The notes beneath the pieces are model-generated. The model did no database searches and had not been told where the DNA came from. It saw only the letters and a program-made list of their open reading frames with translations. Positions 1 to 64,000 of a DNA stretch of 64,000 nucleotides are shown piece after piece (positions within the stretch are counted from its first letter, which is position 1; every line of letters starts with the position of its first letter). A program made the translations under genes and the position numbers. Where the stretch lies: contig CAVPCQ010000029.1 of NCBI GenBank assembly GCA_963702425.1, positions 1 through 64,000 of the forward strand, in the 5' to 3' direction. Origin of the DNA: an uncultured Acidobacteriota bacterium. GTDB taxonomy: Bacteria; Acidobacteriota; Polarisedimenticolia; J045.

Positions 1-2
1 AA

Positions 3-227
3 GGCACGACGGTCTCGGCGAAATGCGCGTCGAAGTCCTACCCCGCCGTCACCACCGACAAGACCGGCAGTTATCACATCGTCCTGGAAGAGACGGGCAA
101 GTGTTCGCTGACGGTGACCTTCAAGGGCCAGTCGGCCGACGTCGCGATCGTCTCGTACGACGATGCGGCCCAGGTCGACCTGGTGCTCGAGGTGAAGGAC
201 GGCAAGCTCACCGCCCACCGCAAGTAG
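3..227 (+). CDS. 3' end of a small beta-rich protein (carboxypeptidase-regulatory-like domain possible), partial at window edge
   Basis: Not in the ORF track. The frame from nt 3 reads GTTVSAKCASKSYPAVTTDKTGSYHIVLEETGKCSLTVTFKGQ...HRK* with GC3-rich codons and TAG at 225-227; TTDxxGxY is typical of this fold. Confidence 0.6.
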   Translation, partial: GTTVSAKCASKSYPAVTTDKTGSYHIVLEETGKCSLTVTFKGQSADVAIVSYDDAAQVDLVLEVKDGKLTAHRK

Positions 228-247
228 GCACCCCGGGAGCCCTGCGC

Positions 248-1171
248 ATGACGGAGCCGGCCAGGAAGAAGGACTTCTGGGACAAGATCGCGGTCCTGTT
301 GCACCCGGTGGGCGGGCTGCTGACCGCGACCGCTGTCGCTTTCGTCGGCGTGAAGGGCTCGCAGATCCTCGAGCGGCGCCAGTCGCTGGACACCAACGCG
401 CGCCTCTACTCCGAGCTGATGAGCCGGCGCGAGGAGGCCGAGTCGAGCCTGCGCAAGGACATGCTGGTCTCGATCATCGCGCAGTATCTGCGTCCGACCG
501 ACGGCGACCTCGACGCCAAGGTCCTGAACCTCGAGCTGCTGGCCTACAACTTCCACGACTCGCTCGACCTGCGCCCGCTCTTCTTCGACCTCCAGCGGAA
601 GATCCGGAAGTCGAAGGACGAGGACGGCGCCGAGCTGCAGCAGCGGATCCAGAGCGTCGCCCGGGAGATCACCGCCAAGCAGCTCTTCGCGCTCGAGGGG
701 CACGGCCGGAGCTTCCGCCGCTCGGTCGACCTGGACGAACTGAAGGCGGCCCGCGGCGGTCTCGAGCTCGAGGGGGAGCGGGTCGTCCTCCGCGACACGA
801 GTTCCCTCGTGAACCTGCGGGTCCTGTCGGCCGACCTCGAGCAGCAGCAGTTGCGGGTTCGCCTCGAAGTCCCCGCACCGCCGGACCGGCCCGACCTCGC
901 CGACACCCGCGCGACGTTCGACGTCAGCTACTTCGACTTCCCGATGATCGACAACACGCGCCTGGCCAACGGCCTGCGCTGCGCAGTGACCCTGTCGAAC
1001 TTCTCCCCGGCCGGGGCGGATCTCGCGATCGCCTGCTTCCCCGGCGAGTACGCCAGCCTCAAGGACCGCCCGTACTACGACGAGGTGATCCAGAAGCTGC
1101 GCGAGGCGACCCACGAAGAGGGAGGGGAAGGCGTGCCGGGACTCGAGCCGGAGGCACTGCCGCAGCGGTAG
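248..1171 (+). CDS. hypothetical protein with a single N-terminal membrane anchor (307 aa)
   Basis: ATG at 248 (MTEPARKKDFWDK) follows GGAG; one hydrophobic helix, then a helical region and a beta-rich region; strong codon bias. Confidence 0.75.
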   Translation: MTEPARKKDFWDKIAVLLHPVGGLLTATAVAFVGVKGSQILERRQSLDTNARLYSELMSRREEAESSLRKDMLVSIIAQYLRPTDGDLDAKVLNLELLAYNFHDSLDLRPLFFDLQRKIRKSKDEDGAELQQRIQSVAREITAKQLFALEGHGRSFRRSVDLDELKAARGGLELEGERVVLRDTSSLVNLRVLSADLEQQQLRVRLEVPAPPDRPDLADTRATFDVSYFDFPMIDNTRLANGLRCAVTLSNFSPAGADLAIACFPGEYASLKDRPYYDEVIQKLREATHEEGGEGVPGLEPEALPQR

Positions 1172-1204
1172 AGGCGCGCGGAAGCGTCGCGCGACCGGCG
1201 CCGC

Positions 1205-1903
1205 TCACTCCGCCTGCAGCCGGTATCCCACACCCGGCTCGGTGAGCAGGTAGCGCGGCCGCGCGGGCTCCGGCTCGAGCTTGTGCCGCAGCCCGTGCAT
1301 CTGGACCCGCAGGTGGTGGGTGTTGTCCAGGTAGGCCTGGCCCCAGACCTCCTTCAGGAGCTGCCGGTGGGTGAGGACGCGGCCCGCGTTGCGCGCGAGC
1401 AGCGCCAGCAGCTTGAACTCCGTCGGCGTCAGGTGGATCTCGCGCCCGCCCGCGACGACCTGGTGGCGGGCCACGTCGACGCGCAGATCGCCGACGACGT
1501 AGACCGGCTCTTCCTGTCCCGGCGCCGCCTGGGCGGCGCGGCGCCGCGCGGCGCGCAGGCGCGCCAGCAGCTCCGGGAGCGAGAACGGCTTGGTCAGGTA
1601 GTCGTCCGCGCCGGCGTCGAGCGCGGCGACCTTGTCGGATTCCTGGCCGCGCGCCGAGATCACGAGGATCGGGACCAGCGACCACTCGCGCAGCCGACGC
1701 GTCACGTCGAGCCCGTCGGCGTCGGGCAGACCGAGATCGAGCAGCACGACGTCGACGGTCCGGGCCGCCGCCTGGGCCAGCCCCTCGCGCGCGGTTCCCG
1801 CTTCGACGAGCTCGTAGCCGTGGGCGCCGAGCGACGCGCGGAGGAACCGCCGGATCTGCGGGTCGTCCTCGATCAGCAGGACGACGGGCGGGGTCGCAGT
1901 CAT
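1205..1903 (-). CDS. kdpE: response regulator KdpE (OmpR/PhoB family)
   Basis: LLIEDD...LLDLGLPD...DDYLTKPF receiver plus winged helix (LTPTEF, LLTEPGVGYRL); ATGA overlap with the kdpD stop. Confidence 0.95.
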   Translation of the reverse strand: MTATPPVVLLIEDDPQIRRFLRASLGAHGYELVEAGTAREGLAQAAARTVDVVLLDLGLPDADGLDVTRRLREWSLVPILVISARGQESDKVAALDAGADDYLTKPFSLPELLARLRAARRRAAQAAPGQEEPVYVVGDLRVDVARHQVVAGGREIHLTPTEFKLLALLARNAGRVLTHRQLLKEVWGQAYLDNTHHLRVQMHGLRHKLEPEPARPRYLLTEPGVGYRLQAE

Positions 1904-4602
1904 GCGCTCATGGTACCCGCGGGAGGGGCCTCGAGGGGCATCCGGATGCGGAACAGGGCGCCGCCGCCGGGACGATTCTCGGCCGCGATCGTCCCGCCGT
2001 GGGCCTCGACGATCCCGCGGCAGATTGCCAGCCCCAGCCCAGCTCCGCGCGTTTCGCGCCCCGCCGACCCGCGCCGGAACTTCTCGAAGATCTCCCGCTC
2101 CTCGCTCGGCTCGAGCCCCGGGCCGCGGTCGGCCACGCTCAGCTCGAGCGACGCCCCGTCGGCGCGGGCGGCGATCGCGATCGGCGTCCCGGGGGGCGTG
2201 TAGCGCACCGCGTTCTCGACGAGGTTGATCAGCACCTGCTCGAACAGGACGCCGTCCACGGCGATCAGCGGCAGGTCGGCCGGCAGGTCGAGTTGCAGCT
2301 CGCGCCCGTCCAGCCGCCGGCCGAGCCGGTGGATCGCCGCGCCGACGATCTCCTCGAGCGACTGCCACTCGCGCCGCGGCGCCAGCGTGTCGGTCGTCAG
2401 GCGCGTCATGTCGAGCAGGTTGCCGACCAGCCGCGCGAGGCGCTCGGCCTCGTCGTAGATCATCTCGGTCAGCTCGCGGCGCGCCGCCGGCTCGAGCGCC
2501 GGGTCCGGCTCCAGCAGCGTGCTGGCCGCGCCCGTGATCGAGGCCAGCGGGGTGCGCAGGTCGTGCGAGACGGAGCTGAGCAGCGCGCTCTGCAGCCGCT
2601 CGGCCTCGGCGCGCAGCCGCGCGCGCTCGGCGTCGGCCGCGAGCCGCTCGCGCTCGAGCGCCAGCGCGAGCTGGTTGCCGAAGGCCTCGAGCAGGTGCAC
2701 CTGGTCCGGTCGCAGCGGGCGCCGGTCGGCGGGCGCGAGCAGCGCCAGCACGCCCACGGCCCCGCGCGCCGTGACGAGCGGGAGGTGAATCGCGGCCGCG
2801 CCCGGCAGCGTGTCCGTGCCCCAGCCGGCGCGCTGATTGTGCTGGAAGGTCCACGCGGCGACCGCCTGTTCGTCGTCGGTTCGGAGGGGCGGGTGTCCCG
2901 CGCCCTCGACCAGGACCAGCCGGTCCTCGCTGCCCGGCAGGTAGATCGCGACCGGCAGCTCGAACAGGGCGCCGATCTTGCGGGCTGCCGCGGCCGCGAG
3001 CGCATCCGCCGAACCGGTGGCCGCCAGCTCTCGGCTCAGCGAGTGCAGCGCGACGGCTTCCTGCTCGTGACGGCGCGCCGCCAGGGCCTGGTCGCGGATC
3101 CGTGCGGTCAGCGTCCCGATCAGCAGCCCGATCACGAGCATCACGCCGAACGTGACGACGAACTCCGAGTCGGAGACCGCCAGGGTCAGGTACGGCGGAA
3201 CGGAGAAGAAGTCGAAGGCAGCGACGCCGAGCAGCGACGCGAGGGCGGCCGGCCCGCGTCCCCAGCGCGCCGCGACGGCCGCCACGGCGAGCAGGTAGAG
3301 CATCGCGATGTTGGAGGGCGCCAGGACCGGGTACGCGAAGTGGGCGACGATCGCCGTGAGCGCCACGGTGGCCGCGGCGCCTCCGTACCGGTACCAGGGG
3401 ACCGGCGCCCGGGCCCCGCGCGCGGCGGCCGAGGACGGCGGTCCCTCGGACCCCCCGGCCGCGCCCGCGACGACGCTCATCTCGATCTCACCGCTGTTCC
3501 GCACCAGCTCGTCCACGAACGAGCCGAGCAGCCGGTCGCGCCACCAGAAGCGGCCCGGCTTGCCGACGACGATGCGGGTCGCGTTGCGCCGGCGAGCGTA
3601 CGCCAGCAGTTCCTCAACCGGGTCATGACCGTCCAACCGGACCGTCTCGCCGCCGAGGCTCTCGGCCAGGCGCAGGGCGTTCGGGGCGTACTCGCGGTCG
3701 GCCGGAGGAAGCGCCTGCTGCCGCGGCGTGTCGACCCAGACGACGGTCCACTCCGCGCGAAGGCGCGCCGCCATGCGGCTCCCGGCACGGACGATCTGCA
3801 TCGCCGACGGGCTCGAGCTGATGCTGACGACCAGTCGCTCGGTCACCGGCCAGGTCGTCTCGCGGGCTTCCGAGCGGCGCCAGACCTGCATCTGGGCGTC
3901 CACCCGGTCGGCGGTCGTGCGCAGCGCCAGTTCCCGCAGCGCGATCAGGTTTCCCTTCCGGAAGAACTTCTCGAGCGCGTGGCCGACGGTCTCCGGCAGG
4001 TAGACCTTGCCGTCGCGCAGCCGCTCCAGCAGCTCGTCCGGTGGGAGGTCGATCAGCTCGATCTCGTCGGCCTGGTGCACGAAGGTGTCGGGAAGCGTCT
4101 CCCGGACCGGTACCCCCGTGATCTGCGCGACGACGTCGCTCAGGCTCTCGAGGTGCTGCACGTTGAGCGTCGTCCAGACGTCGATCCCGGCCTGCAGCAG
4201 CTCCGCGACGTCCTGCCAGCGCTTGGCGTGCCGGCTCCCCGGGGCGTTGGTGTGGGCCAGCTCGTCGACGAGGATCAGCGCGGGACGCCACGCCAGCGCA
4301 CCGTCGAGGTCAAACTCCGAGAGGGTGACGCCGCGGTAGGCGACCGGCTGCGGCGGGAGCCGCTCGAGGCCCTTGAGCAGCGCCTCGGTCTCGGCCCGGC
4401 CGTGCGTCTCGACCCAGCCCACGAGCACCGGCAGGCCGAGCGCGCGGCGCTCCTGCGCCCCCTGCAGCATCGCGTAGGTCTTGCCGACCCCGGCGGACAT
4501 GCCGAGGAAGATCTTCAGCCGGCCGCGTGCGCTGCGCCCCTCTTCCTCGCGCACCCGTTCGAGGAGGGCGTCGGGATCGGGGCGCTGGGTGTCGTTCGTC
4601 AT
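1900..4602 (-). CDS. kdpD: sensor histidine kinase KdpD
   Basis: GRLKIFLGMSAGVGKTYAML, VDELAHTN, Usp domain, 4 TM, GAF, SHDLRTPL H-box, NAVRY and GAGLGL boxes. Confidence 0.97.
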   Translation of the reverse strand: MTNDTQRPDPDALLERVREEEGRSARGRLKIFLGMSAGVGKTYAMLQGAQERRALGLPVLVGWVETHGRAETEALLKGLERLPPQPVAYRGVTLSEFDLDGALAWRPALILVDELAHTNAPGSRHAKRWQDVAELLQAGIDVWTTLNVQHLESLSDVVAQITGVPVRETLPDTFVHQADEIELIDLPPDELLERLRDGKVYLPETVGHALEKFFRKGNLIALRELALRTTADRVDAQMQVWRRSEARETTWPVTERLVVSISSSPSAMQIVRAGSRMAARLRAEWTVVWVDTPRQQALPPADREYAPNALRLAESLGGETVRLDGHDPVEELLAYARRRNATRIVVGKPGRFWWRDRLLGSFVDELVRNSGEIEMSVVAGAAGGSEGPPSSAAARGARAPVPWYRYGGAAATVALTAIVAHFAYPVLAPSNIAMLYLLAVAAVAARWGRGPAALASLLGVAAFDFFSVPPYLTLAVSDSEFVVTFGVMLVIGLLIGTLTARIRDQALAARRHEQEAVALHSLSRELAATGSADALAAAAARKIGALFELPVAIYLPGSEDRLVLVEGAGHPPLRTDDEQAVAAWTFQHNQRAGWGTDTLPGAAAIHLPLVTARGAVGVLALLAPADRRPLRPDQVHLLEAFGNQLALALERERLAADAERARLRAEAERLQSALLSSVSHDLRTPLASITGAASTLLEPDPALEPAARRELTEMIYDEAERLARLVGNLLDMTRLTTDTLAPRREWQSLEEIVGAAIHRLGRRLDGRELQLDLPADLPLIAVDGVLFEQVLINLVENAVRYTPPGTPIAIAARADGASLELSVADRGPGLEPSEEREIFEKFRRGSAGRETRGAGLGLAICRGIVEAHGGTIAAENRPGGGALFRIRMPLEAPPAGTMSA

Positions 4603-4661
4603 CGGTCGGTCGCAGCCCTTTCATGCTAACGCCGCCGGCACCGCGGGGGCGCCGGGGGTGG

Positions 4662-5258
4662 TCAGTGCTCTGCCTCCGGCTTCGCCGTACCCCGCTCGTC
4701 GAGGGCGAGGTTGAGCGCCAGCACGTTGACGCGCGGCTCGCCGAGCAGGCCCAGGTCGCGCTCCCGCGTCGCCGCCGCCACCAGCCTCCGCACCGCGGCT
4801 TCGTCCAGCCCGCGGAGCCGTGCGACGCGCGGGACCTGGAACGCCGCCGCGGCCGGGCTGATGTCGGGGTCGAGGCCGCTGCCCGAAGCGGTCACGAGAT
4901 CGATCGGCACGAGCGCCGTCTGTCCGGGGTCCGCGGCCCGGAGCGCCTCGACCCGTGCCCGGACCGCCTCGAACTTCGCGGGGTTCGTCGGGCCGACGTT
5001 CGAGCCAGAGGAGGCCGCCGCGTTGTACGCGACGGGACCCGTCGCCGAGGGGCGGCCCCAGAAGTAGCGCTGGTCGTCGAACGGTTGGCCGATCAGGCGC
5101 GAGCCGACCGTTCGGCCGTGCCGCTCGATCAGGCTGCCGCCGGCCGCGCGCGGGAAGAAGAGCGCCCCGATGCCGGTCACGGCCAGCGGGTAGATCACGC
5201 CGGTGACGATCGTCAGCACCAGCAGCATCACGAGCGGGACCTTCAGTTCGCGGCCCAC
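4662..5258 (-). CDS. kdpC: K+-transporting ATPase subunit C
   Basis: [43 protein letters not shown]. Confidence 0.97.
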
Positions 5259-5268
5259 GGCAGGCTCC

Positions 5269-7341
<2,073 letters not shown>

Positions 7342-7343
7342 CG

Positions 7344-9096
7344 TCAGTGCCCCGCGGAAGCGAACTGGAGCTGCTCGACGATCGGTCCCAGGGCGAAGGC
7401 CGGGACGAAGTTGAGCGCCCCCACGATCAGGACGACGCCGAGCAGCAGCGCTACGAACAGCGGCGTGTGGGTCGGCAGCGTCCCGGCGCCCGGGGCCACG
7501 AACTTCTTCGCGGCGAGCGACCCGGCGATCGCCAGCACCGGGACGACGATGAAGTAGCGGCCGAACAGCATGCACAGGCCGAGCGCAGTGTCGTAGAACG
7601 GGACGTTGGCGGAGAGCCCGGCGAAGGCACTGCCATTGTTGTTGGCGGCCGAGAGGAAGGCGTAAAGGATCTCGCTGAAGCCGTGCGGCCCGGGGTTCGC
7701 CGTCCCGGCGGCGCCGGCCACGGTCGAGACCGCGATCGCGGTCCCGACCAGCGCCGCGATCGGCGAGACGAGGATCCCGAGCGCCGCCATCTTCGTCTCG
7801 TACGACTCGATCTTCTTGCCCAGGTACTCGGGTGTCCGGCCGACCATCAGCCCGGAGATGAACACGGTCACGATCACGAACAGCAGCATCCCGTAGAGCC
7901 CTGACCCGACCCCGCCGAAGGCGACCTCGCCGAGCGCCATCAGCGTCATCGCCGCCAGGCCTCCGAGCGGGTTGAAGGAGTCGTGCATCGCGTTGACCGA
8001 GCCGTTCGAGGCGGCGGTCGTCGCGGCGGCCCAGGTCGCCGAGCCGGCGATGCCGAAGCGGACCTCCTTCCCCTCCATGTTGCCGCCGGGGTTCCCGGCC
8101 GCGGCCGCCTGGTCGACGCCGAGGCCGGCCATCCCGGGGTTCGGCTGCGCCTCGGACCAGGCGGCGAGCGCGAGGAAGAGGCCGAGCAGCACGAGCATCG
8201 CCGCGTAGAGCGCCCAGCCCTGGCGCATGTCCTTCACCCAGTGCCCGAAGCTGAAGCAGAGCGCCGCCGGGATCAGCAGGATCGCCAGCATTTCGAGGAA
8301 GTTCGACAGCGGCGTGGGGTTCTCGAAGGGGTGGGCCGAGTTGACGTTGTAGTACCCGCCGCCGTTGGTGCCGAGCTGCTTGATCGCCACCTGCGAGGCG
8401 ACCGGGCCCAGCGCGAGCCGCTGGCTCGCGACCGGCTGCCCCTGGGCATCCACCGCCGGCTGGAGCAGCGGGACGTCGCGACTCCCCGAGAGCGTCTGGA
8501 CCACCCCCTGCGAGACGAGCGCGACCGCGAGGAGCAGCGACAGCGGCAGCAGCACGTAGAGCGTGCCGCGCACCAGGTCGGCCCAGAAGTTGCCGATCGT
8601 TCCCGCGGAGCGGCGCACGATCCCGCGGACCAGCGCCATCAGGACCGCGATCCCAGCGGCCGCCGAGACGAAGTTCTGGACCGTCAGTCCCAGCATCGCG
8701 CTGAGGGTGCTGATCGTCGTCTCGCCGCCGTAGGACTGCCAGTTGGTGTTGGTGGCGAAGCTCGTCGCGGTGTTGAAGGCGAGGTGCGGCGAGGTCCCGG
8801 GGAGCTGGTCGGGATTGAGCGGCAGGATCCCCTGCACGCGCAGCAGCGCGTAGAGCGCGACCATCCCGGCGGCGTTGAACAGCAGGAAGGACAGCGCGTA
8901 CTCCTTCCACGTCATCTCGCGCGCCGGGTCGGCTCCCGCGAGCCGGTAGACGAGCCGCTCGAGCGGCCCGAGGGCGCGCGAGTAGCCACGACCGCTCCCC
9001 ATCGAGCGCGCGCGCGATCGGGCGCCCGAGCAGCCAGCCGCCGGCCGTCAGCAGGACCAGGTAGAGCGCGATCTGCAGCAGACCGTTGGTGGTCAT
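7344..9096 (-). CDS. kdpA: K+-transporting ATPase subunit A, with a +1 frameshift near 8983
   Basis: N-terminus [13 protein letters not shown]...GERSW in one frame; [10 protein letters not shown]...[25 protein letters not shown] in the next frame. Removing T8983 restores W-L-S-R. Confidence 0.93.
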
Positions 9097-9179
9097 CAGA
9101 ATCGCTCCGGCAGCAGCAGCGCGTAGACGAGGTAGGCGGCGAGCGCGATCGCGAGCAGCAGCCCCAGCAGCAGGATCAC
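9096..9179 (-). CDS. kdpF: K+-transporting ATPase subunit F (27 aa)
   Basis: GTG start, [26 protein letters not shown]; YLxxALxxPERF is the KdpF signature; stop abuts the kdpA start. Confidence 0.92.
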
Positions 9180-9274
9180 TTGAACGACTCCCGGGAGCGG
9201 TCGCAGACGACCAGGAACCCCCACGTCAGGGCGAAGAACCCGACGATCACGGCGACGTAGAGCAGATCGGACAC
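9176..9274 (-). CDS. 32-aa hydrophobic peptide upstream of kdpF
   Basis: [32 protein letters not shown]; RBS AGGAAGGAG before the GTG; GTGA overlap with the kdpF start; not in the ORF track. Confidence 0.75.
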
Positions 9275-9299
9275 GGCGGCGCTCCTTCCTGTGAACGCA

Positions 9300-9372
9300 G
9301 GAAGGTATAGCCCGTGGGGGCATCAGCGGGTTGTCAGGAATGCGCGCGCCGGCGTCAGGATCCCGTCAAGAT
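9300..9372 (-). promoter_or_regulatory. kdp promoter with phased direct repeats (probable KdpE operator)
   Basis: Minus strand TCTTGACG-GGA-TCCTGACG and TCCTGACA-ACC-CGCTGATG, half-sites spaced 11, 21 and 11 bp, followed by -10-like TACCTT at 9307-9302. Confidence 0.55.
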
Positions 9373-9416
9373 CGGGTCCGGTTCCGCGGCAGCGAAAGGA
9401 ACGGGCCGTTGCGGAC

Positions 9417-10617
9417 TCAGCGCACCAGGTACAGCCGCTCCTGCGGCCGCGACAGCCACTCCGCGCCGTCGGCCGTCACCGCCACGATCTCCTCGCAGGT
9501 CGCGATCCCGTGCCCCTCGATCGGCAGCCGCGGCTCGATCGTGTAGCACTGGTCCTTCTCGACGAGCGAATCGGGCAGCGTCCCGTAGCGCTCCCAGCGC
9601 GGGCAGAGCAGGCCGGCGCCGTCGTGCGCGGTGCGGCCGATCTGGTGGCCGAGGGCGTGCGGGTACTCGGGGTAGCCGCGGTCCGTGATGTACGAGCGCG
9701 CGACCGTGTCGGCCTCGACCCCCTTCACCCCCGGCTTCAGGAACGCCTTGGCCGCGCGGATCGACTCGACGATCGTGTCGAAGCCGCGCTGCACCGCCGC
9801 CGGCGCCGCCGTCTCGCCCGGGCGGAGGAAGTACCAGGTGCGCTGCAGGTCCGAGCAGTAGTCGTCCTTCTTCACGCCGAAGTCGACGTTCATCACGTGC
9901 CCCGGCTCGATCGGCCGGTCGGTCGGGCCGGCGTGCGCGCCGGCCGACTCGGGGCCGGTGAAGACGGCGGGGCAGTGGTCCGGGTCCCAGGCCAGCGCGA
10001 GGCCGCCGATCCGGTCCATCTCCTCGCAGATCAGCGCCGCGACCTGCTTCTCCGTCAGCCCGGCGCGAAGGCGCGGCGTCAGCCGGTCGAAGATGTCGCA
10101 GGTCAGCGCGCAGGCCGCGGCGATCCGTGCCCGCTCGCTGGCCGACTTGCGGCCGCGCAGCGCGGCGACGATCCGCTCGGACGACTCGAGCCGGCGCGGC
10201 GTAGGGCGTCCCCTCGAGCGCGGCGACGAGCGTCAGGTACATCCCGTGCGTCAGGCCGTCGGCCATCGTGTCATTGACGGAGTGGTTGATCGCGATCCGC
10301 TTCGGGTCGAGCCGCTCCAGCACCTGACGCAACTCGCCCGACACGCCGCCGACGTAGCCGATGATCTCGGCGTAGTGGCCGTGCATCTCCTGGTTGGCCT
10401 TGTCGAGGCTGCCGACGATCGCGATCCGATCGCCCCGCGGCGTCAGGAGGAAAGCCGACTGCCAGGTGACGTTCGGCCCGACGACCAGGTCGAAGCACGG
10501 GTCGTGCAGCGTGGCCGACTCGCGCGCGAACAGCAGCCAGGCGTCGAAGCCCGTCTCCTTCAGGATCTGGGGGACCTGCGCCAGCTTCTCGTCGACCATC
10601 GGGTTGCCGATGCCCAT
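9417..10617 (-). CDS. Xaa-Pro aminopeptidase / M24 family metallopeptidase, +1 frameshift near 10193
   Basis: Creatinase-like N-domain, then DFG..YCSDLQRT, HALGHQIG..AHD, TIEP and CEE metal ligands; the halves join if one base is removed in GCG-CCGG-CTC. Confidence 0.88.
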
Positions 10618-10681
10618 CGCTCGCACCTCCGGGAGGCGGACATGGTAGCGCGAGAGCGGCGTCCGGGCGCGGGACGAGCCC

Positions 10682-11488
10682 CTACGGCATCAACCCCTGC
10701 TTCCGCAGCATCTCCCGGGCGACCTCCCGCGCACGGCGCCCGTCGATCCCGTCCTCTTCCCCGACCAGGTTGACGGCGAAGACGTACTCGCCCTTCGGCC
10801 CCTTGACGTCGCCCACGAACCACGCCAGCCGTCGCCTGTCGGACCACTCCCCGGAACCGGTCTTGCCGCTGAGGGTGACGCCCTCCGCGTCGGACTGGAC
10901 GAGGATCTTCTTCACCGTCGCCATCACCTCGGGCCGGAAGGGCAGCTCGCCGCGGTAGAGCTTCGCCAGGAACGCCGCCTGCTCGTCGGCCGAGATCAGG
11001 AGCGACGACATCAGCCAGAACCTCTGCTGCCCGCCGGAGATGTCGCGGTTGCCGTACCCGACACGGTCGAGCCAGGCCTGCATCCGGCGGGGGCCGATCT
11101 CGTCCGCGACCCGCCGGAAGTACCAGACGACGGAGTCGCGCATCGCGCTGGCCAGGGTCTGGTCGCGGTTCCAAGCCTCGCGACCGCGGTCCTCGCCGTC
11201 CCAGCGGTACTTCGTGTTCTCGTCGGTCAACACGCCGGTCTGGAGGCCGATCAGCGCGTTGAGGATCTTGAAGGTCGAGCAGGGGGAGAGCCGCTCCGCA
11301 CACTGGGCGTCGCCCTCGCGGAGCACCGGCTTCCCCGTCGCCAGGTCCACGAGGAGCAGGCAGCGCGTCGGAGCCGGGGGAGGGGTGGGGGCCGGGGGAT
11401 CCGTCTGGGCCCGCGCGGTGCAGAGACCGGACCCCAGGACCAGGAGGAGCGTGACGACCCGAGCAGCGTTCATGACGGGCATTCTCAT
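10682..11488 (-). CDS. secreted class D beta-lactamase-like (OXA/BlaR-sensor-type) serine enzyme
   Basis: RBS GGAGGGAGG, signal peptide, PCSTFK, SVV, YGN and KTG motifs in the expected order; 268 aa. Confidence 0.85.
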   Translation of the reverse strand: MRMPVMNAARVVTLLLVLGSGLCTARAQTDPPAPTPPPAPTRCLLLVDLATGKPVLREGDAQCAERLSPCSTFKILNALIGLQTGVLTDENTKYRWDGEDRGREAWNRDQTLASAMRDSVVWYFRRVADEIGPRRMQAWLDRVGYGNRDISGGQQRFWLMSSLLISADEQAAFLAKLYRGELPFRPEVMATVKKILVQSDAEGVTLSGKTGSGEWSDRRRLAWFVGDVKGPKGEYVFAVNLVGEEDGIDGRRAREVAREMLRKQGLMP

Positions 11489-11558
11489 CCTCCCTCCGGT
11501 TCCCTGCACGCCGTACGCTCGAATCACGGCCAGGCGCACGGCGCCTCGGGGTCGCCGC

Positions 11559-12695
11559 TCAACGCGGCCGCTGCGGTGCCCGGACCGCCATGATGGCCGC
11601 GGGTCCGCGGGCCGCCACCGGCGACGCGCCCGCGGCACGGGCCGGCCGCGGCCTTCGCGGGCGCGCGCGGCCGGCGAGTTCCGCGCCCAGTCCCGCCGCA
11701 CATGCGAGCTGGTCGACGAAGAGCAGCAGCGGAAAGAGCGCGGCACCGCGGATCCGGTCGCGCCTTGCCGCGAGGAGAAAACGCGCGTTGACCAGCGGGT
11801 GTAGCGCCAGCGCGGTGGCCGCTCCCGGCAGGAGCGCCGGCACGGCGGCGCTGCCGGCGAGCAGCAGCACGGCGGTCCCCGCGATCACCACGCCGCTGCA
11901 GAAAGACCGATCGACGTTCGCCCAGCTCCAGCGGCGCAGCGCGCCGAGCAGGCCGTGCCTCGCGAGCGCGGTGCGGAACCACCCGCGGGAGCGGCCGAAG
12001 TCGTTGACGACGAGCCGTCCGAGGTCGAAGCGCTTGAGGTGGGCGATCTCCAGTCGCGGATCGGCGGCGATGACGCAGCCGGCCGCCGCGAGGCGCCGCC
12101 CGAGGTCGAGATCCTCGCCCTCGGCCAGCGTGAGCGCGTGGTCGAAGAAACCGGCGCGCTCGAGGCTCTCCCGGCGCACGACCGCGACGGAGGTGTTCAT
12201 CCAGTCGAGCGGGCCGCCGGCGTGGAGCGTCGAATGGCGGATCCAGTAGTTCTTGTAGCGGGCGACCAGGCCCGGCAGGTGGTCCCCCCGGTCGTAGACT
12301 CCGAACAGCGCGTCGGGCCCGCCGGCCGCCACGCGACGGGCGGCGGGCGCGAGCACCCGCGGCGCGACGACGACGTCGGCATCGAGAAAGACCACGACCG
12401 ATCCGTGCGTCTCGCGAATGCCGGTATTGCGGGCCGCCGCCGCGCTGTGCCGGCCGGCCGAAGGCACCACGGTCACGCCCCGTGCGGCCGCGACGGCACG
12501 CGTGGCGTCCGTCGAGTGATCGTCGACGACGACGAGTTCCCAACCCGGCGGGAGTTCGGCCAGCGCATCGAGCGTCGCGCCGAGCGTCGCCTCCGCGTCG
12601 CGGACCGGGACGATGACCGACACGCTCTCGGTCGGCCCGCACTCGGGGCCGGTCCGGGCTGCAGCGAGCACCGCGGCGCGCGAGGCGGCGACCAT
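11559..12695 (-). CDS. family 2 glycosyltransferase with C-terminal membrane helices
   Basis: VSVIVPV, VVVDDHSTD, ARNTG, FLDAD, GEDLDL; start uncertain (ORF open to 12734). Confidence 0.88.
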   Translation of the reverse strand: MVAASRAAVLAAARTGPECGPTESVSVIVPVRDAEATLGATLDALAELPPGWELVVVDDHSTDATRAVAAARGVTVVPSAGRHSAAAARNTGIRETHGSVVVFLDADVVVAPRVLAPAARRVAAGGPDALFGVYDRGDHLPGLVARYKNYWIRHSTLHAGGPLDWMNTSVAVVRRESLERAGFFDHALTLAEGEDLDLGRRLAAAGCVIAADPRLEIAHLKRFDLGRLVVNDFGRSRGWFRTALARHGLLGALRRWSWANVDRSFCSGVVIAGTAVLLLAGSAAVPALLPGAATALALHPLVNARFLLAARRDRIRGAALFPLLLFVDQLACAAGLGAELAGRARPRRPRPARAAGASPVAARGPAAIMAVRAPQRPR

Positions 12696-12757
12696 CAAGC
12701 GCGGCTCCGAGTTTCGACACGCGGACTCTAGCACGCTTTCGCGGTAGTCTTGACCGC

Positions 12758-14725
12758 GTGGCGGGCCGGCCGAAACAGCAGTCGCCGCGCGCGGAGCGCG
12801 CGCCGGGCGAATCGTCGATCGCCGTCCCGCTGGTCGTCGCGCTGGGGCTTGCGGCGGTACTGTCCTTCGCCGTGCCCCTCCTGTTCGCCGGATCCAGCGG
12901 CGCCTGGGCCGTGGCGCCGATCACGGCAGAGGCGGTCGCCCGAGCGCTCGGCGTGGGACTGGCCCTGCTGGCCGCACTCCGGGGCTGGGCGGCGATCCGG
13001 CACAGCTCCCGGCCGCCCGCCGCCCGGATCGCGGCTGCGTTCGCCGTCGGCCTGGCGCTCGCCGTCGTCTTCCGCTACGCCGCGCCGGTGACCTACATCG
13101 GGGACTGGCAGGTCATTCTGATCGTCAGCGACTCCGCGGACCCGCTCGGCAAGTGGTACGGAGCGTCGCTGGTCTATGCCGGGTTCCGGGAACTCCTCGG
13201 CGCGGCGGCGGGAGTTCACACGCTCGATGCGGTCCGCTGGACCTCCTCGCTGCTCGGCGCGGCGACCGCGTTCGTCTTCGTCCTGCTGGCCGAGTGTTTC
13301 GGGATGACGCGTGCCACCGCCGCCTGGCCCTTCTTCTGGCTGTCCGCGTTCGGTGCCATCGGTGTCGGGCTCGGGCACGTCGAGATCTACGCCCTGGTCG
13401 CGTTCAGCCTCGCGCTCTTCCTGTGGCTGGCGGTCGCAGCTCTCGAAGCCCCTACGATCGGGCGGCTCGCGGCGCTCGGGGCGTGGACCGGGGTCGCGCT
13501 GATGCTCTACCTCGGCCTGGCGCCGCTCGCAGCGGTCTTCCTCGTCGTGCTCCTGGTGGTGCTGTGCGAGGCGCGATCGCTGCAGGGTGCGAGCGCGGGT
13601 GCGCGCCTGAAGGGGCCGGCCCTGGCGCTGGCGATCGCCGTAGCGACCGCCGGCGCGATCCTCGCGCTCGGACCGGCCACCGTCGGGATCCAGGGCACCC
13701 TGTTCGAGGAGTGGGGGCGGCAGGTCGGCCTCACCCCGACGCGCGGCGGGACGATGCCCTGGTTCCACCCGGCCGACGCGACCTGGCCGCTCGTCCCCGC
13801 GCTCCTCCGGCCCCGCTACTGGATCGCGCCGTTCGCGCTCTCCAGCGGTGCGCAGCGCGCGTGGCTGGGCGACCGGGCCGGACTCGCGCTGCTGATCGTC
13901 CTCGGTGCGGTCGCGGCGGCACGCGTCGTCCGGCGCGAGCGGATGCCGCCGACGGTGGCGATCCTGCTGCTCGTGGCCGCCGGCTACCTCACGCTCGCGT
14001 ACAGCGTGCGCCACGGGTTGCCGATGCCGTACGACTGGGACATGACCGCCTACGTCTCGGTCGCGACCACGGTCGCGGCGATGGCGCTGGCCGGGTGGCT
14101 GGGTGCCGGGCGGCCGTGGCCGCGCGCGGCGTCCTGGCTGCTCGGATGCGCCGGCTCGGCGGCGCTGCTCGCCGGACTCGCGTTCTTCGTCCGGGTCGGG
14201 GAGCCGCCGCAGGAGTTCGGGGCGGCGCGCGACGGGCTGCGGCTCGCGGTCGTTCCCGCGCGGGTCGAACTTCAGCCGGGCCGACCGGTCCCGATCCAGA
14301 TGTGGCTCCGCAACGAAGCGACCGCGCCGCTCGTGATGCGCGAGCCCACGGTCTCCTACCTCCTGCTCGCGGCGACCCCGGCGCGCAACCTGCGGAGCAC
14401 GATGCAGCTCCACCGACTGCTCGGAAGCCGCGAGATCCCCGCCGGCGAGACCGCGTGCCTCACCACCTTCGATTTCCTGCCGAGCAGGTTCGAGATCGCC
14501 GATCCAGCGCCGGAGGGAGCGGAGCTGGCCTGGCGGCCGGTCGCCGGGGTCGGGCCGGCGCAGACATACCTCGGGACGTGGATCGTGAACATCGCGACCC
14601 GGCCCGGCGAGCGCGCCCATGAACCTGCTGTCGGATCCGGTCGAGGTCGAGGCGCAACCCTGACGCGGACCCGGCCGGGCTACAATCCGGCGCCTCGGAA
14701 CCCGGTCGGGGGAGGGACGCCATGA
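12758..14725 (+). CDS. polytopic membrane protein with C-terminal beta-rich domain (GT-C-like possible)
   Basis: Many hydrophobic helices. The true end may be TGA at 14663 in the +1 frame ([14 protein letters not shown]), because a TACAAT -10 box at 14681 lies in the annotated tail. Confidence 0.7.
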
Positions 14726-17700
14726 GCGAACGTGGAGGCCGTGCGACGACGAACCAGTCCGTCATCCGCTTCGTCGAGGAGACCGCAGCCCGCACCCGGC
14801 CCGACCGGATCGTCTGGTGCGACGGATCGCCCGCCGAGCGGGCGGCGCTCACCCGGGAGGCCGTCGAGGCCGCGATCCTGATCCCGCTCCACCCCGAGAA
14901 GTGGCCCGGCTGCTACCTGCACCGCAGCCACCCGAACGACGTCGCGCGCGTCGAGCAGTGCACCTTCATCTGCACCGACGGCAAGGACGGCGCCGGCCCG
15001 ACCAACAACTGGGCCCCGCCGAAAGCGATGCTCGAGAAGCTGCACGGCCTGCTCGACGGATCGATGAAGGGCCGCACGCTCTACGTCATCCCGTACATCA
15101 TGGGCCCGGCCGGCTCGCCGATGTCCAAGGTCGGGGTCGAGCTGACCGACTCGATCTACGTCGTGCTGAACATGGGGATCATGACCCGGATGGGGGAGAT
15201 CGCCTGGCGCCAGCTCGGCGACTCCGACGACTTCAACCGCGGCGTCCACGCGATGCTCGACGTCCACCCCGACCGCCGGATCATCGCGCACTTCCCGCAC
15301 GAGAACACGATCGTCTCGGTCGGCTCGGCCTACGGCGGCAACGTGCTGCTGGGAAAGAAGTGCTTCGCGCTGCGCATCGGCTCGGTCCTGGCCCGCAACG
15401 AGGGTTGGATGGCCGAGCACATGCTGATCCTCAAGGTCACCTCGCCGCACGGCGAGTCGACCTTCGTCGCCGCGGCGTTCCCCAGCGCCTGCGGCAAGAC
15501 CAACTTCGCGATGCTGGTCCCGCCCGAGCGCTTCGCCGGCTGGAAGGTCGAGACGATCGGCGACGACATCGCCTGGATGCGGCCCGGGCCGGACGGCCGG
15601 CTCTGGGCGATCAACCCCGAGGCGGGCTACTTCGGCGTCGTCCCCGGCACGAACCGCAGGAGCAACCCCAACGCGATGGACACGATCGCGAAGGACACGC
15701 TCTTCACGAACGTCGCGCTGCTGCCGGACGGGGACATCTGGTGGGAAGGGAAGGACGGCCCGCCGCCGGCCGAGTGCATCGACTGGCGCGGCAACCGCTG
15801 GACGCCCGAGAGCAGGGAGCCGGCCGCGCATCCCAACAGCCGCTTCACCGCGCCGATGACCAACAACCCGGCGCTGGCGCCCGAGGTCGACGACCCGCGC
15901 GGCGTGCCGATCAGCGCGATCATCTTCGGCGGCCGGCGCAGCGACACGATGCCGCTCGTCTTCCAGGCCTTCAACTGGGTCCAGGGAGTCTACGTCGGGG
16001 CGACGATCGGGTCCGAGACGACCGCTGCGGCGGTGGGCAGCGTCGGGCACGAACGAGTCCGTATCCGCTTCGTCGAGGAGACCGCAGCCCGCACCCGGCC
16101 CGACCGGATCGTCTGGTGCGACGGATCGCCCGCGGAGCGGGCGGCGCTCACCCGGGAGGCGGTCGAGGCGGCGATCCTGATCACGCTCAACCCGGAGAAG
16201 TGGCCCGGCTGCTACCTCCACCGCTCCAACCCGAACGACGTCGCGCGCGTCGAGCAGTGCACCTTCATCTGCACCGACGGCAAGGACGACGCCGGCCCGA
16301 CCAACAACTGGGCCCCGCCGAAGGCGATGCTCGAGAAGCTGCACGGCCTGCTCGACGGCTCGATGAAGGGCCGCACGCTCTACGTCATCCCGTACCTCAT
16401 GGGCCCGGCCGGCTCGCCGCTGTCCAAGGTCGGCGTCGAGCTGACCGACTCGATCTACGTCGTGCTGAACATGGGGATCATGACCCGGATGGGCGAGATC
16501 GCCTGGCGCCAGCTCGGCGACTCCGACGACTTCAACCGCGGCGTCCACGCGATGCTCGACGTCAACCCCGACCGCCGGATCATCGCGCATTTCCCGCACG
16601 ACAACACGATCATCTCGGTCGGCTCGGCCTACGGCGGCAACGTGCTGCTGGGAAAGAAGTGCTTCGCGCTGCGCATCGGCTCGGTCCTGGCCCGCAACGA
16701 GGGTTGGATGGCCGAGCACATGCTGATCCTCAAGGTCACCTCGCCGCACGGCGAGACGACCTTCGTCGCCGCGGCGTTCCCCAGCGCCTGCGGCAAGACC
16801 AACTTCGCGATGCTGGTCCCGCCCGCGCGCTTCGCCGGCTGGAAGGTCGAGACGATCGGCGACGACATCGCCTGGATGCGGCCCGGGCCGGACGGCCGGC
16901 TCTAGGCGATCAACCCCGAGGCCGGCTACTTCGGCGTCGTCCCCGGCACGAACCGCAGGAGCAACCCCAACGCGATGGACACGATCGCGAAGGACACGCT
17001 CTTCACCAACGTCGCGCTGCTGCCGGACGGGGACATCTGGTGGGAAGGGAAGGACGGCCCGCCGCCGGCCGAGTGCATCGACTGGCGCGGCAACCGCTGG
17101 ACGCCCGAGAGCAGGGAGCCGGCCGCGCATCCCAACAGCCGCTTCACCGCGCCGATGACCAACAACCCGGCGCTGGCGCCCGAGGTCGACGACCCGCGCG
17201 GCGTGCCGATCAGCGCGATCATCTTCGGCGGCCGGCGCAGCGACACGATGCCGCTCGTCTTCCAGGCCTTCAACTGGGTCCAGGGGGTCTACGTCGGCGC
17301 GACGATCGGGTCCGAGACGACCGCTGCGGCGGTGGGCAGCGTCGGGCAGGTGCGGCGCGACCCGATGGCCATGCTCCCCTTCTGCGGCTACAACATGGGC
17401 GACTACTTCCGGCACTGGATCGACATGCGCAAGCGGATCAAGCACCTGCCGCGCCTGTTCCACGTCAACTGGTTCCGCAAGGACGAGCAGGGCCGGTTCC
17501 TCTGGCCCGGCTTCGGCGAGAACATGCGCGTGCTGGAGTGGATCGTCGACCGCTGCCACTACCGCGTCGGCGCCGAGGAAGGGATCCTGGGCTGGATGCC
17601 GCTGGTCGAGAACTTCGACCTCGAGGGGCTGGGTGACTTCGGTCCCGCCGAGTTCGAGAAGGTCCAGGCGACGCACGAGGACGAGCTGCGGCGCGAGGTC

Positions 17701-17790
17701 CTGATGCACGAGGAGCTGTTCATGAAGCTCCACAGCACGCTGCCCAAGGAGTTCGTCTACACGCGCGAGCTGCTGGTCGCGCGGCTCTGA
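14722..17790 (+). pseudogene. pckG: phosphoenolpyruvate carboxykinase (GTP), disrupted as assembled by an internal tandem duplication and a TGG>TAG stop
   Basis: [54 protein letters not shown]; the 5' three-quarters occurs twice; TAG at 16903-16905 in copy 2. Confidence 0.9.
14749..17348 (+). repeat. imperfect tandem duplication, unit ~1299-1300 bp
   Basis: ATCCGCTTCGTCGAGGAGACC at 14764 and 16063; junction at ~16049; scattered substitutions between the copies. Confidence 0.95.
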
Positions 17791-17796
17791 CGCGGG

Positions 17797-18144
17797 CGGG
17801 CGGCCACGGAGCCAAGGCGGGCGGCCACGGAGGGCCGCCCCTACGGGGTATTCGTCGCGCGGCCTGTAGGGGCCGGCCTCCGTGCCGGCCCGCCCCACGC
17901 CTGGCAAAAGCGGGCGGCCACGGAGCCAAGGCGGGCGGCCACGGAGGGCCGCCCCTACAGGGCATTCGTCGCGCGGCCTGTAGGGGCCGGCCTCCGTGCC
18001 GGCCCGCCCCACGCATGGCCGCGTCGGGCGGCCACGGAGGGCCGCCCCTACAGGGCATTCGTCGCGCGGTTCGTAGGGGCCGGCCTCCGTGCCGGCCCGC
18101 CCCACGCATGGCCGCGTCGGGCGGCCACGGAGGGCCGCCCCTAC
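17797..18144. repeat. REP/BIME-like array of GTAG-type palindromes
   Basis: Four minus-strand GTAGGGGCGGCCCTCCGTGGCCGCCCG (17818, 17932, 18025, 18118) alternate with three plus-strand GTAGGGGCCGGCCTCCGTGCCGGCCCG (17866, 17980, 18073) between convergent genes. Confidence 0.88.
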
Positions 18145-19739
18145 AGGGGTGCGGGGCGATCCCGTGGGGCGCCGTCGACGAGGCGGGCGATGCCCAGCGG
18201 GTTGGCGTCCTGCAGCTCGGGCGGGAGCGCGGCGTCGGGGAAGCCCTGGAAGCAGACGGGCCGCGCGAAGCGCGCGATCGCGCGCGTCCCGACCGAGGTG
18301 AAGCGCGCATCCGACGCCGCCGGGTAGGGCCCGCCGTGGACCATCGACGGGCAGACCTCGACGCCGGTCGGGAAGCCGTTGACCACGATCCGCCCGACCT
18401 TCGTCTCCAGCAGCGACAGCAGCCCGGCGTACCGCGCGAGCTCGTCCGCCTCGCCGTGGACCGTCGCGGTCAGGTGCCCTTCCAGCGCGCGCACGATCCG
18501 CTCCAGCTCCTCCGGTCCCCGGTGCACGACGAGCAGCGTGGCCGGACCGAAGACCTCCTCGCCGAGCGCCGCGTCGTCGAGGAAGGTCGCCGCGTCGGTT
18601 CGGAACAGCGCAGCGGTCGCGCGGCACTGGCCCGGCCCGGAGTCGAGATCCGAGAGCGCCAGCGTCTCGACCCCCTCACGCTTCGCCAGGCGCGCCACAC
18701 CGATCGCGTACGACGCCCGCAGGTCGGCGTAGAGCATCGTCCCGGGCGCGGTGTCGCCCAGCCGCGCCGCGAGCGCGGCGGCGAAGGCGTCGGCGTCGGG
18801 CCCGGCCTCGACCAGCACGAGGCCAGGGTTCGTGCAGAACTGCCCCACCCCGAGCGTCACCGAGGCATGCAGCCCCTCGGCGATGGCCTCGCCCCGCGCG
18901 CGGAGCGCGCCCGGCAGGATGACGACCGGATTGAGGCTTCCCATCTCGGCGAAGACGGGAATCGGCTCCGGCCGCGCCGCCGCGAGGTCCATCAGCGCCC
19001 GCCCTGCGGCCTTGCTCCCGGTGAAGCCGACCGCCTGGATCGCGGGGTGCTTGACGAGCGCCTGACCGACGATCCGGCCGTCGCCGAACAGCAGCGAGAA
19101 GATCCCCTCCGGCATCCCGGTCGCGCGCGCCGCCTCGACGATCGCGATCCCGGCCAGCTCCGAGGTGCCGGGGTGCGCCGAATGCGCCTTGACGACGACC
19201 GGGCAGCCGGCTGCCAGGGCCGAGGCGGTGTCGCCGCCGGCCACGGTGAAGGCCAGCGGGAAGTTCGACGGCCCGAAGACCGCGACCGGCCCGAGCGCGC
19301 GCAGCATCGAGCGCACGTCGGGCTTCGGCAGCGGCTGGCGCGCGGGCTGAGCGCGGTCGATCCGCGCGTCGACCCACGAGCCCTCCCGCACCAGCCCCGC
19401 GAACATCCGCAGCTGGGCGCAGGTGCGCCCGAGTTCGGAGCGGATCCGCGGGCCGGGAAGTGCGGTCTCCGCCGTGCCGCGCGCTTCGATCTCCGCGCCG
19501 CGGCGCTCCAGCCGCTCCGCGATCGCCTCCAGGAACGCTCCGCGGGCCCGGCCCGGCGTCTTCCGGCTCAGATCGAAAGCCGCCGCGGCCAGCCGCGCCG
19601 CGCGGTCGACGTCCTCCGGTCCCGCGAGGTGGTACGGCGGATCCAGCGTCGCGCCCGTCGCCGGGTCGACGCCGAAGATCACGCGGCCCGAACCGGGCAG
19701 GCGCGCGAAGCCGACGAGCGAAAGCCCCTCGAGTGCCAT
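18141..19739 (-). CDS. alpha-ketoglutaric semialdehyde dehydrogenase (aldehyde dehydrogenase, NADP+)
   Basis: SNFPLAF, GFTGS, EMGSLNP, GQFCTNPG, EEVFGP, NGFPTGVEV, HGGPYPA; last gene of the hydroxyproline cluster. Confidence 0.9.
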   Translation of the reverse strand: MALEGLSLVGFARLPGSGRVIFGVDPATGATLDPPYHLAGPEDVDRAARLAAAAFDLSRKTPGRARGAFLEAIAERLERRGAEIEARGTAETALPGPRIRSELGRTCAQLRMFAGLVREGSWVDARIDRAQPARQPLPKPDVRSMLRALGPVAVFGPSNFPLAFTVAGGDTASALAAGCPVVVKAHSAHPGTSELAGIAIVEAARATGMPEGIFSLLFGDGRIVGQALVKHPAIQAVGFTGSKAAGRALMDLAAARPEPIPVFAEMGSLNPVVILPGALRARGEAIAEGLHASVTLGVGQFCTNPGLVLVEAGPDADAFAAALAARLGDTAPGTMLYADLRASYAIGVARLAKREGVETLALSDLDSGPGQCRATAALFRTDAATFLDDAALGEEVFGPATLLVVHRGPEELERIVRALEGHLTATVHGEADELARYAGLLSLLETKVGRIVVNGFPTGVEVCPSMVHGGPYPAASDARFTSVGTRAIARFARPVCFQGFPDAALPPELQDANPLGIARLVDGAPRDRPAPL

Positions 19740-19750
19740 CGTCGACTCCT

Positions 19751-20647
19751 TCAGCGCGGCCGCGCCGCGAGCGCCGCCTCGATCGTCGCCAGGGCCTGCC
19801 GCCGCTCGACGCCGGCGAGCGCGAGGCGCGGCGGCCGCACGCGCTCGCTCCCCATCCCGACCACTTCCTGGCAGAGCTTGATCAACTGCACGAACTTCGG
19901 GACCGTGTCCATCCGCAGGAGCGGCAGGAACCAGCGGTAGAGCGCCCGCGCCTCGGCCCGCTTGCCAGCGCGCGCCAGCGCGAAGAGCCGTGCCGACTCC
20001 TCGGGCAGCGCGTTGACCAGCCCGGCGACCCATCCGGTCGCGCCGGCGTCGATCCCCTCGACGATCAGGTCGTCCACGCCGACCGCGATCTCGAGCCGCT
20101 CGCCCAGGAGCGCGCGGACCGCGGCGACGCGCCGCACGTCGGCGCTCGACTCCTTCACCGCCGCGAGCTGCGGAAACTCCTCCGCCAGCTCGGCGACCTG
20201 CTCGGGCAGGAAGTCGGTCCGGTAGGCGATCGGGTTGTTGTAGAGCATGCAGGACAGGCGCGTCGCGCGAAGCACCGCGGCGACGTGGGCTTTCATCTCG
20301 CGCCAGTCGGTCGAGTAAACGTAGGGCGGAAGGACCATCAGGCCGCGGCAGCCGGCCCGCTCGGCGGCTTTCGCCAGCCGCACCGCTTCCGCCGTCGAGA
20401 GCGCCGACACCGCGGCCACCAGCGGGGTGCGCCGGCCGAGCGCCCCGGCGAGCGTCTCGAGCACCGCGACCTTCTCCTCGAACGACAGCGTCGCCCCCTC
20501 GCCGAGCGAGCCGAGCGCCACGATCCCGTTCGATCCGCGCTCGATCATCCACGCCGCGTGCCGGGCGAGGAACTCGTGGTCGATCGCGAGGCCCTTCGTG
20601 AAAGGGGTGGTGATCGCGGGCAGGACGCCCTTCCAGCGCATCGTCAT
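19751..20647 (-). CDS. DapA-family enzyme, probable 1-pyrroline-4-hydroxy-2-carboxylate deaminase
   Basis: WKGVLPAITTPF, GSLGE, LYNNP, AVKESS, GVDD; gene context. Confidence 0.85.
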   Translation of the reverse strand: MTMRWKGVLPAITTPFTKGLAIDHEFLARHAAWMIERGSNGIVALGSLGEGATLSFEEKVAVLETLAGALGRRTPLVAAVSALSTAEAVRLAKAAERAGCRGLMVLPPYVYSTDWREMKAHVAAVLRATRLSCMLYNNPIAYRTDFLPEQVAELAEEFPQLAAVKESSADVRRVAAVRALLGERLEIAVGVDDLIVEGIDAGATGWVAGLVNALPEESARLFALARAGKRAEARALYRWFLPLLRMDTVPKFVQLIKLCQEVVGMGSERVRPPRLALAGVERRQALATIEAALAARPR

Positions 20648-22032
20648 CGCGTCGGTCCTTCCGCACCGGCCGGCGGGATCTCGCCCGCGGCCGCCAGGCT
20701 GTCGAGGCGCACCGGTACGGCCGGCGGCCGCACCGAGTCCGCACCCCATCCGAACAGGAACTCCGTCGCCGCGCCGCAGACGCGCCCCTGGCAGGGGCCC
20801 ATCCCGCAGCGCGTCCTGAGCTTCGCCGCGCGCCACCCGGGCTGGCCTTCGAGGACCGCGAGGGCGACGTCCTCGCAGCGGCAGACCACCGTGTCGGGCC
20901 GTGCGAGCGCGCGCAGATCGTCGCGCAGCGCGAAGGCCTGCGCCATCGCCCGGCCGAAGGCGCGGGCCCGGGCTCGCGCGCGGAGCAGGGACCCCGGAAT
21001 GCCGGATGCGCCGGATGCACCGGGCGTGGCGTGCACACCGGCCCCGGACCCCTCCCCGGCGCCGCGGAGCCGCCCCGCCGCCGCGAGCCCGGCGATCTCC
21101 CCCTCCGCCAGCGCCGCGTCGAGCCCAGCGATCCCGACGATCTCACCCGCGGCGAAGACACCCGGCACCGAGGTTTCCTGCCGCGCGTCGACCGGCACCA
21201 AGCCCCCGACGACCGAGCACCCGAAGAGTCTCGCCGGTTCGGTGTTCGCGCCCAGTCCGAAGGCGCACGCCAACCGGTCGCACGCGACCTCGCGCGTGCG
21301 CCGCCCGTCGGTCAGGAGCACCGCCGACAGCGAGTCCTCGCCGCGCGCCTCGACCGGCCAGGTCCCGGTCCGGTACGGCGTGCCGGCCAGCGCTGCGCGG
21401 TACCGGGCCGCATCGGCCAGCTTCGCGGGCCAGCGCCCGAGCGAGGCCGCGAAGCGCGCGACCCGCCGCCACGGCGCCTGCTCGGCCACCAGCAGCACGC
21501 GCGCCCCGTGCCGCTTCAGCTCCCGCGCGACCGCGAGCAGCAGCGGGCCGCTCCCGGCCACGACGACGCGGGCGCCCGCGACCGCGGTCCCCGATTTCAC
21601 CAGCGCCGCAAGCCCGCCCGCGCCGGTGACGCCCGGCAGCGTCCATCCCGGGAACGGCAGGAACAGCTCGCGCGCGCCGGGGCAGAGCACGGCGCGGGCG
21701 TGGTGCACGGCGAGCGCGCCGCGCGGCGTCTCCGCCAGCGCGAGGCCCGGCGCAGGGCGCGCGAAGAGCCGCGCTCCGGTCATCAGCCGCACCGCCGGGT
21801 GGTCCAGCGCGGCCAGCCACGGCGCCGCCGCGCGATCGTCGGCCGTGCGACCGACCTTCACGCCGGCGCCGACTCTGCCCACCCCGCGCCAGATCTGTCC
21901 GCCCGGCGCAGGGTTGTCGTCGAGCACGACGACGCGGCAGCCCGCGCGCGCCGCCGCACCCGCCGCCGCGAGACCGGCCGGGCCGGCGCCGACGACGAGC
22001 ACCTCGCAGGTCAGAGCCGTGGGCGCGCTCAC
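20644..22032 (-). CDS. FAD/NAD(P)-binding oxidoreductase, probable D-hydroxyproline dehydrogenase alpha subunit (HcnB/OoxA-like)
   Basis: VVGAGPAG, PFPGWTLPGV, CRCEDV, RCGMGPCQGRVCG; GTGA/ATGA overlaps with neighbours. Confidence 0.85.
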   Translation of the reverse strand: MSAPTALTCEVLVVGAGPAGLAAAGAAARAGCRVVVLDDNPAPGGQIWRGVGRVGAGVKVGRTADDRAAAPWLAALDHPAVRLMTGARLFARPAPGLALAETPRGALAVHHARAVLCPGARELFLPFPGWTLPGVTGAGGLAALVKSGTAVAGARVVVAGSGPLLLAVARELKRHGARVLLVAEQAPWRRVARFAASLGRWPAKLADAARYRAALAGTPYRTGTWPVEARGEDSLSAVLLTDGRRTREVACDRLACAFGLGANTEPARLFGCSVVGGLVPVDARQETSVPGVFAAGEIVGIAGLDAALAEGEIAGLAAAGRLRGAGEGSGAGVHATPGASGASGIPGSLLRARARARAFGRAMAQAFALRDDLRALARPDTVVCRCEDVALAVLEGQPGWRAAKLRTRCGMGPCQGRVCGAATEFLFGWGADSVRPPAVPVRLDSLAAAGEIPPAGAEGPTR

Positions 22033-22343
22033 GCGGGCCCCCCGCGCCCGGCTGTGCTCGCGGCCGCCCCCGCGGCCCCGCTCGGGCCCGCGCCCGCCGC
22101 TACGCCCGCGGCGGCTGTCTCGACGCGCATCCCTTCCGCGCATGGCGTCTGGCAGGCCAGGCGGTGCGGCTCGCCGTCGATCGCGACGCGGCACTCGTGG
22201 CAGATCCCGATCCCGCAGAGCGGCGCCCGCGCGGCGCCCGTGACCGAGTGCCGGAAGCTGACGATCCCCGCCGCGGCGACCGCCGCCGCGACGCTGGCGC
22301 CGGCGGCCACGGTGACCGGGCGCCCGTCGACGGTGAGCGTCAC
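22029..22343 (-). CDS. 2Fe-2S subunit of the D-hydroxyproline dehydrogenase (HcnA-like)
   Basis: [24 protein letters not shown]; GTGA overlap with the upstream stop (alternative GTG at 22355). Confidence 0.85.
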
Positions 22344-23479
22344 GCCCGCGGCCACGGGTCCCTCCCCGCGAAACGCGCCGGCAGGTACGGCTCGCGTGGA
22401 ATCGGCGACGCGCGCTCGAGCACCTGGTCCGCGATCAGCCGCGCGGTGCCGAAGGCGGTCGTGATCCCCAGCCCCTCGTGGCCGGTCGCGAGCAGCAGCC
22501 CGGCGTGCCCCGGCCACGGCCCGATCAGCGGCTGGCCGTCGGGCGTCGCCGCGCGGAAGCCGGTCCAGGCGCGCAGCGCGTGCATGTCCGCGATCCGCGG
22601 CAGGTACGACCGCGCGCGCTCCAGCATCCGCGCCAGCAGCCGGTGGTCGATCGCGTCGTCGTCGACCCCCAGCTGCCGCGAGGAGCCGACCAGCAACTGC
22701 CCCGTCGGGCGCGGCTGCACGTTGAACGCGACCGACTCGCTGCCGAAGGTGTGCGCGCTCTTCAGGTACCCCAGCTCGACCAGCTGGTGCCGCACGAACC
22801 CCGGGTAGCGGTCGGTGATGACGAGGTGTCCCTTGCGCCGCCGCACCGGCACGCCGGGCGCCAGCTCCGGCGCCAAGACGCCGGTCGCGAGCACGATCCA
22901 CCGCGCCGCGCGTTCCGAGCCGTCCTCGCAGCGCACGGCGCGCTCCTCGATCCGCGCGACGCGCCGGCCTTCCTCGATCCGCGCCCCGTACCGGCGCGCC
23001 TCGTCCAGCAGCCACGGCACGACACAGGGTGGATAGATGACGGCGTCGTCCGGCACCAGCAGCCCGCCCGCGAGCCCTTCGCGCAGGGCCGGCTCGGCCG
23101 CGGCGAGCTGCCGCGCGTCCAGCACCTCCACCGCCACGCCGCGCGCGTGATAGGACGCACACCGCCGCCCGGCCGCGGCCAGCTCCTCGTCGTCCGCCGC
23201 CACCCACAACGTGCCGGGACGCGAGAACTCCGCTCCCTCCGGCAACTCGGGCGCCAGCGCGTCCCACAGGCCATGCGACAGCTTCGCCAGCCGGAACTCC
23301 GGCTCGTTGTCGTCGAGCACGACGACGTGGCCCATCCCCGCGGCGGTCGCGCCGCCGCCGGCGAGCCCCGCTTCGAGCACCGCCACGCGCACCCCGGCGC
23401 GCGCCAGCTCCCACGCGCAGGCCGCGCCGACGATCCCCGCCCCGACGACGACCACCTCCGGGGAAGGGGAGCCGCTCAC
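22340..23479 (-). CDS. DAO-family FAD oxidoreductase, probable D-hydroxyproline dehydrogenase beta subunit
   Basis: [42 protein letters not shown]; GTG start overlaps the epimerase stop. Confidence 0.88.
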
Positions 23480-24427
23480 CGGGGAATCCCGTGCCGGAAC
23501 GGGTCGCGCGGATCCAGCACGAGCGTCGCCTCGGCGGTCACGAACGCCGCGCCGCGGATCGTCGGGACGATCGCCCCGTCGACGATCTCGACGCTCCCGG
23601 TGAAGACGCTGCCGACGACGCTCTCCTGGCGCCACGACTGGCCTGGGGCCAGCTTCCCGTCGGCGACCAGGCAGGCCAGCTTGGCGCTCGTCCCCGTGCC
23701 GCAGGGCGAGCGGTCGTAGGCCATTCCCGGGCAGAGCACGAAGTTCCGGCTGTCGGCGCGCTCGGAGGGGCCGAACAGCTCGACGTGATCGATCTCGGCG
23801 CCGCCCCTCGCCGGTGATCCCCGCGCGCACCAGCGCCTCGCGGATCCGGGTCGCGCAGTCGGTCAGCCTGGGAGCGTTCGCGAGCGCGATCGTCTGCCCG
23901 TGCTCGGACACGAGGAAGAACCAGTTGCCGCCCCAGGCAACGTCGCCCGTCATCTTCCCGTAGCCGGCGACCTCGACCGCCACGCCGCGCCGGAAGCGGT
24001 AGCTGGGAACGTTGCGCACCGAGACCGTCCCGTCGCCGTGCAGCTCCGCCGTCACCGTCCCGACCGGGGTCTCGATCGCGCATCGGCCCGGCCCGATCCG
24101 GCCCAGATGCGCGAGCGTCACGACCAGCCCGATCGCCCCGTGGCCGCACATCCCGAGGTAGCCGACGTTGTTGAAGAAGACGACGCCGGCCGCGCACGAC
24201 GGATCGACCGGCTCGACGACGAGCGCCCCGACCAGGACGTCCGACCCGCGCGGCTCGTTGACGACCGCCGAGCGCAGCCAGTCGTGCTCGCGGCGCAGGA
24301 TCTCGCGGCACTCGGCGAGCGGAACGCGCGGCAGGTCCGGGCCGCCGGAGACGACGACGCGCGTCGGCTCGCCGCCGGTGTGCGAGTCGATGACCCGGAG
24401 CGCGCGCGGCCCTTCGGGCACGATCAA
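23476..24427 (-). CDS. 4-hydroxyproline 2-epimerase (proline racemase family), +1 frameshift in a homopolymer at 23804-23807
   Basis: [15 protein letters not shown] and DRSPCGTG (both catalytic Cys), GGNWF; the halves join if one base of GGGG is removed ([15 protein letters not shown]). Confidence 0.9.
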
Positions 24428-25602
24428 TCTCCCGCGCCCGGCGTGCCCAGCGCGCCCGCCAGGCCCTTGACCCGCGCCAGCTCGAGGTACAGCGCCTCGG
24501 TCTGTCGCAGCTGCTCGTCCGCGCTGAACGCCCCGGCGCGCACGCGCGCCGCCTCGGCCATCGCGTCCAGCCGGGCCCGGTCACCCAGCACCGTCAGCAG
24601 CGCCTCGCCCAGCAGGTCCGGCCGGCGCGGCGGCACCAGGATCCCCGCCCCGGAGTCGCCCAGCGCCTCGCGGTTGCCGCCGACGTCGGTGACGACCTGC
24701 GGGAGGCCCGCAGCCATCGCCTCGAGCAGCACGTTGCTGAACCCTTCACGGTGCGAGGCCATGACGTGCAGCGTCGCCAGGTGGTAGAGGTCGCGCACAT
24801 CCTCGCGCATCCCGGTGACGAACAGGTCCTGCGCGAGGCCCAGCGCGGCCGCGCGCTCGTGCAGCGCGGCCGCCGCCGGCCCGTCGCCGACCCACGCCAG
24901 CGCCGCGCGGGGGTGGACGGCGCGCACCCGCGCGAACGCCTCCAGCAGGTCCTCGGGTCCTTTCTGCGCGTGGATCCGCGCGACTGTCATCAGGACCGGT
25001 TCCCGTCCCGCGAGCCCCAGTTCGGCGAGCAGCCGGGCGCGCACCGCCGGCGCCGGCGGCTCGCGGAAGCGGTCGACGTGCACGCCGTTGTAGATCACCC
25101 GGCCGTTGTCGAGCGGCGGGGTGAAGGTCGCCAGGTAGTCGTCGTGGACCGCGCGGCTGACGTGCAGCGTGACGTCGCGCCGCGGCGACCAGCGCCGCTC
25201 CGCGCGGATCTGCGCGCCGGTGAACGCCTCGCCCACGTTGTGGAAGTTGGCGATCCGCACCGGCACGCCCGCCATCGCCCCGGCGCGCGCCGCGTAGAGC
25301 GACGGGACCAGCGTGTGCCCGTGCACGATGTCCGGCCGGAATGCCTTCATGAAGCGCGACAGCTTGAACGCCGACCAGAGCGTCGCCAGGTGGCCGTGGC
25401 AGCGCACGACCGTCACCGGGACGCCGCGCTCCTCGAGCAGTGTGGCGACGGTCCCGGCGCGGCGGATCGAAACCACGCGGACCTCGAAGCGCGCCCGGTC
25501 GAGCCGCGGCAGCAGGTCGAGCAGGCGCATCTCGATCCCGCCGGTGTCGAGCCGGCTGACGACGCGCAGCACGCGCAGCCGTCGGGGCGCGGGGGCGGTC
25601 AC
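24424..25602 (-). CDS. family 4 (GT-B) glycosyltransferase
   Basis: [38 protein letters not shown]. Confidence 0.92.
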
Positions 25603-25716
25603 GGCCGGTCCTGTGCGGTCACGGGAGTCGATTCTAGCGGCTCTTCCCGGCTCCTCGTCACGGATCCCGGCCCCCCGCTATCATGACCCCGGCAAGAGCC
25701 AGGCCAGGAGCCCCCG

Positions 25717-26553
25717 ATGACGCTTCGCAGGCCGATCCCCCCCGGTCGCACCGAAGAGAGCCTCCGGCGGCAGTACGAAGTCGAGCGCGCGCTCGCCGAC
25801 CGGCTGCGCGCCGCCGGCCGGGACGACCGCTCGCGGCTCTACGCCACGATGTACGACGAGCTGTTCCGCGCCGTCCCCGATCACCCCCGACTCACCGCGG
25901 CGGAGGAGCCGGAGCGGCTGGCCGCGAAGAACCGGGACAAGCTCTCGCTGGTCGAGCCCTGGCTGCGGCCCGACGCCGTCTTCGTCGAGTTTGCTCCCGG
26001 CGACTGCTCGTTCGCGACGCTCGTCGCGGGCCGGGTCGGGAAGGTGTACGCGATCGACATCTCCGACCAGCGGCCCGCGGGCGCGCCCCGGCCGGCGAAC
26101 CTCGAGCTGGTCATCTACGACGGCTACCGCCTGGCGATCCCGCCGGGAACGGCGGACCTCGTATTCAGCGACCAGTTCCTCGAGCACCTGCACCCCGAGG
26201 ACGTGGGCGAGCACCTGCGGCTGGCCCACGCGCTGCTCCACCCCGGCGGGCTCTACGCCCTGAGGACGCCGCACCGCTTCTTCGGCCCGCACGACATCTC
26301 TCGTTACTTCGCCGACGAGCCGCACGGGTTCCATCTGAAGGAGTGGACGCACGCGGAGATGGCGGAGGCCCTGCGGGTGGCCGGTTTTGGCGCGATCCGG
26401 GGTGCCCGGCGGGTCCGCGGCCGGTACCGGTCCGTCCCCCTCAGGCCCCTCGTGGTCGCCGAGCGGCTTCTCGGAACGCTGAAGGGGCGCCTCCGGCAGC
26501 GGCTGAGCCGGCCGTTCCTCGCCCGGAACCTGGCGCTGCTCGCGACGCGCTGA
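25717..26553 (+). CDS. class I SAM-dependent methyltransferase
   Basis: VEFAPGDC motif I variant, AIDIS, DLVFS..FLEHL, LHPGG; RBS AGGAG. Confidence 0.85.
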   Translation: MTLRRPIPPGRTEESLRRQYEVERALADRLRAAGRDDRSRLYATMYDELFRAVPDHPRLTAAEEPERLAAKNRDKLSLVEPWLRPDAVFVEFAPGDCSFATLVAGRVGKVYAIDISDQRPAGAPRPANLELVIYDGYRLAIPPGTADLVFSDQFLEHLHPEDVGEHLRLAHALLHPGGLYALRTPHRFFGPHDISRYFADEPHGFHLKEWTHAEMAEALRVAGFGAIRGARRVRGRYRSVPLRPLVVAERLLGTLKGRLRQRLSRPFLARNLALLATR

Positions 26554-26673
26554 GTTCTCCGGTGGAGCTCCGGCCTCGCCCGACCGCTTCGCGTCCAGCG
26601 CGCAGCCGCTCTCCGAGCGACGGTCTGCCCACCCCTCGCGTGCACGGTGACCTCCCGCGCTTGAACTAGTTCG

Positions 26674-27751
26674 ATGCGAGTCGGCGAGCAGCCGGGCTGG
26701 ATCGCTACTGGGCTGGCCGCGCTGGCGATTGCGGTTGCATCGGCGTGGCTCGCGGGCGGTCCCGCGCTCCGCACCCGCGCGCAGCGCCTCGCGCTGCCCG
26801 CCGCAGCGCTCGCCCCGGCCGGCGTGGCGCTCGCAGCCCTGCTCCCCGCCACGCCGCGTCGTCCGGGAACCGCCGCCGCGATGCCCGCCGGCGCGCCGAC
26901 CGCCGCCCCGAAGTCCGCGACCGTAGAGATACCGCCTTCGGCAAAATCAACGCCCCGGCGGTGATCGAGAACGACTCGCGCGACGTGGACCTCTACATCG
27001 CGCGCTACGACGAGGAGATCGCCTTCACCGATGCCGAGATCGGACGTCTGCTCGACGCGGTCGACCGCCTCGGCCTGCGCGACGACACGCTGGTCATCCT
27101 CACGGCCGACCACGGCGAGAGCATGGCCGAGCACCTGATCTTCTTCACCCACGGGAAGGCGCCGTACGACACCGCGCTGCGCATCCCCCTGATCGTCCGC
27201 TACCCGAAGGCGATCACCGGGCCGCGCGTGGTCGAGACCGTGGTCGAGACGACCGACCTGGCGCCGACGATCTTGGAGGCGGTCGGCGTGTCGCGGTCGC
27301 CGACCTACGAGGGACAGAGCCTCTGGCCGCTCCTGCTGGGCGAGAGCGGCGCGCCCGCCTCGCGCACCGTCTTCGCCGAGGAAGGTCCCACCGTCGACTT
27401 GCTCTCGCTCGTCGTCAGCGACGAGCGGCACAAGCTGATCTTCAACCCGCGCGGAGCCGCGCTGCCCGGCAGCGCGTTCCGTCCGCAATCGCTGCTCACC
27501 CGGAAGGGCCTGCAGCGGCCCTGTTGGGCCGCGCACGAGGGTCCGGGGGCGAACGAGGCGTGGGAGTTGTACGACCTCGTGGCCGACCCGGGCGAGACCA
27601 GGAACCCGTTCCTGGACCGGCCCGACCTGGTGGCCGCCCTCGAGCCGCCGCTCGCGCGCTGGGAGGCGTCCGCGCCCCCAAGCGGCTCGGGCTCGAGGAC
27701 ATCTCGGTCGATCAGCTCGAGCAGCTCGAGGAACTCGGGTACGTGAAGTAG
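26674..27751 (+). pseudogene. sulfatase-family remnant with membrane anchor and C-terminal half only
   Basis: YDEEIAFTDAEIG, VILTADHGE, LRIPLIV, DLAPTIL, ELYDLVADPGE and a terminal LEELGYV in another frame; the N-terminal catalytic half is absent. Confidence 0.7.
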
Positions 27752-27763
27752 CGCGCGGCCCCG

Positions 27764-29824
27764 TCAGCAGCAGCGCGGGCCCCCCGCCGAGCGCGGCACG
27801 TCGCCCCACGCCGCCGGGGCCGCGGCGCCGCCGGTCCAGGGCGCCGGCGGGTCCGGCTCCAGCGCCAGGTGGCCGCGCAGGATCCGGTGCCACTGTCGCA
27901 CCGCCGACAGGACGACCGTCGCAACCAGCGCCAGGAAGACCAACGCCAGGAACGCATCGAGCCGGGCATTGAAGACCTGGATCCCCTTCGTCGCCTCGTC
28001 CACCGGGAGCGCGCCGCTCGCCATCGCGCTGGCCTTGGCGAGGAACCCGATTCGCGGGTCGGGGTGGAAGACGTACTCGATCCCGGCGGTCATCGTCACC
28101 GACAGCAGCCAGGCTAGCGGGATCCCGGTGACCCAGGCGTACCGCTTCTTTCCCGTCCGCAGCAGGATCGTCGTGGCGATCGTCAGCGCGGTGGCGGCGA
28201 GCAGCTGGTTGGCGATCCCGAACAGCGGCCACAGCGCGCGGATTCCCCCGTGCGGGTCGATCACCCCGGCGATCACGAAGTAGCCCCACGCGGAGACGAA
28301 CAGGGAGCTGGTGATCACGTTCGGGCCCCACCCCGTCCCGGCCAGCTTCGGCGCGACCCGCAGCAGCGCGTCCTGCAGGATGTAGCGCCCGACGCGCGTG
28401 CCCGCATCGAGCGTGGTCAGAATGAACAGCGCCTCGAACATGATCGCGAAGTGGTACCAGAGCGCGGCCAGCGCCTCGCCGCCGAGGAACCGGTGGAAGA
28501 TCTCGGCCATCCCCACCGCCAGGCACGGCGCGCCGCCGGTGCGGGCCTGGACCGTCTTCTCGCCGACCCGCTCGGCGAGCTGCTGCATCTGCTCGGCCGT
28601 GACCGGGAACCCCTGCTGGGTGATCCACTCAAGCGGCTTGGCGGTGTTGATCGCGAAGTACTCGCCCGGCGGGAGCGAGGCGGCGGCGATCATCGCCATG
28701 ATCGCGACGAAGCTTTCCAGCAACATCGCGCCGTAGCCGATGAAGCGCGCGTCGGTTTCGTGCTCGAGCAGCTTGGGCGTCGTGCCGGACGCGATCAGCG
28801 AGTGGAAGCCCGAGATCGCGCCGCAGGCGATCGTGATGAAGCAGAACGGGAAGATCGTCCCGCCGAAGATCGGTCCCGAGCCGTCGGCGAAGCGGGTCAG
28901 GGCGGGGAGGTGCAGCTCGGGCCGTACCGCGAGGATCCCGATCGCCAGCAGGAAGACGGTCCCCAGCTTGACGAAGGTCGAGAGGTAGTCGCGCGGCGCG
29001 AGCAGCAGCCAGACCGGCAGGATCGAGGCCGCCAGGCCGTAGGCGATCACGAGCCAGGCCAGCGGCAGGCGCGCCAGCGTGAAGGCCGGCCCGAGCGTCG
29101 GATGGACCGAGACCCAGTGCCCGCCCCACAGCGCGGCGAGCAGGAAGACCAGCCCGATCGAGGTCGCGATCCAGACCTCGCGCCCGTGGCCGCCGCGCAT
29201 GATCAGCCCCATCCCCATCGCGATCGGGATCGTCATCCCGACGGTGAAGAGGCCCCACGGGCTCTCGGCCAGCGCGTTGACCACGACCAGCCCGAGCACC
29301 GCGATCAGGATGATCATGATCAGCAGGATCCCGATCGTCCCGGCGATCGCGCCCCACGGGCCGAGGTAGTCGCTGGCCAGCTTGGCCAGCGAGCGCCCGT
29401 CGCGGCGCGTGCTCATCACGAGCACGACGAAGTCCTGCACCGCGCCCCCGAGGACGCCGCCGATCAGGATCCAGATCGTCCCCGGCAGGTAGCCGAACTG
29501 CGCGGCGAGGATCGGGCCGATCAGCGGGCCCGGCCCCGCGATCGCCGCGAAATGGTGGCCGAAGACGACCCACCGGTTGGTCGGCACGAAGTCGTGGCCG
29601 TCGTCGTGGCGCACCGCCGGTGTGACGTTGGTGTCGCTGAGCCGCAGCACGCGGAAGGCGATGAAGTGCGAGTAGAAGCGGTACGCGATCGCGTAGGTGC
29701 AGACCGCGGCGATGACGACGTAGGCGGCGGAGATCGGCTCGTCGCGCGCGAGAGCGACCGTCGCGAAAGCGGCCGCGCCGGCCAGCGCGACCGCGACCCA
29801 GACCAGCCAGCGAAAGGGCGCCAT
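27764..29824 (-). CDS. cstA: carbon starvation protein A (peptide/pyruvate transporter)
   Basis: FGHHFAAIAGPGP, LLAPRDYLS, ITIACGAISGFH, RTGGAP, LTTLDAGTR, LWPLFGIANQ. Confidence 0.95.
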   Translation of the reverse strand: MAPFRWLVWVAVALAGAAAFATVALARDEPISAAYVVIAAVCTYAIAYRFYSHFIAFRVLRLSDTNVTPAVRHDDGHDFVPTNRWVVFGHHFAAIAGPGPLIGPILAAQFGYLPGTIWILIGGVLGGAVQDFVVLVMSTRRDGRSLAKLASDYLGPWGAIAGTIGILLIMIILIAVLGLVVVNALAESPWGLFTVGMTIPIAMGMGLIMRGGHGREVWIATSIGLVFLLAALWGGHWVSVHPTLGPAFTLARLPLAWLVIAYGLAASILPVWLLLAPRDYLSTFVKLGTVFLLAIGILAVRPELHLPALTRFADGSGPIFGGTIFPFCFITIACGAISGFHSLIASGTTPKLLEHETDARFIGYGAMLLESFVAIMAMIAAASLPPGEYFAINTAKPLEWITQQGFPVTAEQMQQLAERVGEKTVQARTGGAPCLAVGMAEIFHRFLGGEALAALWYHFAIMFEALFILTTLDAGTRVGRYILQDALLRVAPKLAGTGWGPNVITSSLFVSAWGYFVIAGVIDPHGGIRALWPLFGIANQLLAATALTIATTILLRTGKKRYAWVTGIPLAWLLSVTMTAGIEYVFHPDPRIGFLAKASAMASGALPVDEATKGIQVFNARLDAFLALVFLALVATVVLSAVRQWHRILRGHLALEPDPPAPWTGGAAAPAAWGDVPRSAGGPRCC

Positions 29825-29923
29825 GGCGGGGAAATGTACACCAGCGCGTGGTCGTGCGGGGCGCCGCGCCGGGTGGCCGCGCGGTAGCGCCCCGCGCCGC
29901 CGGCGGGCGGGTAGAATGCCGCC

Positions 29924-30739
29924 GTGCCGATCGAGGAACCCAACGCAGTCGTGCTGCACCGCGAGGACCTCTCTCCCGTCCTGATGATCCTCCGCGTCGC
30001 GCCGCGCGGCTGGGAGCTGCCCGACTTCCTCCCCGGGCAGTACGGCACGATCGGACTACCCCCCCTGGCGCCACGCCTGCCCGGCTGCGATCCCGAGCCG
30101 GAGCCGCCGCCGCCGGACAAGCTGATCAAGCGTGCCTACTCGGTCGCCTCGTCGTCGGTCGCGAAGGAGTACCTCGAGCTCTACATCTCGCTCGTGACCT
30201 CCGGCACGCTGACGCCGCGCCTCTGGATGCTCGCGTCGGGCTCGCCGATCTGGCTCGCGCCGCGGATCGTCGGGACCTTCACGCTGCGGGAGGTCCCCGC
30301 GGACAGGAACCTCGTCCTGATCGCGACCGGGACCGGGCTCGCGCCGTACGTCTCGATGCTGCGCACCGAACTCGGCGTGCGGGCCGGAGCCCGCTTCGCG
30401 GTCCTGCACGGGGCCCGGCACTCCTGGGATCTCGGCTACCGGTCCGAGCTGCTGACGATGCAGCGGCTGTCGAAGAACCTGGCCTACATCCCGGCGATCT
30501 CGGCCCCGGACGCCGAGCCGGTCCCGTGGGCGGGGCACAGTGGCTACGTCCAGCACCTCTGGGAGCGCGGCCTCGTCGCCGAGGCGTGGGGCGCGGAGCC
30601 GCGGCCGGAGGACACCCACGTCTTCGTTTGCGGCAACCCGAAGATGATCGAGACGATCCTCCCGATTCTCGCCGCGCAGGGCTTCCGGGAGCACACGAAG
30701 AAGGCGCCCGGAGAGGTCCACACCGAAAAGTACTGGTAA
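29924..30739 (+). CDS. fpr: ferredoxin--NADP+ reductase (bacterial Fpr type)
   Basis: PGQY, RAYS, ATGTGLAPY, CGNPKM, terminal EKYW. Confidence 0.9.
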   Translation: MPIEEPNAVVLHREDLSPVLMILRVAPRGWELPDFLPGQYGTIGLPPLAPRLPGCDPEPEPPPPDKLIKRAYSVASSSVAKEYLELYISLVTSGTLTPRLWMLASGSPIWLAPRIVGTFTLREVPADRNLVLIATGTGLAPYVSMLRTELGVRAGARFAVLHGARHSWDLGYRSELLTMQRLSKNLAYIPAISAPDAEPVPWAGHSGYVQHLWERGLVAEAWGAEPRPEDTHVFVCGNPKMIETILPILAAQGFREHTKKAPGEVHTEKYW

Positions 30740-30874
30740 GTCGCAGCGCCGGCAGCCGCTGGCCGAATCGCCGGAGCCCGCTACAATCCGCCGCAGGACA
30801 CCCGCCGGACCGAGTCGGACTGGACCGCGGCGCCGTCCGCGGTACGTTCAGCAGCCGAGAGAGGACCTGCCCGC

Positions 30875-31876
30875 GTGAGCCAGCCGTCCCACTACGCCGC
30901 CGCCTCCGTCGACCTGCGCCGCGCCCTGGCGAAGGCGATCCCGCAGGACGCGCTGCGCGAGCTGCACCGAACCAGCCCGGCAGCGCACCTGGCGGTCTTC
31001 GGCTGGCAGCTCCTGCTGATCGCGGTCTGCATGACCGGGGCCGCACGGCTCGACGCGTGGTGGCAGTGGCTGCCGTTCTCGATCGTGCTCGGCTTCACCT
31101 TCTTCAACTTCACGGTGATGCTGCACGAGGTCGTGCACGACGCGGTCTTCACGAAGAAGCAGACGCGCGCCAACTCGCTGCTGGGGCTGGTCTACGCGTT
31201 TCCTTCGGGTATCTCGCGCACCCAGTTCACGAAGTGGCACCTGGATCACCACGCCCAGCTCGGCGACGGCGAGGCCGACCCGAAGCGCCACCACCTCTCG
31301 CCGAAGCGCAACGCGCGCTGGTACAAGCTGCTCTACATGACGCCGGCGCTGTTCTTCATCTACTTCCGCGCCGCGGCGCGCGAGACGGCGACCTACCCGC
31401 CGGAGCTGCAGAAGACGATCCGGATCGAGCGCACCGTGACGATCCTCGGCCAGCTCGGGATCCTGCTCGCGATCGGCGTCTTCGCCGGCTGGTGGATCGC
31501 GTTCAAGGTCTACATGGTGCCGTACTTCGTCGTCTTCCCGGTGGCGTTCACGCTCAACCGCCTCGGCCAGCACTACAACATCGACCCGGCCGACCCCGCG
31601 AAGTGGTCGACCCTGATCAGGCCGTCGCGCTTCTGGGACGTGGCCTATCTCTGGTCGGCCTATCACCTCGAGCACCACTACTTCCCGCGCGTGCCGTTCT
31701 ACCGCCTGCGCCGGCTGCACCTGATGCTGCGGCCGTTCTACCGGGAAATCGGCCTCCAGCCGGTGACCTACCGGGCCCTGGTCTGGAACTGGTTCGTCCT
31801 GAACCGCCCGCCCCACACCAACTGGTCGGTCCCGGACCTGGACCAGGCCGGGATCGCGCACCAGTCGGCGCACTAG
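30875..31876 (+). CDS. membrane fatty acid desaturase family protein
   Basis: Three His boxes HEVVH, HLDHH, HLEHH with hydrophobic helices. Confidence 0.9.
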   Translation: MSQPSHYAAASVDLRRALAKAIPQDALRELHRTSPAAHLAVFGWQLLLIAVCMTGAARLDAWWQWLPFSIVLGFTFFNFTVMLHEVVHDAVFTKKQTRANSLLGLVYAFPSGISRTQFTKWHLDHHAQLGDGEADPKRHHLSPKRNARWYKLLYMTPALFFIYFRAAARETATYPPELQKTIRIERTVTILGQLGILLAIGVFAGWWIAFKVYMVPYFVVFPVAFTLNRLGQHYNIDPADPAKWSTLIRPSRFWDVAYLWSAYHLEHHYFPRVPFYRLRRLHLMLRPFYREIGLQPVTYRALVWNWFVLNRPPHTNWSVPDLDQAGIAHQSAH

Positions 31877-32039
31877 TGTCCCGATTCCGTCTTGGGTTGA
31901 CAACCAAGGCCGCCGAAGCGCCCGCGGGGCAAGGCGCGAGGACGCCGGCGTACTCCCGCCGTACGCCAAGGACGAGCAACGCCGCCCTGCGGGATGCAGC
32001 GGCGGCCGACTGTCAAGCCAAGAGGAGTCGGGACACTAG
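31873..32039. mobile_element. MITE-like non-autonomous element, 167 bp
   Basis: Left end CTAGTGTCCCGATTCCGTCTTGGGTTGACA matches the reverse complement of the right end CTAGTGTCCCGACTCCTCTTGGCTTGACA; CTAG at both ends; no transposase. Confidence 0.8.
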
Positions 32040-32070
32040 CGGTATCCTTCCCCCCGGAAGGGGGTATCCG

Positions 32071-32397
32071 ATGAGACGAGCCGTTCTTGGAACCACCGTG
32101 CTGCTCGGCACGGTGGCTCTGCTCGCGTCCTGCGAGCCGATCCGCCCGCCAGGGCACGCCATCACGCCGCTCGGCCGCGAAGTCCTGGCGGCCGACAACC
32201 GCATCCCGAAGGAATTCGGGCGCGTCTTCGGCGCCTCGACGTCCGACTCCTACCCCGGCTGGAGCCAACTCTACTTCGAGGACGACGCGGGCATCATCCG
32301 GATCGTGTTCGTGTCCTTCACCGACCGGGCGCTCGAACCGAAGGTCCTGACGATCCCGCGCGGCGACGAGCCGGCGCGGCCGGAGAACCCGCGATGA
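32071..32397 (+). CDS. small lipoprotein (108 aa)
   Basis: MRRAVLGTTVLLGTVALLASC lipobox; visible in the track only as the tail of the 849-aa shadow ORF. Confidence 0.75.
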   Translation: MRRAVLGTTVLLGTVALLASCEPIRPPGHAITPLGREVLAADNRIPKEFGRVFGASTSDSYPGWSQLYFEDDAGIIRIVFVSFTDRALEPKVLTIPRGDEPARPENPR

Positions 32398-32606
32398 ACC
32401 GCCGCCTCGGAAGCCTGCCCGGCGTCTTTACCGCGATCGGTGCGCTGGCCGCGATCGGTGCCGTCGCGCAGCGGATCGCGAACATGCGCAACCAGCGGAT
32501 CACCCTGCTGCCGTCGACGGAGCTGCTCTACGAGTGGGCGGTGCTGGCGCTGCTGTTCGCGGCGGTCGGGTTGCTCTGGCAGATCAGGGATCGGACCCAC
32601 CCCTAG
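32394..32606 (+). CDS. small two-helix membrane protein (70 aa)
   Basis: ATGA overlap with the lipoprotein; two hydrophobic segments. Confidence 0.7.
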   Translation: MNRRLGSLPGVFTAIGALAAIGAVAQRIANMRNQRITLLPSTELLYEWAVLALLFAAVGLLWQIRDRTHP

Positions 32607-32643
32607 AAGCGGGGACCGTTCGGCCCCGGCGCGCCCGGGGAGT

Positions 32644-32991
32644 TCAAGGGAGCACCCGCGGGTCGACCTCTTCGGCCCACCCGTAGATCCCTCCGCGCAG
32701 GTTGCGGACGTGGGCGAACCCCGCGCGCCGCAGGAAGTCCACCGCCCAGGCGCTGCGCTCCCCCACCTTGCAGTAAGCGACGATTTCGCGCGCGGGGTCG
32801 AGCTCCTCGAACCGGTCCGGCAACTCCGGCAGCGGCAGCAGGGCCGAGCCGGGGATCCGGGCGTAGGCGTGCTCCCAGGGTTGGCGCACGTCGAGGAGCA
32901 GGATCTCCTCGCCCCGGTCGAGGCGCACCTTCAGCTCGGCCGCGCCGATCTCGAAGGGGAGGTTCGTGGCGGGGGGCTGGGGATGGCTCAT
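32644..32991 (-). CDS. rhodanese-like domain protein
   Basis: LLDVRQPWE, IPGS, YCKVGERS active loop, NLRGGIYGW. Confidence 0.9.
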   Translation of the reverse strand: MSHPQPPATNLPFEIGAAELKVRLDRGEEILLLDVRQPWEHAYARIPGSALLPLPELPDRFEELDPAREIVAYCKVGERSAWAVDFLRRAGFAHVRNLRGGIYGWAEEVDPRVLP

Positions 32992-33004
32992 CGTCGGCTT
33001 CCGT

Positions 33005-33040
33005 CGGCTGCGGCTGCGGCTGCGGCTGCGGCTGCAGCCG
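33005..33040. repeat. (CGGCTG)5 microsatellite followed by one inverted copy
   Basis: Five perfect units at 33005-33034, then CAGCCG at 33035-33040. Confidence 0.9.
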
Positions 33041-33138
33041 CGGAAGCGGAGTATGCAGCCGCACCGCGGGCCGCGCCGGTCGCCGCCGGGCGGGGAACCG
33101 CGGCAGTCAGGGCGTCGCCGCGAGCGCCCCTCCGTGGT

Positions 33139-33167
33139 TTGACAAGGCTCTTCCCGGGGGCTCTAGT
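33139..33167 (+). promoter_or_regulatory. probable sigma70 promoter of nadA
   Basis: TTGACA-N17-TCTAGT about 57 nt upstream of the ATG. Confidence 0.5.
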
Positions 33168-33224
33168 ACCCGCTCCGGGCGCCGCCCCGGAGCGCGCCAT
33201 CCCGCGGCGCCGGGAGGTCCTCCG

Positions 33225-34304
33225 ATGATCCTCGACCCGTCGACCGTGAACGCCGTCTACGAGACGATGCGGGCCAAGCTGGGGGACGTCGTGCCCGACG
33301 TCGAACTGCGGCTCAAGGCCCCGCTGGTCGTCGAGATCCAGCAGCTCAAGCGCGAGCGCAACGCGGTCATCCTGGGGCACAACTACATGGAGCCGGCCCT
33401 CTACCACACGGTGCCGGACTTCAAGGGCGACTCGCTGGAGCTGGCGCGCCGCGCGGCGGAGTCGACCGCCGACGTGATCGTCTTCTGCGGCGTCCGCTTC
33501 ATGGCCGAGACGGCGAAGATCCTGAACCCCTCCCGCACGGTGCTGCTGCCGACGCCGAAGGGCGGCTGCTCGCTGGCCGAGAGCATCAACGGGGCGGACG
33601 TCCGCGCGCTCAAGGAGAAGTACCCGGGCGTCCCGGTGGTCTGCTACATCAACACCTCGGCCGAGGTGAAGGCGGAGTGCGACGTCTGCTGCACCTCCGG
33701 CAACGCGGCGGCGATCGTTCGCGCGCTCGGGCCGGGGCCCGTGATCTTCGTGCCGGACGAGTTCCTGGCCGGCAACGTGGCCCGCGAGACCGGCCGGGAG
33801 ATCATCTTCCCGAGCGCGGCGCCCCGCGCGGCAGCGGCGCAGAACCCGCGCCTGACCTACGAGATCGTGGGCTGGCAGGGACGCTGCGAGGTCCACGAGA
33901 AGTTCACGACCGACGACATCCGCCGCGTGCGCGAGCAGTTCCCCGACGCGGTCGTGGTCGCCCACCCGGAGTGCCGTCCGGAAGTCACGGCCGCCGCCGA
34001 CTTCACGGGAAGCACCTCGGCGGCGATCCGGTTCGTCCGCGAGAGCGGGGCGAAGCGCTACCTCCTGCTGACCGAGTGCGCGATGGGCGACAACATCGCC
34101 GCAGACAACCCGGGCAAGGAGATGCTCCGGCTCTGCAGCGTGCGCTGTCCGCACATGAACGAGATCACGCTGGAGCAGACCCGTGACGCGCTGCTTCACT
34201 CGCGCTACGTGATCGACGTACCGGAGGAGGTCCGCGCGCGCGCCCGCCGCTGTCTCGACCGGATGCTCGAGATGTCCGCGTCGCTGCTCGCGAACGCCGG
34301 GTAG
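33225..34304 (+). CDS. nadA: quinolinate synthase
   Basis: ILGHNY, GDSLEL, FCGVRFMAETAKILNP, GCSLA, YINTSAEVKA, CEVH, AHPEC, CPHM. Confidence 0.97.
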   Translation: MILDPSTVNAVYETMRAKLGDVVPDVELRLKAPLVVEIQQLKRERNAVILGHNYMEPALYHTVPDFKGDSLELARRAAESTADVIVFCGVRFMAETAKILNPSRTVLLPTPKGGCSLAESINGADVRALKEKYPGVPVVCYINTSAEVKAECDVCCTSGNAAAIVRALGPGPVIFVPDEFLAGNVARETGREIIFPSAAPRAAAAQNPRLTYEIVGWQGRCEVHEKFTTDDIRRVREQFPDAVVVAHPECRPEVTAAADFTGSTSAAIRFVRESGAKRYLLLTECAMGDNIAADNPGKEMLRLCSVRCPHMNEITLEQTRDALLHSRYVIDVPEEVRARARRCLDRMLEMSASLLANAG

Positions 34305-35222
34305 ATGAACGCCTCGTTCGACCTCTCCCGCTACGGTGTGATCGCGATCGACGGTCCCGACGCCGCGAAGTTCCTGCAGGGCCTCTCGACCGCCGACATC
34401 CGGATCGTGACCCCCGCGCGCTCGACGCTCGGTGCGTTCTGCCAGGTGAACGGGCGCGTCTCCGTCGTCTTCCGTGTCTTCGAGCGCGGCGGCGAGCTGG
34501 TCCTGCGGTTGCCCGGGGCGCTCGTCCCGGAGACGCTCGAGCGCCTGCGCCGGGTGGTCTTCCGGTCCCGCGTGAAGGTCGCGGACGCGGGCGCGGAGCT
34601 GGCGCGGGCCGGCGTGGCCGGCGCGGCGGCGGCTGAGGCCCTGGCGAAGCAGGCCGGCGTGCTCCCGGCGGCCGCGGACGCCGCGACGACGGCCGGATCG
34701 TGCACGATCATCCGGGTTCCCGGCGAGTTGCCGCGCTTCGAGATCTACGCACCGCACGCCGACCTCGCGCGGCTGCTCGTCGCACTCGAGGCCGCAGGGT
34801 TCGCGCGCGCCGCCGACGGGCTGTGGACTCTCCTCGAGGTCCGGGCCGGCCTGCCGGAGGTCGAGCCGCCGACGGTCGACGCGTTCCTGCCGCAGAATCT
34901 CGAGTTGGAGCGGTTCTCCGGCCTGTCGTTCTCGAAGGGCTGCTACCCCGGCCAGGAGGTCGTCGCGCGCACGCAGCACCTGGGCGAGCTCAAGCGCCGG
35001 CTGTTCCGTGGTCGCACGGGTGGTGGCGAGGTCCCGGCACCCGCCACGCCGCTGCGCGCGATCGAGGCGGGGCGCGAGCGCGACGGCGGCAAGGTGGTCC
35101 GCGCGGCCGCGGCGCCGGACGGGACGATCGAACTGCTGGCGGTGATCCCGGTCGCGGAGGTCGCGTCCGGTGCGCTGCTCGCGCTCGGGCACGCCGCCGG
35201 CGAGACGGTCACGCTGGTTTGA
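34305..35222 (+). CDS. ygfZ: YgfZ/GcvT-like folate-binding Fe-S maturation protein
   Basis: GPDAAKFLQG and the signature KGCYPGQE. Confidence 0.88.
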   Translation: MNASFDLSRYGVIAIDGPDAAKFLQGLSTADIRIVTPARSTLGAFCQVNGRVSVVFRVFERGGELVLRLPGALVPETLERLRRVVFRSRVKVADAGAELARAGVAGAAAAEALAKQAGVLPAAADAATTAGSCTIIRVPGELPRFEIYAPHADLARLLVALEAAGFARAADGLWTLLEVRAGLPEVEPPTVDAFLPQNLELERFSGLSFSKGCYPGQEVVARTQHLGELKRRLFRGRTGGGEVPAPATPLRAIEAGRERDGGKVVRAAAAPDGTIELLAVIPVAEVASGALLALGHAAGETVTLV

Positions 35223-36789
35223 CCAGCACGATCCGTTCGGGCCAGCGCGCCATGTCGCGGGCCGCCTGCACCACCCGTGGTACGTCCTCCCTGGTGCGGG
35301 CGTAGATCCAGAGGACCGGTGCGCCACTCTCGCGCCGCAGCGGAACGAGCGCGCCGACGGCCTCCATGGTGAGCGGCGGCGGGGAGGCCGTCGCCTCCTC
35401 GAGGCCCGGCAGCGGCGGCTCGCCGGCGATCGACAGGACCGCGAGCGGCAGGCAGCCGTACCGCACCAGGAAGCTGCGCCCCTCCGCCGTATCGGCCGCC
35501 ACGCGCCACTGCCTGCGTCCACCGACGTCGGCCAGCAGGGGGTCGAGCAGCGGGAGCATCCCGCCCGTTGCGGAGAAGCCGGCCTCGCTCAGGAAGAGCA
35601 GGGCCGGCGTCTCCGCGAGCGTCATGTCGTCCAGTGCGCCGATCACCTGCGCCGGCGGAATCCCGGAGAACAGCTGCCCGGAATCGAAGGCCCGCGAGAC
35701 CAGCGGCAGCAGGGCGTGCGCATAGCGGTCGACCGACTCGAGGTGGTACCAGGGATGCTCGGGACGGTACGAGTCGGGCGCCAGCCGCAACTGCGCCAGC
35801 CCCTGGCCGAGCGACGTGGGGAGCGCCTCGCGCAGCAGGCTGAACGCCGTCGCGCCGCGATAACCCTGGCTCACGTACCGGCCGGCGAGCTCGGCTCGCT
35901 CGGCCTGGGGAACCCTCCGCTGGAAGTCGTGCACCAGCTCGTGGAAGATCACTGGCACCTGCTCGGCGATCGTGTCGTCGGGACGCACCTCGAGCAGCAG
36001 CGTTCTTTCGCTCGCCTCGGCGTGCGTTCCGTACTCCTGGCTGGGGACGGCGACGAAGCTGAAGAGCGTCGGTGCGGTCGACGACGCGCCCGCGCCGGTG
36101 AACCGGGCCATCGCCGCGACCCACTGTCGCGTCACCGGTTCAGCGAGGAACTGGTCGAAGCGCCGCTGGAAGGCCTGGAGCCAGTCGAACTCGGCCCAGA
36201 GGAACTCGAACCGCTCGGCGAAGTGAGTGAGCGTTGCGCCGACGGCTTCGGCCTCCTCGGGCAGGAGAAAGGCGCGCGTGCGCTGCACGAGGTCCGGAAT
36301 GCTCCGCGCCTGCAGAGCCGCCACATTCAGCATCTGCCGCCGCGAGAGCGTGTCGGGCTCGGAGGGCAGGCAGCCGCTCCCCGCGGCCTCGTCCGTGGCC
36401 GGGCGTGGCTTGAACTCGCGCAGGCGGACCTTCCGGAAGGCGGCGAGCAGTTCGCGGTCGCCCCTGTCGAGCGGGCCGAAGCGGGCGAACCACGCCCGGT
36501 AGTACGCCGGCTGGGTCAGCCCGTTGGAGGTCTCGGCGAGGTTGTCGACCCAGTGGAAGAGGTTCGCGACGTACGAAACCTCGGTGACGATCGGAGAGGC
36601 GCTCCGGCCGTCCTGGGACGCGGCGGTGGGCGGCTGATTCGCCGTCGGTGGCGGCGGCGCGAGCGGTGTCGAGGCGCAGCCGGAGAGCGCGGCCCAGCCG
36701 GTCGCGAGCGCGACCCACGTGCCGAAGCGCGCCAGCGCGCTGCGGCGCGGGCGGGTGGGTCGAGCGCGGCGGGGCGGCGTCGGTCTCAC
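35209..36789 (-). CDS. hypothetical lipoprotein with HExxH motif (possible zinc metallopeptidase)
   Basis: LSGC lipobox, IFHELVH, downstream REAL; start uncertain. Confidence 0.65.
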   Translation of the reverse strand: MRPTPPRRARPTRPRRSALARFGTWVALATGWAALSGCASTPLAPPPPTANQPPTAASQDGRSASPIVTEVSYVANLFHWVDNLAETSNGLTQPAYYRAWFARFGPLDRGDRELLAAFRKVRLREFKPRPATDEAAGSGCLPSEPDTLSRRQMLNVAALQARSIPDLVQRTRAFLLPEEAEAVGATLTHFAERFEFLWAEFDWLQAFQRRFDQFLAEPVTRQWVAAMARFTGAGASSTAPTLFSFVAVPSQEYGTHAEASERTLLLEVRPDDTIAEQVPVIFHELVHDFQRRVPQAERAELAGRYVSQGYRGATAFSLLREALPTSLGQGLAQLRLAPDSYRPEHPWYHLESVDRYAHALLPLVSRAFDSGQLFSGIPPAQVIGALDDMTLAETPALLFLSEAGFSATGGMLPLLDPLLADVGGRRQWRVAADTAEGRSFLVRYGCLPLAVLSIAGEPPLPGLEEATASPPPLTMEAVGALVPLRRESGAPVLWIYARTREDVPRVVQAARDMARWPERIVLVKPA

Positions 36790-36908
36790 GGTCCTCGGAT
36801 CCTGCGGCGGGGCGGCGGCGGTTGGCCGCGCGCAACCCACCCTGTAGCATACCCGGCGCGCCGCAGGAAGCCCGCTGCCAGGGCCGGGATCGCGGGCGCG
36901 GGGATTGC

Positions 36909-37298
36909 ATGGGCCGTTCCATCGCCACCACCGACGGGATCAAGGTCGAGGTCACGAGCCGGTACGTGCCGGAGCGGTCCGCTCCGCCGGAGGACCTGTA
37001 CTTCTTCGCGTACAAGGTGAAGGTGAGCAACGACGGGCGCGAGGCGGCCCGCCTGGTCAATCGGCACTGGATCATCACCGACGCCGAAGGAGAGGTCGAA
37101 CAGGTGCGCGGGCCCGGCGTGGTCGGCGAGCAGCCGCGACTCGAGCCGGGAGAGTCATTCGAGTACACCAGCGGCTGTCCGCTGCCGACCCCGCGGGGAT
37201 CGATGCGGGGCACCTACGAGATGTGGCGCGACGACGGCCGCCGCTTCAAGGCGGAGATCGCGCCGTTCGCGCTCGAGATGCCGCACACGCTGAACTGA
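36909..37298 (+). CDS. apaG: ApaG protein
   Basis: RHWIITD, GPGVVGEQP, FEYTSGCPL, GSMRG. Confidence 0.95.
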   Translation: MGRSIATTDGIKVEVTSRYVPERSAPPEDLYFFAYKVKVSNDGREAARLVNRHWIITDAEGEVEQVRGPGVVGEQPRLEPGESFEYTSGCPLPTPRGSMRGTYEMWRDDGRRFKAEIAPFALEMPHTLN

Positions 37299-37315
37299 AT
37301 GGAAGGGGAGGGGGC

Positions 37316-37792
37316 ATGGACCCCAAGCTGAGGAAGGACGTGCTCCGCAACATCACCTATGGACTCTACGTGACCACGACCGCGCACGGCGACAGCGTGG
37401 CGGCGGCCGGAGTCTCGTGGCTTTCGCAGTGCTCGTTCGAGCCGCCGCTCGTGATGATGGCGCTGCGCAAGGACGGTTCGCTCTGCGCGCTCCTGCGCCG
37501 GAGCGGACGCGGCGTCGTTCACATCCTGGGCGACGGACAGGCGGCGATCGCCAAGACCTTCTTCGGACCGACGCAACACGAAGACGGCATGATCAACGGC
37601 CAGCCGTACCGGCTCGAGGACGGACAGCCGGTCCTCACCACCCTGCCGTGGTACTTCCACTTCGAGGTCAGGGAATGGGTTGACCGCGGCGACCACGCGA
37701 TCGCGGTGGCGGCCGTCACCGGCGCCGGCGCGCCCGGTGGGGCGACGGCGCCGCTGGCGCTGCGCGACACCAGCTGGTCCTACAGCGGGTAG
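37316..37792 (+). CDS. flavin reductase family protein
   Basis: ITYGLYV, SQCSFEPPLV, GDH, terminal WSYSG. Confidence 0.88.
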   Translation: MDPKLRKDVLRNITYGLYVTTTAHGDSVAAAGVSWLSQCSFEPPLVMMALRKDGSLCALLRRSGRGVVHILGDGQAAIAKTFFGPTQHEDGMINGQPYRLEDGQPVLTTLPWYFHFEVREWVDRGDHAIAVAAVTGAGAPGGATAPLALRDTSWSYSG

Positions 37793-37878
37793 CGGCGGCG
37801 GGGACAGCAACCGCGAATCGGTCAGTCCGCCCGGCGAGCGGAAGCAACCGGACGCGCTCCTTCGGCCGATTGGCCGAC

Positions 37879-38292
37879 CTACGGTTGCCGTTCCCGGTTC
37901 CGGAAGGTGGGGACGGGGATCGGCTCGTCGTCCGCTTCCACCTCCAGCGCTGGCGCCTCCGGGAGCGGCGCGTCCGGCTCGCGCTTCAGCACCTCGCGGA
38001 GGGCGAACTTCAGCTCCGTCGAGAGGGTGGTCAGCGCCATCTCGTCCTTCACCACGAGGCAGCAGCCCCGGCCCTTACGGTCCGCGGTGTCGCCGGGAAG
38101 GCGGTAGTAAACGCGGCAGTTGCCGCATTCGTTGTTCCAGCAGAATCGGCCGCGCGAGATCCCATCGGGCGCCACCGACTGCAGACCGCGCAGGAGCGTG
38201 TTGTTGTCCGGTACCTCGACGGTGCGGCCGATGACCGTGAGCTTCAGGAACCGCGACCACGGTCGCAGCAGGTCCGCGTTGACGGGCTTCAC
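37879..38292 (-). CDS. small 2Fe-2S ferredoxin-like protein
   Basis: FCWNNECGNC...GCC; N-terminus resembles Fer2_4 (VEVPDNNTLLR). Confidence 0.7.
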   Translation of the reverse strand: MKPVNADLLRPWSRFLKLTVIGRTVEVPDNNTLLRGLQSVAPDGISRGRFCWNNECGNCRVYYRLPGDTADRKGRGCCLVVKDEMALTTLSTELKFALREVLKREPDAPLPEAPALEVEADDEPIPVPTFRNRERQP

Positions 38293-38395
38293 GAGCGCTC
38301 CGCGGGGCGTCGGGAGCCCCGGGGCCGGAATATAGACTCCCTTTCCACCGGTTGCCGCCGCACGCGGACCGGGGCTCGGCGGCCGCGCCGACGGT

Positions 38396-40009
38396 CTAGG
38401 GGCAGGTGGCCGGCGACAGCTGGCGCTGCGGGCCGCCGGTCGCGGTCAGGTCGCCCGCGGCGTTCCGTCCGATCACGAGGTAGAACAGGGCCGCCCCGGC
38501 CGAGGGCTTGACCGTATCGCCCCCGGTCCAGCGGGGCGTCGTGCTCTTGAAGATGCAGGTGTACTGCCCGGTCGCCTGGCCGTTGCGGTAGACCCGGTAC
38601 TCGGCCACGGGGACCTGCGCGCTGGAGAGCAGGTTCTCCCAGGTCCACTCCGTCCTCTGGAGCAGGAACATGTCGGCCGCACCCTTGCCGGAAACCTCCA
38701 TCGCCGTGAAGGGCGGCACGATGACCCGGACCGAGCCGCCCTGGTCCACGATGTAGATCTCCTTCTGCGCGTCCTGGCCGAAGCTCGACAGGCTGCCGGG
38801 AAGCAGTCCCTGCGGGTCGAGCTGCGCGGTGCGGTCCTGCTGATCGGTGACCACCCCGCCGCTGATCCGGAACGAGCGGACGAACCCCGCGCAGTAGTCC
38901 CCGTAGAAATAGGTCCCGCGCAGGCTCGGCATCCGGCAGCCGCGGTAGACGAAGCCGCCGGTGATCGAACAGGCCCCGCCGGTATGGCCGTACTCGAGGA
39001 CGGGCCTGGTCATCGACGCGTCGTTGCACTTCGGAGTGCAGGGGGTGGTGTCGACCGGCGGCGTGCAGCTCGTGCTGGAGGGGTTGTAGCACTTCGTCGC
39101 CTCCATCTGCCGCCAGCCGTAGTTGCGCCCACTCGCCGTCGCGGCGGAGACCCAGTTGACCTCCTCCCAGCAGTTCTGCCCGACATCGGCGATGTACCAG
39201 TCACCGGTCGCGGGGTCGATGCTGCCGCGCCACGGGTTGCGCAGTCCGAAGGCCCAGATCTCCTCGCAGACGCTCGACTGTCCGACCAGCGGGTTGGTCG
39301 ACGGGATGCGGTAGTTCGCCCCCGACGCGCCGCAGTCCGGAGCCCGTGAAGCGGGGTCGACGCCGAGCACGTCGAGGCGCAGCGCCTTGCCGAGCAGCAC
39401 GTTCCTGTTCTGGCCGTTGCCGCAGGTGCCGCCGGTGCTGTCGCCGCCGCCGCCGCCGTCCCCGGTGAAGACGTAGAGGAAGCCGTCGTTGCCGAAGGTG
39501 AGGTAGCCGCCATTGTGGTTGTCCGACGGCTGGGAGAAGCGGAGGATCCGCAGCTCGCTGGCCGCGTCGGCGACGTCGGGGTTGGCGCTCACGCGGTAGC
39601 GCGCGACGACTGTCCAGGCGTTGTTCCCCGCGTCGACCTCGGTGTAGTTCACGAAGAAGTAGCCCGAGGTCGCGTAGTCCGGCGCGAAGGCGAGTCCGAG
39701 CAGGCCCATCTCGTTGCCGCGCGTACTGACCTTCGTGCGCAGGTCGAGGAACGTCGTCCAGGTGGCGGTCGCGGTGCCGCGCTTGTGCAGGCGGATGTAG
39801 CCGTCCTGCTCGACGATGAGCTGCCGAGTGTTGTCAGCCGGCGGCGTGACGAGCAGCAACGGACGATTGACGAAGCCGGTCGCGATCGCGACCGAGCGCA
39901 GGCTCGTCGTGTCCACCGGGGAGATGCCGAGGCAGGGATCGGTTTGAGCGAGGGCGTTTGCCGACCACGCGCAGAGCGCGAGGGCTGCGAGTCGGGGGCG
40001 GACCGTCAT
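38396..40009 (-). CDS. secreted PQQ-dependent sugar dehydrogenase (GSDH) family beta-propeller with C-terminal beta-sandwich
   Basis: Signal peptide, EMGLLGLAF, NHNGG, TGDGG, GLRNPWR, DVGQ..EEVN, SITGG.VYRG. Confidence 0.88.
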   Translation of the reverse strand: MTVRPRLAALALCAWSANALAQTDPCLGISPVDTTSLRSVAIATGFVNRPLLLVTPPADNTRQLIVEQDGYIRLHKRGTATATWTTFLDLRTKVSTRGNEMGLLGLAFAPDYATSGYFFVNYTEVDAGNNAWTVVARYRVSANPDVADAASELRILRFSQPSDNHNGGYLTFGNDGFLYVFTGDGGGGGDSTGGTCGNGQNRNVLLGKALRLDVLGVDPASRAPDCGASGANYRIPSTNPLVGQSSVCEEIWAFGLRNPWRGSIDPATGDWYIADVGQNCWEEVNWVSAATASGRNYGWRQMEATKCYNPSSTSCTPPVDTTPCTPKCNDASMTRPVLEYGHTGGACSITGGFVYRGCRMPSLRGTYFYGDYCAGFVRSFRISGGVVTDQQDRTAQLDPQGLLPGSLSSFGQDAQKEIYIVDQGGSVRVIVPPFTAMEVSGKGAADMFLLQRTEWTWENLLSSAQVPVAEYRVYRNGQATGQYTCIFKSTTPRWTGGDTVKPSAGAALFYLVIGRNAAGDLTATGGPQRQLSPATCP

Positions 40010-40158
40010 GGCTGTTCCTCGTCGTGGAGCGTGGGCCCGCCACATCCGCGGGCGCTGCTGGTCGGGCGCTGCATGGACGAACGGTGTACCGCGCAAACCG
40101 TGGAATCCGCAAGAAACAACCCCGTTAACAGGCGTCCTCAGCCAACCTCGGGGGCGCC

Positions 40159-40187
40159 TTGACAGCGGCGGCGGGGAGAGGTACCTT
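40159..40187 (+). promoter_or_regulatory. sigma70 promoter of the apbE cluster
   Basis: TTGACA (40159)-N17-TACCTT (40182). Confidence 0.65.
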
Positions 40188-40199
40188 CCGGTTAGTTAA

Positions 40200-40356
40200 T
40201 GCGAGCCATTCGCAACTAGAGTATGTGAGGACTGAACTTCCGATCGGGAAGATCCCCACAAACCCCCGACAGAGCGCCCACCTTGGGCCTGGCGGACCGT
40301 GCGGAATGCCGCTCGGGCGCCGTTTGGGTGCGACCCTCTTCTGCGACTCATTCGCA
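40200..40356. promoter_or_regulatory. two palindromic Fur-like operator boxes
   Basis: TGCGAGCCATTCGCA at 40200-40214 and TGCGACTCATTCGCA at 40342-40356, both followed by AC. Confidence 0.6.
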
Positions 40357-40388
40357 ACAAAGACCCGGCGCCGAAGGCTGCAGGAGCC

Positions 40389-41402
40389 ATGAAACCGCAT
40401 CCGAAAAAAGTCAGGACCGTGACCGCGGCAGGCTGGCTTGCCCTCGCGGCCGGGGTCCTTCCCGCGGACGCGGCGGCACCCGCGGCCGTCTCCTCCCCCC
40501 CGGTCGTCCGAGCCCGTTGGCTGATGGGGGCGCCGTGCGAGATCCGTGCCTTCGGCTCGCCGGACCGCGTCGGTCCGCAGCTCGACAACGCGCTGGATCG
40601 GATCGCCCAACTCGAACAGGTCATGACCACCTGGCGTCCCGACGGCGAGCTGGCGCGGCTCAACGCGCGCTGCGCGGGGTCCGCGGCGCACGCCCTGCCG
40701 ATCCCGGTCTCGCCGGAACTCGCCCGCGCGCTCGCGGTCGCGCGCGACTTCGCGATGCGAACGGGGGGCGCGTTCGACCCCTCGGTCGGCGCGCTCCTCG
40801 ATGCCTGGGGCGCGAAGTCCGGCGGGCGCGAACCGTCCCGGGACGAGCTGGCCGGCGCCCTTTCCCGCTCCGGCTGGGAGAACTTCGTGGTTGCCACCCA
40901 GCCGCCGGCCGTGACCTGCCGGCGCGACGGGATGGCCTTCGACCTCGGCGCCATCGGGAAGGGGATGGCGCTCGACGAGGCCGCGGCGATCCTGCGCGCG
41001 GCCGGCGTGACACGCGCGCTGCTCAACTTCGGCGGCCAGGTCCTGGCCCTCGACGCGCCGCCGGGAAGCGACGGGTGGATCGTCGACGTCGCGGATCCGT
41101 CGGACCGCGCGCGCGCGGCGCGCACGCTGACGCTCGTCCGCGCCAGCCTGGCGGTCACCGGCAACGCGGAGCGCGCGATCGAAGCCGGAGGCCGGCGTCG
41201 CGGCCACGTGATCGACCCGCGCACCGGCGAGCCCGTCGACCGGACGTCCGCCGTCGCCGTGATCGCGCCGACCGCGACCGCCGCCGACGCGCTCTCCACC
41301 GCGCTGTTCGTGCTCGGTCCCGGACCCGACGCCGACGCCGTCGCCCTCGCCGGCGACGCGACATTCGTGTTCATGGAGAAGGAGACACTCGATGTTCCGT
41401 GA
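40389..41402 (+). CDS. apbE: FAD:protein FMN transferase (ApbE family)
   Basis: RBS AGGAG; LMG, GAFDPSVG, DLGAIGKG, NFGGQ, GHVIDPRTG, ADALSTA. Confidence 0.9.
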   Translation: MKPHPKKVRTVTAAGWLALAAGVLPADAAAPAAVSSPPVVRARWLMGAPCEIRAFGSPDRVGPQLDNALDRIAQLEQVMTTWRPDGELARLNARCAGSAAHALPIPVSPELARALAVARDFAMRTGGAFDPSVGALLDAWGAKSGGREPSRDELAGALSRSGWENFVVATQPPAVTCRRDGMAFDLGAIGKGMALDEAAAILRAAGVTRALLNFGGQVLALDAPPGSDGWIVDVADPSDRARAARTLTLVRASLAVTGNAERAIEAGGRRRGHVIDPRTGEPVDRTSAVAVIAPTATAADALSTALFVLGPGPDADAVALAGDATFVFMEKETLDVP

Positions 41403-42747
41403 CAGGTTCCAACACGCCCTCGTCGCGGCCGCGCTCTCCCTGGCTGCGGGGAGTCTGCCGCTCTTCGCCCAGGAGACACCCGCGCCGCCTGCTCCGTCCG
41501 CGGAGGAGCTGGCGAACAGGAAGAGGATCGAGGAGCTGGAGCGCAAGCTGGCGGTCCTGGCCGAGGAGCTGCAGGCGCTGCGCGCCGGCGAGAAAGCCGA
41601 CGCCGCGCCGACGCCAACGCCGACCCCCGACGAGCCGACGCCGGAAGGGGCCACCGGGCTCGCGCCGGCGGCCTCGAAGGTCTACACCAAGACCCGCGGC
41701 GTCTCGATCGGCGGCTACGGCGACATGATCTACGAGAACTACGACGCCAGCCGGGACGACGGCACGCCGTCCGACGCGCGCGACCAGATCGACTTCCTGC
41801 GGGCCGTGTTCTACTTCGGCTACAAGTTCAACGACCGGATCGTCTTCAACTCCGAGATCGAGTACGAGCACGCGACGACGGACGACGAGGGAGAGGTCGC
41901 CGTCGAGTTCGCGTACCTCGACTTCCTCTTCAACGACTACGCCAATGTCCGGGCGGGCCTGGTCCTGGTACCGGTCGGGATCATCAACGAGATCCACGAG
42001 CCGCCGACCTACCTGGGCGTCAAGCGGCCGGGCGTGGACGGCGTGATCATGCCCACGACGTGGAGCGAACCGGGCGTCGGCGTGCACGGGCGGTTCGGGC
42101 TGTTCAGCTACCAGGCCTACCTGCTGGACGGCCTCGACAGCGAGGGTTTCACCGCATCGGCCGGGATCCGCGGCGGCCGCCAGGCCGGATCCAAAGCCCT
42201 GGCCGAGGACCTCGCGGTGGCGCTGCGCCTCGATCTCACGGGCGTCCCGGGCCTGCTGGCCGGCGTCTCGTTCTACCGCGGCGACTCGGGCCAGGGGCGC
42301 GTGGTGGACGGCCAGACCATCAAGGGCCCGGTCACGCTGTACGACGTGCACGCCGACTGGAAGTGGCGGGGGCTGTGGCTGCGCGGCGTCTGGTCCGCGG
42401 TCGACATCGGTGACGCCGGGCTGATCAGCATCCAGACCGACCAGGCGATCGGCTCCGAGCTGCGCGGCGGGTACGCCGAAGCCGGCTTCGACCTGCTCTC
42501 GCTGACGAGCGCCCGCAACCAGTCGCTCTACCCGTACGTGCGCTACGAGCGCTACGACACCCAGTCCGAGGTCGCGCCGGGATACCAGTCCGACGTCACC
42601 GGGGCCAACGACCGCACCGCGATCAGCTACGGGGTGATGTACCGGCCGATCCCCCAGGTCGCGATCAAGGCCGAGTACCAGGACCTGAAGAACGCGGCCG
42701 GCACCGGCGTGGACCAGTTCAATGCGTCGCTCGGCTACCTGTTCTGA
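41392..42747 (+). CDS. outer-membrane beta-barrel (porin-like) with N-terminal coiled coil
   Basis: Signal peptide, coiled coil, SIGGYG, FNSEIEYEH, VEFAYLD, HEPPTY, terminal LGYLF beta-signal. Confidence 0.82.
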   Translation: MFRDRFQHALVAAALSLAAGSLPLFAQETPAPPAPSAEELANRKRIEELERKLAVLAEELQALRAGEKADAAPTPTPTPDEPTPEGATGLAPAASKVYTKTRGVSIGGYGDMIYENYDASRDDGTPSDARDQIDFLRAVFYFGYKFNDRIVFNSEIEYEHATTDDEGEVAVEFAYLDFLFNDYANVRAGLVLVPVGIINEIHEPPTYLGVKRPGVDGVIMPTTWSEPGVGVHGRFGLFSYQAYLLDGLDSEGFTASAGIRGGRQAGSKALAEDLAVALRLDLTGVPGLLAGVSFYRGDSGQGRVVDGQTIKGPVTLYDVHADWKWRGLWLRGVWSAVDIGDAGLISIQTDQAIGSELRGGYAEAGFDLLSLTSARNQSLYPYVRYERYDTQSEVAPGYQSDVTGANDRTAISYGVMYRPIPQVAIKAEYQDLKNAAGTGVDQFNASLGYLF

Positions 42748-42751
42748 GCGC

Positions 42752-43303
42752 GTGCGCCGCGCCGGGGCGGCGCTCTTCGTGCTGGCCGTGCTGGTCGCGG
42801 CCGGCACGGGGAGCGCGCCCGCCGGCGTCCTCGTCGAGGCCGAAGCCGCGCTGCAGCGGGTCTTCCCGCCGCCGCTCGTCGTCGCGAAGAAGACCGCGTT
42901 CCTCGACGCGGCGCAGGCGGCCCGCGTCGAGCAGCTCGCCGGCCAGAAGCCGCCCAGCAAGGTCGTCGCCTACTACGCCGCGACCGACCCGGCGACCGGG
43001 AAGCCCGCAGGCTGGGCCTTCGTCGACACCCACATCGTGCGCACGCTGCCCGAGACGGTGCTGGTCGTGCTCGACCCGGCCGGCACGGTCAGCCGGGTCG
43101 AGATCCTCTCGTTCAACGAGCCGCCCGAGTACATGCTCACGGCACCGTGGCTGGCGCAGCTCGGGGGGCGCGCGCTCGACGGCGAGCTGCGGCTCCAGCG
43201 CGGGATTCGCACGATGGCGGGCGCGACGCTCTCGTCGGTCGCGATGACCGATGCGGTGCGCCGCGTGCTCGCGCTGCACCAGGTCCTGGAGGCCACACCG
43301 TGA
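42752..43303 (+). CDS. exported FMN-binding domain protein (ApbE substrate)
   Basis: Signal peptide; C-terminal MAGATLSS resembles the [ST]GA[ST] flavinylation motif; start uncertain (ORF open from 42722). Confidence 0.8.
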   Translation: MRRAGAALFVLAVLVAAGTGSAPAGVLVEAEAALQRVFPPPLVVAKKTAFLDAAQAARVEQLAGQKPPSKVVAYYAATDPATGKPAGWAFVDTHIVRTLPETVLVVLDPAGTVSRVEILSFNEPPEYMLTAPWLAQLGGRALDGELRLQRGIRTMAGATLSSVAMTDAVRRVLALHQVLEATP

Positions 43304-43995
43304 CGACGGTACAGCGACTCGCGCTCTGGAGCGCGTCGGCGGTGGCCGGCGCGTCCGGGCTGGCGTACGCGGCGATGAAGTACCTGCTGCCGCGGAACGA
43401 CCCGTTCTCGGCCTACGGTCACCCGCTCCAGCCGCACGCGCTGAAGATCCACGTGCTGGCGGTGCCGATCCTCGTCTTCGTCGTCGGCTGGCTCTACGGT
43501 GCGCACGCGCAGCAGCAGCTTCGCGGCGGCGCCGCCTCGGGGCGCGCGAGCGGGCGCGCGATCCTGGCCCTGACGTTCGTGCTCGCACTGTCGGGGACCC
43601 TGGTCCAGGCGTTCGCCGACGCGAGGTGGCGCCCGGCCGCGGCGTGGGTCCACGGGATCACGGGGACAGCGTTCGTCGCCTCGCTGGCGGCGCACGCGTG
43701 GGCCGGTCGGCGCCGCCGGGCGGCCGTCGAGGCCCCGGCGACCCCCTCGACCCCCGCGCCGCGGCGGCCGGCCTATCTGCGGCCGATCGCCTTTCCGCGG
43801 CCGGCAGCCGGCTCCCCTGCGTCGCCGGGGCGCCGCGGCGACGCCCCGGCCGCCGCGCACGGCGAGCCCCGCCACGGCCTCGACGCGGACGGCTGCGGGG
43901 CCTGCCGGGGCTGCGGGATCGCCCTCGTGACGGGCACTCCCGGGCCCGCGGTGCCCGGCTCGGAGCGACCTCACCCGCGAGCTAATCGCGACTAA
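43300..43995 (+). CDS. four-helix His-rich membrane protein (cytochrome b-like) with C-terminal CxxCxxC tail
   Basis: GTGA overlap with the upstream gene; helices carry KIH...GAH and WVH...AAH; tail DGCGACRGCG. Confidence 0.65.
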   Translation: MTTVQRLALWSASAVAGASGLAYAAMKYLLPRNDPFSAYGHPLQPHALKIHVLAVPILVFVVGWLYGAHAQQQLRGGAASGRASGRAILALTFVLALSGTLVQAFADARWRPAAAWVHGITGTAFVASLAAHAWAGRRRRAAVEAPATPSTPAPRRPAYLRPIAFPRPAAGSPASPGRRGDAPAAAHGEPRHGLDADGCGACRGCGIALVTGTPGPAVPGSERPHPRANRD

Positions 43996-44087
43996 GGCGA
44001 AGTTCGCTTCGCTGGGGACTCGACGCTAAGATCACCTCGATCCCCCCGGCCTCCGACCCGGGGCGCACCTGGAGGCGCAGGTCCCCC

Positions 44088-46475
44088 ATGAGCGTTGCGA
44101 ACTTCCCGGCCGGCGTCCCGCGCCGTTCCGCGGCCCCGGTCAAGTCCTGGTGGCTGCGCCTGGTGGACGCGATCGGCAGCGTGACCTTCGGCATCTCGAT
44201 GATGGTCGCCCTGCTGGTCTACTCGTGGCTCGGATCGGCCGGCCTGCAGCCGTTCTACGACTGGTTCCCGCGCCAGAGCGTCGAGCTGACCGAGATGGAG
44301 TGGTTCAACTGGTGGCCGTTCCACCTGATCTGCGCGCTACTCGCGCTCTCGCTGGTTCTCGTCACGATCCGCCGCATCCCGCTCAACCTGCCGAACCTCG
44401 GCGTCTGGACGGTCCACGTCGGGATCCTCGTGCTGATGCTCGGCTGCGTGATCTACTTCGGGCTCAAGCGCGAAGGGGACATGGCGGTCTTCCGTCGGCA
44501 GGCGATCGTGCAGCTGCCGGGCGGTTCGCCGGTCGTGCTGACGCTGCAGCCTGACGAGGAAGCGATCGTGAGCGGCAACGGCCGCGCATACCGCGTCACG
44601 GTCGGCGACCTCAACTCCAGCTACGAGCTGCTCACCGGGACCGACAAGGGTAAGAAGACCCTCTCCGCGCAGCTCGGCTTCCAGCCGCTGTCGGGCGGTG
44701 GGCAGCCCTTCATCCGCCAGCTGCTCGTGGGCTACCCCGAATACACGGAGGACGTCGTCCCCGGCCAGGGGCGCGCGATCAAGCTGCTCGGCCGGAAGCT
44801 GATTGACGACAGCGTGGCGGTCTCGCTCGACTACGCGCCGAACGACCGGATCTTCCTCTACGACCGTGCGGCGCTGATGCTGCGCATGCCGGGGACCGCC
44901 GAGTGGAGCGAATATCCCTTGCGTGGCTTGCCGCGCTACCGGGAGTACGTCGGGTCACCGGATGCCGCGTCCGTCAGCCCGGGCGAGACGCCGCTGCCCG
45001 CGCGCCCGCTGGCCCTCGCACCGCGCCTCAAGGGGACCCCGGCCCCGGGGTTGGAGCAGGTCTCCGCGCGCGTCACGGGCTTCCTCCCCTACGCGATGCT
45101 CAGCGAGGCGTGGGAAGCCGGCGGTACGGCCTTCAACCCGTACCTGCGCTTCACGGTCCAGGTCGGCAACAGCTCGATGTCCGAGGTCCTGCTGGCCAAC
45201 GACCCGGCCCGCAACCACGTGAGGCTCGGCGACAACCTCTTCGACGCGCGCTTCGACTGGGTCGACGACCCGGCCGTGCTCGAGCGGCTCCGCAGCCCCG
45301 GCGCGCCCCGCCTGCGCGCCCGCGCCGGCGCGACCGAGCACGAGTTCCCGCTGGGCGAGGTCGTCGGCAGGGAGTTCGCGCTCGCCGGCACGCCCTACAC
45401 GCTGCAGGGGCTCCAGTTCTTTCCGGAGTGGGTCCCGCCCGGCACGCCCGAGGGGGAGCACGGCTCGATGGTGCTGGTCCGCGTGAAGGGCCCGAAGGGG
45501 ACCTTCCTGCGCGCGGTCACCGCACCCGACGCGCGGCTCACGCGGGACCTCGACGGCGAGGGGCGCCCGCTCGCGGCGCTGGTCGACGACGGCATCGTGC
45601 TCGAAGCGGGCGGCCTCGTGGAATCCGGGCTGCGGATCGTGGGCGGACGGAACGGCCTCATCGCGCTGCTCGTCAGCGACGGCGGGCAGGTGATCGAGCG
45701 GCCGCTGACGCCTGGCCAGCCGGTCGAGTTCCTGGACGGCGCGATGAAGCTGACCGTCTGGGAGGCCGGTCCCAACTCGCGCCTGGTGTCTAAGCCGCGC
45801 GTCGTGCCGCGGCACGAGCGGGACTCCAAGTCCGGGCCCCACTACTCGCTGATCCAGGTCGAGTTGGCCGAGGCGGGTCAGCCGCCGGAAACGCAGTGGG
45901 TCGAGTACAGCCACTACGCGCACCCGAGCCGCGTCGGCTACTACCCGCGCCGCGTGACGCTCGCTTCCGGTCGGCCGGTCGAGCTGCTCTACTCGCGCGA
46001 GACGCTTCGGCTCCCGGCGCCGGTCGCGCTCGAGGAGTTCCAGCTCGAGGTCTACCCCGGCGGCGAGAAGGAGCGCGACTACAAGAGCCTCGTGCGCTTC
46101 TACGAGAACGGCCGCTGGTCCGACCTGGAAGAGGTCCACAGCAACAACCCGACCGAGCACGCCGGGTGGTGGTACTTCCAGAGCACGTGGGACCCGCCCG
46201 ACGAGCGAGCCGGCTACGCGGGGATGAACTACACCGGGCTCGGGGTCGGCAACCGGCACGGGGTGGGCACGATGCTGCTGGGCTCGGTGCTGACCGTGCT
46301 CGGCACGCTCTGGGCCTTCTACGTGAAGCCGGTCATCGTGCGCCGGCGGCTCGGCGAGCACCGCGCGGAGATCGCCGGCGCGCCGGAGGACCTGCCCGAC
46401 ACCACGCGCTTCCCGGCGCAGCCGGCGGCCGCATCCGGCGCCGCGCGCACCCGACTCACGGAGACCGAAGCATGA
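44088..46475 (+). CDS. ResB/CcsB-like cytochrome c biogenesis protein
   Basis: N-terminal TM helices with VHVG, large periplasmic region, SNNP...WYFQS, C-terminal TM; coupled to ccsA. Confidence 0.7.
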   Translation: MSVANFPAGVPRRSAAPVKSWWLRLVDAIGSVTFGISMMVALLVYSWLGSAGLQPFYDWFPRQSVELTEMEWFNWWPFHLICALLALSLVLVTIRRIPLNLPNLGVWTVHVGILVLMLGCVIYFGLKREGDMAVFRRQAIVQLPGGSPVVLTLQPDEEAIVSGNGRAYRVTVGDLNSSYELLTGTDKGKKTLSAQLGFQPLSGGGQPFIRQLLVGYPEYTEDVVPGQGRAIKLLGRKLIDDSVAVSLDYAPNDRIFLYDRAALMLRMPGTAEWSEYPLRGLPRYREYVGSPDAASVSPGETPLPARPLALAPRLKGTPAPGLEQVSARVTGFLPYAMLSEAWEAGGTAFNPYLRFTVQVGNSSMSEVLLANDPARNHVRLGDNLFDARFDWVDDPAVLERLRSPGAPRLRARAGATEHEFPLGEVVGREFALAGTPYTLQGLQFFPEWVPPGTPEGEHGSMVLVRVKGPKGTFLRAVTAPDARLTRDLDGEGRPLAALVDDGIVLEAGGLVESGLRIVGGRNGLIALLVSDGGQVIERPLTPGQPVEFLDGAMKLTVWEAGPNSRLVSKPRVVPRHERDSKSGPHYSLIQVELAEAGQPPETQWVEYSHYAHPSRVGYYPRRVTLASGRPVELLYSRETLRLPAPVALEEFQLEVYPGGEKERDYKSLVRFYENGRWSDLEEVHSNNPTEHAGWWYFQSTWDPPDERAGYAGMNYTGLGVGNRHGVGTMLLGSVLTVLGTLWAFYVKPVIVRRRLGEHRAEIAGAPEDLPDTTRFPAQPAAASGAARTRLTETEA

Positions 46476-48262
46476 GCCGCCGCCTGGTGATCGCCTTCCT
46501 CGCCGTCCTGGCGCTGGGCACCGCGGCCGCTCCGGCGCGGGCTGCCGACGCGCCGATCCAGCTCTCGGTCGGCAGCGCGTTCGCGGACTCCGTCGACCTG
46601 GCGGCGATCCGCGTCAGCGCGGTCCAGGAGGACGGCCGCGTCAAGACTTTCGACTCGCTGGCCCGCGAGCGGCTGAAGCTGGTCAACAGCTCGCGCGCGA
46701 TGCGCGAGATCGACCCGGTGCTGCTCTACCTGGACATGGTCCTGGTCCCCGAGCACTACGCCGGCACGAACGTCATCTTCGTCAAGAAGCCGATGATCCG
46801 GACGCAGATCACGCAGGGCGTGCGCAGCATCGTGCTGCCCGAGAACCGCCAGGGCGTGATCGCTGAGACCGAGCTGCAGCGGATCGAGCAGACCGGGCTG
46901 GTGTCGCCGATCTTCCTCGACCAGCCCGCGGTCCGGCAGGTGCTCGCGGCAATGGAGCGCGACCTGATGCGCACCAGCCGCGAGGTCAACGCGATTCAGG
47001 CCGCCCGCAGCCTGTCCGACGCGGGCGTGCTGTTGTCGCTCTGGCGCCCGGTGCCGCCGGTCGGGGGCAGCGAGACCGATCCCTGGCTGACGGTGGCGCA
47101 GGCCGCCCGCGGGATGATGAGCGCGCCGGGGCGCGCGATCCCGGCCGCGACCGGGCTCGCCGAGCGGAGCGCGGCGATCGGCGCAGCCTGGCAGTCGCTC
47201 GAGAACGCCTGGCGCTTCCAGGACGCCGCGGCCGCCGGCCAGGCGCTCAACACGCTGGCGCAGACCTTCGCGCTGGTGGAGCCGAGGCTCTATCCGGCGG
47301 CGGCGCGCCTGTCGTGGGAGCACTGGTACTACAAGAACGACAAGCTGACGATGGTCTGGCTGGTCTATTTCCTGGCCCTGCCGTTCCTGCTGATGGCCAC
47401 GGTCTACCGGTTCCGCTGGGCGCGGGTCGCCGGGCTGACGCTCTTCGTCACCGGCTTCGCGCTCCAGACCTTCTCGATCGTCCTGCGCTGGTGGCTGGCC
47501 GGGCGGATCCCGAACTCCAACATGTTCGAGGCGGTGACCGCCTCGGCGTGGTTCGGCGCGCTGCTGGCGATCGTGCTGGAGCTCGTCCTGCGGCGCTGGC
47601 CGGTCAAGAACCTGCCCGCGCTCGCGGCCTCCACCTATGCGATGTTCGCGCTGATGCTCGGGCACTTCATGCCGGTCACGCTCAACTCCGACATCTCCAC
47701 CGTCATGCCGGTGCTCGACCGCACGATCTGGCTCTACATCCACACCAACATGGTCATCGCCTCGTATGCGCTGATCTTCTTCGGCGGGGTGACGGCGATC
47801 CTCTATCTCGCGGGCCGGGCGCTGAACTCGTGGGCGACGTCGCCGCGCCTCGCCGAGGCCTGGGCCGGCACCGGCGGCACCGGGGCGATCCGTGGCGGCG
47901 CGGGCTCCCTGATCCTCGGGCGCGGCCTGGCCCCCGGCGACGAGAACCGCTCGGGGCTGGCCAAGTCGCTCGACGGCGCGACGATGATCTTCCTCGAGCT
48001 GGCCTTCATCACGCTCTGGGTCGGGACGATCCTCGGCGCGGTCTGGGCCTACTTCTCGTGGGGCCGTCCGTGGGGCTGGGATCCCAAGGAGGTCTTCGCG
48101 CTCAACACCTGGCTGGTCTTCCTGGTGCTGTTGCACGTCCGCTACAAGGTCAAGGACAAGGCGCTCTGGACCGCGATCCTGGCGGTGATCGGCTGCGCGG
48201 TGATGATCTTCAACTGGGTCGCCGTCAACTTCGTGATCGTCGGCCTGCACAGCTACGCGTAG
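46472..48262 (+). CDS. ccsA: cytochrome c biogenesis protein CcsA/ResC
   Basis: GRVKTFDS, WLYIHT, WWD motif WAYFSWGRPWGWDPKE, terminal GLHSYA; ATGA overlap. Confidence 0.9.
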   Translation: MSRRLVIAFLAVLALGTAAAPARAADAPIQLSVGSAFADSVDLAAIRVSAVQEDGRVKTFDSLARERLKLVNSSRAMREIDPVLLYLDMVLVPEHYAGTNVIFVKKPMIRTQITQGVRSIVLPENRQGVIAETELQRIEQTGLVSPIFLDQPAVRQVLAAMERDLMRTSREVNAIQAARSLSDAGVLLSLWRPVPPVGGSETDPWLTVAQAARGMMSAPGRAIPAATGLAERSAAIGAAWQSLENAWRFQDAAAAGQALNTLAQTFALVEPRLYPAAARLSWEHWYYKNDKLTMVWLVYFLALPFLLMATVYRFRWARVAGLTLFVTGFALQTFSIVLRWWLAGRIPNSNMFEAVTASAWFGALLAIVLELVLRRWPVKNLPALAASTYAMFALMLGHFMPVTLNSDISTVMPVLDRTIWLYIHTNMVIASYALIFFGGVTAILYLAGRALNSWATSPRLAEAWAGTGGTGAIRGGAGSLILGRGLAPGDENRSGLAKSLDGATMIFLELAFITLWVGTILGAVWAYFSWGRPWGWDPKEVFALNTWLVFLVLLHVRYKVKDKALWTAILAVIGCAVMIFNWVAVNFVIVGLHSYA

Positions 48263-48384
48263 GCGAGCCGGGGGCGCCGCTTCCGGCCGCGGGCATACCC
48301 CCGATGGCGAACGACGGGGGTACGCTGGTAAGGTCTTGCCTCCCCGAGACCCGCGCCGGTCCTGCCGGGCGACCCACGGAGCGC

Positions 48385-50736
48385 ATGGCGGTGACGACGC
48401 AAGAACCCCACGATCCCGAGTCCAGCCGGAAGCGTATCGAGGAGGCGCTCGAAGCGTTTCCGGGGCTCGCGGAGATGTTCGCGCGCGCGCTGATGGTAAG
48501 CCTGCACGCGCGCGGGGTAGCGACGGTCGACGAGATCTACGCCGAAGCACGCCGCCGGGCCGGCGGGGCGGGCGAGGACGAGCCGACGGACCTCTCCGAC
48601 GACAACGTGCAAGTTGCCCGGCGCTGGGACGAACTCGAGCGCCGGGAGATCGAGAACCTCACCGTCGAGAAGGCCGCCGCGACTTTCACGCCGGACGAGA
48701 TTGACGACCTCGTCAACCTGACCCGAAAACGCGACGAGGCCCAGAGCCTGGAGGAGATCGCGAATCTCTCGCAGGTGTCGATCCGCATGCTCGCCGAGGC
48801 TGTCAACCGGTTCTGCCGCTTTCCCGAGGGGCAGACGCAGATCCCCGAGTGGGAGTCGCTCGGGGTCCGCGTGGCGCTGATCCGTCACATCATCTCTGAC
48901 CAGCTCGAGTTCATCGGTCTCGCCAAGAAGCACTTCCGGATTCGTGACTTCCAGGATCTCCTCGAGCGGACCATCGGCGATGACCACCGCATGGGCCGGA
49001 TCGGCGGCAAGGCGGCCGGGATGATCCTCGCCAAGAGCATCCTCGAGCGCGCGCGCGCGGAGGATCCCAGCGCCCCCCAGATCCCGATCGCGCTCCCAGA
49101 TTCCTACTACCTGCGCTCGGACGTCATCGAGCAGTTCATGGATCACAACCAGCTCCATGAGCTGCAGAGCCAGAAGTACAAGCCGATCGAGACGATCCGC
49201 CAGGAATACCCGGTCATCCTGAACCTCTTCAAGAACGGCGAGTTCCCGGGTCACCTGATTGAGAAGTTGCGGCGGTTGCTCGGCAAGGTGGGTGACTCGC
49301 CGCTGATCGTGCGCTCCTCGTCGCTGCTCGAGGACCGCTTCGGCGCCACCTTCGCGGGGAAGTATCGCAGCGTCTTCCTTCCGAACCAGGGACCACACGA
49401 GGGCCGCCTCGTCCAGTTGATCGGCGCGATCTGCGAGGTCTTCGCAAGCATCTTCGCCCCCGACCCGATCAGCTACCGGCGCCGCCACAACCTGATCGAC
49501 TACGACGACCTCATGGCGGTACTGATCCAGACGGTTGTCGGGCTGCGCTACGGCCCGTATCTGCTGCCGAGCTGGGCCGGTGTGGCGTTCTCCAGCAACG
49601 AGTACCGCTGGAGCGCCAGGATCCGCCGCCAGGACGGGCTGGCCCGCGTCGTCTTCGGGCTCGGAACCCGCGCCGTGGACCGTGTCGCCTCGGACTTTCC
49701 GCGGATGCTCGCGCTCGGCATGCCGTCGCTGCGGCCGGTCGCCAGCCCGGCCGAGATCCGGCGCTACTCGCAGCGCTACGTCGACGCGATCAACATCGAA
49801 GAGAACCGCTTCGAGACCGTCCCGTTCACCGAGTTGCTCTCGCACGGTTCGTTCCCGGGCCTCGACCAGTTCGTGTCGATCTCCGGGGAGGACGGCTTCT
49901 ACAAGCCCACTGGCACACGGATCGACGCAGCGCCATCGGAGCTGGTCCTGACGTTCGACCGCTTCGCTCAGGAGTCGCCCTACCCGGCGTTCCTGAAGTG
50001 GATGCTGACCACACTCGAGAGGGCCTACGGCTGCCCGATGGACATCGAGTTCGCCCACGACGGCGAGAAATTTCACCTCTTGCAGTGCCGGCCCCAGGCC
50101 TGGCACGAGGAGGAGCGCGCGGTCTACATCCCGCGCAACATCCCCTCCGAGCGCCGGGTCTTCAGCGCGTCGCGTAACATCACCACCGGCTCCGTGCACG
50201 GGATCCAGTACGTCGTCCTCGTCGATCCGCGCGACTACGATTCGATCCAGACGGCGACTGAGCGGCAGCAGGTGGCACGCGTGATCGGACTGCTCAACGA
50301 GGAGCTCAAGGAGAAGGGCTTCATCCTGATGGGACCGGGGCGCTGGGGGTCGAACGACCTGCGGCTGGGGATCAAGATCGGTTACGCCGACATCAACAAC
50401 GCACGGATGCTGATCGAGATTGCGCGCGCGAAGGGGGATCAGGTCCCAGAAGTGTCGTTCGGAACGCACTTCTTCCAAGACCTCGTGGAGTCGGATATCC
50501 GCTACCTGGCGCTCTACCCCGACGATCCGGGCAGCGACTTCAACGAGCGCTTCCTCCACGGCTCTACCAACATGCTTCCGCAGTTTCTGCCGGAGCAGGC
50601 CGAGTGGGCGGGGGTCGTGAAGGTCGTGGATGTGCGGCGCGCCAGCGATGGCCTGTCACTCAACGTGGACATGGACGGCGACAGCCAGCAGGCGCTCGCG
50701 TACCTCGCTCCGGCAGACGACGCGCACCACCACTGA
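48385..50736 (+). CDS. PEP/pyruvate-binding (PPDK_N ATP-grasp) domain protein A, 783 aa
   Basis: IGGKAAG, IVRSSSLLED..FAGKY, GLGTRAV, DIEFA, LLQCRP, GPGRWGS, SFGTHFFQDLVE. Confidence 0.88.
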   Translation: MAVTTQEPHDPESSRKRIEEALEAFPGLAEMFARALMVSLHARGVATVDEIYAEARRRAGGAGEDEPTDLSDDNVQVARRWDELERREIENLTVEKAAATFTPDEIDDLVNLTRKRDEAQSLEEIANLSQVSIRMLAEAVNRFCRFPEGQTQIPEWESLGVRVALIRHIISDQLEFIGLAKKHFRIRDFQDLLERTIGDDHRMGRIGGKAAGMILAKSILERARAEDPSAPQIPIALPDSYYLRSDVIEQFMDHNQLHELQSQKYKPIETIRQEYPVILNLFKNGEFPGHLIEKLRRLLGKVGDSPLIVRSSSLLEDRFGATFAGKYRSVFLPNQGPHEGRLVQLIGAICEVFASIFAPDPISYRRRHNLIDYDDLMAVLIQTVVGLRYGPYLLPSWAGVAFSSNEYRWSARIRRQDGLARVVFGLGTRAVDRVASDFPRMLALGMPSLRPVASPAEIRRYSQRYVDAINIEENRFETVPFTELLSHGSFPGLDQFVSISGEDGFYKPTGTRIDAAPSELVLTFDRFAQESPYPAFLKWMLTTLERAYGCPMDIEFAHDGEKFHLLQCRPQAWHEEERAVYIPRNIPSERRVFSASRNITTGSVHGIQYVVLVDPRDYDSIQTATERQQVARVIGLLNEELKEKGFILMGPGRWGSNDLRLGIKIGYADINNARMLIEIARAKGDQVPEVSFGTHFFQDLVESDIRYLALYPDDPGSDFNERFLHGSTNMLPQFLPEQAEWAGVVKVVDVRRASDGLSLNVDMDGDSQQALAYLAPADDAHHH

Positions 50737-50793
50737 CGGATCGACGGCGCGACACGAGGCGCGCGGCGACCGGTCCGGAGGCAAGGGGCACCC

Positions 50794-51630
50794 GTGACGC
50801 GCTGCGCGTTCGTTTCGGATCTTCACGGCCGCGAGGCGCGGTATCAGGCGCTCTTCCGCTTCCTGTCCGATGCGCAGCCCGACGCGCTGTTCCTGGGAGG
50901 CGACCTGTTGCCGCGCGGTGCCAGCGCAGAGCGCTTCCTCGACGACCTGCTGGAGCCCGCCCTTCGGTCCGTCGGGGCCTCTGCCGACGACAGGACGCGC
51001 GTCTTCCTGCTGCTCGGGAACGACGACCCGGCGATCTACGAGGATGCCGCGCGCCGCGGCGAGGAACGCGGGGCGTGGACCTATCTCCACGCGCGTCGTG
51101 CGCGGCTCGCGGGCCGGGCGGTCTACGGTTACGCCTGCGTCCCGCCGACGCCATTCCTGTTGAAGGACTGGGAGCGATACGACGTCTCGCGTCATACCGA
51201 TCCCGGTTGCGTGTCGCCGGAAGCGGGGCGGCGTACCGTGCCGGTCGCGGAGAACGAGGTGCGCCACGGAACGATCGCCAAGGATCTTGACCGTCTGGCG
51301 GGAGGCGATGACCTGTCCGGCTCGGTCTGGCTGTTCCACTCTCCGCCGTGGAACTCACGTCTCGATCGCGCAGCGCTCGACGGGATGACCGTCGCGGGCG
51401 TGCCGCTCGACCTTCACGTCGGGAGCGTCGCGATCCGCCGCTTCCTCGAGCGTCACGCCGTGCACCTGGCGCTCCACGGCCACGTCCACGAGTCGGCACG
51501 ACTCACCGGCGCGTGGTGCGACCTGGTGGGGCCGACGACCTGCCTGTCCGCGGCGCACGACGGGCCAGAGCTGGCCGTGGTGCAATTCGACCTCGAGGCG
51601 CCCGGGGAAGCGACCCGCGCGCTGCTCTGA
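50794..51630 (+). CDS. calcineurin-like metallophosphoesterase
   Basis: SDLHG, GGDL, GNDD, FHSPP, HGHVHE. Confidence 0.88.
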   Translation: MTRCAFVSDLHGREARYQALFRFLSDAQPDALFLGGDLLPRGASAERFLDDLLEPALRSVGASADDRTRVFLLLGNDDPAIYEDAARRGEERGAWTYLHARRARLAGRAVYGYACVPPTPFLLKDWERYDVSRHTDPGCVSPEAGRRTVPVAENEVRHGTIAKDLDRLAGGDDLSGSVWLFHSPPWNSRLDRAALDGMTVAGVPLDLHVGSVAIRRFLERHAVHLALHGHVHESARLTGAWCDLVGPTTCLSAAHDGPELAVVQFDLEAPGEATRALL

Positions 51631-51656
51631 GATGCCCCGGCTGCGTGACGGACCCG

Positions 51657-54600
51657 TCAGAGGGGCCGCGCGGCGTCGGTCACCGCGCCGATCTTCACAG
51701 CGAAGCTGGTCCCCCGCGCGATGTCGTCGTCGGTGACCAGGTGGACGTCGAGCAGCCCGTTCGAGCGGTAGCCCGTGCGCAGGAAGTTCATCTCGTCGAG
51801 CGCACGGCTCCAGCCGTCCAGCCAGAGGCGGAGCGCGTCGATCTGCTCGGTCGAGGCCCGGTGGTGGACGAGCAGGTCGATGTCGCTGGCCGGCCCTGCG
51901 GTCGCATTCTTCGTGCTGCCGATCAGGTAGACCTTCACGACACCGAACCGTTCCAGGTCCAGCTCGCTCGCGATCCGCTGCGCCATCGCCAGTCGCCAGC
52001 GCCAGTGTGGTTCCGAGGCTCTTTCGCCACGTCCGGACGGCTCCTCTTCCGAGGCCGAAGTGGTTGCCGGCGAGGTCAGGTAGGCGACGGCACTGTCGAG
52101 TGCGGCGTTCATCAGGACGCGCGCGACGAGCCCGCCCGACGAGGCCGGAACGTCGATCACGCGGAGCACCCCGGCGAGGTGGGCGTACTCGGGGAGAATG
52201 CCGGCCAGGAGGTTGTCGGCGGCGTGCAGCCAGCGCTCGTTGAAAACGGCCCCCTCGTCGTCCGGATAGAGCGGCAGGTAGCGGATCCGCGCCTCGACGA
52301 GATCCTGGAAGAAGTGCGTCCCGAACGACAGGTCCGGCGCGTAGCCATCACGCCGGCGTGCCACCTCGACCAGCAAGGCGCAGTGCGAGATGTCGGAATA
52401 GGAGACGCTGACGCCCAGCTTGATATCGCCGCGGCTGCCCCAGCGGCCGGGTCCGATCAGCGCGAACTGCCGCTTGGGGAGCAGTTGGTTCAGGCGGCCG
52501 ACCGCACGGCCGATCGCCAGCAGATCGGCCCTGTCCTGGACCTGGGTGTAGGCCGCAGCATCGACGTAGACGAGGTGCGTCAGGTCGGGTACGCGGCCGT
52601 TCGACACGAAGCGATTCGCGGTGAACAGGACCCGCTCCGTGGGGAGGTCCTGCGGGATCGGCGAGGGGCGACTCTCGTCGGTGTCGCTCTGCGGGCGGCA
52701 CTGGAGCAGGTAGATGTCCGTTCCGTCCGACGCGAACTCGATGTCCACCGGGACGCCCAGCGCGCGCTCCAGCGTCTCGAGAACCGCCCTCATCTCGCCC
52801 AGGAACGGCGTGTCGGAAATCAGCCCCTCGAACGTCCAGACCAGATCTTCGCGCTCGAAGTCGACGCGGGTCCCCAGCGGCTTGCGCACATGCCCTGCGC
52901 TGTGCAGGGAGACCATGCGCGCCACCCCGGGTACCGCAGCGCCGTACTCGCGCAGGAGCGCGTCCACTCGGACCGTCTCGAAGCGATTGGTCTCGAGATT
53001 CAGCACGTCGAGCTTGCGCGGGGCGTAGTGCAGGACCTCGTCCGGCGTGCTGTTGGTGCGTAACCCCGGCTGGCCGGGCGCCACGAGCACCGGATAGTCG
53101 TCGGCCAGGCGATCGACCGCCCGGGTCCCGAGCCCCGGGACCAGCCGCAGCAGGCCGTCCTCGCGCCGGATCCGCGGCGACCAGCGAAACTCGTTGCGTG
53201 AGAATCCCACACCGGCGAAGGTCGGAGCGAAGTAGGGACCGATCCGCGTCCCCACCACCTCCTGGATCATGATGCCCATCTCCTCCTGGAAGTCGGACAG
53301 GCCGCGCTCCATGCGGTACTGGATCGGGTCGGGGCCGAAAGTCGAGGCGTAGACCTCGGCGACCGCGCCGGCGAGCGCCGCGAGGCGCTCCCCCTTGGCC
53401 CCCTGGTTGGCCAGGAAGAGGCTCTTGTACTTGCCCGGGAAGGCTGAGCCGGCGTGGTCCTCGAGCAGGCTCGAGCTGCGCACGATCACCGGGTGCTCGC
53501 CGACCTCGTCGAGCACCTGCGCGAGACCCCGCACGATCTCGGGAGGGAAGGGGCAGCTCTTGAAGGTATCGATGATGTGTGAGTACTCGAGCCGAACCTG
53601 GTTGATCTCCTTGTACTTCTGCTCCACGACGTCGTCGAGGTGGTTGTAGTGGATGAAGTCGAGAAGCACGTCGGAGGTGATGTACCACGTCCGCGGGACC
53701 CGGATGCGTCCCAGCGCCGGGATCTCGGCCGCCGCGCGATCGAGCACCTTTGCGGCCAGGAAGAGCCCGGCGCTCTTGCCGCCCAGCTTCCCCTGGCTCG
53801 CGCTCGTGAAGATCGTTCCCTGCAGCAGGCGGAAGAAGTCCTCGACCTCGAGGTAGCGCTTGGCGACATTGAGGTACTCGAGGTGCTCGGTGAAGAAGCG
53901 TCGTGCCAGAGCGACGATGACACTGCGCTCGGATGACTCCGGCAGCCTGGCCCCCTCCGGCGTCAGCTGGTGGTACCGGCGCAGCGCATCGGCGACCTCG
54001 GGCAGCGGGTGGTTGCGGTTGACGACCGCCTCCACCAGGAAGCTGAGCTTGTCGTTCTGGATCAGCCGCTGCAGGTACGCGAGCGTCTCGTCGTCGCCGA
54101 GATGGCTTGCCGCCAGCTCGACGATCCGGGTGCCGGTGGCGTCGTCGACCACCGAGAGCACGCGGCCGGTATCGGGACGATTCTCGTCGCGCTCCGTCCC
54201 GGCCTCGTCCGCGGGGACCCCCTCCCCCAGCTGGGCGCGCAGCTGCTCCGCCTCCTTGACCCCGCTCCAGCACAGGTGGTTGAGCACCTTGAGCGCGATC
54301 GAGCGGAACAGCGCGCGGTCCGTCTCGCGCAGCAGGTCAAGCACCACGCGCCACGCTACCTGGCGCTGCGCGGAGAGGTCCGCGCTCGCGATCTCGACGC
54401 CCTGGAGCACGTGCTTCATCCGCGCGAACATCACGAAGAAGCCGAGGCGCTCCGCGATCGTGGCGATCAGCTTGGTCTCCTCGGCGAGGAAGGGCCCTTC
54501 GTCCGCCGGTGGGGCGCTGCGGGTGTAGCCGACCGTCAGGTCGCCGAGGTGCTGCCCGTGTACGTGGATGTCGGCCCGCTGCTGCCACGGGGTCTCGGCC

Positions 54601-54827
54601 CAGTTGTCCGTCCGGTAGACGCTGTCCTCGAACTGCACCCGCGCGGCGCACCAGTCGGGAAACTGCCAGCCTGGCGGGATCGCGTTCACCACGGCGTGGA
54701 AGATGTCGTCGAGCGGGATCTCCGGGTGCGCGAGAATCTCCTCGATCCGGTACAGGCACTGGAGTTCCTTGTGGCGCTCGCGCAGAAACCAGATCAGCTT
54801 GTCCAGCGGCGGCTCGGGTCCAGTCAT
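51657..54827 (-). CDS. PEP/pyruvate-binding domain protein B with N-terminal GAF-like and C-terminal nucleotidyltransferase domains, 1056 aa
   Basis: LRERHKELQCLY..PPGWQFP..GPFLAEE (GAF-like); LGGKSAG, VRSSSLLED, QCRP, GTHFFQDLVE; YLIGSTKNATAGPASDIDLLV (GS-DxD). Confidence 0.88.
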   Translation of the reverse strand: MTGPEPPLDKLIWFLRERHKELQCLYRIEEILAHPEIPLDDIFHAVVNAIPPGWQFPDWCAARVQFEDSVYRTDNWAETPWQQRADIHVHGQHLGDLTVGYTRSAPPADEGPFLAEETKLIATIAERLGFFVMFARMKHVLQGVEIASADLSAQRQVAWRVVLDLLRETDRALFRSIALKVLNHLCWSGVKEAEQLRAQLGEGVPADEAGTERDENRPDTGRVLSVVDDATGTRIVELAASHLGDDETLAYLQRLIQNDKLSFLVEAVVNRNHPLPEVADALRRYHQLTPEGARLPESSERSVIVALARRFFTEHLEYLNVAKRYLEVEDFFRLLQGTIFTSASQGKLGGKSAGLFLAAKVLDRAAAEIPALGRIRVPRTWYITSDVLLDFIHYNHLDDVVEQKYKEINQVRLEYSHIIDTFKSCPFPPEIVRGLAQVLDEVGEHPVIVRSSSLLEDHAGSAFPGKYKSLFLANQGAKGERLAALAGAVAEVYASTFGPDPIQYRMERGLSDFQEEMGIMIQEVVGTRIGPYFAPTFAGVGFSRNEFRWSPRIRREDGLLRLVPGLGTRAVDRLADDYPVLVAPGQPGLRTNSTPDEVLHYAPRKLDVLNLETNRFETVRVDALLREYGAAVPGVARMVSLHSAGHVRKPLGTRVDFEREDLVWTFEGLISDTPFLGEMRAVLETLERALGVPVDIEFASDGTDIYLLQCRPQSDTDESRPSPIPQDLPTERVLFTANRFVSNGRVPDLTHLVYVDAAAYTQVQDRADLLAIGRAVGRLNQLLPKRQFALIGPGRWGSRGDIKLGVSVSYSDISHCALLVEVARRRDGYAPDLSFGTHFFQDLVEARIRYLPLYPDDEGAVFNERWLHAADNLLAGILPEYAHLAGVLRVIDVPASSGGLVARVLMNAALDSAVAYLTSPATTSASEEEPSGRGERASEPHWRWRLAMAQRIASELDLERFGVVKVYLIGSTKNATAGPASDIDLLVHHRASTEQIDALRLWLDGWSRALDEMNFLRTGYRSNGLLDVHLVTDDDIARGTSFAVKIGAVTDAARPL

Positions 54828-56545
54828 CGGCGAATCACCCCCTGGCCGGTTCGCCCGTCGACGCGGATCGCCAACGGTGCGGGAAGTCGGATCCAGCGCA
54901 GCCGCGCCGTCTCGCGCAGCGCGGGCTGCGCGTCGAGCCAGTCCCAGTCGATGCTTCCGTCGGTCGCGGAGAAATAGAGCACGCGGAAGCTGGTGACATT
55001 GTGGAAGAAGTGCGCTCCCTGGCTCGGCCGGAACGCCATCCCTGGCAGCATCGCCTCGACGATCACGCGCGCCCCCGAGATCTGTGCGAACGCGACCGGG
55101 ACGCCGCCTGCCGGGTCGGAGGTTCCCCAGCGGCCGAAGCCGACGAGCAGGTAAGGCCGGCCGGCGGCCAGCAACTCCTGGTTCAACGCGTCGAGTTCCT
55201 GCGCGATGCCGGGCGTATCGCCGGCCTCGAACGCCTCGCGCCGAACGACGACCACGTCGGCAACGTCCGGCGCCGCACCGTTGCCCAGCACACCGTGCGC
55301 GGCGAGCAGCAACCCGGCCGGCTCGAGATCCGCGGCCGAGATCTCGACGCGCTCCGCCGAGACCATCATCGGCCGCACCTGCAGGAGGCCCAGCCGTGCA
55401 GCGGACCCGCCTTCCGGGTCGAGCGTGAAAGCCAGTTCGATCTCGACGTCAATGGCGAATTCGGCTCGCGCGGCGTCGAGCAGGGCGACGACGGCGTCGC
55501 TGAACGGGAGCATGCGCGTCTGCCGCAGTGGTGCGAAGTCGAGCATCCGCGGCCCCGGGCGCGAGATCCCGGGGACGAGGCGGTCATCCGCGGCGAGGTA
55601 TGTCGACGCCGTCCAGGTCAGCGTGCCGTCGCTCTCGGCTGCGGCGAGGTCGGCCTGGACGAGGAACTCGGTCTCGTGCGTCGGGTCGTACGCGGGGGGC
55701 TTTCCCATGTTGACGGCCCAGAACGCCGTTTGCCCCTCTTTCACCAGGGCGCGCAGCGAGGTGTAGGGAGGGGCCGTACGGGGGTAGCGCGGGCAGTAGG
55801 CCCATCCCACGCCGTCGTCGACGATCGTGCGGCCCAGCCCGAGTGCCAGTTCCGCGACGCCATCGTCCGGCTTCGCGTGCCCCGACGGATAGAAGTTGAA
55901 AGACCGTCCGACGGCGGAGACGTCGGGGTAGAAACGCTCTCCGTGACGGCGCCCGACCACTTCCTGGACGATCACGGCCATCCGTTCTTCGGTCGGGTCG
56001 CGGCGCGTGGCAGCGATGTACTGGCGCGCGTCCCGGAACCACGTCGACGCGAAGACGAGCTTGATCGCCTCGACCAGTCCGCGGAAGCGTGACGCCGCGT
56101 CCGGCTGGTTGTTGGCGATCATCTTCGTGGCGTAGACGCCGGCGAACGGCTGCTCGAGCGCGTCCTCGAGCAGGCTCGACGAGCGGACGGCGAGCGGCGC
56201 TCTCGCCTCCGTCGCAAGCGCCTGCAGGTCGCCCAGCAGATCGGTCGGGAGCCGGCCGCGCTGGAAGGCCATCGCGATCACGTCGTCCCGCTCGTCGCGC
56301 AACCCGGCGACCGCGTCCAAGCCGTTCAGCTCGAGGAAGCGCTCGAAGCAGTCGGCGGCGAGGACCGTCATCCGCGGGATCGAGATCTCGAGCCCTTCCG
56401 GGGCGAACCGCTCGGCCAGCGAGGCGACGACCCGCTGCGCGCGCACGAGTCCCGAGGCCTTTCCGCCCAAGGGGCCGTCGCCCAGCCGCGTGATCGCCGG
56501 ACCGCGGAGGAACCCCCCTCGGGACAGGCGCGGAATTCCGTCCAC
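54824..56545 (-). CDS. PEP/pyruvate-binding domain protein C, core only (~573 aa)
   Basis: LGGKASG, AVRSSSLLED..FAGVY, GLGRTIV, EIELA, LQVRP, GFGRWGT, SQGAHFFHNVTS; GTG at 56545 (ORF open to 56596); ATGA overlap with protein B. Confidence 0.87.
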   Translation of the reverse strand: MDGIPRLSRGGFLRGPAITRLGDGPLGGKASGLVRAQRVVASLAERFAPEGLEISIPRMTVLAADCFERFLELNGLDAVAGLRDERDDVIAMAFQRGRLPTDLLGDLQALATEARAPLAVRSSSLLEDALEQPFAGVYATKMIANNQPDAASRFRGLVEAIKLVFASTWFRDARQYIAATRRDPTEERMAVIVQEVVGRRHGERFYPDVSAVGRSFNFYPSGHAKPDDGVAELALGLGRTIVDDGVGWAYCPRYPRTAPPYTSLRALVKEGQTAFWAVNMGKPPAYDPTHETEFLVQADLAAAESDGTLTWTASTYLAADDRLVPGISRPGPRMLDFAPLRQTRMLPFSDAVVALLDAARAEFAIDVEIELAFTLDPEGGSAARLGLLQVRPMMVSAERVEISAADLEPAGLLLAAHGVLGNGAAPDVADVVVVRREAFEAGDTPGIAQELDALNQELLAAGRPYLLVGFGRWGTSDPAGGVPVAFAQISGARVIVEAMLPGMAFRPSQGAHFFHNVTSFRVLYFSATDGSIDWDWLDAQPALRETARLRWIRLPAPLAIRVDGRTGQGVIRR

Positions 56546-56561
56546 TGGCCGGCCCCCGTTC

Positions 56562-57857
56562 TCAGGCCCAGCCGCGCTCGCGGCAGGCCTCGGCAACGCG
56601 CGCCACGGCGATGACCAGCGCTGCCTCGCGCAACGGCAGCCGATCGCGGCGCGCCGCTGCGAATACCGCGTGCGCGGCGGTCGTCATCCGGGTGTCGAGC
56701 CGCGCCAGCACCTCGTCCTTCTCCCAGTAGAAGTTCGCGTTGCTCTGCACCTGCTCGAAGTAGCTGCAGGTGACGCCGCCGGAGTTCGCCAGCGCATCGG
56801 GGATCACGGTGACCCCCCGTTCGGCGAGCACGGCGCCGGCCTCGGCCGAGGTCGGCGCATCGGCTCCCTCGAGCACGAAGCGCACCGCCGGATGGACCTT
56901 GGCGACGTTCTCCGCCGTCAGCTGGTTCTCGATCGCGGCCGGGATCAGCACGTCCACTGGCTGCTCGAGCCACGCGGCGCCCGGGAGCAGTTCATATCCC
57001 AGGTCCCGCGCCGCGTCGCGATCGATGGATCCGAAACGATCGGCGACGCCGCGCAGCACCGCCAGGTCCACCCCCTGCTCACGACGGAAGCAGACCGCCT
57101 CGCCGGCGGCCTGGTCCCAGCACGACACCGCGAGGACCTTGCCGCCGACCTGTGTCAGCAGTTCGATCGCGTGCTGGGCGACGTTCCCGAACCCCTGCAC
57201 GCTGGCGGCGACGTTCCGGATCGGCTGCCCCAACTCGGCCAGGGCCTCGCGCAGCACGAAGACCAGCCCGTATCCGGCGGCCTCGGTCCGACCGAGCGAG
57301 CCTCCCAGCGCGACCGGCTTGCCGGTGATGAACCCCGGATCGCGCCGCCCGGCCATCGTCTCGTACTCGTCGAGCATCCAGAGCATGTGGGGCGCGCCGG
57401 TCATGATGTCGGGCGCGGCGACATCGACCCGCGGGCCGAGCTCGCGGAACAACGCACGCACCCAGCCGCGGCAGAGCCGCTGCAGCTCCGCTGCCGACAG
57501 GTCGTGCGGGTCGCAGGCTACCCCGCCGTGGCTGCCGCCGAGCGGGATGTCCACGATCGCGCTCTTCCACGACATCCCCATCGCCAGCGCGCGCGCGGCG
57601 TCGAGCGACTCCTGTGGGTGGAAACGGATTCCCCCCTTGGCCGGACCGCGCGCGTCGTTGTGCTGGACGCGGAAACCGCGGAAGACGCGCGTCCGGCCGT
57701 CGTCCATGGCGACCGGAACCGCGAACCGGTGCTCGCGCAGCGGCCAGCGCAGCAGTTCGCGGAGCGACTCGTCGAGGCCGAGGAAGGTCGCAACCCGGTC
57801 GAACTGGTCCTGCGCGGCGTGGAAGAACTGGTAGGGTGCCGGATGTCCGTCGCTCAT
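56562..57857 (-). CDS. Glu/Leu/Phe/Val dehydrogenase homologue with catalytic Lys replaced by His
   Basis: GPAKGGIRFHP, MSWK, GGSHGG (canonical GGGKGG), APD, TGKP, QGFGNV, IPAAIEN, EGAD (canonical EGAN), LANSGGV; alternative start 57869. Confidence 0.9.
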   Translation of the reverse strand: MSDGHPAPYQFFHAAQDQFDRVATFLGLDESLRELLRWPLREHRFAVPVAMDDGRTRVFRGFRVQHNDARGPAKGGIRFHPQESLDAARALAMGMSWKSAIVDIPLGGSHGGVACDPHDLSAAELQRLCRGWVRALFRELGPRVDVAAPDIMTGAPHMLWMLDEYETMAGRRDPGFITGKPVALGGSLGRTEAAGYGLVFVLREALAELGQPIRNVAASVQGFGNVAQHAIELLTQVGGKVLAVSCWDQAAGEAVCFRREQGVDLAVLRGVADRFGSIDRDAARDLGYELLPGAAWLEQPVDVLIPAAIENQLTAENVAKVHPAVRFVLEGADAPTSAEAGAVLAERGVTVIPDALANSGGVTCSYFEQVQSNANFYWEKDEVLARLDTRMTTAAHAVFAAARRDRLPLREAALVIAVARVAEACRERGWA

Positions 57858-57913
57858 GGCCGTATCCATCCTCCGCCAGGGCGAACCCGCCGGTCGCTTA
57901 CCAGACAGGGTAG

Positions 57914-59431
<1,518 letters not shown>

Positions 59432-59459
59432 TCGCTGGCTTGGGAAGGCTCGTGGGGGG

Positions 59460-59491
59460 GGGGCGGCCGGCGACGGCCGCCCCTTCTCTTT
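59460..59491 (+). terminator. intrinsic terminator of gdhA
   Basis: GGGGCGGCCG-GCGA-CGGCCGCCCC followed by TTCTCTTT. Confidence 0.8.
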
Positions 59492-59494
59492 GCG

Positions 59495-62470
59495 TCAAGG
59501 CTTCAGGATCACGCCGCGCCCCGAGCGCCCGTCGATCCGCACGTCGAGCGGGTCGCCGAGCCGCACGTGGCGCAGGTACGCGGTCTCGGTCTCCGCGCGG
59601 TGAGCCGCCAGCCAGTCGAAGTCCACGAACCCGCTTCCGCGGCGCTGATGGACGGTCAGGTAACCGGTGCCGAAGGACGTGATGTTGTGGAAGAAGTGGC
59701 TTCCCTCCGACGGCGTCACCTCGACGTCGTCGAGGTCGGTCTCGATGATCGCGCGTGCCCCGGCGATCATCCGCCACTCGACCGGGATCCCCAGCCAGTT
59801 GTCCGAAGTTCCCCAGCGGCCGGGTCCGATCAACAGGTAGGGGCGATTCTCCGCGACCAGCCGGCGATTGATCGTCTCGACCTCGCGCGCGATGTCGACC
59901 GTCCGGGCGCGGTCGAACGCCTCTCCCCGGATGTAGACGATGTCCCGGATCTCGGCCACGTGCCCGCGGCCGAGAGCCTGCGGCGAGTCGCAGAGCACCG
60001 CCTCGCGGCCGCTGTTCTCGAGCAGCCGGTCGATGTCGTCGGATCCGACATCGACCACCAGCGGCCGGATCTGCAGGACGCCGAACTCCGCCGGCTCGTC
60101 CGTCGTTTCGGGCAGGTTGACCGCGAACTCGATCTCGACCGGGCAGCTCATCGCCTGCTGGCCGAGCGCGAGAAGTGTCCGCAACACCGCGGCCAGCGGG
60201 AAGAGCCGCATCCGGAGGATCGGGTCGAAGGTGACGACGCGGATCCCGGCCCGGCCGACGCCGGGGTAGAAGGCGTCGTCGTCGCGCGAGTAGGTCGAGG
60301 CGACGCGGCCGAGCGTGCCGTCGCGCTCGGCGTGTGCGAGATCGAGGCGCACCAGGGCATCCTCATGCGTCCGGTCGGGGAAGTCGGCCCCGGCTGACAT
60401 GTCCAGCGCCCAGAACTGGCGCTGCGAGCTCTTCAGCGTGTTGGCGGTCCCGGCGAACTGCAGCACGGCGCGCGGCGCGCCGGGGGAGAAGCGCACGGCT
60501 CGGCCGCCGTCCACGACCGTGCGCCCCAGCCCCAGCGCCACCGCCGCGACGCCATCCTCCGGCTCGAGCCCGAGCATCGGGTAGTAGTTGTAGGACTGCG
60601 CCACGCCGGCGAAGTCGGGATAGAAGTGCGTGCCGCGCGCGCGCCCCACGAGCTGCTGCACGACGACCGCCATCTTCTCCTCTTCGACGCGGTGGGGGGT
60701 CTGCTGCAGGTAGGCCTTGGAGCTCCACGAGTAGGTCGAGGCGTAGACCAGTTTGATCGCGCCGGCGAGCTGCCGCAGGCGCACCTCCGGGTCGTCCGCG
60801 TTGTTGGCCAACATGATCGTCCGGAAGATTCCGGCGAACGGCTGGTCGTGCGAGTCCTCGAGCAGGCTCGAGGAGCGGACCGCGAGCGGGTAGCGCGCCG
60901 TCTCGAGGAAGGCGACGAGGTCCCGTTCGATCGGCGGGGGGAGCGGCGCGGCGAGAAACGCGGCCTCGATCTCCTCGTCCGGCGCGTCGGAGAAGGCCAG
61001 CCGTCCCAGCCCCGGGGTCTGCATGAACTCGCCGAACACCCCGGTCCCCAGCACCGTCGTCGGCGGCACGAACAGGCGCACCCCGGGCGGGACGTGCCCC
61101 TCGCGCTGCCGCCCGAGCAACGAGTGGATGAACCCCAGGCCGCGCCCCTTCCCCCCCATCGAGCCGCTCCCGAGCCGGCTGAACGCCTCGGCGTCGGCCG
61201 GCGCCTGCCGCGCGAAGTCGGCGACGACGCCACGGCGCGTCTCGGCCAGCAGGCCCGAGAAGGCCTCGATCAGGTACCGACGCAGCGCGTCCGTGCTCTC
61301 GAACTCCGACACCTTGCGCGGGCGGAACCGGGCGGCCAGCGCGAACTCCGTGCGCGCCATGCACCAGTTCGAGAAGTGGTTGCGCGAGGCGTGATAGCGC
61401 AGCGACGCCTCGGGGACCTGCGCCAGCGCGCCGGGCATCGCAGCCAGGTCCTTGACGCGCAGCAACTCGTGGCCGGTCGGCGGGTCGACGAATACGAAAT
61501 CGCCGAAGCCGAGGTTCCGGCGGATGAAGTGGCGCAACTCCTCGAGCAGTCGCGGCGAGCGCTTGCTCGAGAAGCCCGCCCCCAGCGCGAGGGCCTTCTC
61601 GCGCAGGCCGGCGTCGGAGGACTGCACCAGGACCGGGAGGTCGGGGACAGCCTGGCGGACCTGCCGCAGCAGTTCGATCCCCGCCTCGGGATCGGACCGC
61701 CCGCCGCGCGGGAAGCGGGCGTCGGTGATGATCCCCAGGATCGAGGGCCGGTAGCGCTCGAACAGGTCGCGGGCCTCCTCGAACGTCTCCGCCAGCAGGA
61801 TCTTCGGCCGCGCCCGCATCCGCCGCAGCCGCTCGCGCGCGTTGACGCCGTCGGCCAGCAGCGCCTGCCCCTGCGCGACCAGCTCGGTGTAGAGCATCGG
61901 CAGGTACGAGGAGTAGAAGCGCACCGAGTTCTCGACCAGCAGGATCATCCGCACGCCGGCGAGGGCGATGTCGCGCTCGGTGTTCCGCTGGTCTTCGATG
62001 TACTTGACGATCGCCAGGAACAGCGCCACGTCGCCGCGCCAGACGAACACCTGGTCGACCGCGGGCGGACCGGGCTGCGCCTTGACGCGGTGCGCCTCGC
62101 GCTGGTTGTCGGCGAGCATCACGACCGGCAAGTCGGGGAAGCGGGCCTTCACCTGCTCGCTGAACTGCCGGACCTCCATCCCGCCGAGCCGGGCCATCGT
62201 GATGACCAGGTCGAACGGCCGAGCTTCGAGCAGCGCGAGCGCCTCCTCGGCCGTCGCGGCCAGCGTGATGCGCGGCGCGAAGCTCAGCTTCAGCTCGTAG
62301 AACTCGGCGTCGAGGCTCTCGGAGAGCTGCCCGTCCTCTTCGAGGATGAACGAGTCGTAGAGGCTGGCGACCAGCAGGACCTCGTGGACCCGGAACGCCA
62401 TCAGCTGGCGGAAGACCGCCTCTTCGGGGTCGATCTCGTGCGCCGTCCGTCCGAGGGGTTCCTCGCTCAT
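59495..62470 (-). CDS. PEP/pyruvate-binding domain protein D with two N-terminal receiver-like domains, 991 aa
   Basis: ATG at 62470 after GGAGG; VLLVASLYD..FDLVITM (REC1), ILLVEN..GIITDARFP..QSS..K (REC2), MGGKGRG, AVRSSSLLED, LQIRP, GPGRWGT, SEGSHFFHNITS. Confidence 0.88.
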   Translation of the reverse strand: MSEEPLGRTAHEIDPEEAVFRQLMAFRVHEVLLVASLYDSFILEEDGQLSESLDAEFYELKLSFAPRITLAATAEEALALLEARPFDLVITMARLGGMEVRQFSEQVKARFPDLPVVMLADNQREAHRVKAQPGPPAVDQVFVWRGDVALFLAIVKYIEDQRNTERDIALAGVRMILLVENSVRFYSSYLPMLYTELVAQGQALLADGVNARERLRRMRARPKILLAETFEEARDLFERYRPSILGIITDARFPRGGRSDPEAGIELLRQVRQAVPDLPVLVQSSDAGLREKALALGAGFSSKRSPRLLEELRHFIRRNLGFGDFVFVDPPTGHELLRVKDLAAMPGALAQVPEASLRYHASRNHFSNWCMARTEFALAARFRPRKVSEFESTDALRRYLIEAFSGLLAETRRGVVADFARQAPADAEAFSRLGSGSMGGKGRGLGFIHSLLGRQREGHVPPGVRLFVPPTTVLGTGVFGEFMQTPGLGRLAFSDAPDEEIEAAFLAAPLPPPIERDLVAFLETARYPLAVRSSSLLEDSHDQPFAGIFRTIMLANNADDPEVRLRQLAGAIKLVYASTYSWSSKAYLQQTPHRVEEEKMAVVVQQLVGRARGTHFYPDFAGVAQSYNYYPMLGLEPEDGVAAVALGLGRTVVDGGRAVRFSPGAPRAVLQFAGTANTLKSSQRQFWALDMSAGADFPDRTHEDALVRLDLAHAERDGTLGRVASTYSRDDDAFYPGVGRAGIRVVTFDPILRMRLFPLAAVLRTLLALGQQAMSCPVEIEFAVNLPETTDEPAEFGVLQIRPLVVDVGSDDIDRLLENSGREAVLCDSPQALGRGHVAEIRDIVYIRGEAFDRARTVDIAREVETINRRLVAENRPYLLIGPGRWGTSDNWLGIPVEWRMIAGARAIIETDLDDVEVTPSEGSHFFHNITSFGTGYLTVHQRRGSGFVDFDWLAAHRAETETAYLRHVRLGDPLDVRIDGRSGRGVILKP

Positions 62471-62493
62471 CGCGCCTCCGCAACGTGCCCGTG

Positions 62494-64000
62494 CTACTTC
62501 GCGGCGGCACCCTCCGGCCGCAGATAGCGCTCCAGTTGCTCGGCGATCCGGCGGTGCAGGTGCAGCCGTGCCGGGTTGCCCGGGATCCCGTGATTCTTGT
62601 TGGGGTAGAGCTGCAGGTCGTACGGTTTCCCGGCCAGGTAGAGCTTCTCGGCCAGCTGGAGCGTGTTCTGCACGTGCACGTTGTCGTCGCTGGTGCCGTG
62701 GATCAGCAGCAGCGCGCCGCCGAGCTTGTCGGCCTGGTTGACGGACGACGAGTCGCGGTAGCCGTCGGGGTTCCCGGAGGGCAGCTTCAGGTAGCGCTCG
62801 GTGTAGGCCGAGTCGTACAGCAGCCAGTTGGTCACCGGCGCGACTGCGGCGCCGACCTTGAAGACCCCCGGCGCGTTGGTCAGCGCGTAGGTCGTCATGT
62901 AGCCGCCGTACGACCAGCCCCAGATTCCGATCCGCTCGCCGTCCACGAAGGGGAGCGACTTGAGGTACTCGACGCCGACCAGCTGGTCCTCCAGCTCGAT
63001 CTTGCCGAAGCGCTTCAGCAGGGCCCGCTCGAAGGCCCGCTCGCGGCCGCCGGAGCCGCGGTTGTCGATCGAGAAGACGAGGGTACCGCGCCCGGCGAGG
63101 TAGCTGTGGAACATCGTGTACGAGCGCGCCCAGGCGTCGGAGACGACCTGCGGGCCGGGGCCGCCGTAGACGTAGACGACGACCGGGTACTTCTTCGCCG
63201 GGTCGAAGTCGGCGGGCTTGAGCAGGCTGGCGTGCAGCGTGGTGCCGTCCTTCGCCTTCAGGGTGAGGAACTCCTGCGTCCCGATCGCGTACTCGAACCA
63301 CGGCGCCTTGCCGTTGTCGATCAGCGTCGCCTTGCGCCGCCCCGCGGCGTCGATCAGGTAGGTCGACGGGGGGACGAGCGCCGCGGAGAAGCTGTCGACC
63401 GCGAAGCGGTTCCCCGGCGCCATCTCGGTGACGTAGTGGGTGCCCTTTTCTTCGGTCAGGCGCTTGAAGCCGGAGCCGTCGAGCTGCACGCGGTAGAGTT
63501 GCAGCTCGAGCACGTTCTTCTGCTTCCCGACGAAGAAGACCGTGCCCGCGGCCTCGTCGAGGCCGACGACGGCAGAGACGTTCCACGGTCCGGAGGTGAG
63601 CTGCCGGATCGGCCTGCCGGCGGCGTCATGGAGACAAAGGTGCCGGTTGCCGTCGCGCTCGGAGGACCACAGGAAGCGCCCGTCGGCGAGAAAACGCAGG
63701 TCGTCGTGCAGGTTGATCCACGCGGCGTCGGTCTCGACGAGCAGCGGCGTCGAGACGCCGGTCGCACGGTCGAGCAGCGTCAGCTGCAGCCGCGTCTGGA
63801 GCCGGTCGATGACCTGGTACCAGGCCGCGTTGCCGTTCGGCGTCCAGCCGACGCGCACGAGGTAGGTCTCGCCATTCGGCCACTTCAGCTCGTGGGCCAG
63901 GGCGCGCCCGTCGGGCTCCGGGACGACGGAGACGACGCGCAGCGACGGGATCGGGTTCGGGTCTCCGGCCTTCGGGTAGGGGCTCGAGGTGACGACCGGC
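62494..64000 (-). CDS. S9B dipeptidyl peptidase IV family protein, 5' end outside the window
   Basis: YPKAG, YVYGGP, DNRG, GWSYGG nucleophile, HGTSDDNVH, YPNKNH. Confidence 0.93.
   Translation of the reverse strand, partial: PVVTSSPYPKAGDPNPIPSLRVVSVVPEPDGRALAHELKWPNGETYLVRVGWTPNGNAAWYQVIDRLQTRLQLTLLDRATGVSTPLLVETDAAWINLHDDLRFLADGRFLWSSERDGNRHLCLHDAAGRPIRQLTSGPWNVSAVVGLDEAAGTVFFVGKQKNVLELQLYRVQLDGSGFKRLTEEKGTHYVTEMAPGNRFAVDSFSAALVPPSTYLIDAAGRRKATLIDNGKAPWFEYAIGTQEFLTLKAKDGTTLHASLLKPADFDPAKKYPVVVYVYGGPGPQVVSDAWARSYTMFHSYLAGRGTLVFSIDNRGSGGRERAFERALLKRFGKIELEDQLVGVEYLKSLPFVDGERIGIWGWSYGGYMTTYALTNAPGVFKVGAAVAPVTNWLLYDSAYTERYLKLPSGNPDGYRDSSSVNQADKLGGALLLIHGTSDDNVHVQNTLQLAEKLYLAGKPYDLQLYPNKNHGIPGNPARLHLHRRIAEQLERYLRPEGAAAK

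Follow-up and report, generated by a model that had tools for sequence, protein, structure and literature searches.

What could four proteins related to phosphoenolpyruvate (PEP) synthase be doing beside two glutamate dehydrogenases (GDHs) and a phosphoesterase in a single bacterial locus? The window, by which we mean the whole 64,000-nt stretch of DNA analysed here, was described in an earlier note as carrying a seven-gene cluster that includes ATP-grasp proteins devoid of the pyruvate-binding TIM barrel. Pfam searches confirmed this cluster at positions 48385-62470, consisting of four paralogs with the PPDK_N (ATP-grasp) domain, referred to as proteins A to D, a metallophosphoesterase (MPE) and two GDHs. 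Profile search of the genome's contigs detected five PPDK_N genes, four of which lie in this cluster. The explanation that we favour, at a probability of roughly 40%, is that the family comprises signal-controlled, ATP-driven modifiers of GDH with the MPE as the eraser.

The four paralogs possess a nucleotide-binding ATP-grasp domain homologous to that of PEP synthase and PPDK (PF01326 in 4/4, E-values from 8.6e-52 to 2.4e-25), with the signatures GGK, RSS..ED, E and Q.R. Alignment showed that GGK, VRSSSLLED, IE.A, Q.RP, GRWG and G.HFF were invariant in all four proteins of the window, and RSS..ED, E and Q.R along with the C-terminal G.GR.G...H-F-F were kept without exception by the 60 family members compared. 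The presence of the PPDK_N domain, as well as the name 'phosphoenolpyruvate synthase' given to Bacteroides orthologs in source records, would agree with ordinary or alternative PEP synthases or PPDKs that lie near gdh as glutamate catabolism feeds gluconeogenesis. However, neither the PEP-utilizer His domain (swivel domain, PF00391) nor the PEP/pyruvate-binding TIM barrel (PF02896) was detected by Pfam at E<=0.01 in the four proteins. Their best score was 60.9 bits against NCBIfam PEP synthase cut-offs of 598-883, and a separate full-length PPDK-type gene of the genome is located on contig C9. The genome-wide search with PF00391 gave matches only on contigs C9 and C6 and none on the contig of the window. 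A role as PEP synthase or PPDK is thus very improbable.

As in PEP synthase, the ATP-grasp domain of the family is directly followed by a His-bearing domain. This domain of approximately 180 aa, with the pattern GRWG...GxHFF and a His residue kept in 60/60 sequences, is common to all four paralogs and forms their C-terminal end, except in protein B, which ends in a nucleotidyltransferase (NTase) domain. It differs from the corresponding part of PEP synthase and PPDK, to which it is unrelated by profile, and the family is further distinguished from these enzymes by added sensor and receiver domains. The C-terminal domains gave no match to PF00391 even at E<=10 and no Pfam family at the same threshold, and the best hit among PDB sequences was a longin domain at E 0.013, judged to be due to chance. 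Comparison with a 21-sequence PEP-utilizer alignment by hhalign resulted in a probability of 0.2%, which, together with the lack of a PF00391 match, ruled out the canonical PEP-utilizer swivel as the identity of the His domain. When residues 405-585 of the homolog P0032 were used as a query in the ESM Atlas, the neighbours were members of the same family only. In the AlphaFold2 model of protein C (pLDDT 89.8, pTM 0.90), the invariant His was the first residue of a helix, following a Gly-rich loop region. The His residues of known phospho-His sites are likewise situated at the start of a helix after a Gly-rich loop. Of the phospho-His enzymes proposed earlier, the known swivel domain was absent and the invariant His was present, and we infer from its conservation and predicted position that this His may be phosphorylated within a new domain.

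The domain matched 2575 clusters at 50% identity, and some Bacteroides clusters of the family contain thousands of member sequences. The database labels of these proteins are 'hypothetical protein', 'PEP/pyruvate-binding domain-containing protein' and 'phosphoenolpyruvate synthase'. The present analysis defines a new domain that may carry phospho-His and corrects the widespread mis-annotation by the last of these names. Our literature search returned neither a characterisation of the family nor a paper linking it to GDH. Galperin et al. 2018 (PMC5847659) list a REC-PPDK architecture, which is that of protein D, among the response regulators of their census; its function, a link to GDH and the C-terminal domain do not form part of that census listing.

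The earlier note had named a lack of gdh enrichment near the family as a ground for refutation, and the counts did not bear out such a lack. The linkage was counted for the best 80 of 644 relatives in genome contigs, of which 79 were of the D type and, by record titles, came from at least 11 phyla. Among these 79 D-type loci, 51 contained a GDH gene, located within 1 kb in 40 of them, and gdhA lay directly upstream of D on the same strand in 30 loci. The chance expectation was about 1-1.3% per 21.7-kb segment, as calculated from the 3 GDH matches present in 5.1 Mb. Greedy ORF calling produced spuriously long frames where GC content was high, and neighbour counts in such loci did not rely on it. 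Within the window's own class, adjacency of gdhA and D was seen in 9/9 of the gdhA/D loci compared for this pairing (L002, L009-L014, L016 and the window). The order GDH2-C-B-MPE recurred in six loci (L002, L004, L005, L007, L041 and L093), and an arrangement without C was found in L006, L064 and L069. These results demonstrated a genomic link between the family, GDH genes and the phosphoesterase, and GDH is the only conserved genomic partner of the family. In Bacteroidales, the family was present in 110/121 genomes, and among the matches listed 27/93 of the D type and 30/57 of a second type were located within 5 kb of a GDH match; the other 66/93 of the D type lay farther than 5 kb from any GDH match listed, although neither listing was exhaustive and many of the contigs were short.

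The counts also bear on the idea that the paralogs came together by chance, or form an island of anti-phage defence, without any functional tie to GDH. The block appears mobile, and weak PADLOC matches were obtained at the superfamily level for the MPE (PDC-S10, E 6.6e-07) and the NTase (PDC-S09, E 7.9e-06). On the other hand, none of the four ATP-grasp proteins or the two GDHs had a PADLOC match, the family is near-universal in Bacteroidales, unlike defence genes, and the synteny with GDH extends across phyla. The synteny counts largely refute this idea, and it is barely credible. Fusions of GDH with family members were also sought among 102 long GDH-like proteins, four of which carried PF01326. 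P0219, P0223 and P0225 were rejected as GDH-D fusions as they have the look of chimeras produced by frameshift, deletion or assembly, and P0221 was rejected as a solid fusion as the in-frame read-through occurs in a single contig only.

Protein D (991 aa; 59495-62470, minus strand; PPDK_N E 1.6e-33, Response_reg) begins with a pseudo-receiver, a canonical receiver and a weakly DUF5752-like linker domain (61199-62470 in all), followed by ATP-grasp and the new C-terminal domain (59498-60073, His codon 59696-59698). The second receiver (Pfam Response_reg, E 3e-10) was intact in 18 sequences from many phyla, in which E180, the acceptor D250, S284 and K303 were invariant and D181 nearly so. The codon of Asp250 is located at 61721-61723. 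The first receiver lacked the acceptor Asp. Judging from these residues, protein D is a response regulator with an intact second receiver and the ATP-grasp/His unit as its predicted output. It is an orphan, as no recurring histidine kinase was found beside it among 81 ORFs that flank D in the 28 loci lacking GDH. The regulatory flavour ascribed to the accessory domains in the earlier note was borne out by the canonical receiver of D and by the MPE directly downstream of a family member, namely of A in the window and of D in L041, L064 and L069.

In another reading, the family would be a signalling output on a target other than GDH, such as a further enzyme of nitrogen metabolism, a PII-like protein or a transcription factor, with gdh adjacency reflecting only co-regulation under nitrogen control as in glnA-ntrBC. 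The orphan nature of D, the lack of GDH in 28/79 of the D loci counted, and a gdhA-D spacing of approximately 100-300 nt, which leaves room for a separate promoter or attenuator, are in line with such an output. Against it, no other broadly recurring gene family was found near D among the 81 ORFs mentioned above, no DNA-binding domain was among the domains detected by Pfam in the family, and a second GDH class is also linked, to the different members C and B. We consider a target other than GDH improbable.

The two GDH genes of the window belong to different classes, approximately 33% identical to each other. The NADP-specific gdhA (447 aa; about 58088-59431, plus strand; NCBIfam PRK09414) scored 779 bits against the NADP-GDH cut-off of 536, and the catalytic Lys in GGGKGG, the Asp and the substrate-binding Lys residues were all present. 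The gene is divergent from that of the second GDH and convergent with D; its frame is open from 57938. The second enzyme, GDH2 (435 aa; 56562-57869, minus strand; Pfam), belongs to a distinct clade carrying a 6-residue insertion in the alignment and scored 378 bits against an NCBIfam cut-off of 750. It has GGSHGG in place of GGGKGG, so that the catalytic Lys is replaced by His (codon CAC, 57528-57530), together with P-to-A, N-to-D and A-to-S changes at other conserved active-site positions. The pairing of an active GDH with a pseudo-GDH suggested earlier thus holds for the window. It is not a property of the system, as 10/10 GDH2 orthologs elsewhere keep the catalytic Lys and all catalytic residues, and the state without Lys is confined to this genome. 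Two GDH paralogs standing side by side, one of them poorly active, also occur in Thermus thermophilus, where GdhA and GdhB form a regulatory/catalytic GDH hetero-complex. The Thermus pair differs from the present one, in which the GDHs are of separate classes and the inactive state is found in one genome only.

GDH2, C and B are encoded in this order on the minus strand. The open frames of GDH2 and C overlap, as seen from the coordinates, and the stop of C and the start of B overlap by 4 nt. Protein C (about 560-590 aa; 54824-56596; PPDK_N E 2.4e-25) is the minimal form, having only ATP-grasp and the new C-terminal domain (54827-55357, His codon 55010-55012). Protein B (1056 aa; 51657-54827; PPDK_N E 4.5e-58) contains an N-terminal sensor-like region (53811-54827), ATP-grasp (about 52704-53810), the new domain (52053-52703, His codon 52314-52316) and a C-terminal pol-beta-type NTase (NTP_transf_2, 51657-52052). 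C and B are translationally coupled units; natural C-B fusion proteins (P0227-P0229 and P0306) were found in addition in some organisms, and the overlap and the fusions together indicate that the members work as units. The GAF domain formerly assigned to B was not supported, since its N-terminal region had no Pfam match at E<=10, and a 9-sequence profile of the region searched against PDB sequences detected no GAF domain, the best hit being unrelated at E 1.6. The NTase (PF01909, E 1.8e-07), confined to B-type members, shows the GS...DxD motif (IGSTKNATAGPASDIDLLV in the translation), which is its likeness to GlnE and GlnD. The analogy to these enzymes drawn in the note did not extend to the family level, where the domain matched the generic PF01909 type and not the GlnE or GlnD families.

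The MPE (calcineurin-like, 278 aa; 50794-51630, plus strand; Pfam Metallophos, E 2.5e-12) has the motifs DxH, GD, GNDD, H and GHxH. SDLHG, GGDL, GNDD (in which His is replaced by Asp), FHSPP and HGHVHE were conserved across 8 orthologs where covered, and sequence search of the PDB found no solved homolog. Orthologs with 48-59% identity adjoin B in L002, L005, L007, L041, L064, L069 and L093, and the MPE was convergent with B in 7/11 of the B loci having flanking sequence.

The same genes could be read as a metabolic pathway, in which the family phosphorylates or ligates a small molecule of the glutamate/2-oxoglutarate/ammonium node, GDH supplies or takes the substrate, and the MPE hydrolyses the product. 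Variants are an ATP-coupled version of the GDH reaction and the synthesis of a phosphorylated signal metabolite. The characterised barrel-less relatives found by profile all act on small molecules or glucans. The nearest solved chains were rifampin phosphotransferase (5HV1/5FBS, entered under the name 'phosphoenolpyruvate synthase'; E 3.9e-14 to 2e-13, covering the first approximately 150 ATP-grasp residues) and PEP synthase, and sub-threshold NCBIfam matches were obtained to the ligases PigC/RedH, which like rifampin phosphotransferase and the family are barrel-less PPDK_N enzymes. Retention of all catalytic residues by the GDH2 orthologs is consistent with this pathway, and the translational coupling of GDH2, C and B suggests stoichiometric complexes. 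D adjoins both GDH classes, an arrangement that a tie to the reaction or its metabolites would explain no less readily than a specific contact between proteins. The window MPE has a motif of the GN[CD]D type, and MPEs with such motifs are often phosphodiesterases.

Rifampin phosphotransferase and PigC/RedH differ from the family in having the canonical swivel His domain and a dedicated small-molecule-binding domain, neither of which is seen in the family, and the family's genes are tied to GDH. Against a metabolic pathway, protein C carries nothing recognisable as a substrate-binding domain in addition to ATP-grasp and the new domain, and the receivers and sensor-like modules that the enzymes bear speak for signalling. 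Moreover, the loss of the catalytic Lys from the window GDH2 while C and B are intact argues that C and B do not depend on catalysis by GDH2. We regard a small-molecule product as unlikely, though a serious alternative.

In the favoured reading, modification of GDH itself, a nitrogen or carbon signal would be received through receiver phosphorylation in D or ligand sensing in B. The ATP-grasp domain would then load the invariant His at the expense of ATP, as in the dikinases PEP synthase, PPDK and rifampin phosphotransferase, and the phosphoryl group would move on to the GDH encoded nearby or to a ligand bound to that GDH. In this way the GDH isoenzymes, anabolic as well as catabolic, would be activated or inactivated, and the phosphoesterase would remove the mark. 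His phosphorylation, GDH as the acceptor and the MPE as the eraser are the inferred parts of this biochemistry. Its most specific form, a new class of protein-modifying 'dikinase' whose invariant His phosphorylates the GDH isoenzymes under the control of D and B, with the MPE as a dedicated eraser, is tentative and on balance doubtful. PTS Enzyme I donates the phosphoryl group of its His domain to a protein and is driven by PEP, EI-Ntr (PtsP) has a nitrogen-sensing GAF domain, and AceK, which has a different fold, reversibly phosphorylates a central dehydrogenase. These serve as working analogies without a demonstrated sequence relationship to the family, which is predicted to be driven by ATP.

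GDH is the junction of carbon and nitrogen metabolism, and to our knowledge post-translational control of bacterial GDH is known in few lineages only. The family is a concrete candidate for the means by which Bacteroidota of the gut, and many phyla of the environment, change between assimilating ammonium and catabolising amino acids. If the proposal is correct, most Bacteroidales and many soil and sediment phyla would control the glutamate/2-oxoglutarate node through a covalent switch that can be reversed. Work in the 1980s reportedly described reversible in vivo inactivation of the GDH of Bacteroides (B. fragilis), for which such a switch could be the otherwise unexplained mechanism.

A promoter and terminator scan of 48000-62800 gave no more sites than shuffled sequence. 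The comparison of loci suggests that the cluster is two conserved modules joined, gdhA with D and GDH2-C-B with the convergent MPE. The block is missing from same-genus genomes and therefore looks mobile. Protein A (783 aa; 48385-50736, plus strand; PPDK_N E 8.6e-52) has an N-terminal region of approximately 195 aa without family match, ATP-grasp and the new C-terminal domain (His codon 50467-50469), and is 42% identical to B in the alignment. Its gene ends 57 nt before the start of the MPE gene, which lies downstream. Orthologs of A with 67-74% identity had neither GDH nor MPE nearby in 3/3 related loci (L017-L019), so that its membership in the GDH-linked system, as assumed in the earlier note, is uncertain. 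Protein A is probably a paralog resident in the genus, beside which the block landed.

The G+C content of the window (71%) gave rise to many spurious ORFs, and the real genes were distinguished by Pfam. Pfam and NCBIfam searches together with motif alignment confirmed the seven-gene cluster of ATP-grasp proteins, a phosphoesterase and glutamate dehydrogenases (GDHs) described in the earlier note. On the plus strand, the gene for the ATP-grasp protein A (48385-50736; PPDK_N, E 8.6e-52) was followed by a metallophosphoesterase gene (MPE, 50794-51630; Metallophos, E 2.5e-12). The minus strand carried the paralogs B (51657-54827; PPDK_N, E 4.5e-58, and a C-terminal NTP_transf_2) and C (54824-56596; PPDK_N, E 2.4e-25), and a second GDH gene, GDH2 (56562-57869; both ELFV dehydrogenase domains). 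The product of gdhA (about 58088-59431, plus strand) matched the NCBIfam NADP-GDH equivalog with 779 bits against a cut-off of 536 bits, and the fourth paralog D (59495-62470, minus strand) matched PPDK_N (E 1.6e-33) and Response_reg. The start of B and the stop of C overlapped by 4 nt, and the frames of GDH2 and C likewise overlapped. Upstream of the cluster lay genes for cytochrome c assembly (ResB/CcsA-like), and downstream of it a gene for an S9/DPP-IV peptidase. The genome (5.1 Mb, 42 contigs) contained five PPDK_N genes, four of which were those in this cluster; the fifth, on contig C9, encoded a PEP-utilizer domain as well.

The four paralogs formed two pairs, with identities to A of 42% (B), 27% (C) and 28% (D). 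The motifs GGK, VRSSSLLED, IE.A, Q.RP, GRWG and G.HFF were invariant over A-D, the first four of which bear out the proposed retention of the dikinase nucleotide-binding motifs; the ATP site of the family is intact. Neither PF00391 nor PF02896 was matched by any of the four proteins in Pfam, and the absence of PF02896 agreed with the suggestion that they lack the C-terminal TIM barrel. In a profile search with the whole protein, the closest solved chains were rifampin phosphotransferase entries and PEP synthases, with the likeness confined to the first part of the ATP-grasp. The scores against the NCBIfam models of PEP synthase, rifampin phosphotransferase and PigC/RedH were 61 bits or lower, compared with cut-offs of at least 598. 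We give little weight to a PEP synthase function, or to explanations by chance or defence.

The four paralogs shared a C-terminal region of approximately 180 aa, which starts directly behind the Q.RP motif that closes the ATP-grasp and had no match in Pfam even at E<=10. A profile of 39 sequences of this C-terminal domain retrieved nothing credible from the PDB sequences (best E 0.013, a longin domain) and did not align with the canonical swivel domain (hhalign probability 0.2%), represented by a 21-sequence profile built from PPDK and Enzyme I genes of the same lineage. Structural neighbours of the homolog P0032 domain in the ESM Atlas were members of its own family only. The domain is thus new relative to the libraries searched (Pfam, PDB sequences, swivel profile and ESM Atlas). 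The residues G.GR(W)G(S).D, E and (P)S.G.HFF were invariant over 39-60 members. A confident AlphaFold2 model of C (60 sequences; pLDDT 89.8, pTM 0.90) displayed an alpha/beta C-terminal domain in which GRWG came after the strand 453-458, and the invariant His (position 500 in the modelled segment) was predicted to be the first residue of a helix behind a less confident loop. The domain with this His sits where dikinases have their His domain. Among 1.84 billion representatives, the C-terminal-domain profile matched, at E<=1e-3, 2575 clusters of 50% identity, of which 790 reached E<=1e-30. Four C-B fusions were found among the best 150 profile matches (P0227-P0229 and P0306), so that C and B were linked both by the overlap of their frames and by natural fusion. 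The fusions were single chains of 1484-1654 aa, each containing two ATP-grasp (PPDK_N) units and two copies of the C-terminal domain; in P0229 the terminal nucleotidyltransferase (NTase) was present as well.

D contained two receiver-like domains, the first of which had neither an acidic pair nor an acceptor Asp. The second kept the acidic pair, E180 being invariant and D181 nearly so, and D250, S284 and K303 were likewise invariant over 18 sequences from many phyla; by these residues the domain is predicted to be phosphorylatable. The conserved linker domain after the receivers matched DUF5752 weakly (E 0.09 in the window, 1e-4 to 1e-5 in relatives). This linker (within 61199-62470, residues about 320-425), lying between receiver and ATP-grasp, carried the pattern FGDFVF...YH..RNHFS.W...R.EF, also seen in relatives. 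The C-terminus of B was a pol-beta-type NTase with a GS...DxD motif. Its N-terminal region of 340 aa was conserved across phyla and had no match, to GAF or to anything else, in Pfam or by PDB sequence profile. MPE kept the metal-binding motifs, with GNDD replacing GNH[ED].

GDH2 of the window scored 378 bits in NCBIfam, far under any cut-off (378 vs 750), had GGSHGG at the position of the catalytic Lys (His codon CAC, 57528-57530), and deviated at three further conserved active-site positions. All ten orthologs from other genomes had GG[GAS]KGG and were canonical at the other sites where covered. The pseudo-GDH is therefore a local state, and the pairing of active and pseudo GDH is not a property of the system as had been supposed. 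The GDH2 clade was distinct, with a 6-residue insertion and 56-64% identity among members across phyla. A third GDH of the same genome (contig C33, 63232-64458; locus L001:1215-2459), with canonical catalytic motifs and 51% (genome search) or 49% (tblastn) identity to GDH2, had no family member adjoining.

A search of 41 genomes of the class, including that of the window, gave matches to C in 27 and to GDH2 in 40; the tallies also take in the unpublished genome G034. Annotation of 20 fetched loci revealed two recurring modules. In one, D lay behind gdhA in the same orientation (L002, L009-L014, L016); the other was GDH2-C-B with convergent MPE (L002, L004, L005, L007), with C-B at a contig end in L015 and a partial copy of this second module in L008. 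L002, from genome G030, had all the cluster genes except A in the order of the window. Orthologs of A in three related genomes (67-74% identity; L017 and L018 from the same genus, L019 from the same family) had neither GDH nor MPE nearby. In the same-genus genomes, A adjoined a thioredoxin/NHL protein gene and, rearranged, the S9 peptidase and CcsA/ResB genes flanking the window cluster; the latter two were mutually adjacent in one of them. Four same-genus genomes had no C-type, D-type, GDH2-clade or gdhA-type match, and the six-gene block from MPE to D (50794-62470) is therefore an insertion or was retained in this lineage specifically. The G+C content of the block was 0.693, compared with 0.723 in the rest of the window, and that of gdhA 0.632. 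A is probably a mere neighbour of the block, despite MPE lying only 57 nt behind.

Scanning 185,579 species genomes with a pattern gave 644 relatives, and the best 80, kept as top scorers for a GDH-linked query and not a random sample, comprised 79 D-type proteins (REC-REC-linker-core) and one C-type. Among these, a GDH gene was present in 51 of the 79 D-type loci, and within 1 kb in 40, against a chance expectation of about 1.3% for a random 21.7-kb stretch (3 GDH matches in 5.1 Mb), which supports the co-localisation anticipated in the earlier note. With some loci possibly counted more than once, gdhA was upstream on the same strand in 30 loci, divergent in five and downstream on the same strand in three, another GDH class was downstream on the same strand in eight, and two arrangements were convergent. 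As labelled in the records, the GDH-adjacent loci included Acidobacteriota, Gemmatimonadota, Eisenbacteria, Bacteroidota, Ignavibacteriota, Actinomycetota, Bdellovibrionota, Gammaproteobacteria, Calditrichota, Myxococcota and Planctomycetota. Each of L041, L064 and L069 contained D, MPE, B and GDH2 together, L041 with C too; L067 had D and B with GDH2 at a greater distance, and L093 (Bacteroidota) had GDH2-C-B-MPE. MPE lay behind D or A in the same orientation as these genes, and in convergent orientation to B. Four Ignavibacteriota loci (L034, L036, L040, L057) had a tandem gdhA-D-gdhA-D followed by GDH of another class, the gdhA-D pair being duplicated as a unit.

Bacteroidales were sampled less biasedly by 121 evenly drawn genomes, of which 110 had a family match (E<=1e-40) and 115 a GDH domain. 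The paralogs were D-type (approximately 990 aa) and a second type (approximately 1150 aa). A GDH match lay within 5 kb of at least 27 of 93 D-type and at least 30 of 57 second-type genes among the matches listed (150 of 169 family and 150 of 184 GDH matches), these being lower bounds. One complete genome had the second type, D-type and gdh in that order on one strand, beside 2-oxoacid:ferredoxin oxidoreductase. The genes of this oxidoreductase (POR_N/POR and TPP_enzyme_C), another enzyme of the 2-oxoglutarate node, were beside family genes in L131:4258-16605 and L086:5680-8538. The second type (L131:8740-12201, L132:5314-8775; 1153 aa) had an extra N-terminal region of approximately 165 aa and weak receiver and DUF5752 matches. 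The Bacteroides orthologs, 87-98% identical to one another in clusters with thousands of member sequences, were named 'PEP/pyruvate-binding domain-containing protein', 'hypothetical protein' or 'phosphoenolpyruvate synthase'.

GDH was the only conserved neighbour of the family, in two GDH classes. In our preferred reading, with a probability of roughly 40%, the family modifies GDH: the invariant His would be loaded in an ATP-dependent manner, the group would be transferred to GDH or a GDH-bound ligand, and MPE would reverse the modification, so that the anabolic NADP-GDH and the second GDH could be switched to avoid a futile cycle. Against this reading, GDH is missing from many family loci, and linkage to two GDH classes does not favour a single docking surface. 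A small-molecule or metabolic role exerted together with GDH is a less likely alternative. A signalling target other than GDH is unlikely: the 81 ORFs flanking the 28 GDH-less D loci showed no other broadly recurrent family, NAD synthase, bestrophin-like, Metallophos and HypD/AIRS/LUD genes appearing as isolated pairs only, the last in two related Acidobacteriaceae loci. No cognate kinase recurred in these flanking ORFs either, which, like the dissimilarity of the new domain to the swivel domain in hhalign, speaks against modification of GDH. Reversible GDH inactivation was reportedly described long ago in Bacteroides fragilis. The family resembles barrel-less ATP-grasp relatives of dikinases and response regulators with enzymatic output, and there is a real chance that it represents a new kind of covalent switch. 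Full-text searches of openly available main articles found no literature tying it to GDH. A census of response regulators includes REC-PPDK among its architectures, under the label 'Bacteroides-like', with no function in the part consulted (PMC5847659). The nitrate-resistance locus Dde_0602-0605 of Desulfovibrio G20 encodes a histidine kinase, a regulator similar to NtrX, a dual-specificity phosphatase and a PPDK-like protein with the canonical mobile domain (PMC4001038), a loose and possible functional parallel as a kinase/phosphatase pair on a dikinase scaffold.

No solid GDH fusion was present among 102 long GDH proteins, a further point against GDH-directed modification. Four of them (P0219, P0221, P0223, P0225) had PF01326, in ORFs uniting parts of GDH with parts of a D-type protein. 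They were rejected as evidence, since three appeared to be chimeras missing part of one partner and P0221 was a single in-frame read-through from GDH to D. P0223 (5 member sequences, 3 contigs) joined the N-terminal two thirds of D to the C-terminal half of GDH at a TGYG common to both, and may be a deletion product within a tandem gdhA-D array.

Follow-up and report, generated by a model that had tools for sequence, protein, structure and literature searches.

A glutamate dehydrogenase homologue without the catalytic lysine heads a conserved operon of dikinase-type ATP-grasp proteins in an uncultured Acidobacteriota bacterium

An uncultured Acidobacteriota bacterium encodes a full-length glutamate dehydrogenase (GDH) homologue, here called psiGDH, which carries histidine in place of the catalytic lysine and which, judging from its sequence, is in all likelihood something other than a normal GDH. 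psiGDH belongs, as resident GDH, to a module that sits on a 14.2-kb accessory segment, and we see about equal chances for and against its being maintained by selection as a non-catalytic partner or sensor of two neighbouring proteins, B and C. GDH links carbon with nitrogen metabolism, and only few bacterial cases are known in which covalent modification or a dedicated partner protein controls the enzyme. The GDH-linked dikinase-like module is uncharacterised, and no protein of the psiGDH kind was found in the accessible parts of the literature on glutamate dehydrogenase pseudoenzymes and on Thermus GdhA/GdhB. Catalysis appears to have been lost repeatedly within a conserved operon while selection was kept, which argues for a second job of the GDH fold, and a Lys-less GDH offers a natural separation-of-function allele for the role of this widespread, unstudied dikinase-like pair. 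The stretch analysed, hereafter the window, comprises 64,000 nucleotides (positions 1 to 64,000 of contig CAVPCQ010000029.1, assembly GCA_963702425.1), with the following features.

48263..62493, no strand: 14.2-kb accessory segment with the genes of protein A, the metallophosphoesterase, C, B, psiGDH, GdhA and protein D
48385..50736, plus strand: protein A, a paralogue of protein C with PPDK_N; start uncertain (48304 or 48385)
50794..51630, plus strand: calcineurin-like metallophosphoesterase (Pfam Metallophos, E 2.5e-12), convergent with protein C
51657..54827, minus strand: protein C, 1056 aa, with PPDK_N at 347-728, NTP_transf_2 at 959-995 and an N-terminal region of no recognised kind
54824..56545, minus strand: protein B, about 573 aa, with PPDK_N (ATP-grasp; Pfam, E 2.4e-25) and a conserved C-terminal region
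56562..57857, minus strand: psiGDH, a 431-aa full-length GDH homologue with GGSHGG replacing GG[GAS]KGG; first gene of the operon
57528..57530, minus strand: codon CAC of His110 at the catalytic-lysine position (codon read and alignment)
58085..59431, plus strand: canonical GdhA-type GDH (about 450-aa class) with GGGKGG, EATG and EGAN
59495..62470, minus strand: protein D, with a response-regulator receiver domain and a B-like PPDK_N part; likely start ATG 62470

The psiGDH frame is open over the whole of 56562-57857 on the minus strand, and an alternative upstream ATG at 57869 would lengthen the product to 435 aa. In Pfam, ELFV_dehydrog_N (PF02812) spans residues 41-166 (E 1.2e-48, 164.5 bits against a cut-off of 25.3) and ELFV_dehydrog (PF00208) spans residues 185-429 (E 2.3e-61, 208 bits against 23.4). 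The codons ATC CCG CTC GGC GGC AGC CAC GGC GGG give the stretch IPLGGSHGG with His110, and ‘plggshgg’ aligns opposite the ‘pygggkgg’ of solved GDHs. The codon read, Pfam and the alignment thus confirm what an initial annotation made from the letters alone had described, namely a full-length GDH in an uninterrupted frame with GGSHGG and the codon CAC. That annotation had also held a single read error to be unlikely, and rightly so: the passage from AAG or AAA to CAC takes two base changes, and GGSHGG is present in all six members of the 90% cluster of psiGDH (one of them a 381-aa fragment), which are near-identical and come from JGI, ENA and NCBI, so that a sequencing or assembly error is ruled out as the source of His110. 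The frame is intact in these six members as well, and the third-position GC of psiGDH (0.90) is like that of the adjoining genes.

The lysine occupies this position in all 151 Lys-bearing orthologues, a group defined by it, and also in 13 of 13 more distant outgroup GDHs. No relocated catalytic lysine was found in psiGDH, where the sole column that gains a lysine is the variable position 281. Further active-site changes are T194A (EAAG), N333D (EGAD), G334A and A359S; K74 (AKGG), K98 (SWK), R190, D150 (APD), S365, N358 and GFGNV are kept, and here too the EAAG and EGAD motifs, the two kept lysines and the GxGNV fold agree with the earlier description. The roles presumed for Asp150, the two substrate lysines, Arg190, Ser365 and GxGNV in psiGDH are those of the GDH literature. 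The earlier statement that the catalytic lysine forms a Schiff base needs correction, since this is an older proposal; structural work on the Clostridium enzyme reportedly favours a general-base or water-activating role. All six matches of psiGDH to NCBIfam equivalogs for GDH lie under their cut-offs, the best being GdhA_Arch with 378.6 bits against 750. The AF2 model (pLDDT 82.5) has the GDH fold, with Foldseek TM scores of 0.83/0.87 to 8i83 and of 0.83-0.84 to 1euz, 1gtm and 3aoe; 3aoe is a top match both in structure and in sequence, and 7mfm and 3k8z rank with the best.

psiGDH is followed directly by the PPDK_N proteins, of which C carries a nucleotidyltransferase domain. The likely start of B is a GTG at 56545 (ATG in strain variants), 16 nt past the psiGDH stop, the listed ORF extending to 56596, and the ATG of C overlaps the stop of B (ATGA). 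Orthologues of C at 46-58% identity were found in 32 loci, and many loci have the metallophosphoesterase in the same position, as a common fourth component of the module. GdhA is divergent from psiGDH with 227 nt between them, and the two are only 34% identical and of different GDH classes; what had been called a paralogue is thus a GDH homologue that did not arise by recent duplication of its GdhA neighbour. Contig C33 of the window's genome encodes a Lys-bearing GDH that is 51% identical to psiGDH and belongs to its small class. The listed ORFs of proteins A and D have 1140 and 1363 aa, and their first ~330 and ~370 codons, respectively, look non-coding by the codon-position GC profile and stop-to-stop ORFs. 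The 14.2-kb segment has a GC content of 0.688 against 0.723 in the rest of the window, and it is missing from four same-genus genomes, in two of which (G002, G004) the two convergent conserved genes that flank it are directly adjacent to each other. Its ends carry no mobile-element signatures in the form of a tRNA or terminal repeats. Among the RNA runs consulted, none contains the locus of psiGDH.

The order of GDH followed by one or more PPDK_N proteins recurs in many phyla, and the unit of psiGDH, B and C, which the initial annotation had recognised with psiGDH in the lead, proves to be conserved far beyond the window's genome. Where a Lys-bearing locus offers 1 kb or more of downstream DNA (122 loci), the GDH gene is followed by B or C in the same orientation in 106 cases; this also holds for one of three further Lys-bearing loci set aside by the motif filter. 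A suggested search for GDH homologues lacking the lysine, and for their linkage to the ATP-grasp family, was productive on both counts: 13 of 164 orthologous coding sequences are Lys-less (151 keep the lysine), and B or C follows in 12 of the 12 Lys-less loci with enough downstream DNA. psiGDH falls in a module-specific clade of 87 rows, which a branch of length 2.0 (support 100) sets apart from the remaining small GDHs. A fusion of GDH to PPDK_N (PF01326) was seen in none of seven long GDH homologues, a weak negative, since relatives may have been crowded out of such a sample.

The Lys-less sequences comprise one clade of 11 (SH-aLRT 96-97), a separate case from Bacteroidales (L175) and the window. 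The clade consists of L029, L032, L031, L064, L041, L080, L103, L107, L115, L117 and L150, some of which are labelled Aminicenantes, and its members have N, H, T or S at the former lysine site, after a serine (GGS[NHTS]GG), with histidine recurring in L031 and L064. L103 and L031 are 96% identical and yet differ at this site (N and H, respectively), which suggests that the site drifts while the rest of the protein is held. The catalytic aspartate has become glutamate (D150E) in 7 of the 11, and other active-site changes are particular to lineages: S365D, N358G and N225K in L175, and N333H and N225S in L150. The nearest Lys-bearing orthologues of psiGDH, at no more than 68% identity, all keep the lysine, and a metagenome scan with psiGDH returned only orthologues of at most 67% identity. 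Candidate homologues number more than 8000.

The number of losses is approached through trees. In a first quick GDH tree with the trait columns included, the window fell inside the Lys-less clade (SH-aLRT 94), whereas removal of columns 109, 110, 150, 194 and 414 placed it beside Lys-bearing rows (support 77/63). Constraining the Lys-less rows to a single origin gave a score 25.9 log-likelihood units above the quick free tree in a 54-row set (p-AU 0.862) and 2.99 units lower in a careful 35-row tree (p-AU 0.392), and with such conflicting scores the GDH tree cannot decide between one origin and independent losses. In the protein C tree, Lys-bearing loci sit between the 11-member clade and the window. 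The window lineage probably represents an independent loss of the lysine, and within this one conserved operon type the GDH lysine would have been lost at least twice, with the window probably a third loss.

Loss of the lysine goes together with a neighbouring second GDH gene. Nine of the 12 other Lys-less loci, and the window as well, have a GdhA-type gene no more than 4 kb upstream, a link that represents two or three evolutionary events and not 10 independent loci; among the remainder, L031 has only 262 nt of upstream sequence and L150 has its GdhA about 9 kb off. The same arrangement is found in 5 of 151 Lys-bearing loci (L004, L086, L106, L087 and L129). In two of the five other Lys-less genomes searched, G041 (a single-chromosome assembly) and G044, no further small GDH was found beyond the adjacent GdhA-type gene.

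Lys-less copies outside the window are under purifying selection. Within the 11-member clade, dN/dS by NG86, a method biased in GC-rich genes, is 0.073-0.115 (11 pairs, dS 0.1-1.5), no higher than among 1673 Lys-bearing pairs (median 0.189), and this fits a retained non-catalytic role. For the window's psiGDH, dS to all relatives is saturated. Strain differences over 7.9 kb number 514, and the 40 that were considered include eight in psiGDH, six synonymous and two within one codon. Branch length and conservation describe another side of psiGDH: the tree gives it a branch of about 1.23-1.27 changes per site, where the median tip has 0.13-0.18, and it departs at 12 of 159 near-invariant columns (147 kept), where Lys-bearing rows depart at 0.75 on average and at 6 at most. 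psiGDH shares 62.8% identity with Lys-bearing orthologues and the 11-member clade 71.2%, whereas the window's B and C lag behind by only 4 and 1 points, and fast evolution is thus a matter of the GDH alone. This gene-specific speed-up, together with the 12 departures, indicates that constraint on the window's copy is partly relaxed, and the partial relaxation in this lineage is real.

We propose that psiGDH has kept the GDH fold and lost normal glutamate dehydrogenase chemistry, and that it would act as the non-catalytic member of a module of GDH, B (dikinase-type ATP-grasp) and C (ATP-grasp/nucleotidyltransferase), with the metallophosphoesterase nearby. It may still bind glutamate or 2-oxoglutarate, and perhaps NAD(P)H, and may serve B and C as docking partner, sensor or target. 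The ATP-dependent output of B and C could be a phosphorylation or nucleotidylation that the phosphoesterase reverses, and it might report or control the nitrogen/carbon state. Catalysis would have been taken over by the neighbouring GdhA, leaving the module's own GDH free to lose it. A wider version of this proposal, which we offer tentatively and regard as rather doubtful, is that the GDH-fold protein of the GDH-B-C module in general serves above all as the subunit that reads metabolites in an as yet undescribed signalling device, driven by ATP and built from the dikinase-like ATP-grasp pair, the nucleotidyltransferase and the phosphoesterase. Catalysis would be dispensable in such a device; a Lys-less GDH such as psiGDH would be its pure sensor state, arising once a separate GdhA has come to lie next to it as the enzyme under the device's control.

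Other explanations have to be weighed against a maintained non-catalytic partner or sensor. psiGDH could still be an enzyme, either a weak GDH with His110 as a partial general base, or one whose altered pocket (T194A, N333D, G334A, A359S) supplies B and C through another NAD(P)-dependent reaction. In favour of this, psiGDH retains the substrate-binding residues, Asp150 and the dinucleotide fold, histidine is fixed in the six lineage variants and appears again in L031 and L064, and the Lys-less protein is under selection elsewhere. We nevertheless hold a remaining enzymatic activity to be unlikely: the variation among N, H, T and S at the former lysine site, even between 96%-identical proteins, is unlike a new catalytic residue, D150E is present in 7 of the 11 clade members, and each Lys-less lineage has gathered different extra active-site changes (L175, L150). 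A regulatory subunit as in Thermus, one that joins a catalytic GDH (either the adjacent GdhA or the C33 copy of 51% identity) in mixed hexamers and tunes its activity, seems to us decidedly unlikely. It has a precedent in GdhA/GdhB, as far as the available part of the report goes (PMC9570180), and 3aoe is among the best structural matches of psiGDH; a Lys-bearing GDH of the same class exists in the window's genome, and a GdhA gene adjoins most Lys-less loci. Mixed hexamers are however made less likely by the other class and the 34% identity of the adjacent GdhA, no further small GDH was found in G041 and G044, and it is B and C, rather than another GDH, that are conserved as partners in the various phyla.

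The initial annotation had itself named simple decay as an alternative, and its elements are partly there. In that case the segment would have arrived with a working GdhA, the module GDH would be dispensable and drifting to loss, and the open frame would be a leftover. The speed-up is confined to the GDH, which outpaces its operon neighbours, the protein departs at 12 near-invariant columns, the segment is accessory and missing in four same-genus genomes, and the nearer Lys-bearing orthologues all keep the lysine. Against this, the 431-codon frame has stayed unbroken along a branch of about 1.2 changes per site, the protein preserves 147 of the 159 near-invariant columns, all six variants are intact, strain differences stand at six synonymous against two in one codon (among 40 of 514), GC3 is 0.90, psiGDH is closely coupled to B by the 16-nt gap, and such proteins are maintained by purifying selection in the larger Lys-less clade. 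A decaying relic is thus decidedly improbable in our view.

The partner role also received a structural prediction. For psiGDH (residues 6-431) with B, the predicted complex scored 0.53 (runs 0.49, 0.61 and 0.53) against 0.00 for the best control, with at least 97% of contacts in agreement between runs and a partner pLDDT of at least 82. Of 157 solved complexes, 116 reach the pass mark of this prediction, as do 2 of 215 mismatched pairs; at scores of 0.60 or below, only 18 of the 157 solved complexes do so, together with both of the passing mismatches, so the model lends weak support to binding of B by psiGDH.

Several known systems resemble psiGDH in part. Among its counterparts are the Lys-bearing module GDHs (for example L043, L104/L105 from Vicinamibacteria MAGs, and G030), which belong to the same subfamily at 59-68% identity (stem support 100) and share the operon order GDH-B-C with the phosphoesterase, with a divergent GdhA in a few loci; they keep GG[GAS]KGG and average 0.75 departures, whereas psiGDH has 12. 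The 11-member Lys-less clade, 61-64% identical to psiGDH, has in common with it the operon, T194A, an altered Tyr414 and, in most members, a divergent GdhA next door, but evolves at ordinary rates and mostly has D150E, whereas psiGDH keeps Asp150 and has N333D, G334A and A359S. Bacillus subtilis RocG and GudB are said to act as ‘trigger enzymes’ by binding to GltC. They are of the same GDH class as psiGDH and engage in regulatory protein-protein contacts (GltAB-GudB complex, PDB 7mfm), but unlike psiGDH they stay active enzymes and have no PPDK_N link. Thermus thermophilus GdhA, described in the accessible part of its report as a catalytically inactive regulatory subunit (PMC9570180), forms the GdhA/GdhB hetero-hexamer (PDB 3AOE) and, like psiGDH, keeps the fold of the small hexameric class without activity. 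In Thermus the partner, encoded next to GdhA, is a catalytic GDH of its own class, and leucine is the effector, whereas psiGDH has two dikinase-like proteins as its conserved partners and a neighbouring GDH from a different class. For B and C, a comparison comes from VadK (Rv1127c), which belongs to a different organism and pathway and, according to the part of the report available (PMC13400623), is a PPDK-derived regulatory kinase that autophosphorylates and binds metabolic enzymes to tune flux; by analogy of the PPDK_N domain, it may serve as a working model for the pair.

The GDH homologue that heads the module (psiGDH, 56562-57857, minus strand) is translated as an uninterrupted frame of 431 residues, for which the ORF listing gives an extended start at an upstream ATG at 57869. 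Both GDH domains are full-length by Pfam. Among solved structures it matches small hexameric GDHs best, for example 8ysw and 8i83 (E about 4e-105); the Thermus protein 3aoe ranks lower. In the alignment to solved GDHs it reads 'ggshgg' against 'gggkgg'. The initial annotation had described GGSHGG in place of GGGKGG, together with EAAG and EGAD, and all three are found: codons (ATC CCG CTC GGC GGC AGC CAC GGC GGG) and translation agree on His110 at 57528-57530 in an open frame, and both T194A (EAAG) and N333D (EGAD) are present. The 90%-identity cluster that contains psiGDH has six members (from JGI, ENA and NCBI; 97% alike; one a 381-aa fragment), and all six carry GGSHGG. Because the ORF is intact and the codons and the six cluster members agree, the replacement of the catalytic Lys is real and a read error, which had been called unlikely, is excluded. 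K74, K98, D150, R190, N358, S365 and GFGNV are retained, and no replacement Lys was found near the former site. psiGDH scores below the curated cut-off of all six NCBIfam GDH models (best 378.6 against 750). The surrounding features are as follows.

48263-62493: accessory segment of 14,231 bases with seven genes (A, phosphoesterase, C, B, psiGDH, GdhA and D)
likely start 48385 (or 48304): protein A, PPDK_N, a paralogue of C that flanks the group
convergent with C: metallophosphoesterase gene
after B with an ATGA overlap, minus strand: protein C, PPDK_N (347-728) and NTP_transf_2 (959-995)
likely start GTG 56545, minus strand: protein B, PPDK_N, on the same strand as psiGDH after a 16-nt gap
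58085-59431, divergent from psiGDH across a 227-nt spacer: GdhA-type gene with GGGKGG, EATG and EGAN
likely start 62470: protein D, PPDK_N, B-like with a receiver domain, flanking the group

GdhA is only 34% identical to psiGDH; a third GDH gene of the same genome, on another contig (C33), is 51% identical to psiGDH and has GGGKGG. Strain variants have ATG at 56545 where the window has GTG. The ORFs of A and D are listed as 1140 and 1363 aa, and we regard their leading codons (~330 in A, ~370 in D; 47314-48300 and 62494-63586) as non-coding because third-position GC there is only 0.42-0.54; these leaders overlap genes in other frames: in A a plus-strand gene with its end at 48262, in D a minus-strand one with its end at 62494. 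The ATP-grasp motifs of B and C are conserved, and Pfam recognizes no swivel domain in B. The C-terminal region of B (54824-56545) has an S-Q-G-x-H-F-F-H-N motif, invariant in 44 of 44 aligned sequences, which faintly recalls the phosphohistidine loop of PEP-utilising enzymes.

The window DNA up to 48264 matches that of two same-genus genomes, G004 (95% identity) and G002 (87%), in which the same DNA is followed directly by the window sequence from about 62520 (86% and 83% identity). At the junction, the stop of a plus-strand gene (TAG, 48260-48262) is followed by a short spacer (some 50 nt in G004, more in G002) and then by the 3' end of a minus-strand gene, so that the two convergent genes bordering the segment are directly adjacent in both genomes. 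The GC content of the segment is 0.688 against 0.723 in the remainder of the window. A module-type GDH or GdhA-type gene was found in none of four same-genus genomes (81-96% complete; E below 1e-30), nor was a B or D orthologue, and only one A-like gene occurs there. No tRNA gene or terminal repeat was found at the segment ends.

Orthologues of psiGDH at 55-68% identity were collected as seven sequences from related genomes, 80 metagenome loci and 80 species-genome loci; filtering for at least 400 residues, at least 55% identity and no stops left 164 coding sequences including the window. According to record titles, the species-genome loci belong to Acidobacteriota (Vicinamibacteria, Aminicenantes, Terriglobales), Ignavibacteriota, Zixiibacteriota, Cloacimonadota, Bacillota, Bacteroidota, Calditrichota, Gemmatimonadota and others. 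The module GDHs form their own subfamily: a branch of length 2.0 and support 100 lies between them and the other small GDHs (L022 of genome G034 served solely as an outgroup row). Of the Lys-bearing loci for which 1 kb or more of downstream DNA is available, 106 of 122 have B or C behind the GDH gene on its own strand, as do all 12 Lys-less loci and one of three extra loci set aside by the motif filter, which read GGGKGG on inspection; related loci are not independent, and near-duplicates occur (the proteins of L030 and L177 are identical). In one Lys-bearing module-type GDH from a metagenome (P0004, 491 aa), ~60 residues surrounding the GFGNVAQ dinucleotide-binding segment are duplicated internally. 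At L010 (G033:C10:473376-474646), from a related genome, the module GDH matches as two overlapping pieces in different frames (7-338 and 330-430), likely a frameshift or sequencing error.

GG[GAS]KGG is kept in 151 of the 164 sequences, and 13 lack the Lys. Eleven of these (L029, L032, L031, L064, L041, L080, L103, L107, L115, L117 and L150) form one clade (SH-aLRT 96-97; inner nodes with bootstrap 81-100), in which the former Lys site, each time preceded by Ser, holds N (5), H (2), T (1) or S (3); L103 and L031 are 96% identical and differ there as N versus H. Further changes in this clade are D150E (7/11), Y414F (10/11) and T194A (4/11). Over 159 near-invariant columns the eleven show 3-10 departures; the 151 Lys-bearing sequences average 0.75 (median 0, at most 6). 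L175 (8001-9266, a Bacteroidales MAG), whose module GDH reads GGATGG and heads B and C, is a separate and more extreme case: it groups with L160 (99/96) apart from the eleven and has 18 departures, including S365D (loss of the substrate-binding Ser), N358G and N225K.

A first quick GDH tree on all columns placed the window within the Lys-less clade (SH-aLRT 94). With columns 109, 110, 150, 194 and 414 removed, its neighbours in both the quick and the careful trees were Lys-bearing sequences, two Vicinamibacteria MAGs among them, but support for this position was only 77/63. AU tests did not reject grouping with the eleven, either on 54 rows (p 0.862, the constrained tree lying 25.9 log-likelihood units above the quick free tree) or on the careful 35-row tree (p 0.392). 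For protein C (tree from a quick search under LG+G4 with 32 rows), the window has no long branch and is basal to a set of 15 (support 98), in which branches of 99 unite the Lys-bearing L072 and L182 with the eleven; the starred branches therefore force three state changes. If the operon was inherited as a unit, the window lost its Lys independently, which we consider fairly probable from trees that are quick or single careful searches and with a window amino-acid composition that deviates from the alignment's. Two to three losses are counted in the sample.

In the window and at nine of the 12 other Lys-less loci, the 4 kb upstream contain a GdhA-type gene (at least 55% identity). It is divergent at each of the nine, at a distance of up to about 300 nt in eight and of 3.4 kb in L064. 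Of the rest, L150 has the gene ~9 kb away, L175 has none within 8 kb, and at L031 just 262 nt are available upstream. Among Lys-bearing loci it occurs at 5 of 151 (divergent at L004, L086 and L106, same strand at L087 and L129) and at none of the 102 whose upstream DNA extends to 1.5 kb or more. The linkage of GdhA to Lys-less copies is a strong pattern, though resting on two or three events. In two of five Lys-less genomes (G041, a single-chromosome assembly, and G044) a PF00208 search found no small GDH beyond the adjacent GdhA and psiGDH, which argues against Thermus-like pairing with an enzyme of the same class as a general rule.

The evidence fits psiGDH being a GDH-fold protein that has lost catalysis and is retained as a member of the B/C module; a serious rival is partial relaxation or ongoing decay in the window lineage, because the window copy is the most eroded of those compared. 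It retains 147 of the 159 near-invariant columns, the 12 departures being T87A, W94G, K110H, Q125L, E126Q, P147A, T194A, N333D, G334A, D341G, A359S and Y414L. Identity to 16 Lys-bearing orthologues is 62.8% for the window GDH, 71.2% for the 11-member clade and 78.4% among the Lys-bearing sequences themselves; the corresponding values are 51.5, 55.7 and 58.8 for B and 54.3, 55.3 and 59.8 for C. The faster evolution in the window is thus confined to GDH, and this counts against full constraint. On the other side, NG86 dN/dS in the 11-member clade is 0.073-0.115 (11 pairs, dS 0.1-1.5; 0.108 at dS 0.152 in the least saturated pair), against a median of 0.189 in Lys-bearing pairs of the same dS range (n=1673). 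NG86 is unreliable in GC-rich genes, and the only conclusion drawn is that purifying selection on the Lys-less proteins is no weaker than in active relatives. Saturation of dS affects the branch leading to the window itself, whose values against other Lys-less rows (0.08-0.29) are untrustworthy. Evidence on that branch is indirect: besides the retained columns, the psiGDH frame is unbroken in all six variants. Strain variants come from contigs of four sediment runs in four studies; among 40 listed of 514 differences, eight fall in psiGDH (six synonymous, two in codon 215), and synonymous and other changes number 14 to 2 in B, 7 to 6 in C and 3 to 0 in GdhA.

As to what a retained psiGDH might do, its AF2 model (44-row alignment; pLDDT 82.5, pTM 0.83) is of low confidence only at residues 1-8 and 174-186 and resembles solved GDHs at TM 0.83-0.87. 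The predicted complex of psiGDH (6-431) with B scored 0.53 (0.49, 0.61, 0.53) against 0.00 for the best control, graded as 'weak support', with at least 97% contact agreement between runs and partner pLDDT of at least 82. Of 157 solved complexes 116 pass the mark used, as do 2 of 215 mismatches; passes that score 0.60 or less comprise only 18 of the solved complexes and both mismatches. The prediction thus gives a mild push towards psiGDH contacting B. No fusion of GDH to PPDK_N occurs among seven long homologues. psiGDH keeps its ligand-binding residues and has a separate GdhA gene alongside. The NTP_transf_2 domain and the phosphoesterase suggest that reversible covalent modification is involved. 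VadK illustrates that a cut-down dikinase can act as a regulatory kinase and bind metabolic enzymes (PMC13400623).

Elsewhere in the window, kdpD, kdpC and kdpA are recognized at 1900-9002, and the selected plus-strand ORFs in the kdpC-kdpA interval, where kdpB is expected, have no Pfam match and are probably antisense artefacts. A minus-strand ORF of 695 aa (22340-24427) joins a proline-racemase-like domain (12-201) to an FAD-dependent oxidoreductase DAO domain (325-667). Within the PEPCK region, a 300-nt direct repeat (14764-15063 and 16063-16362; 96% identity, 1299 nt apart) accompanies PEPCK_GTP and PEPCK_N pieces that are out of order by Pfam across ORFs 14722-16905 and 16975-17790; the arrangement reflects a partial tandem duplication or else an artefact of assembly.
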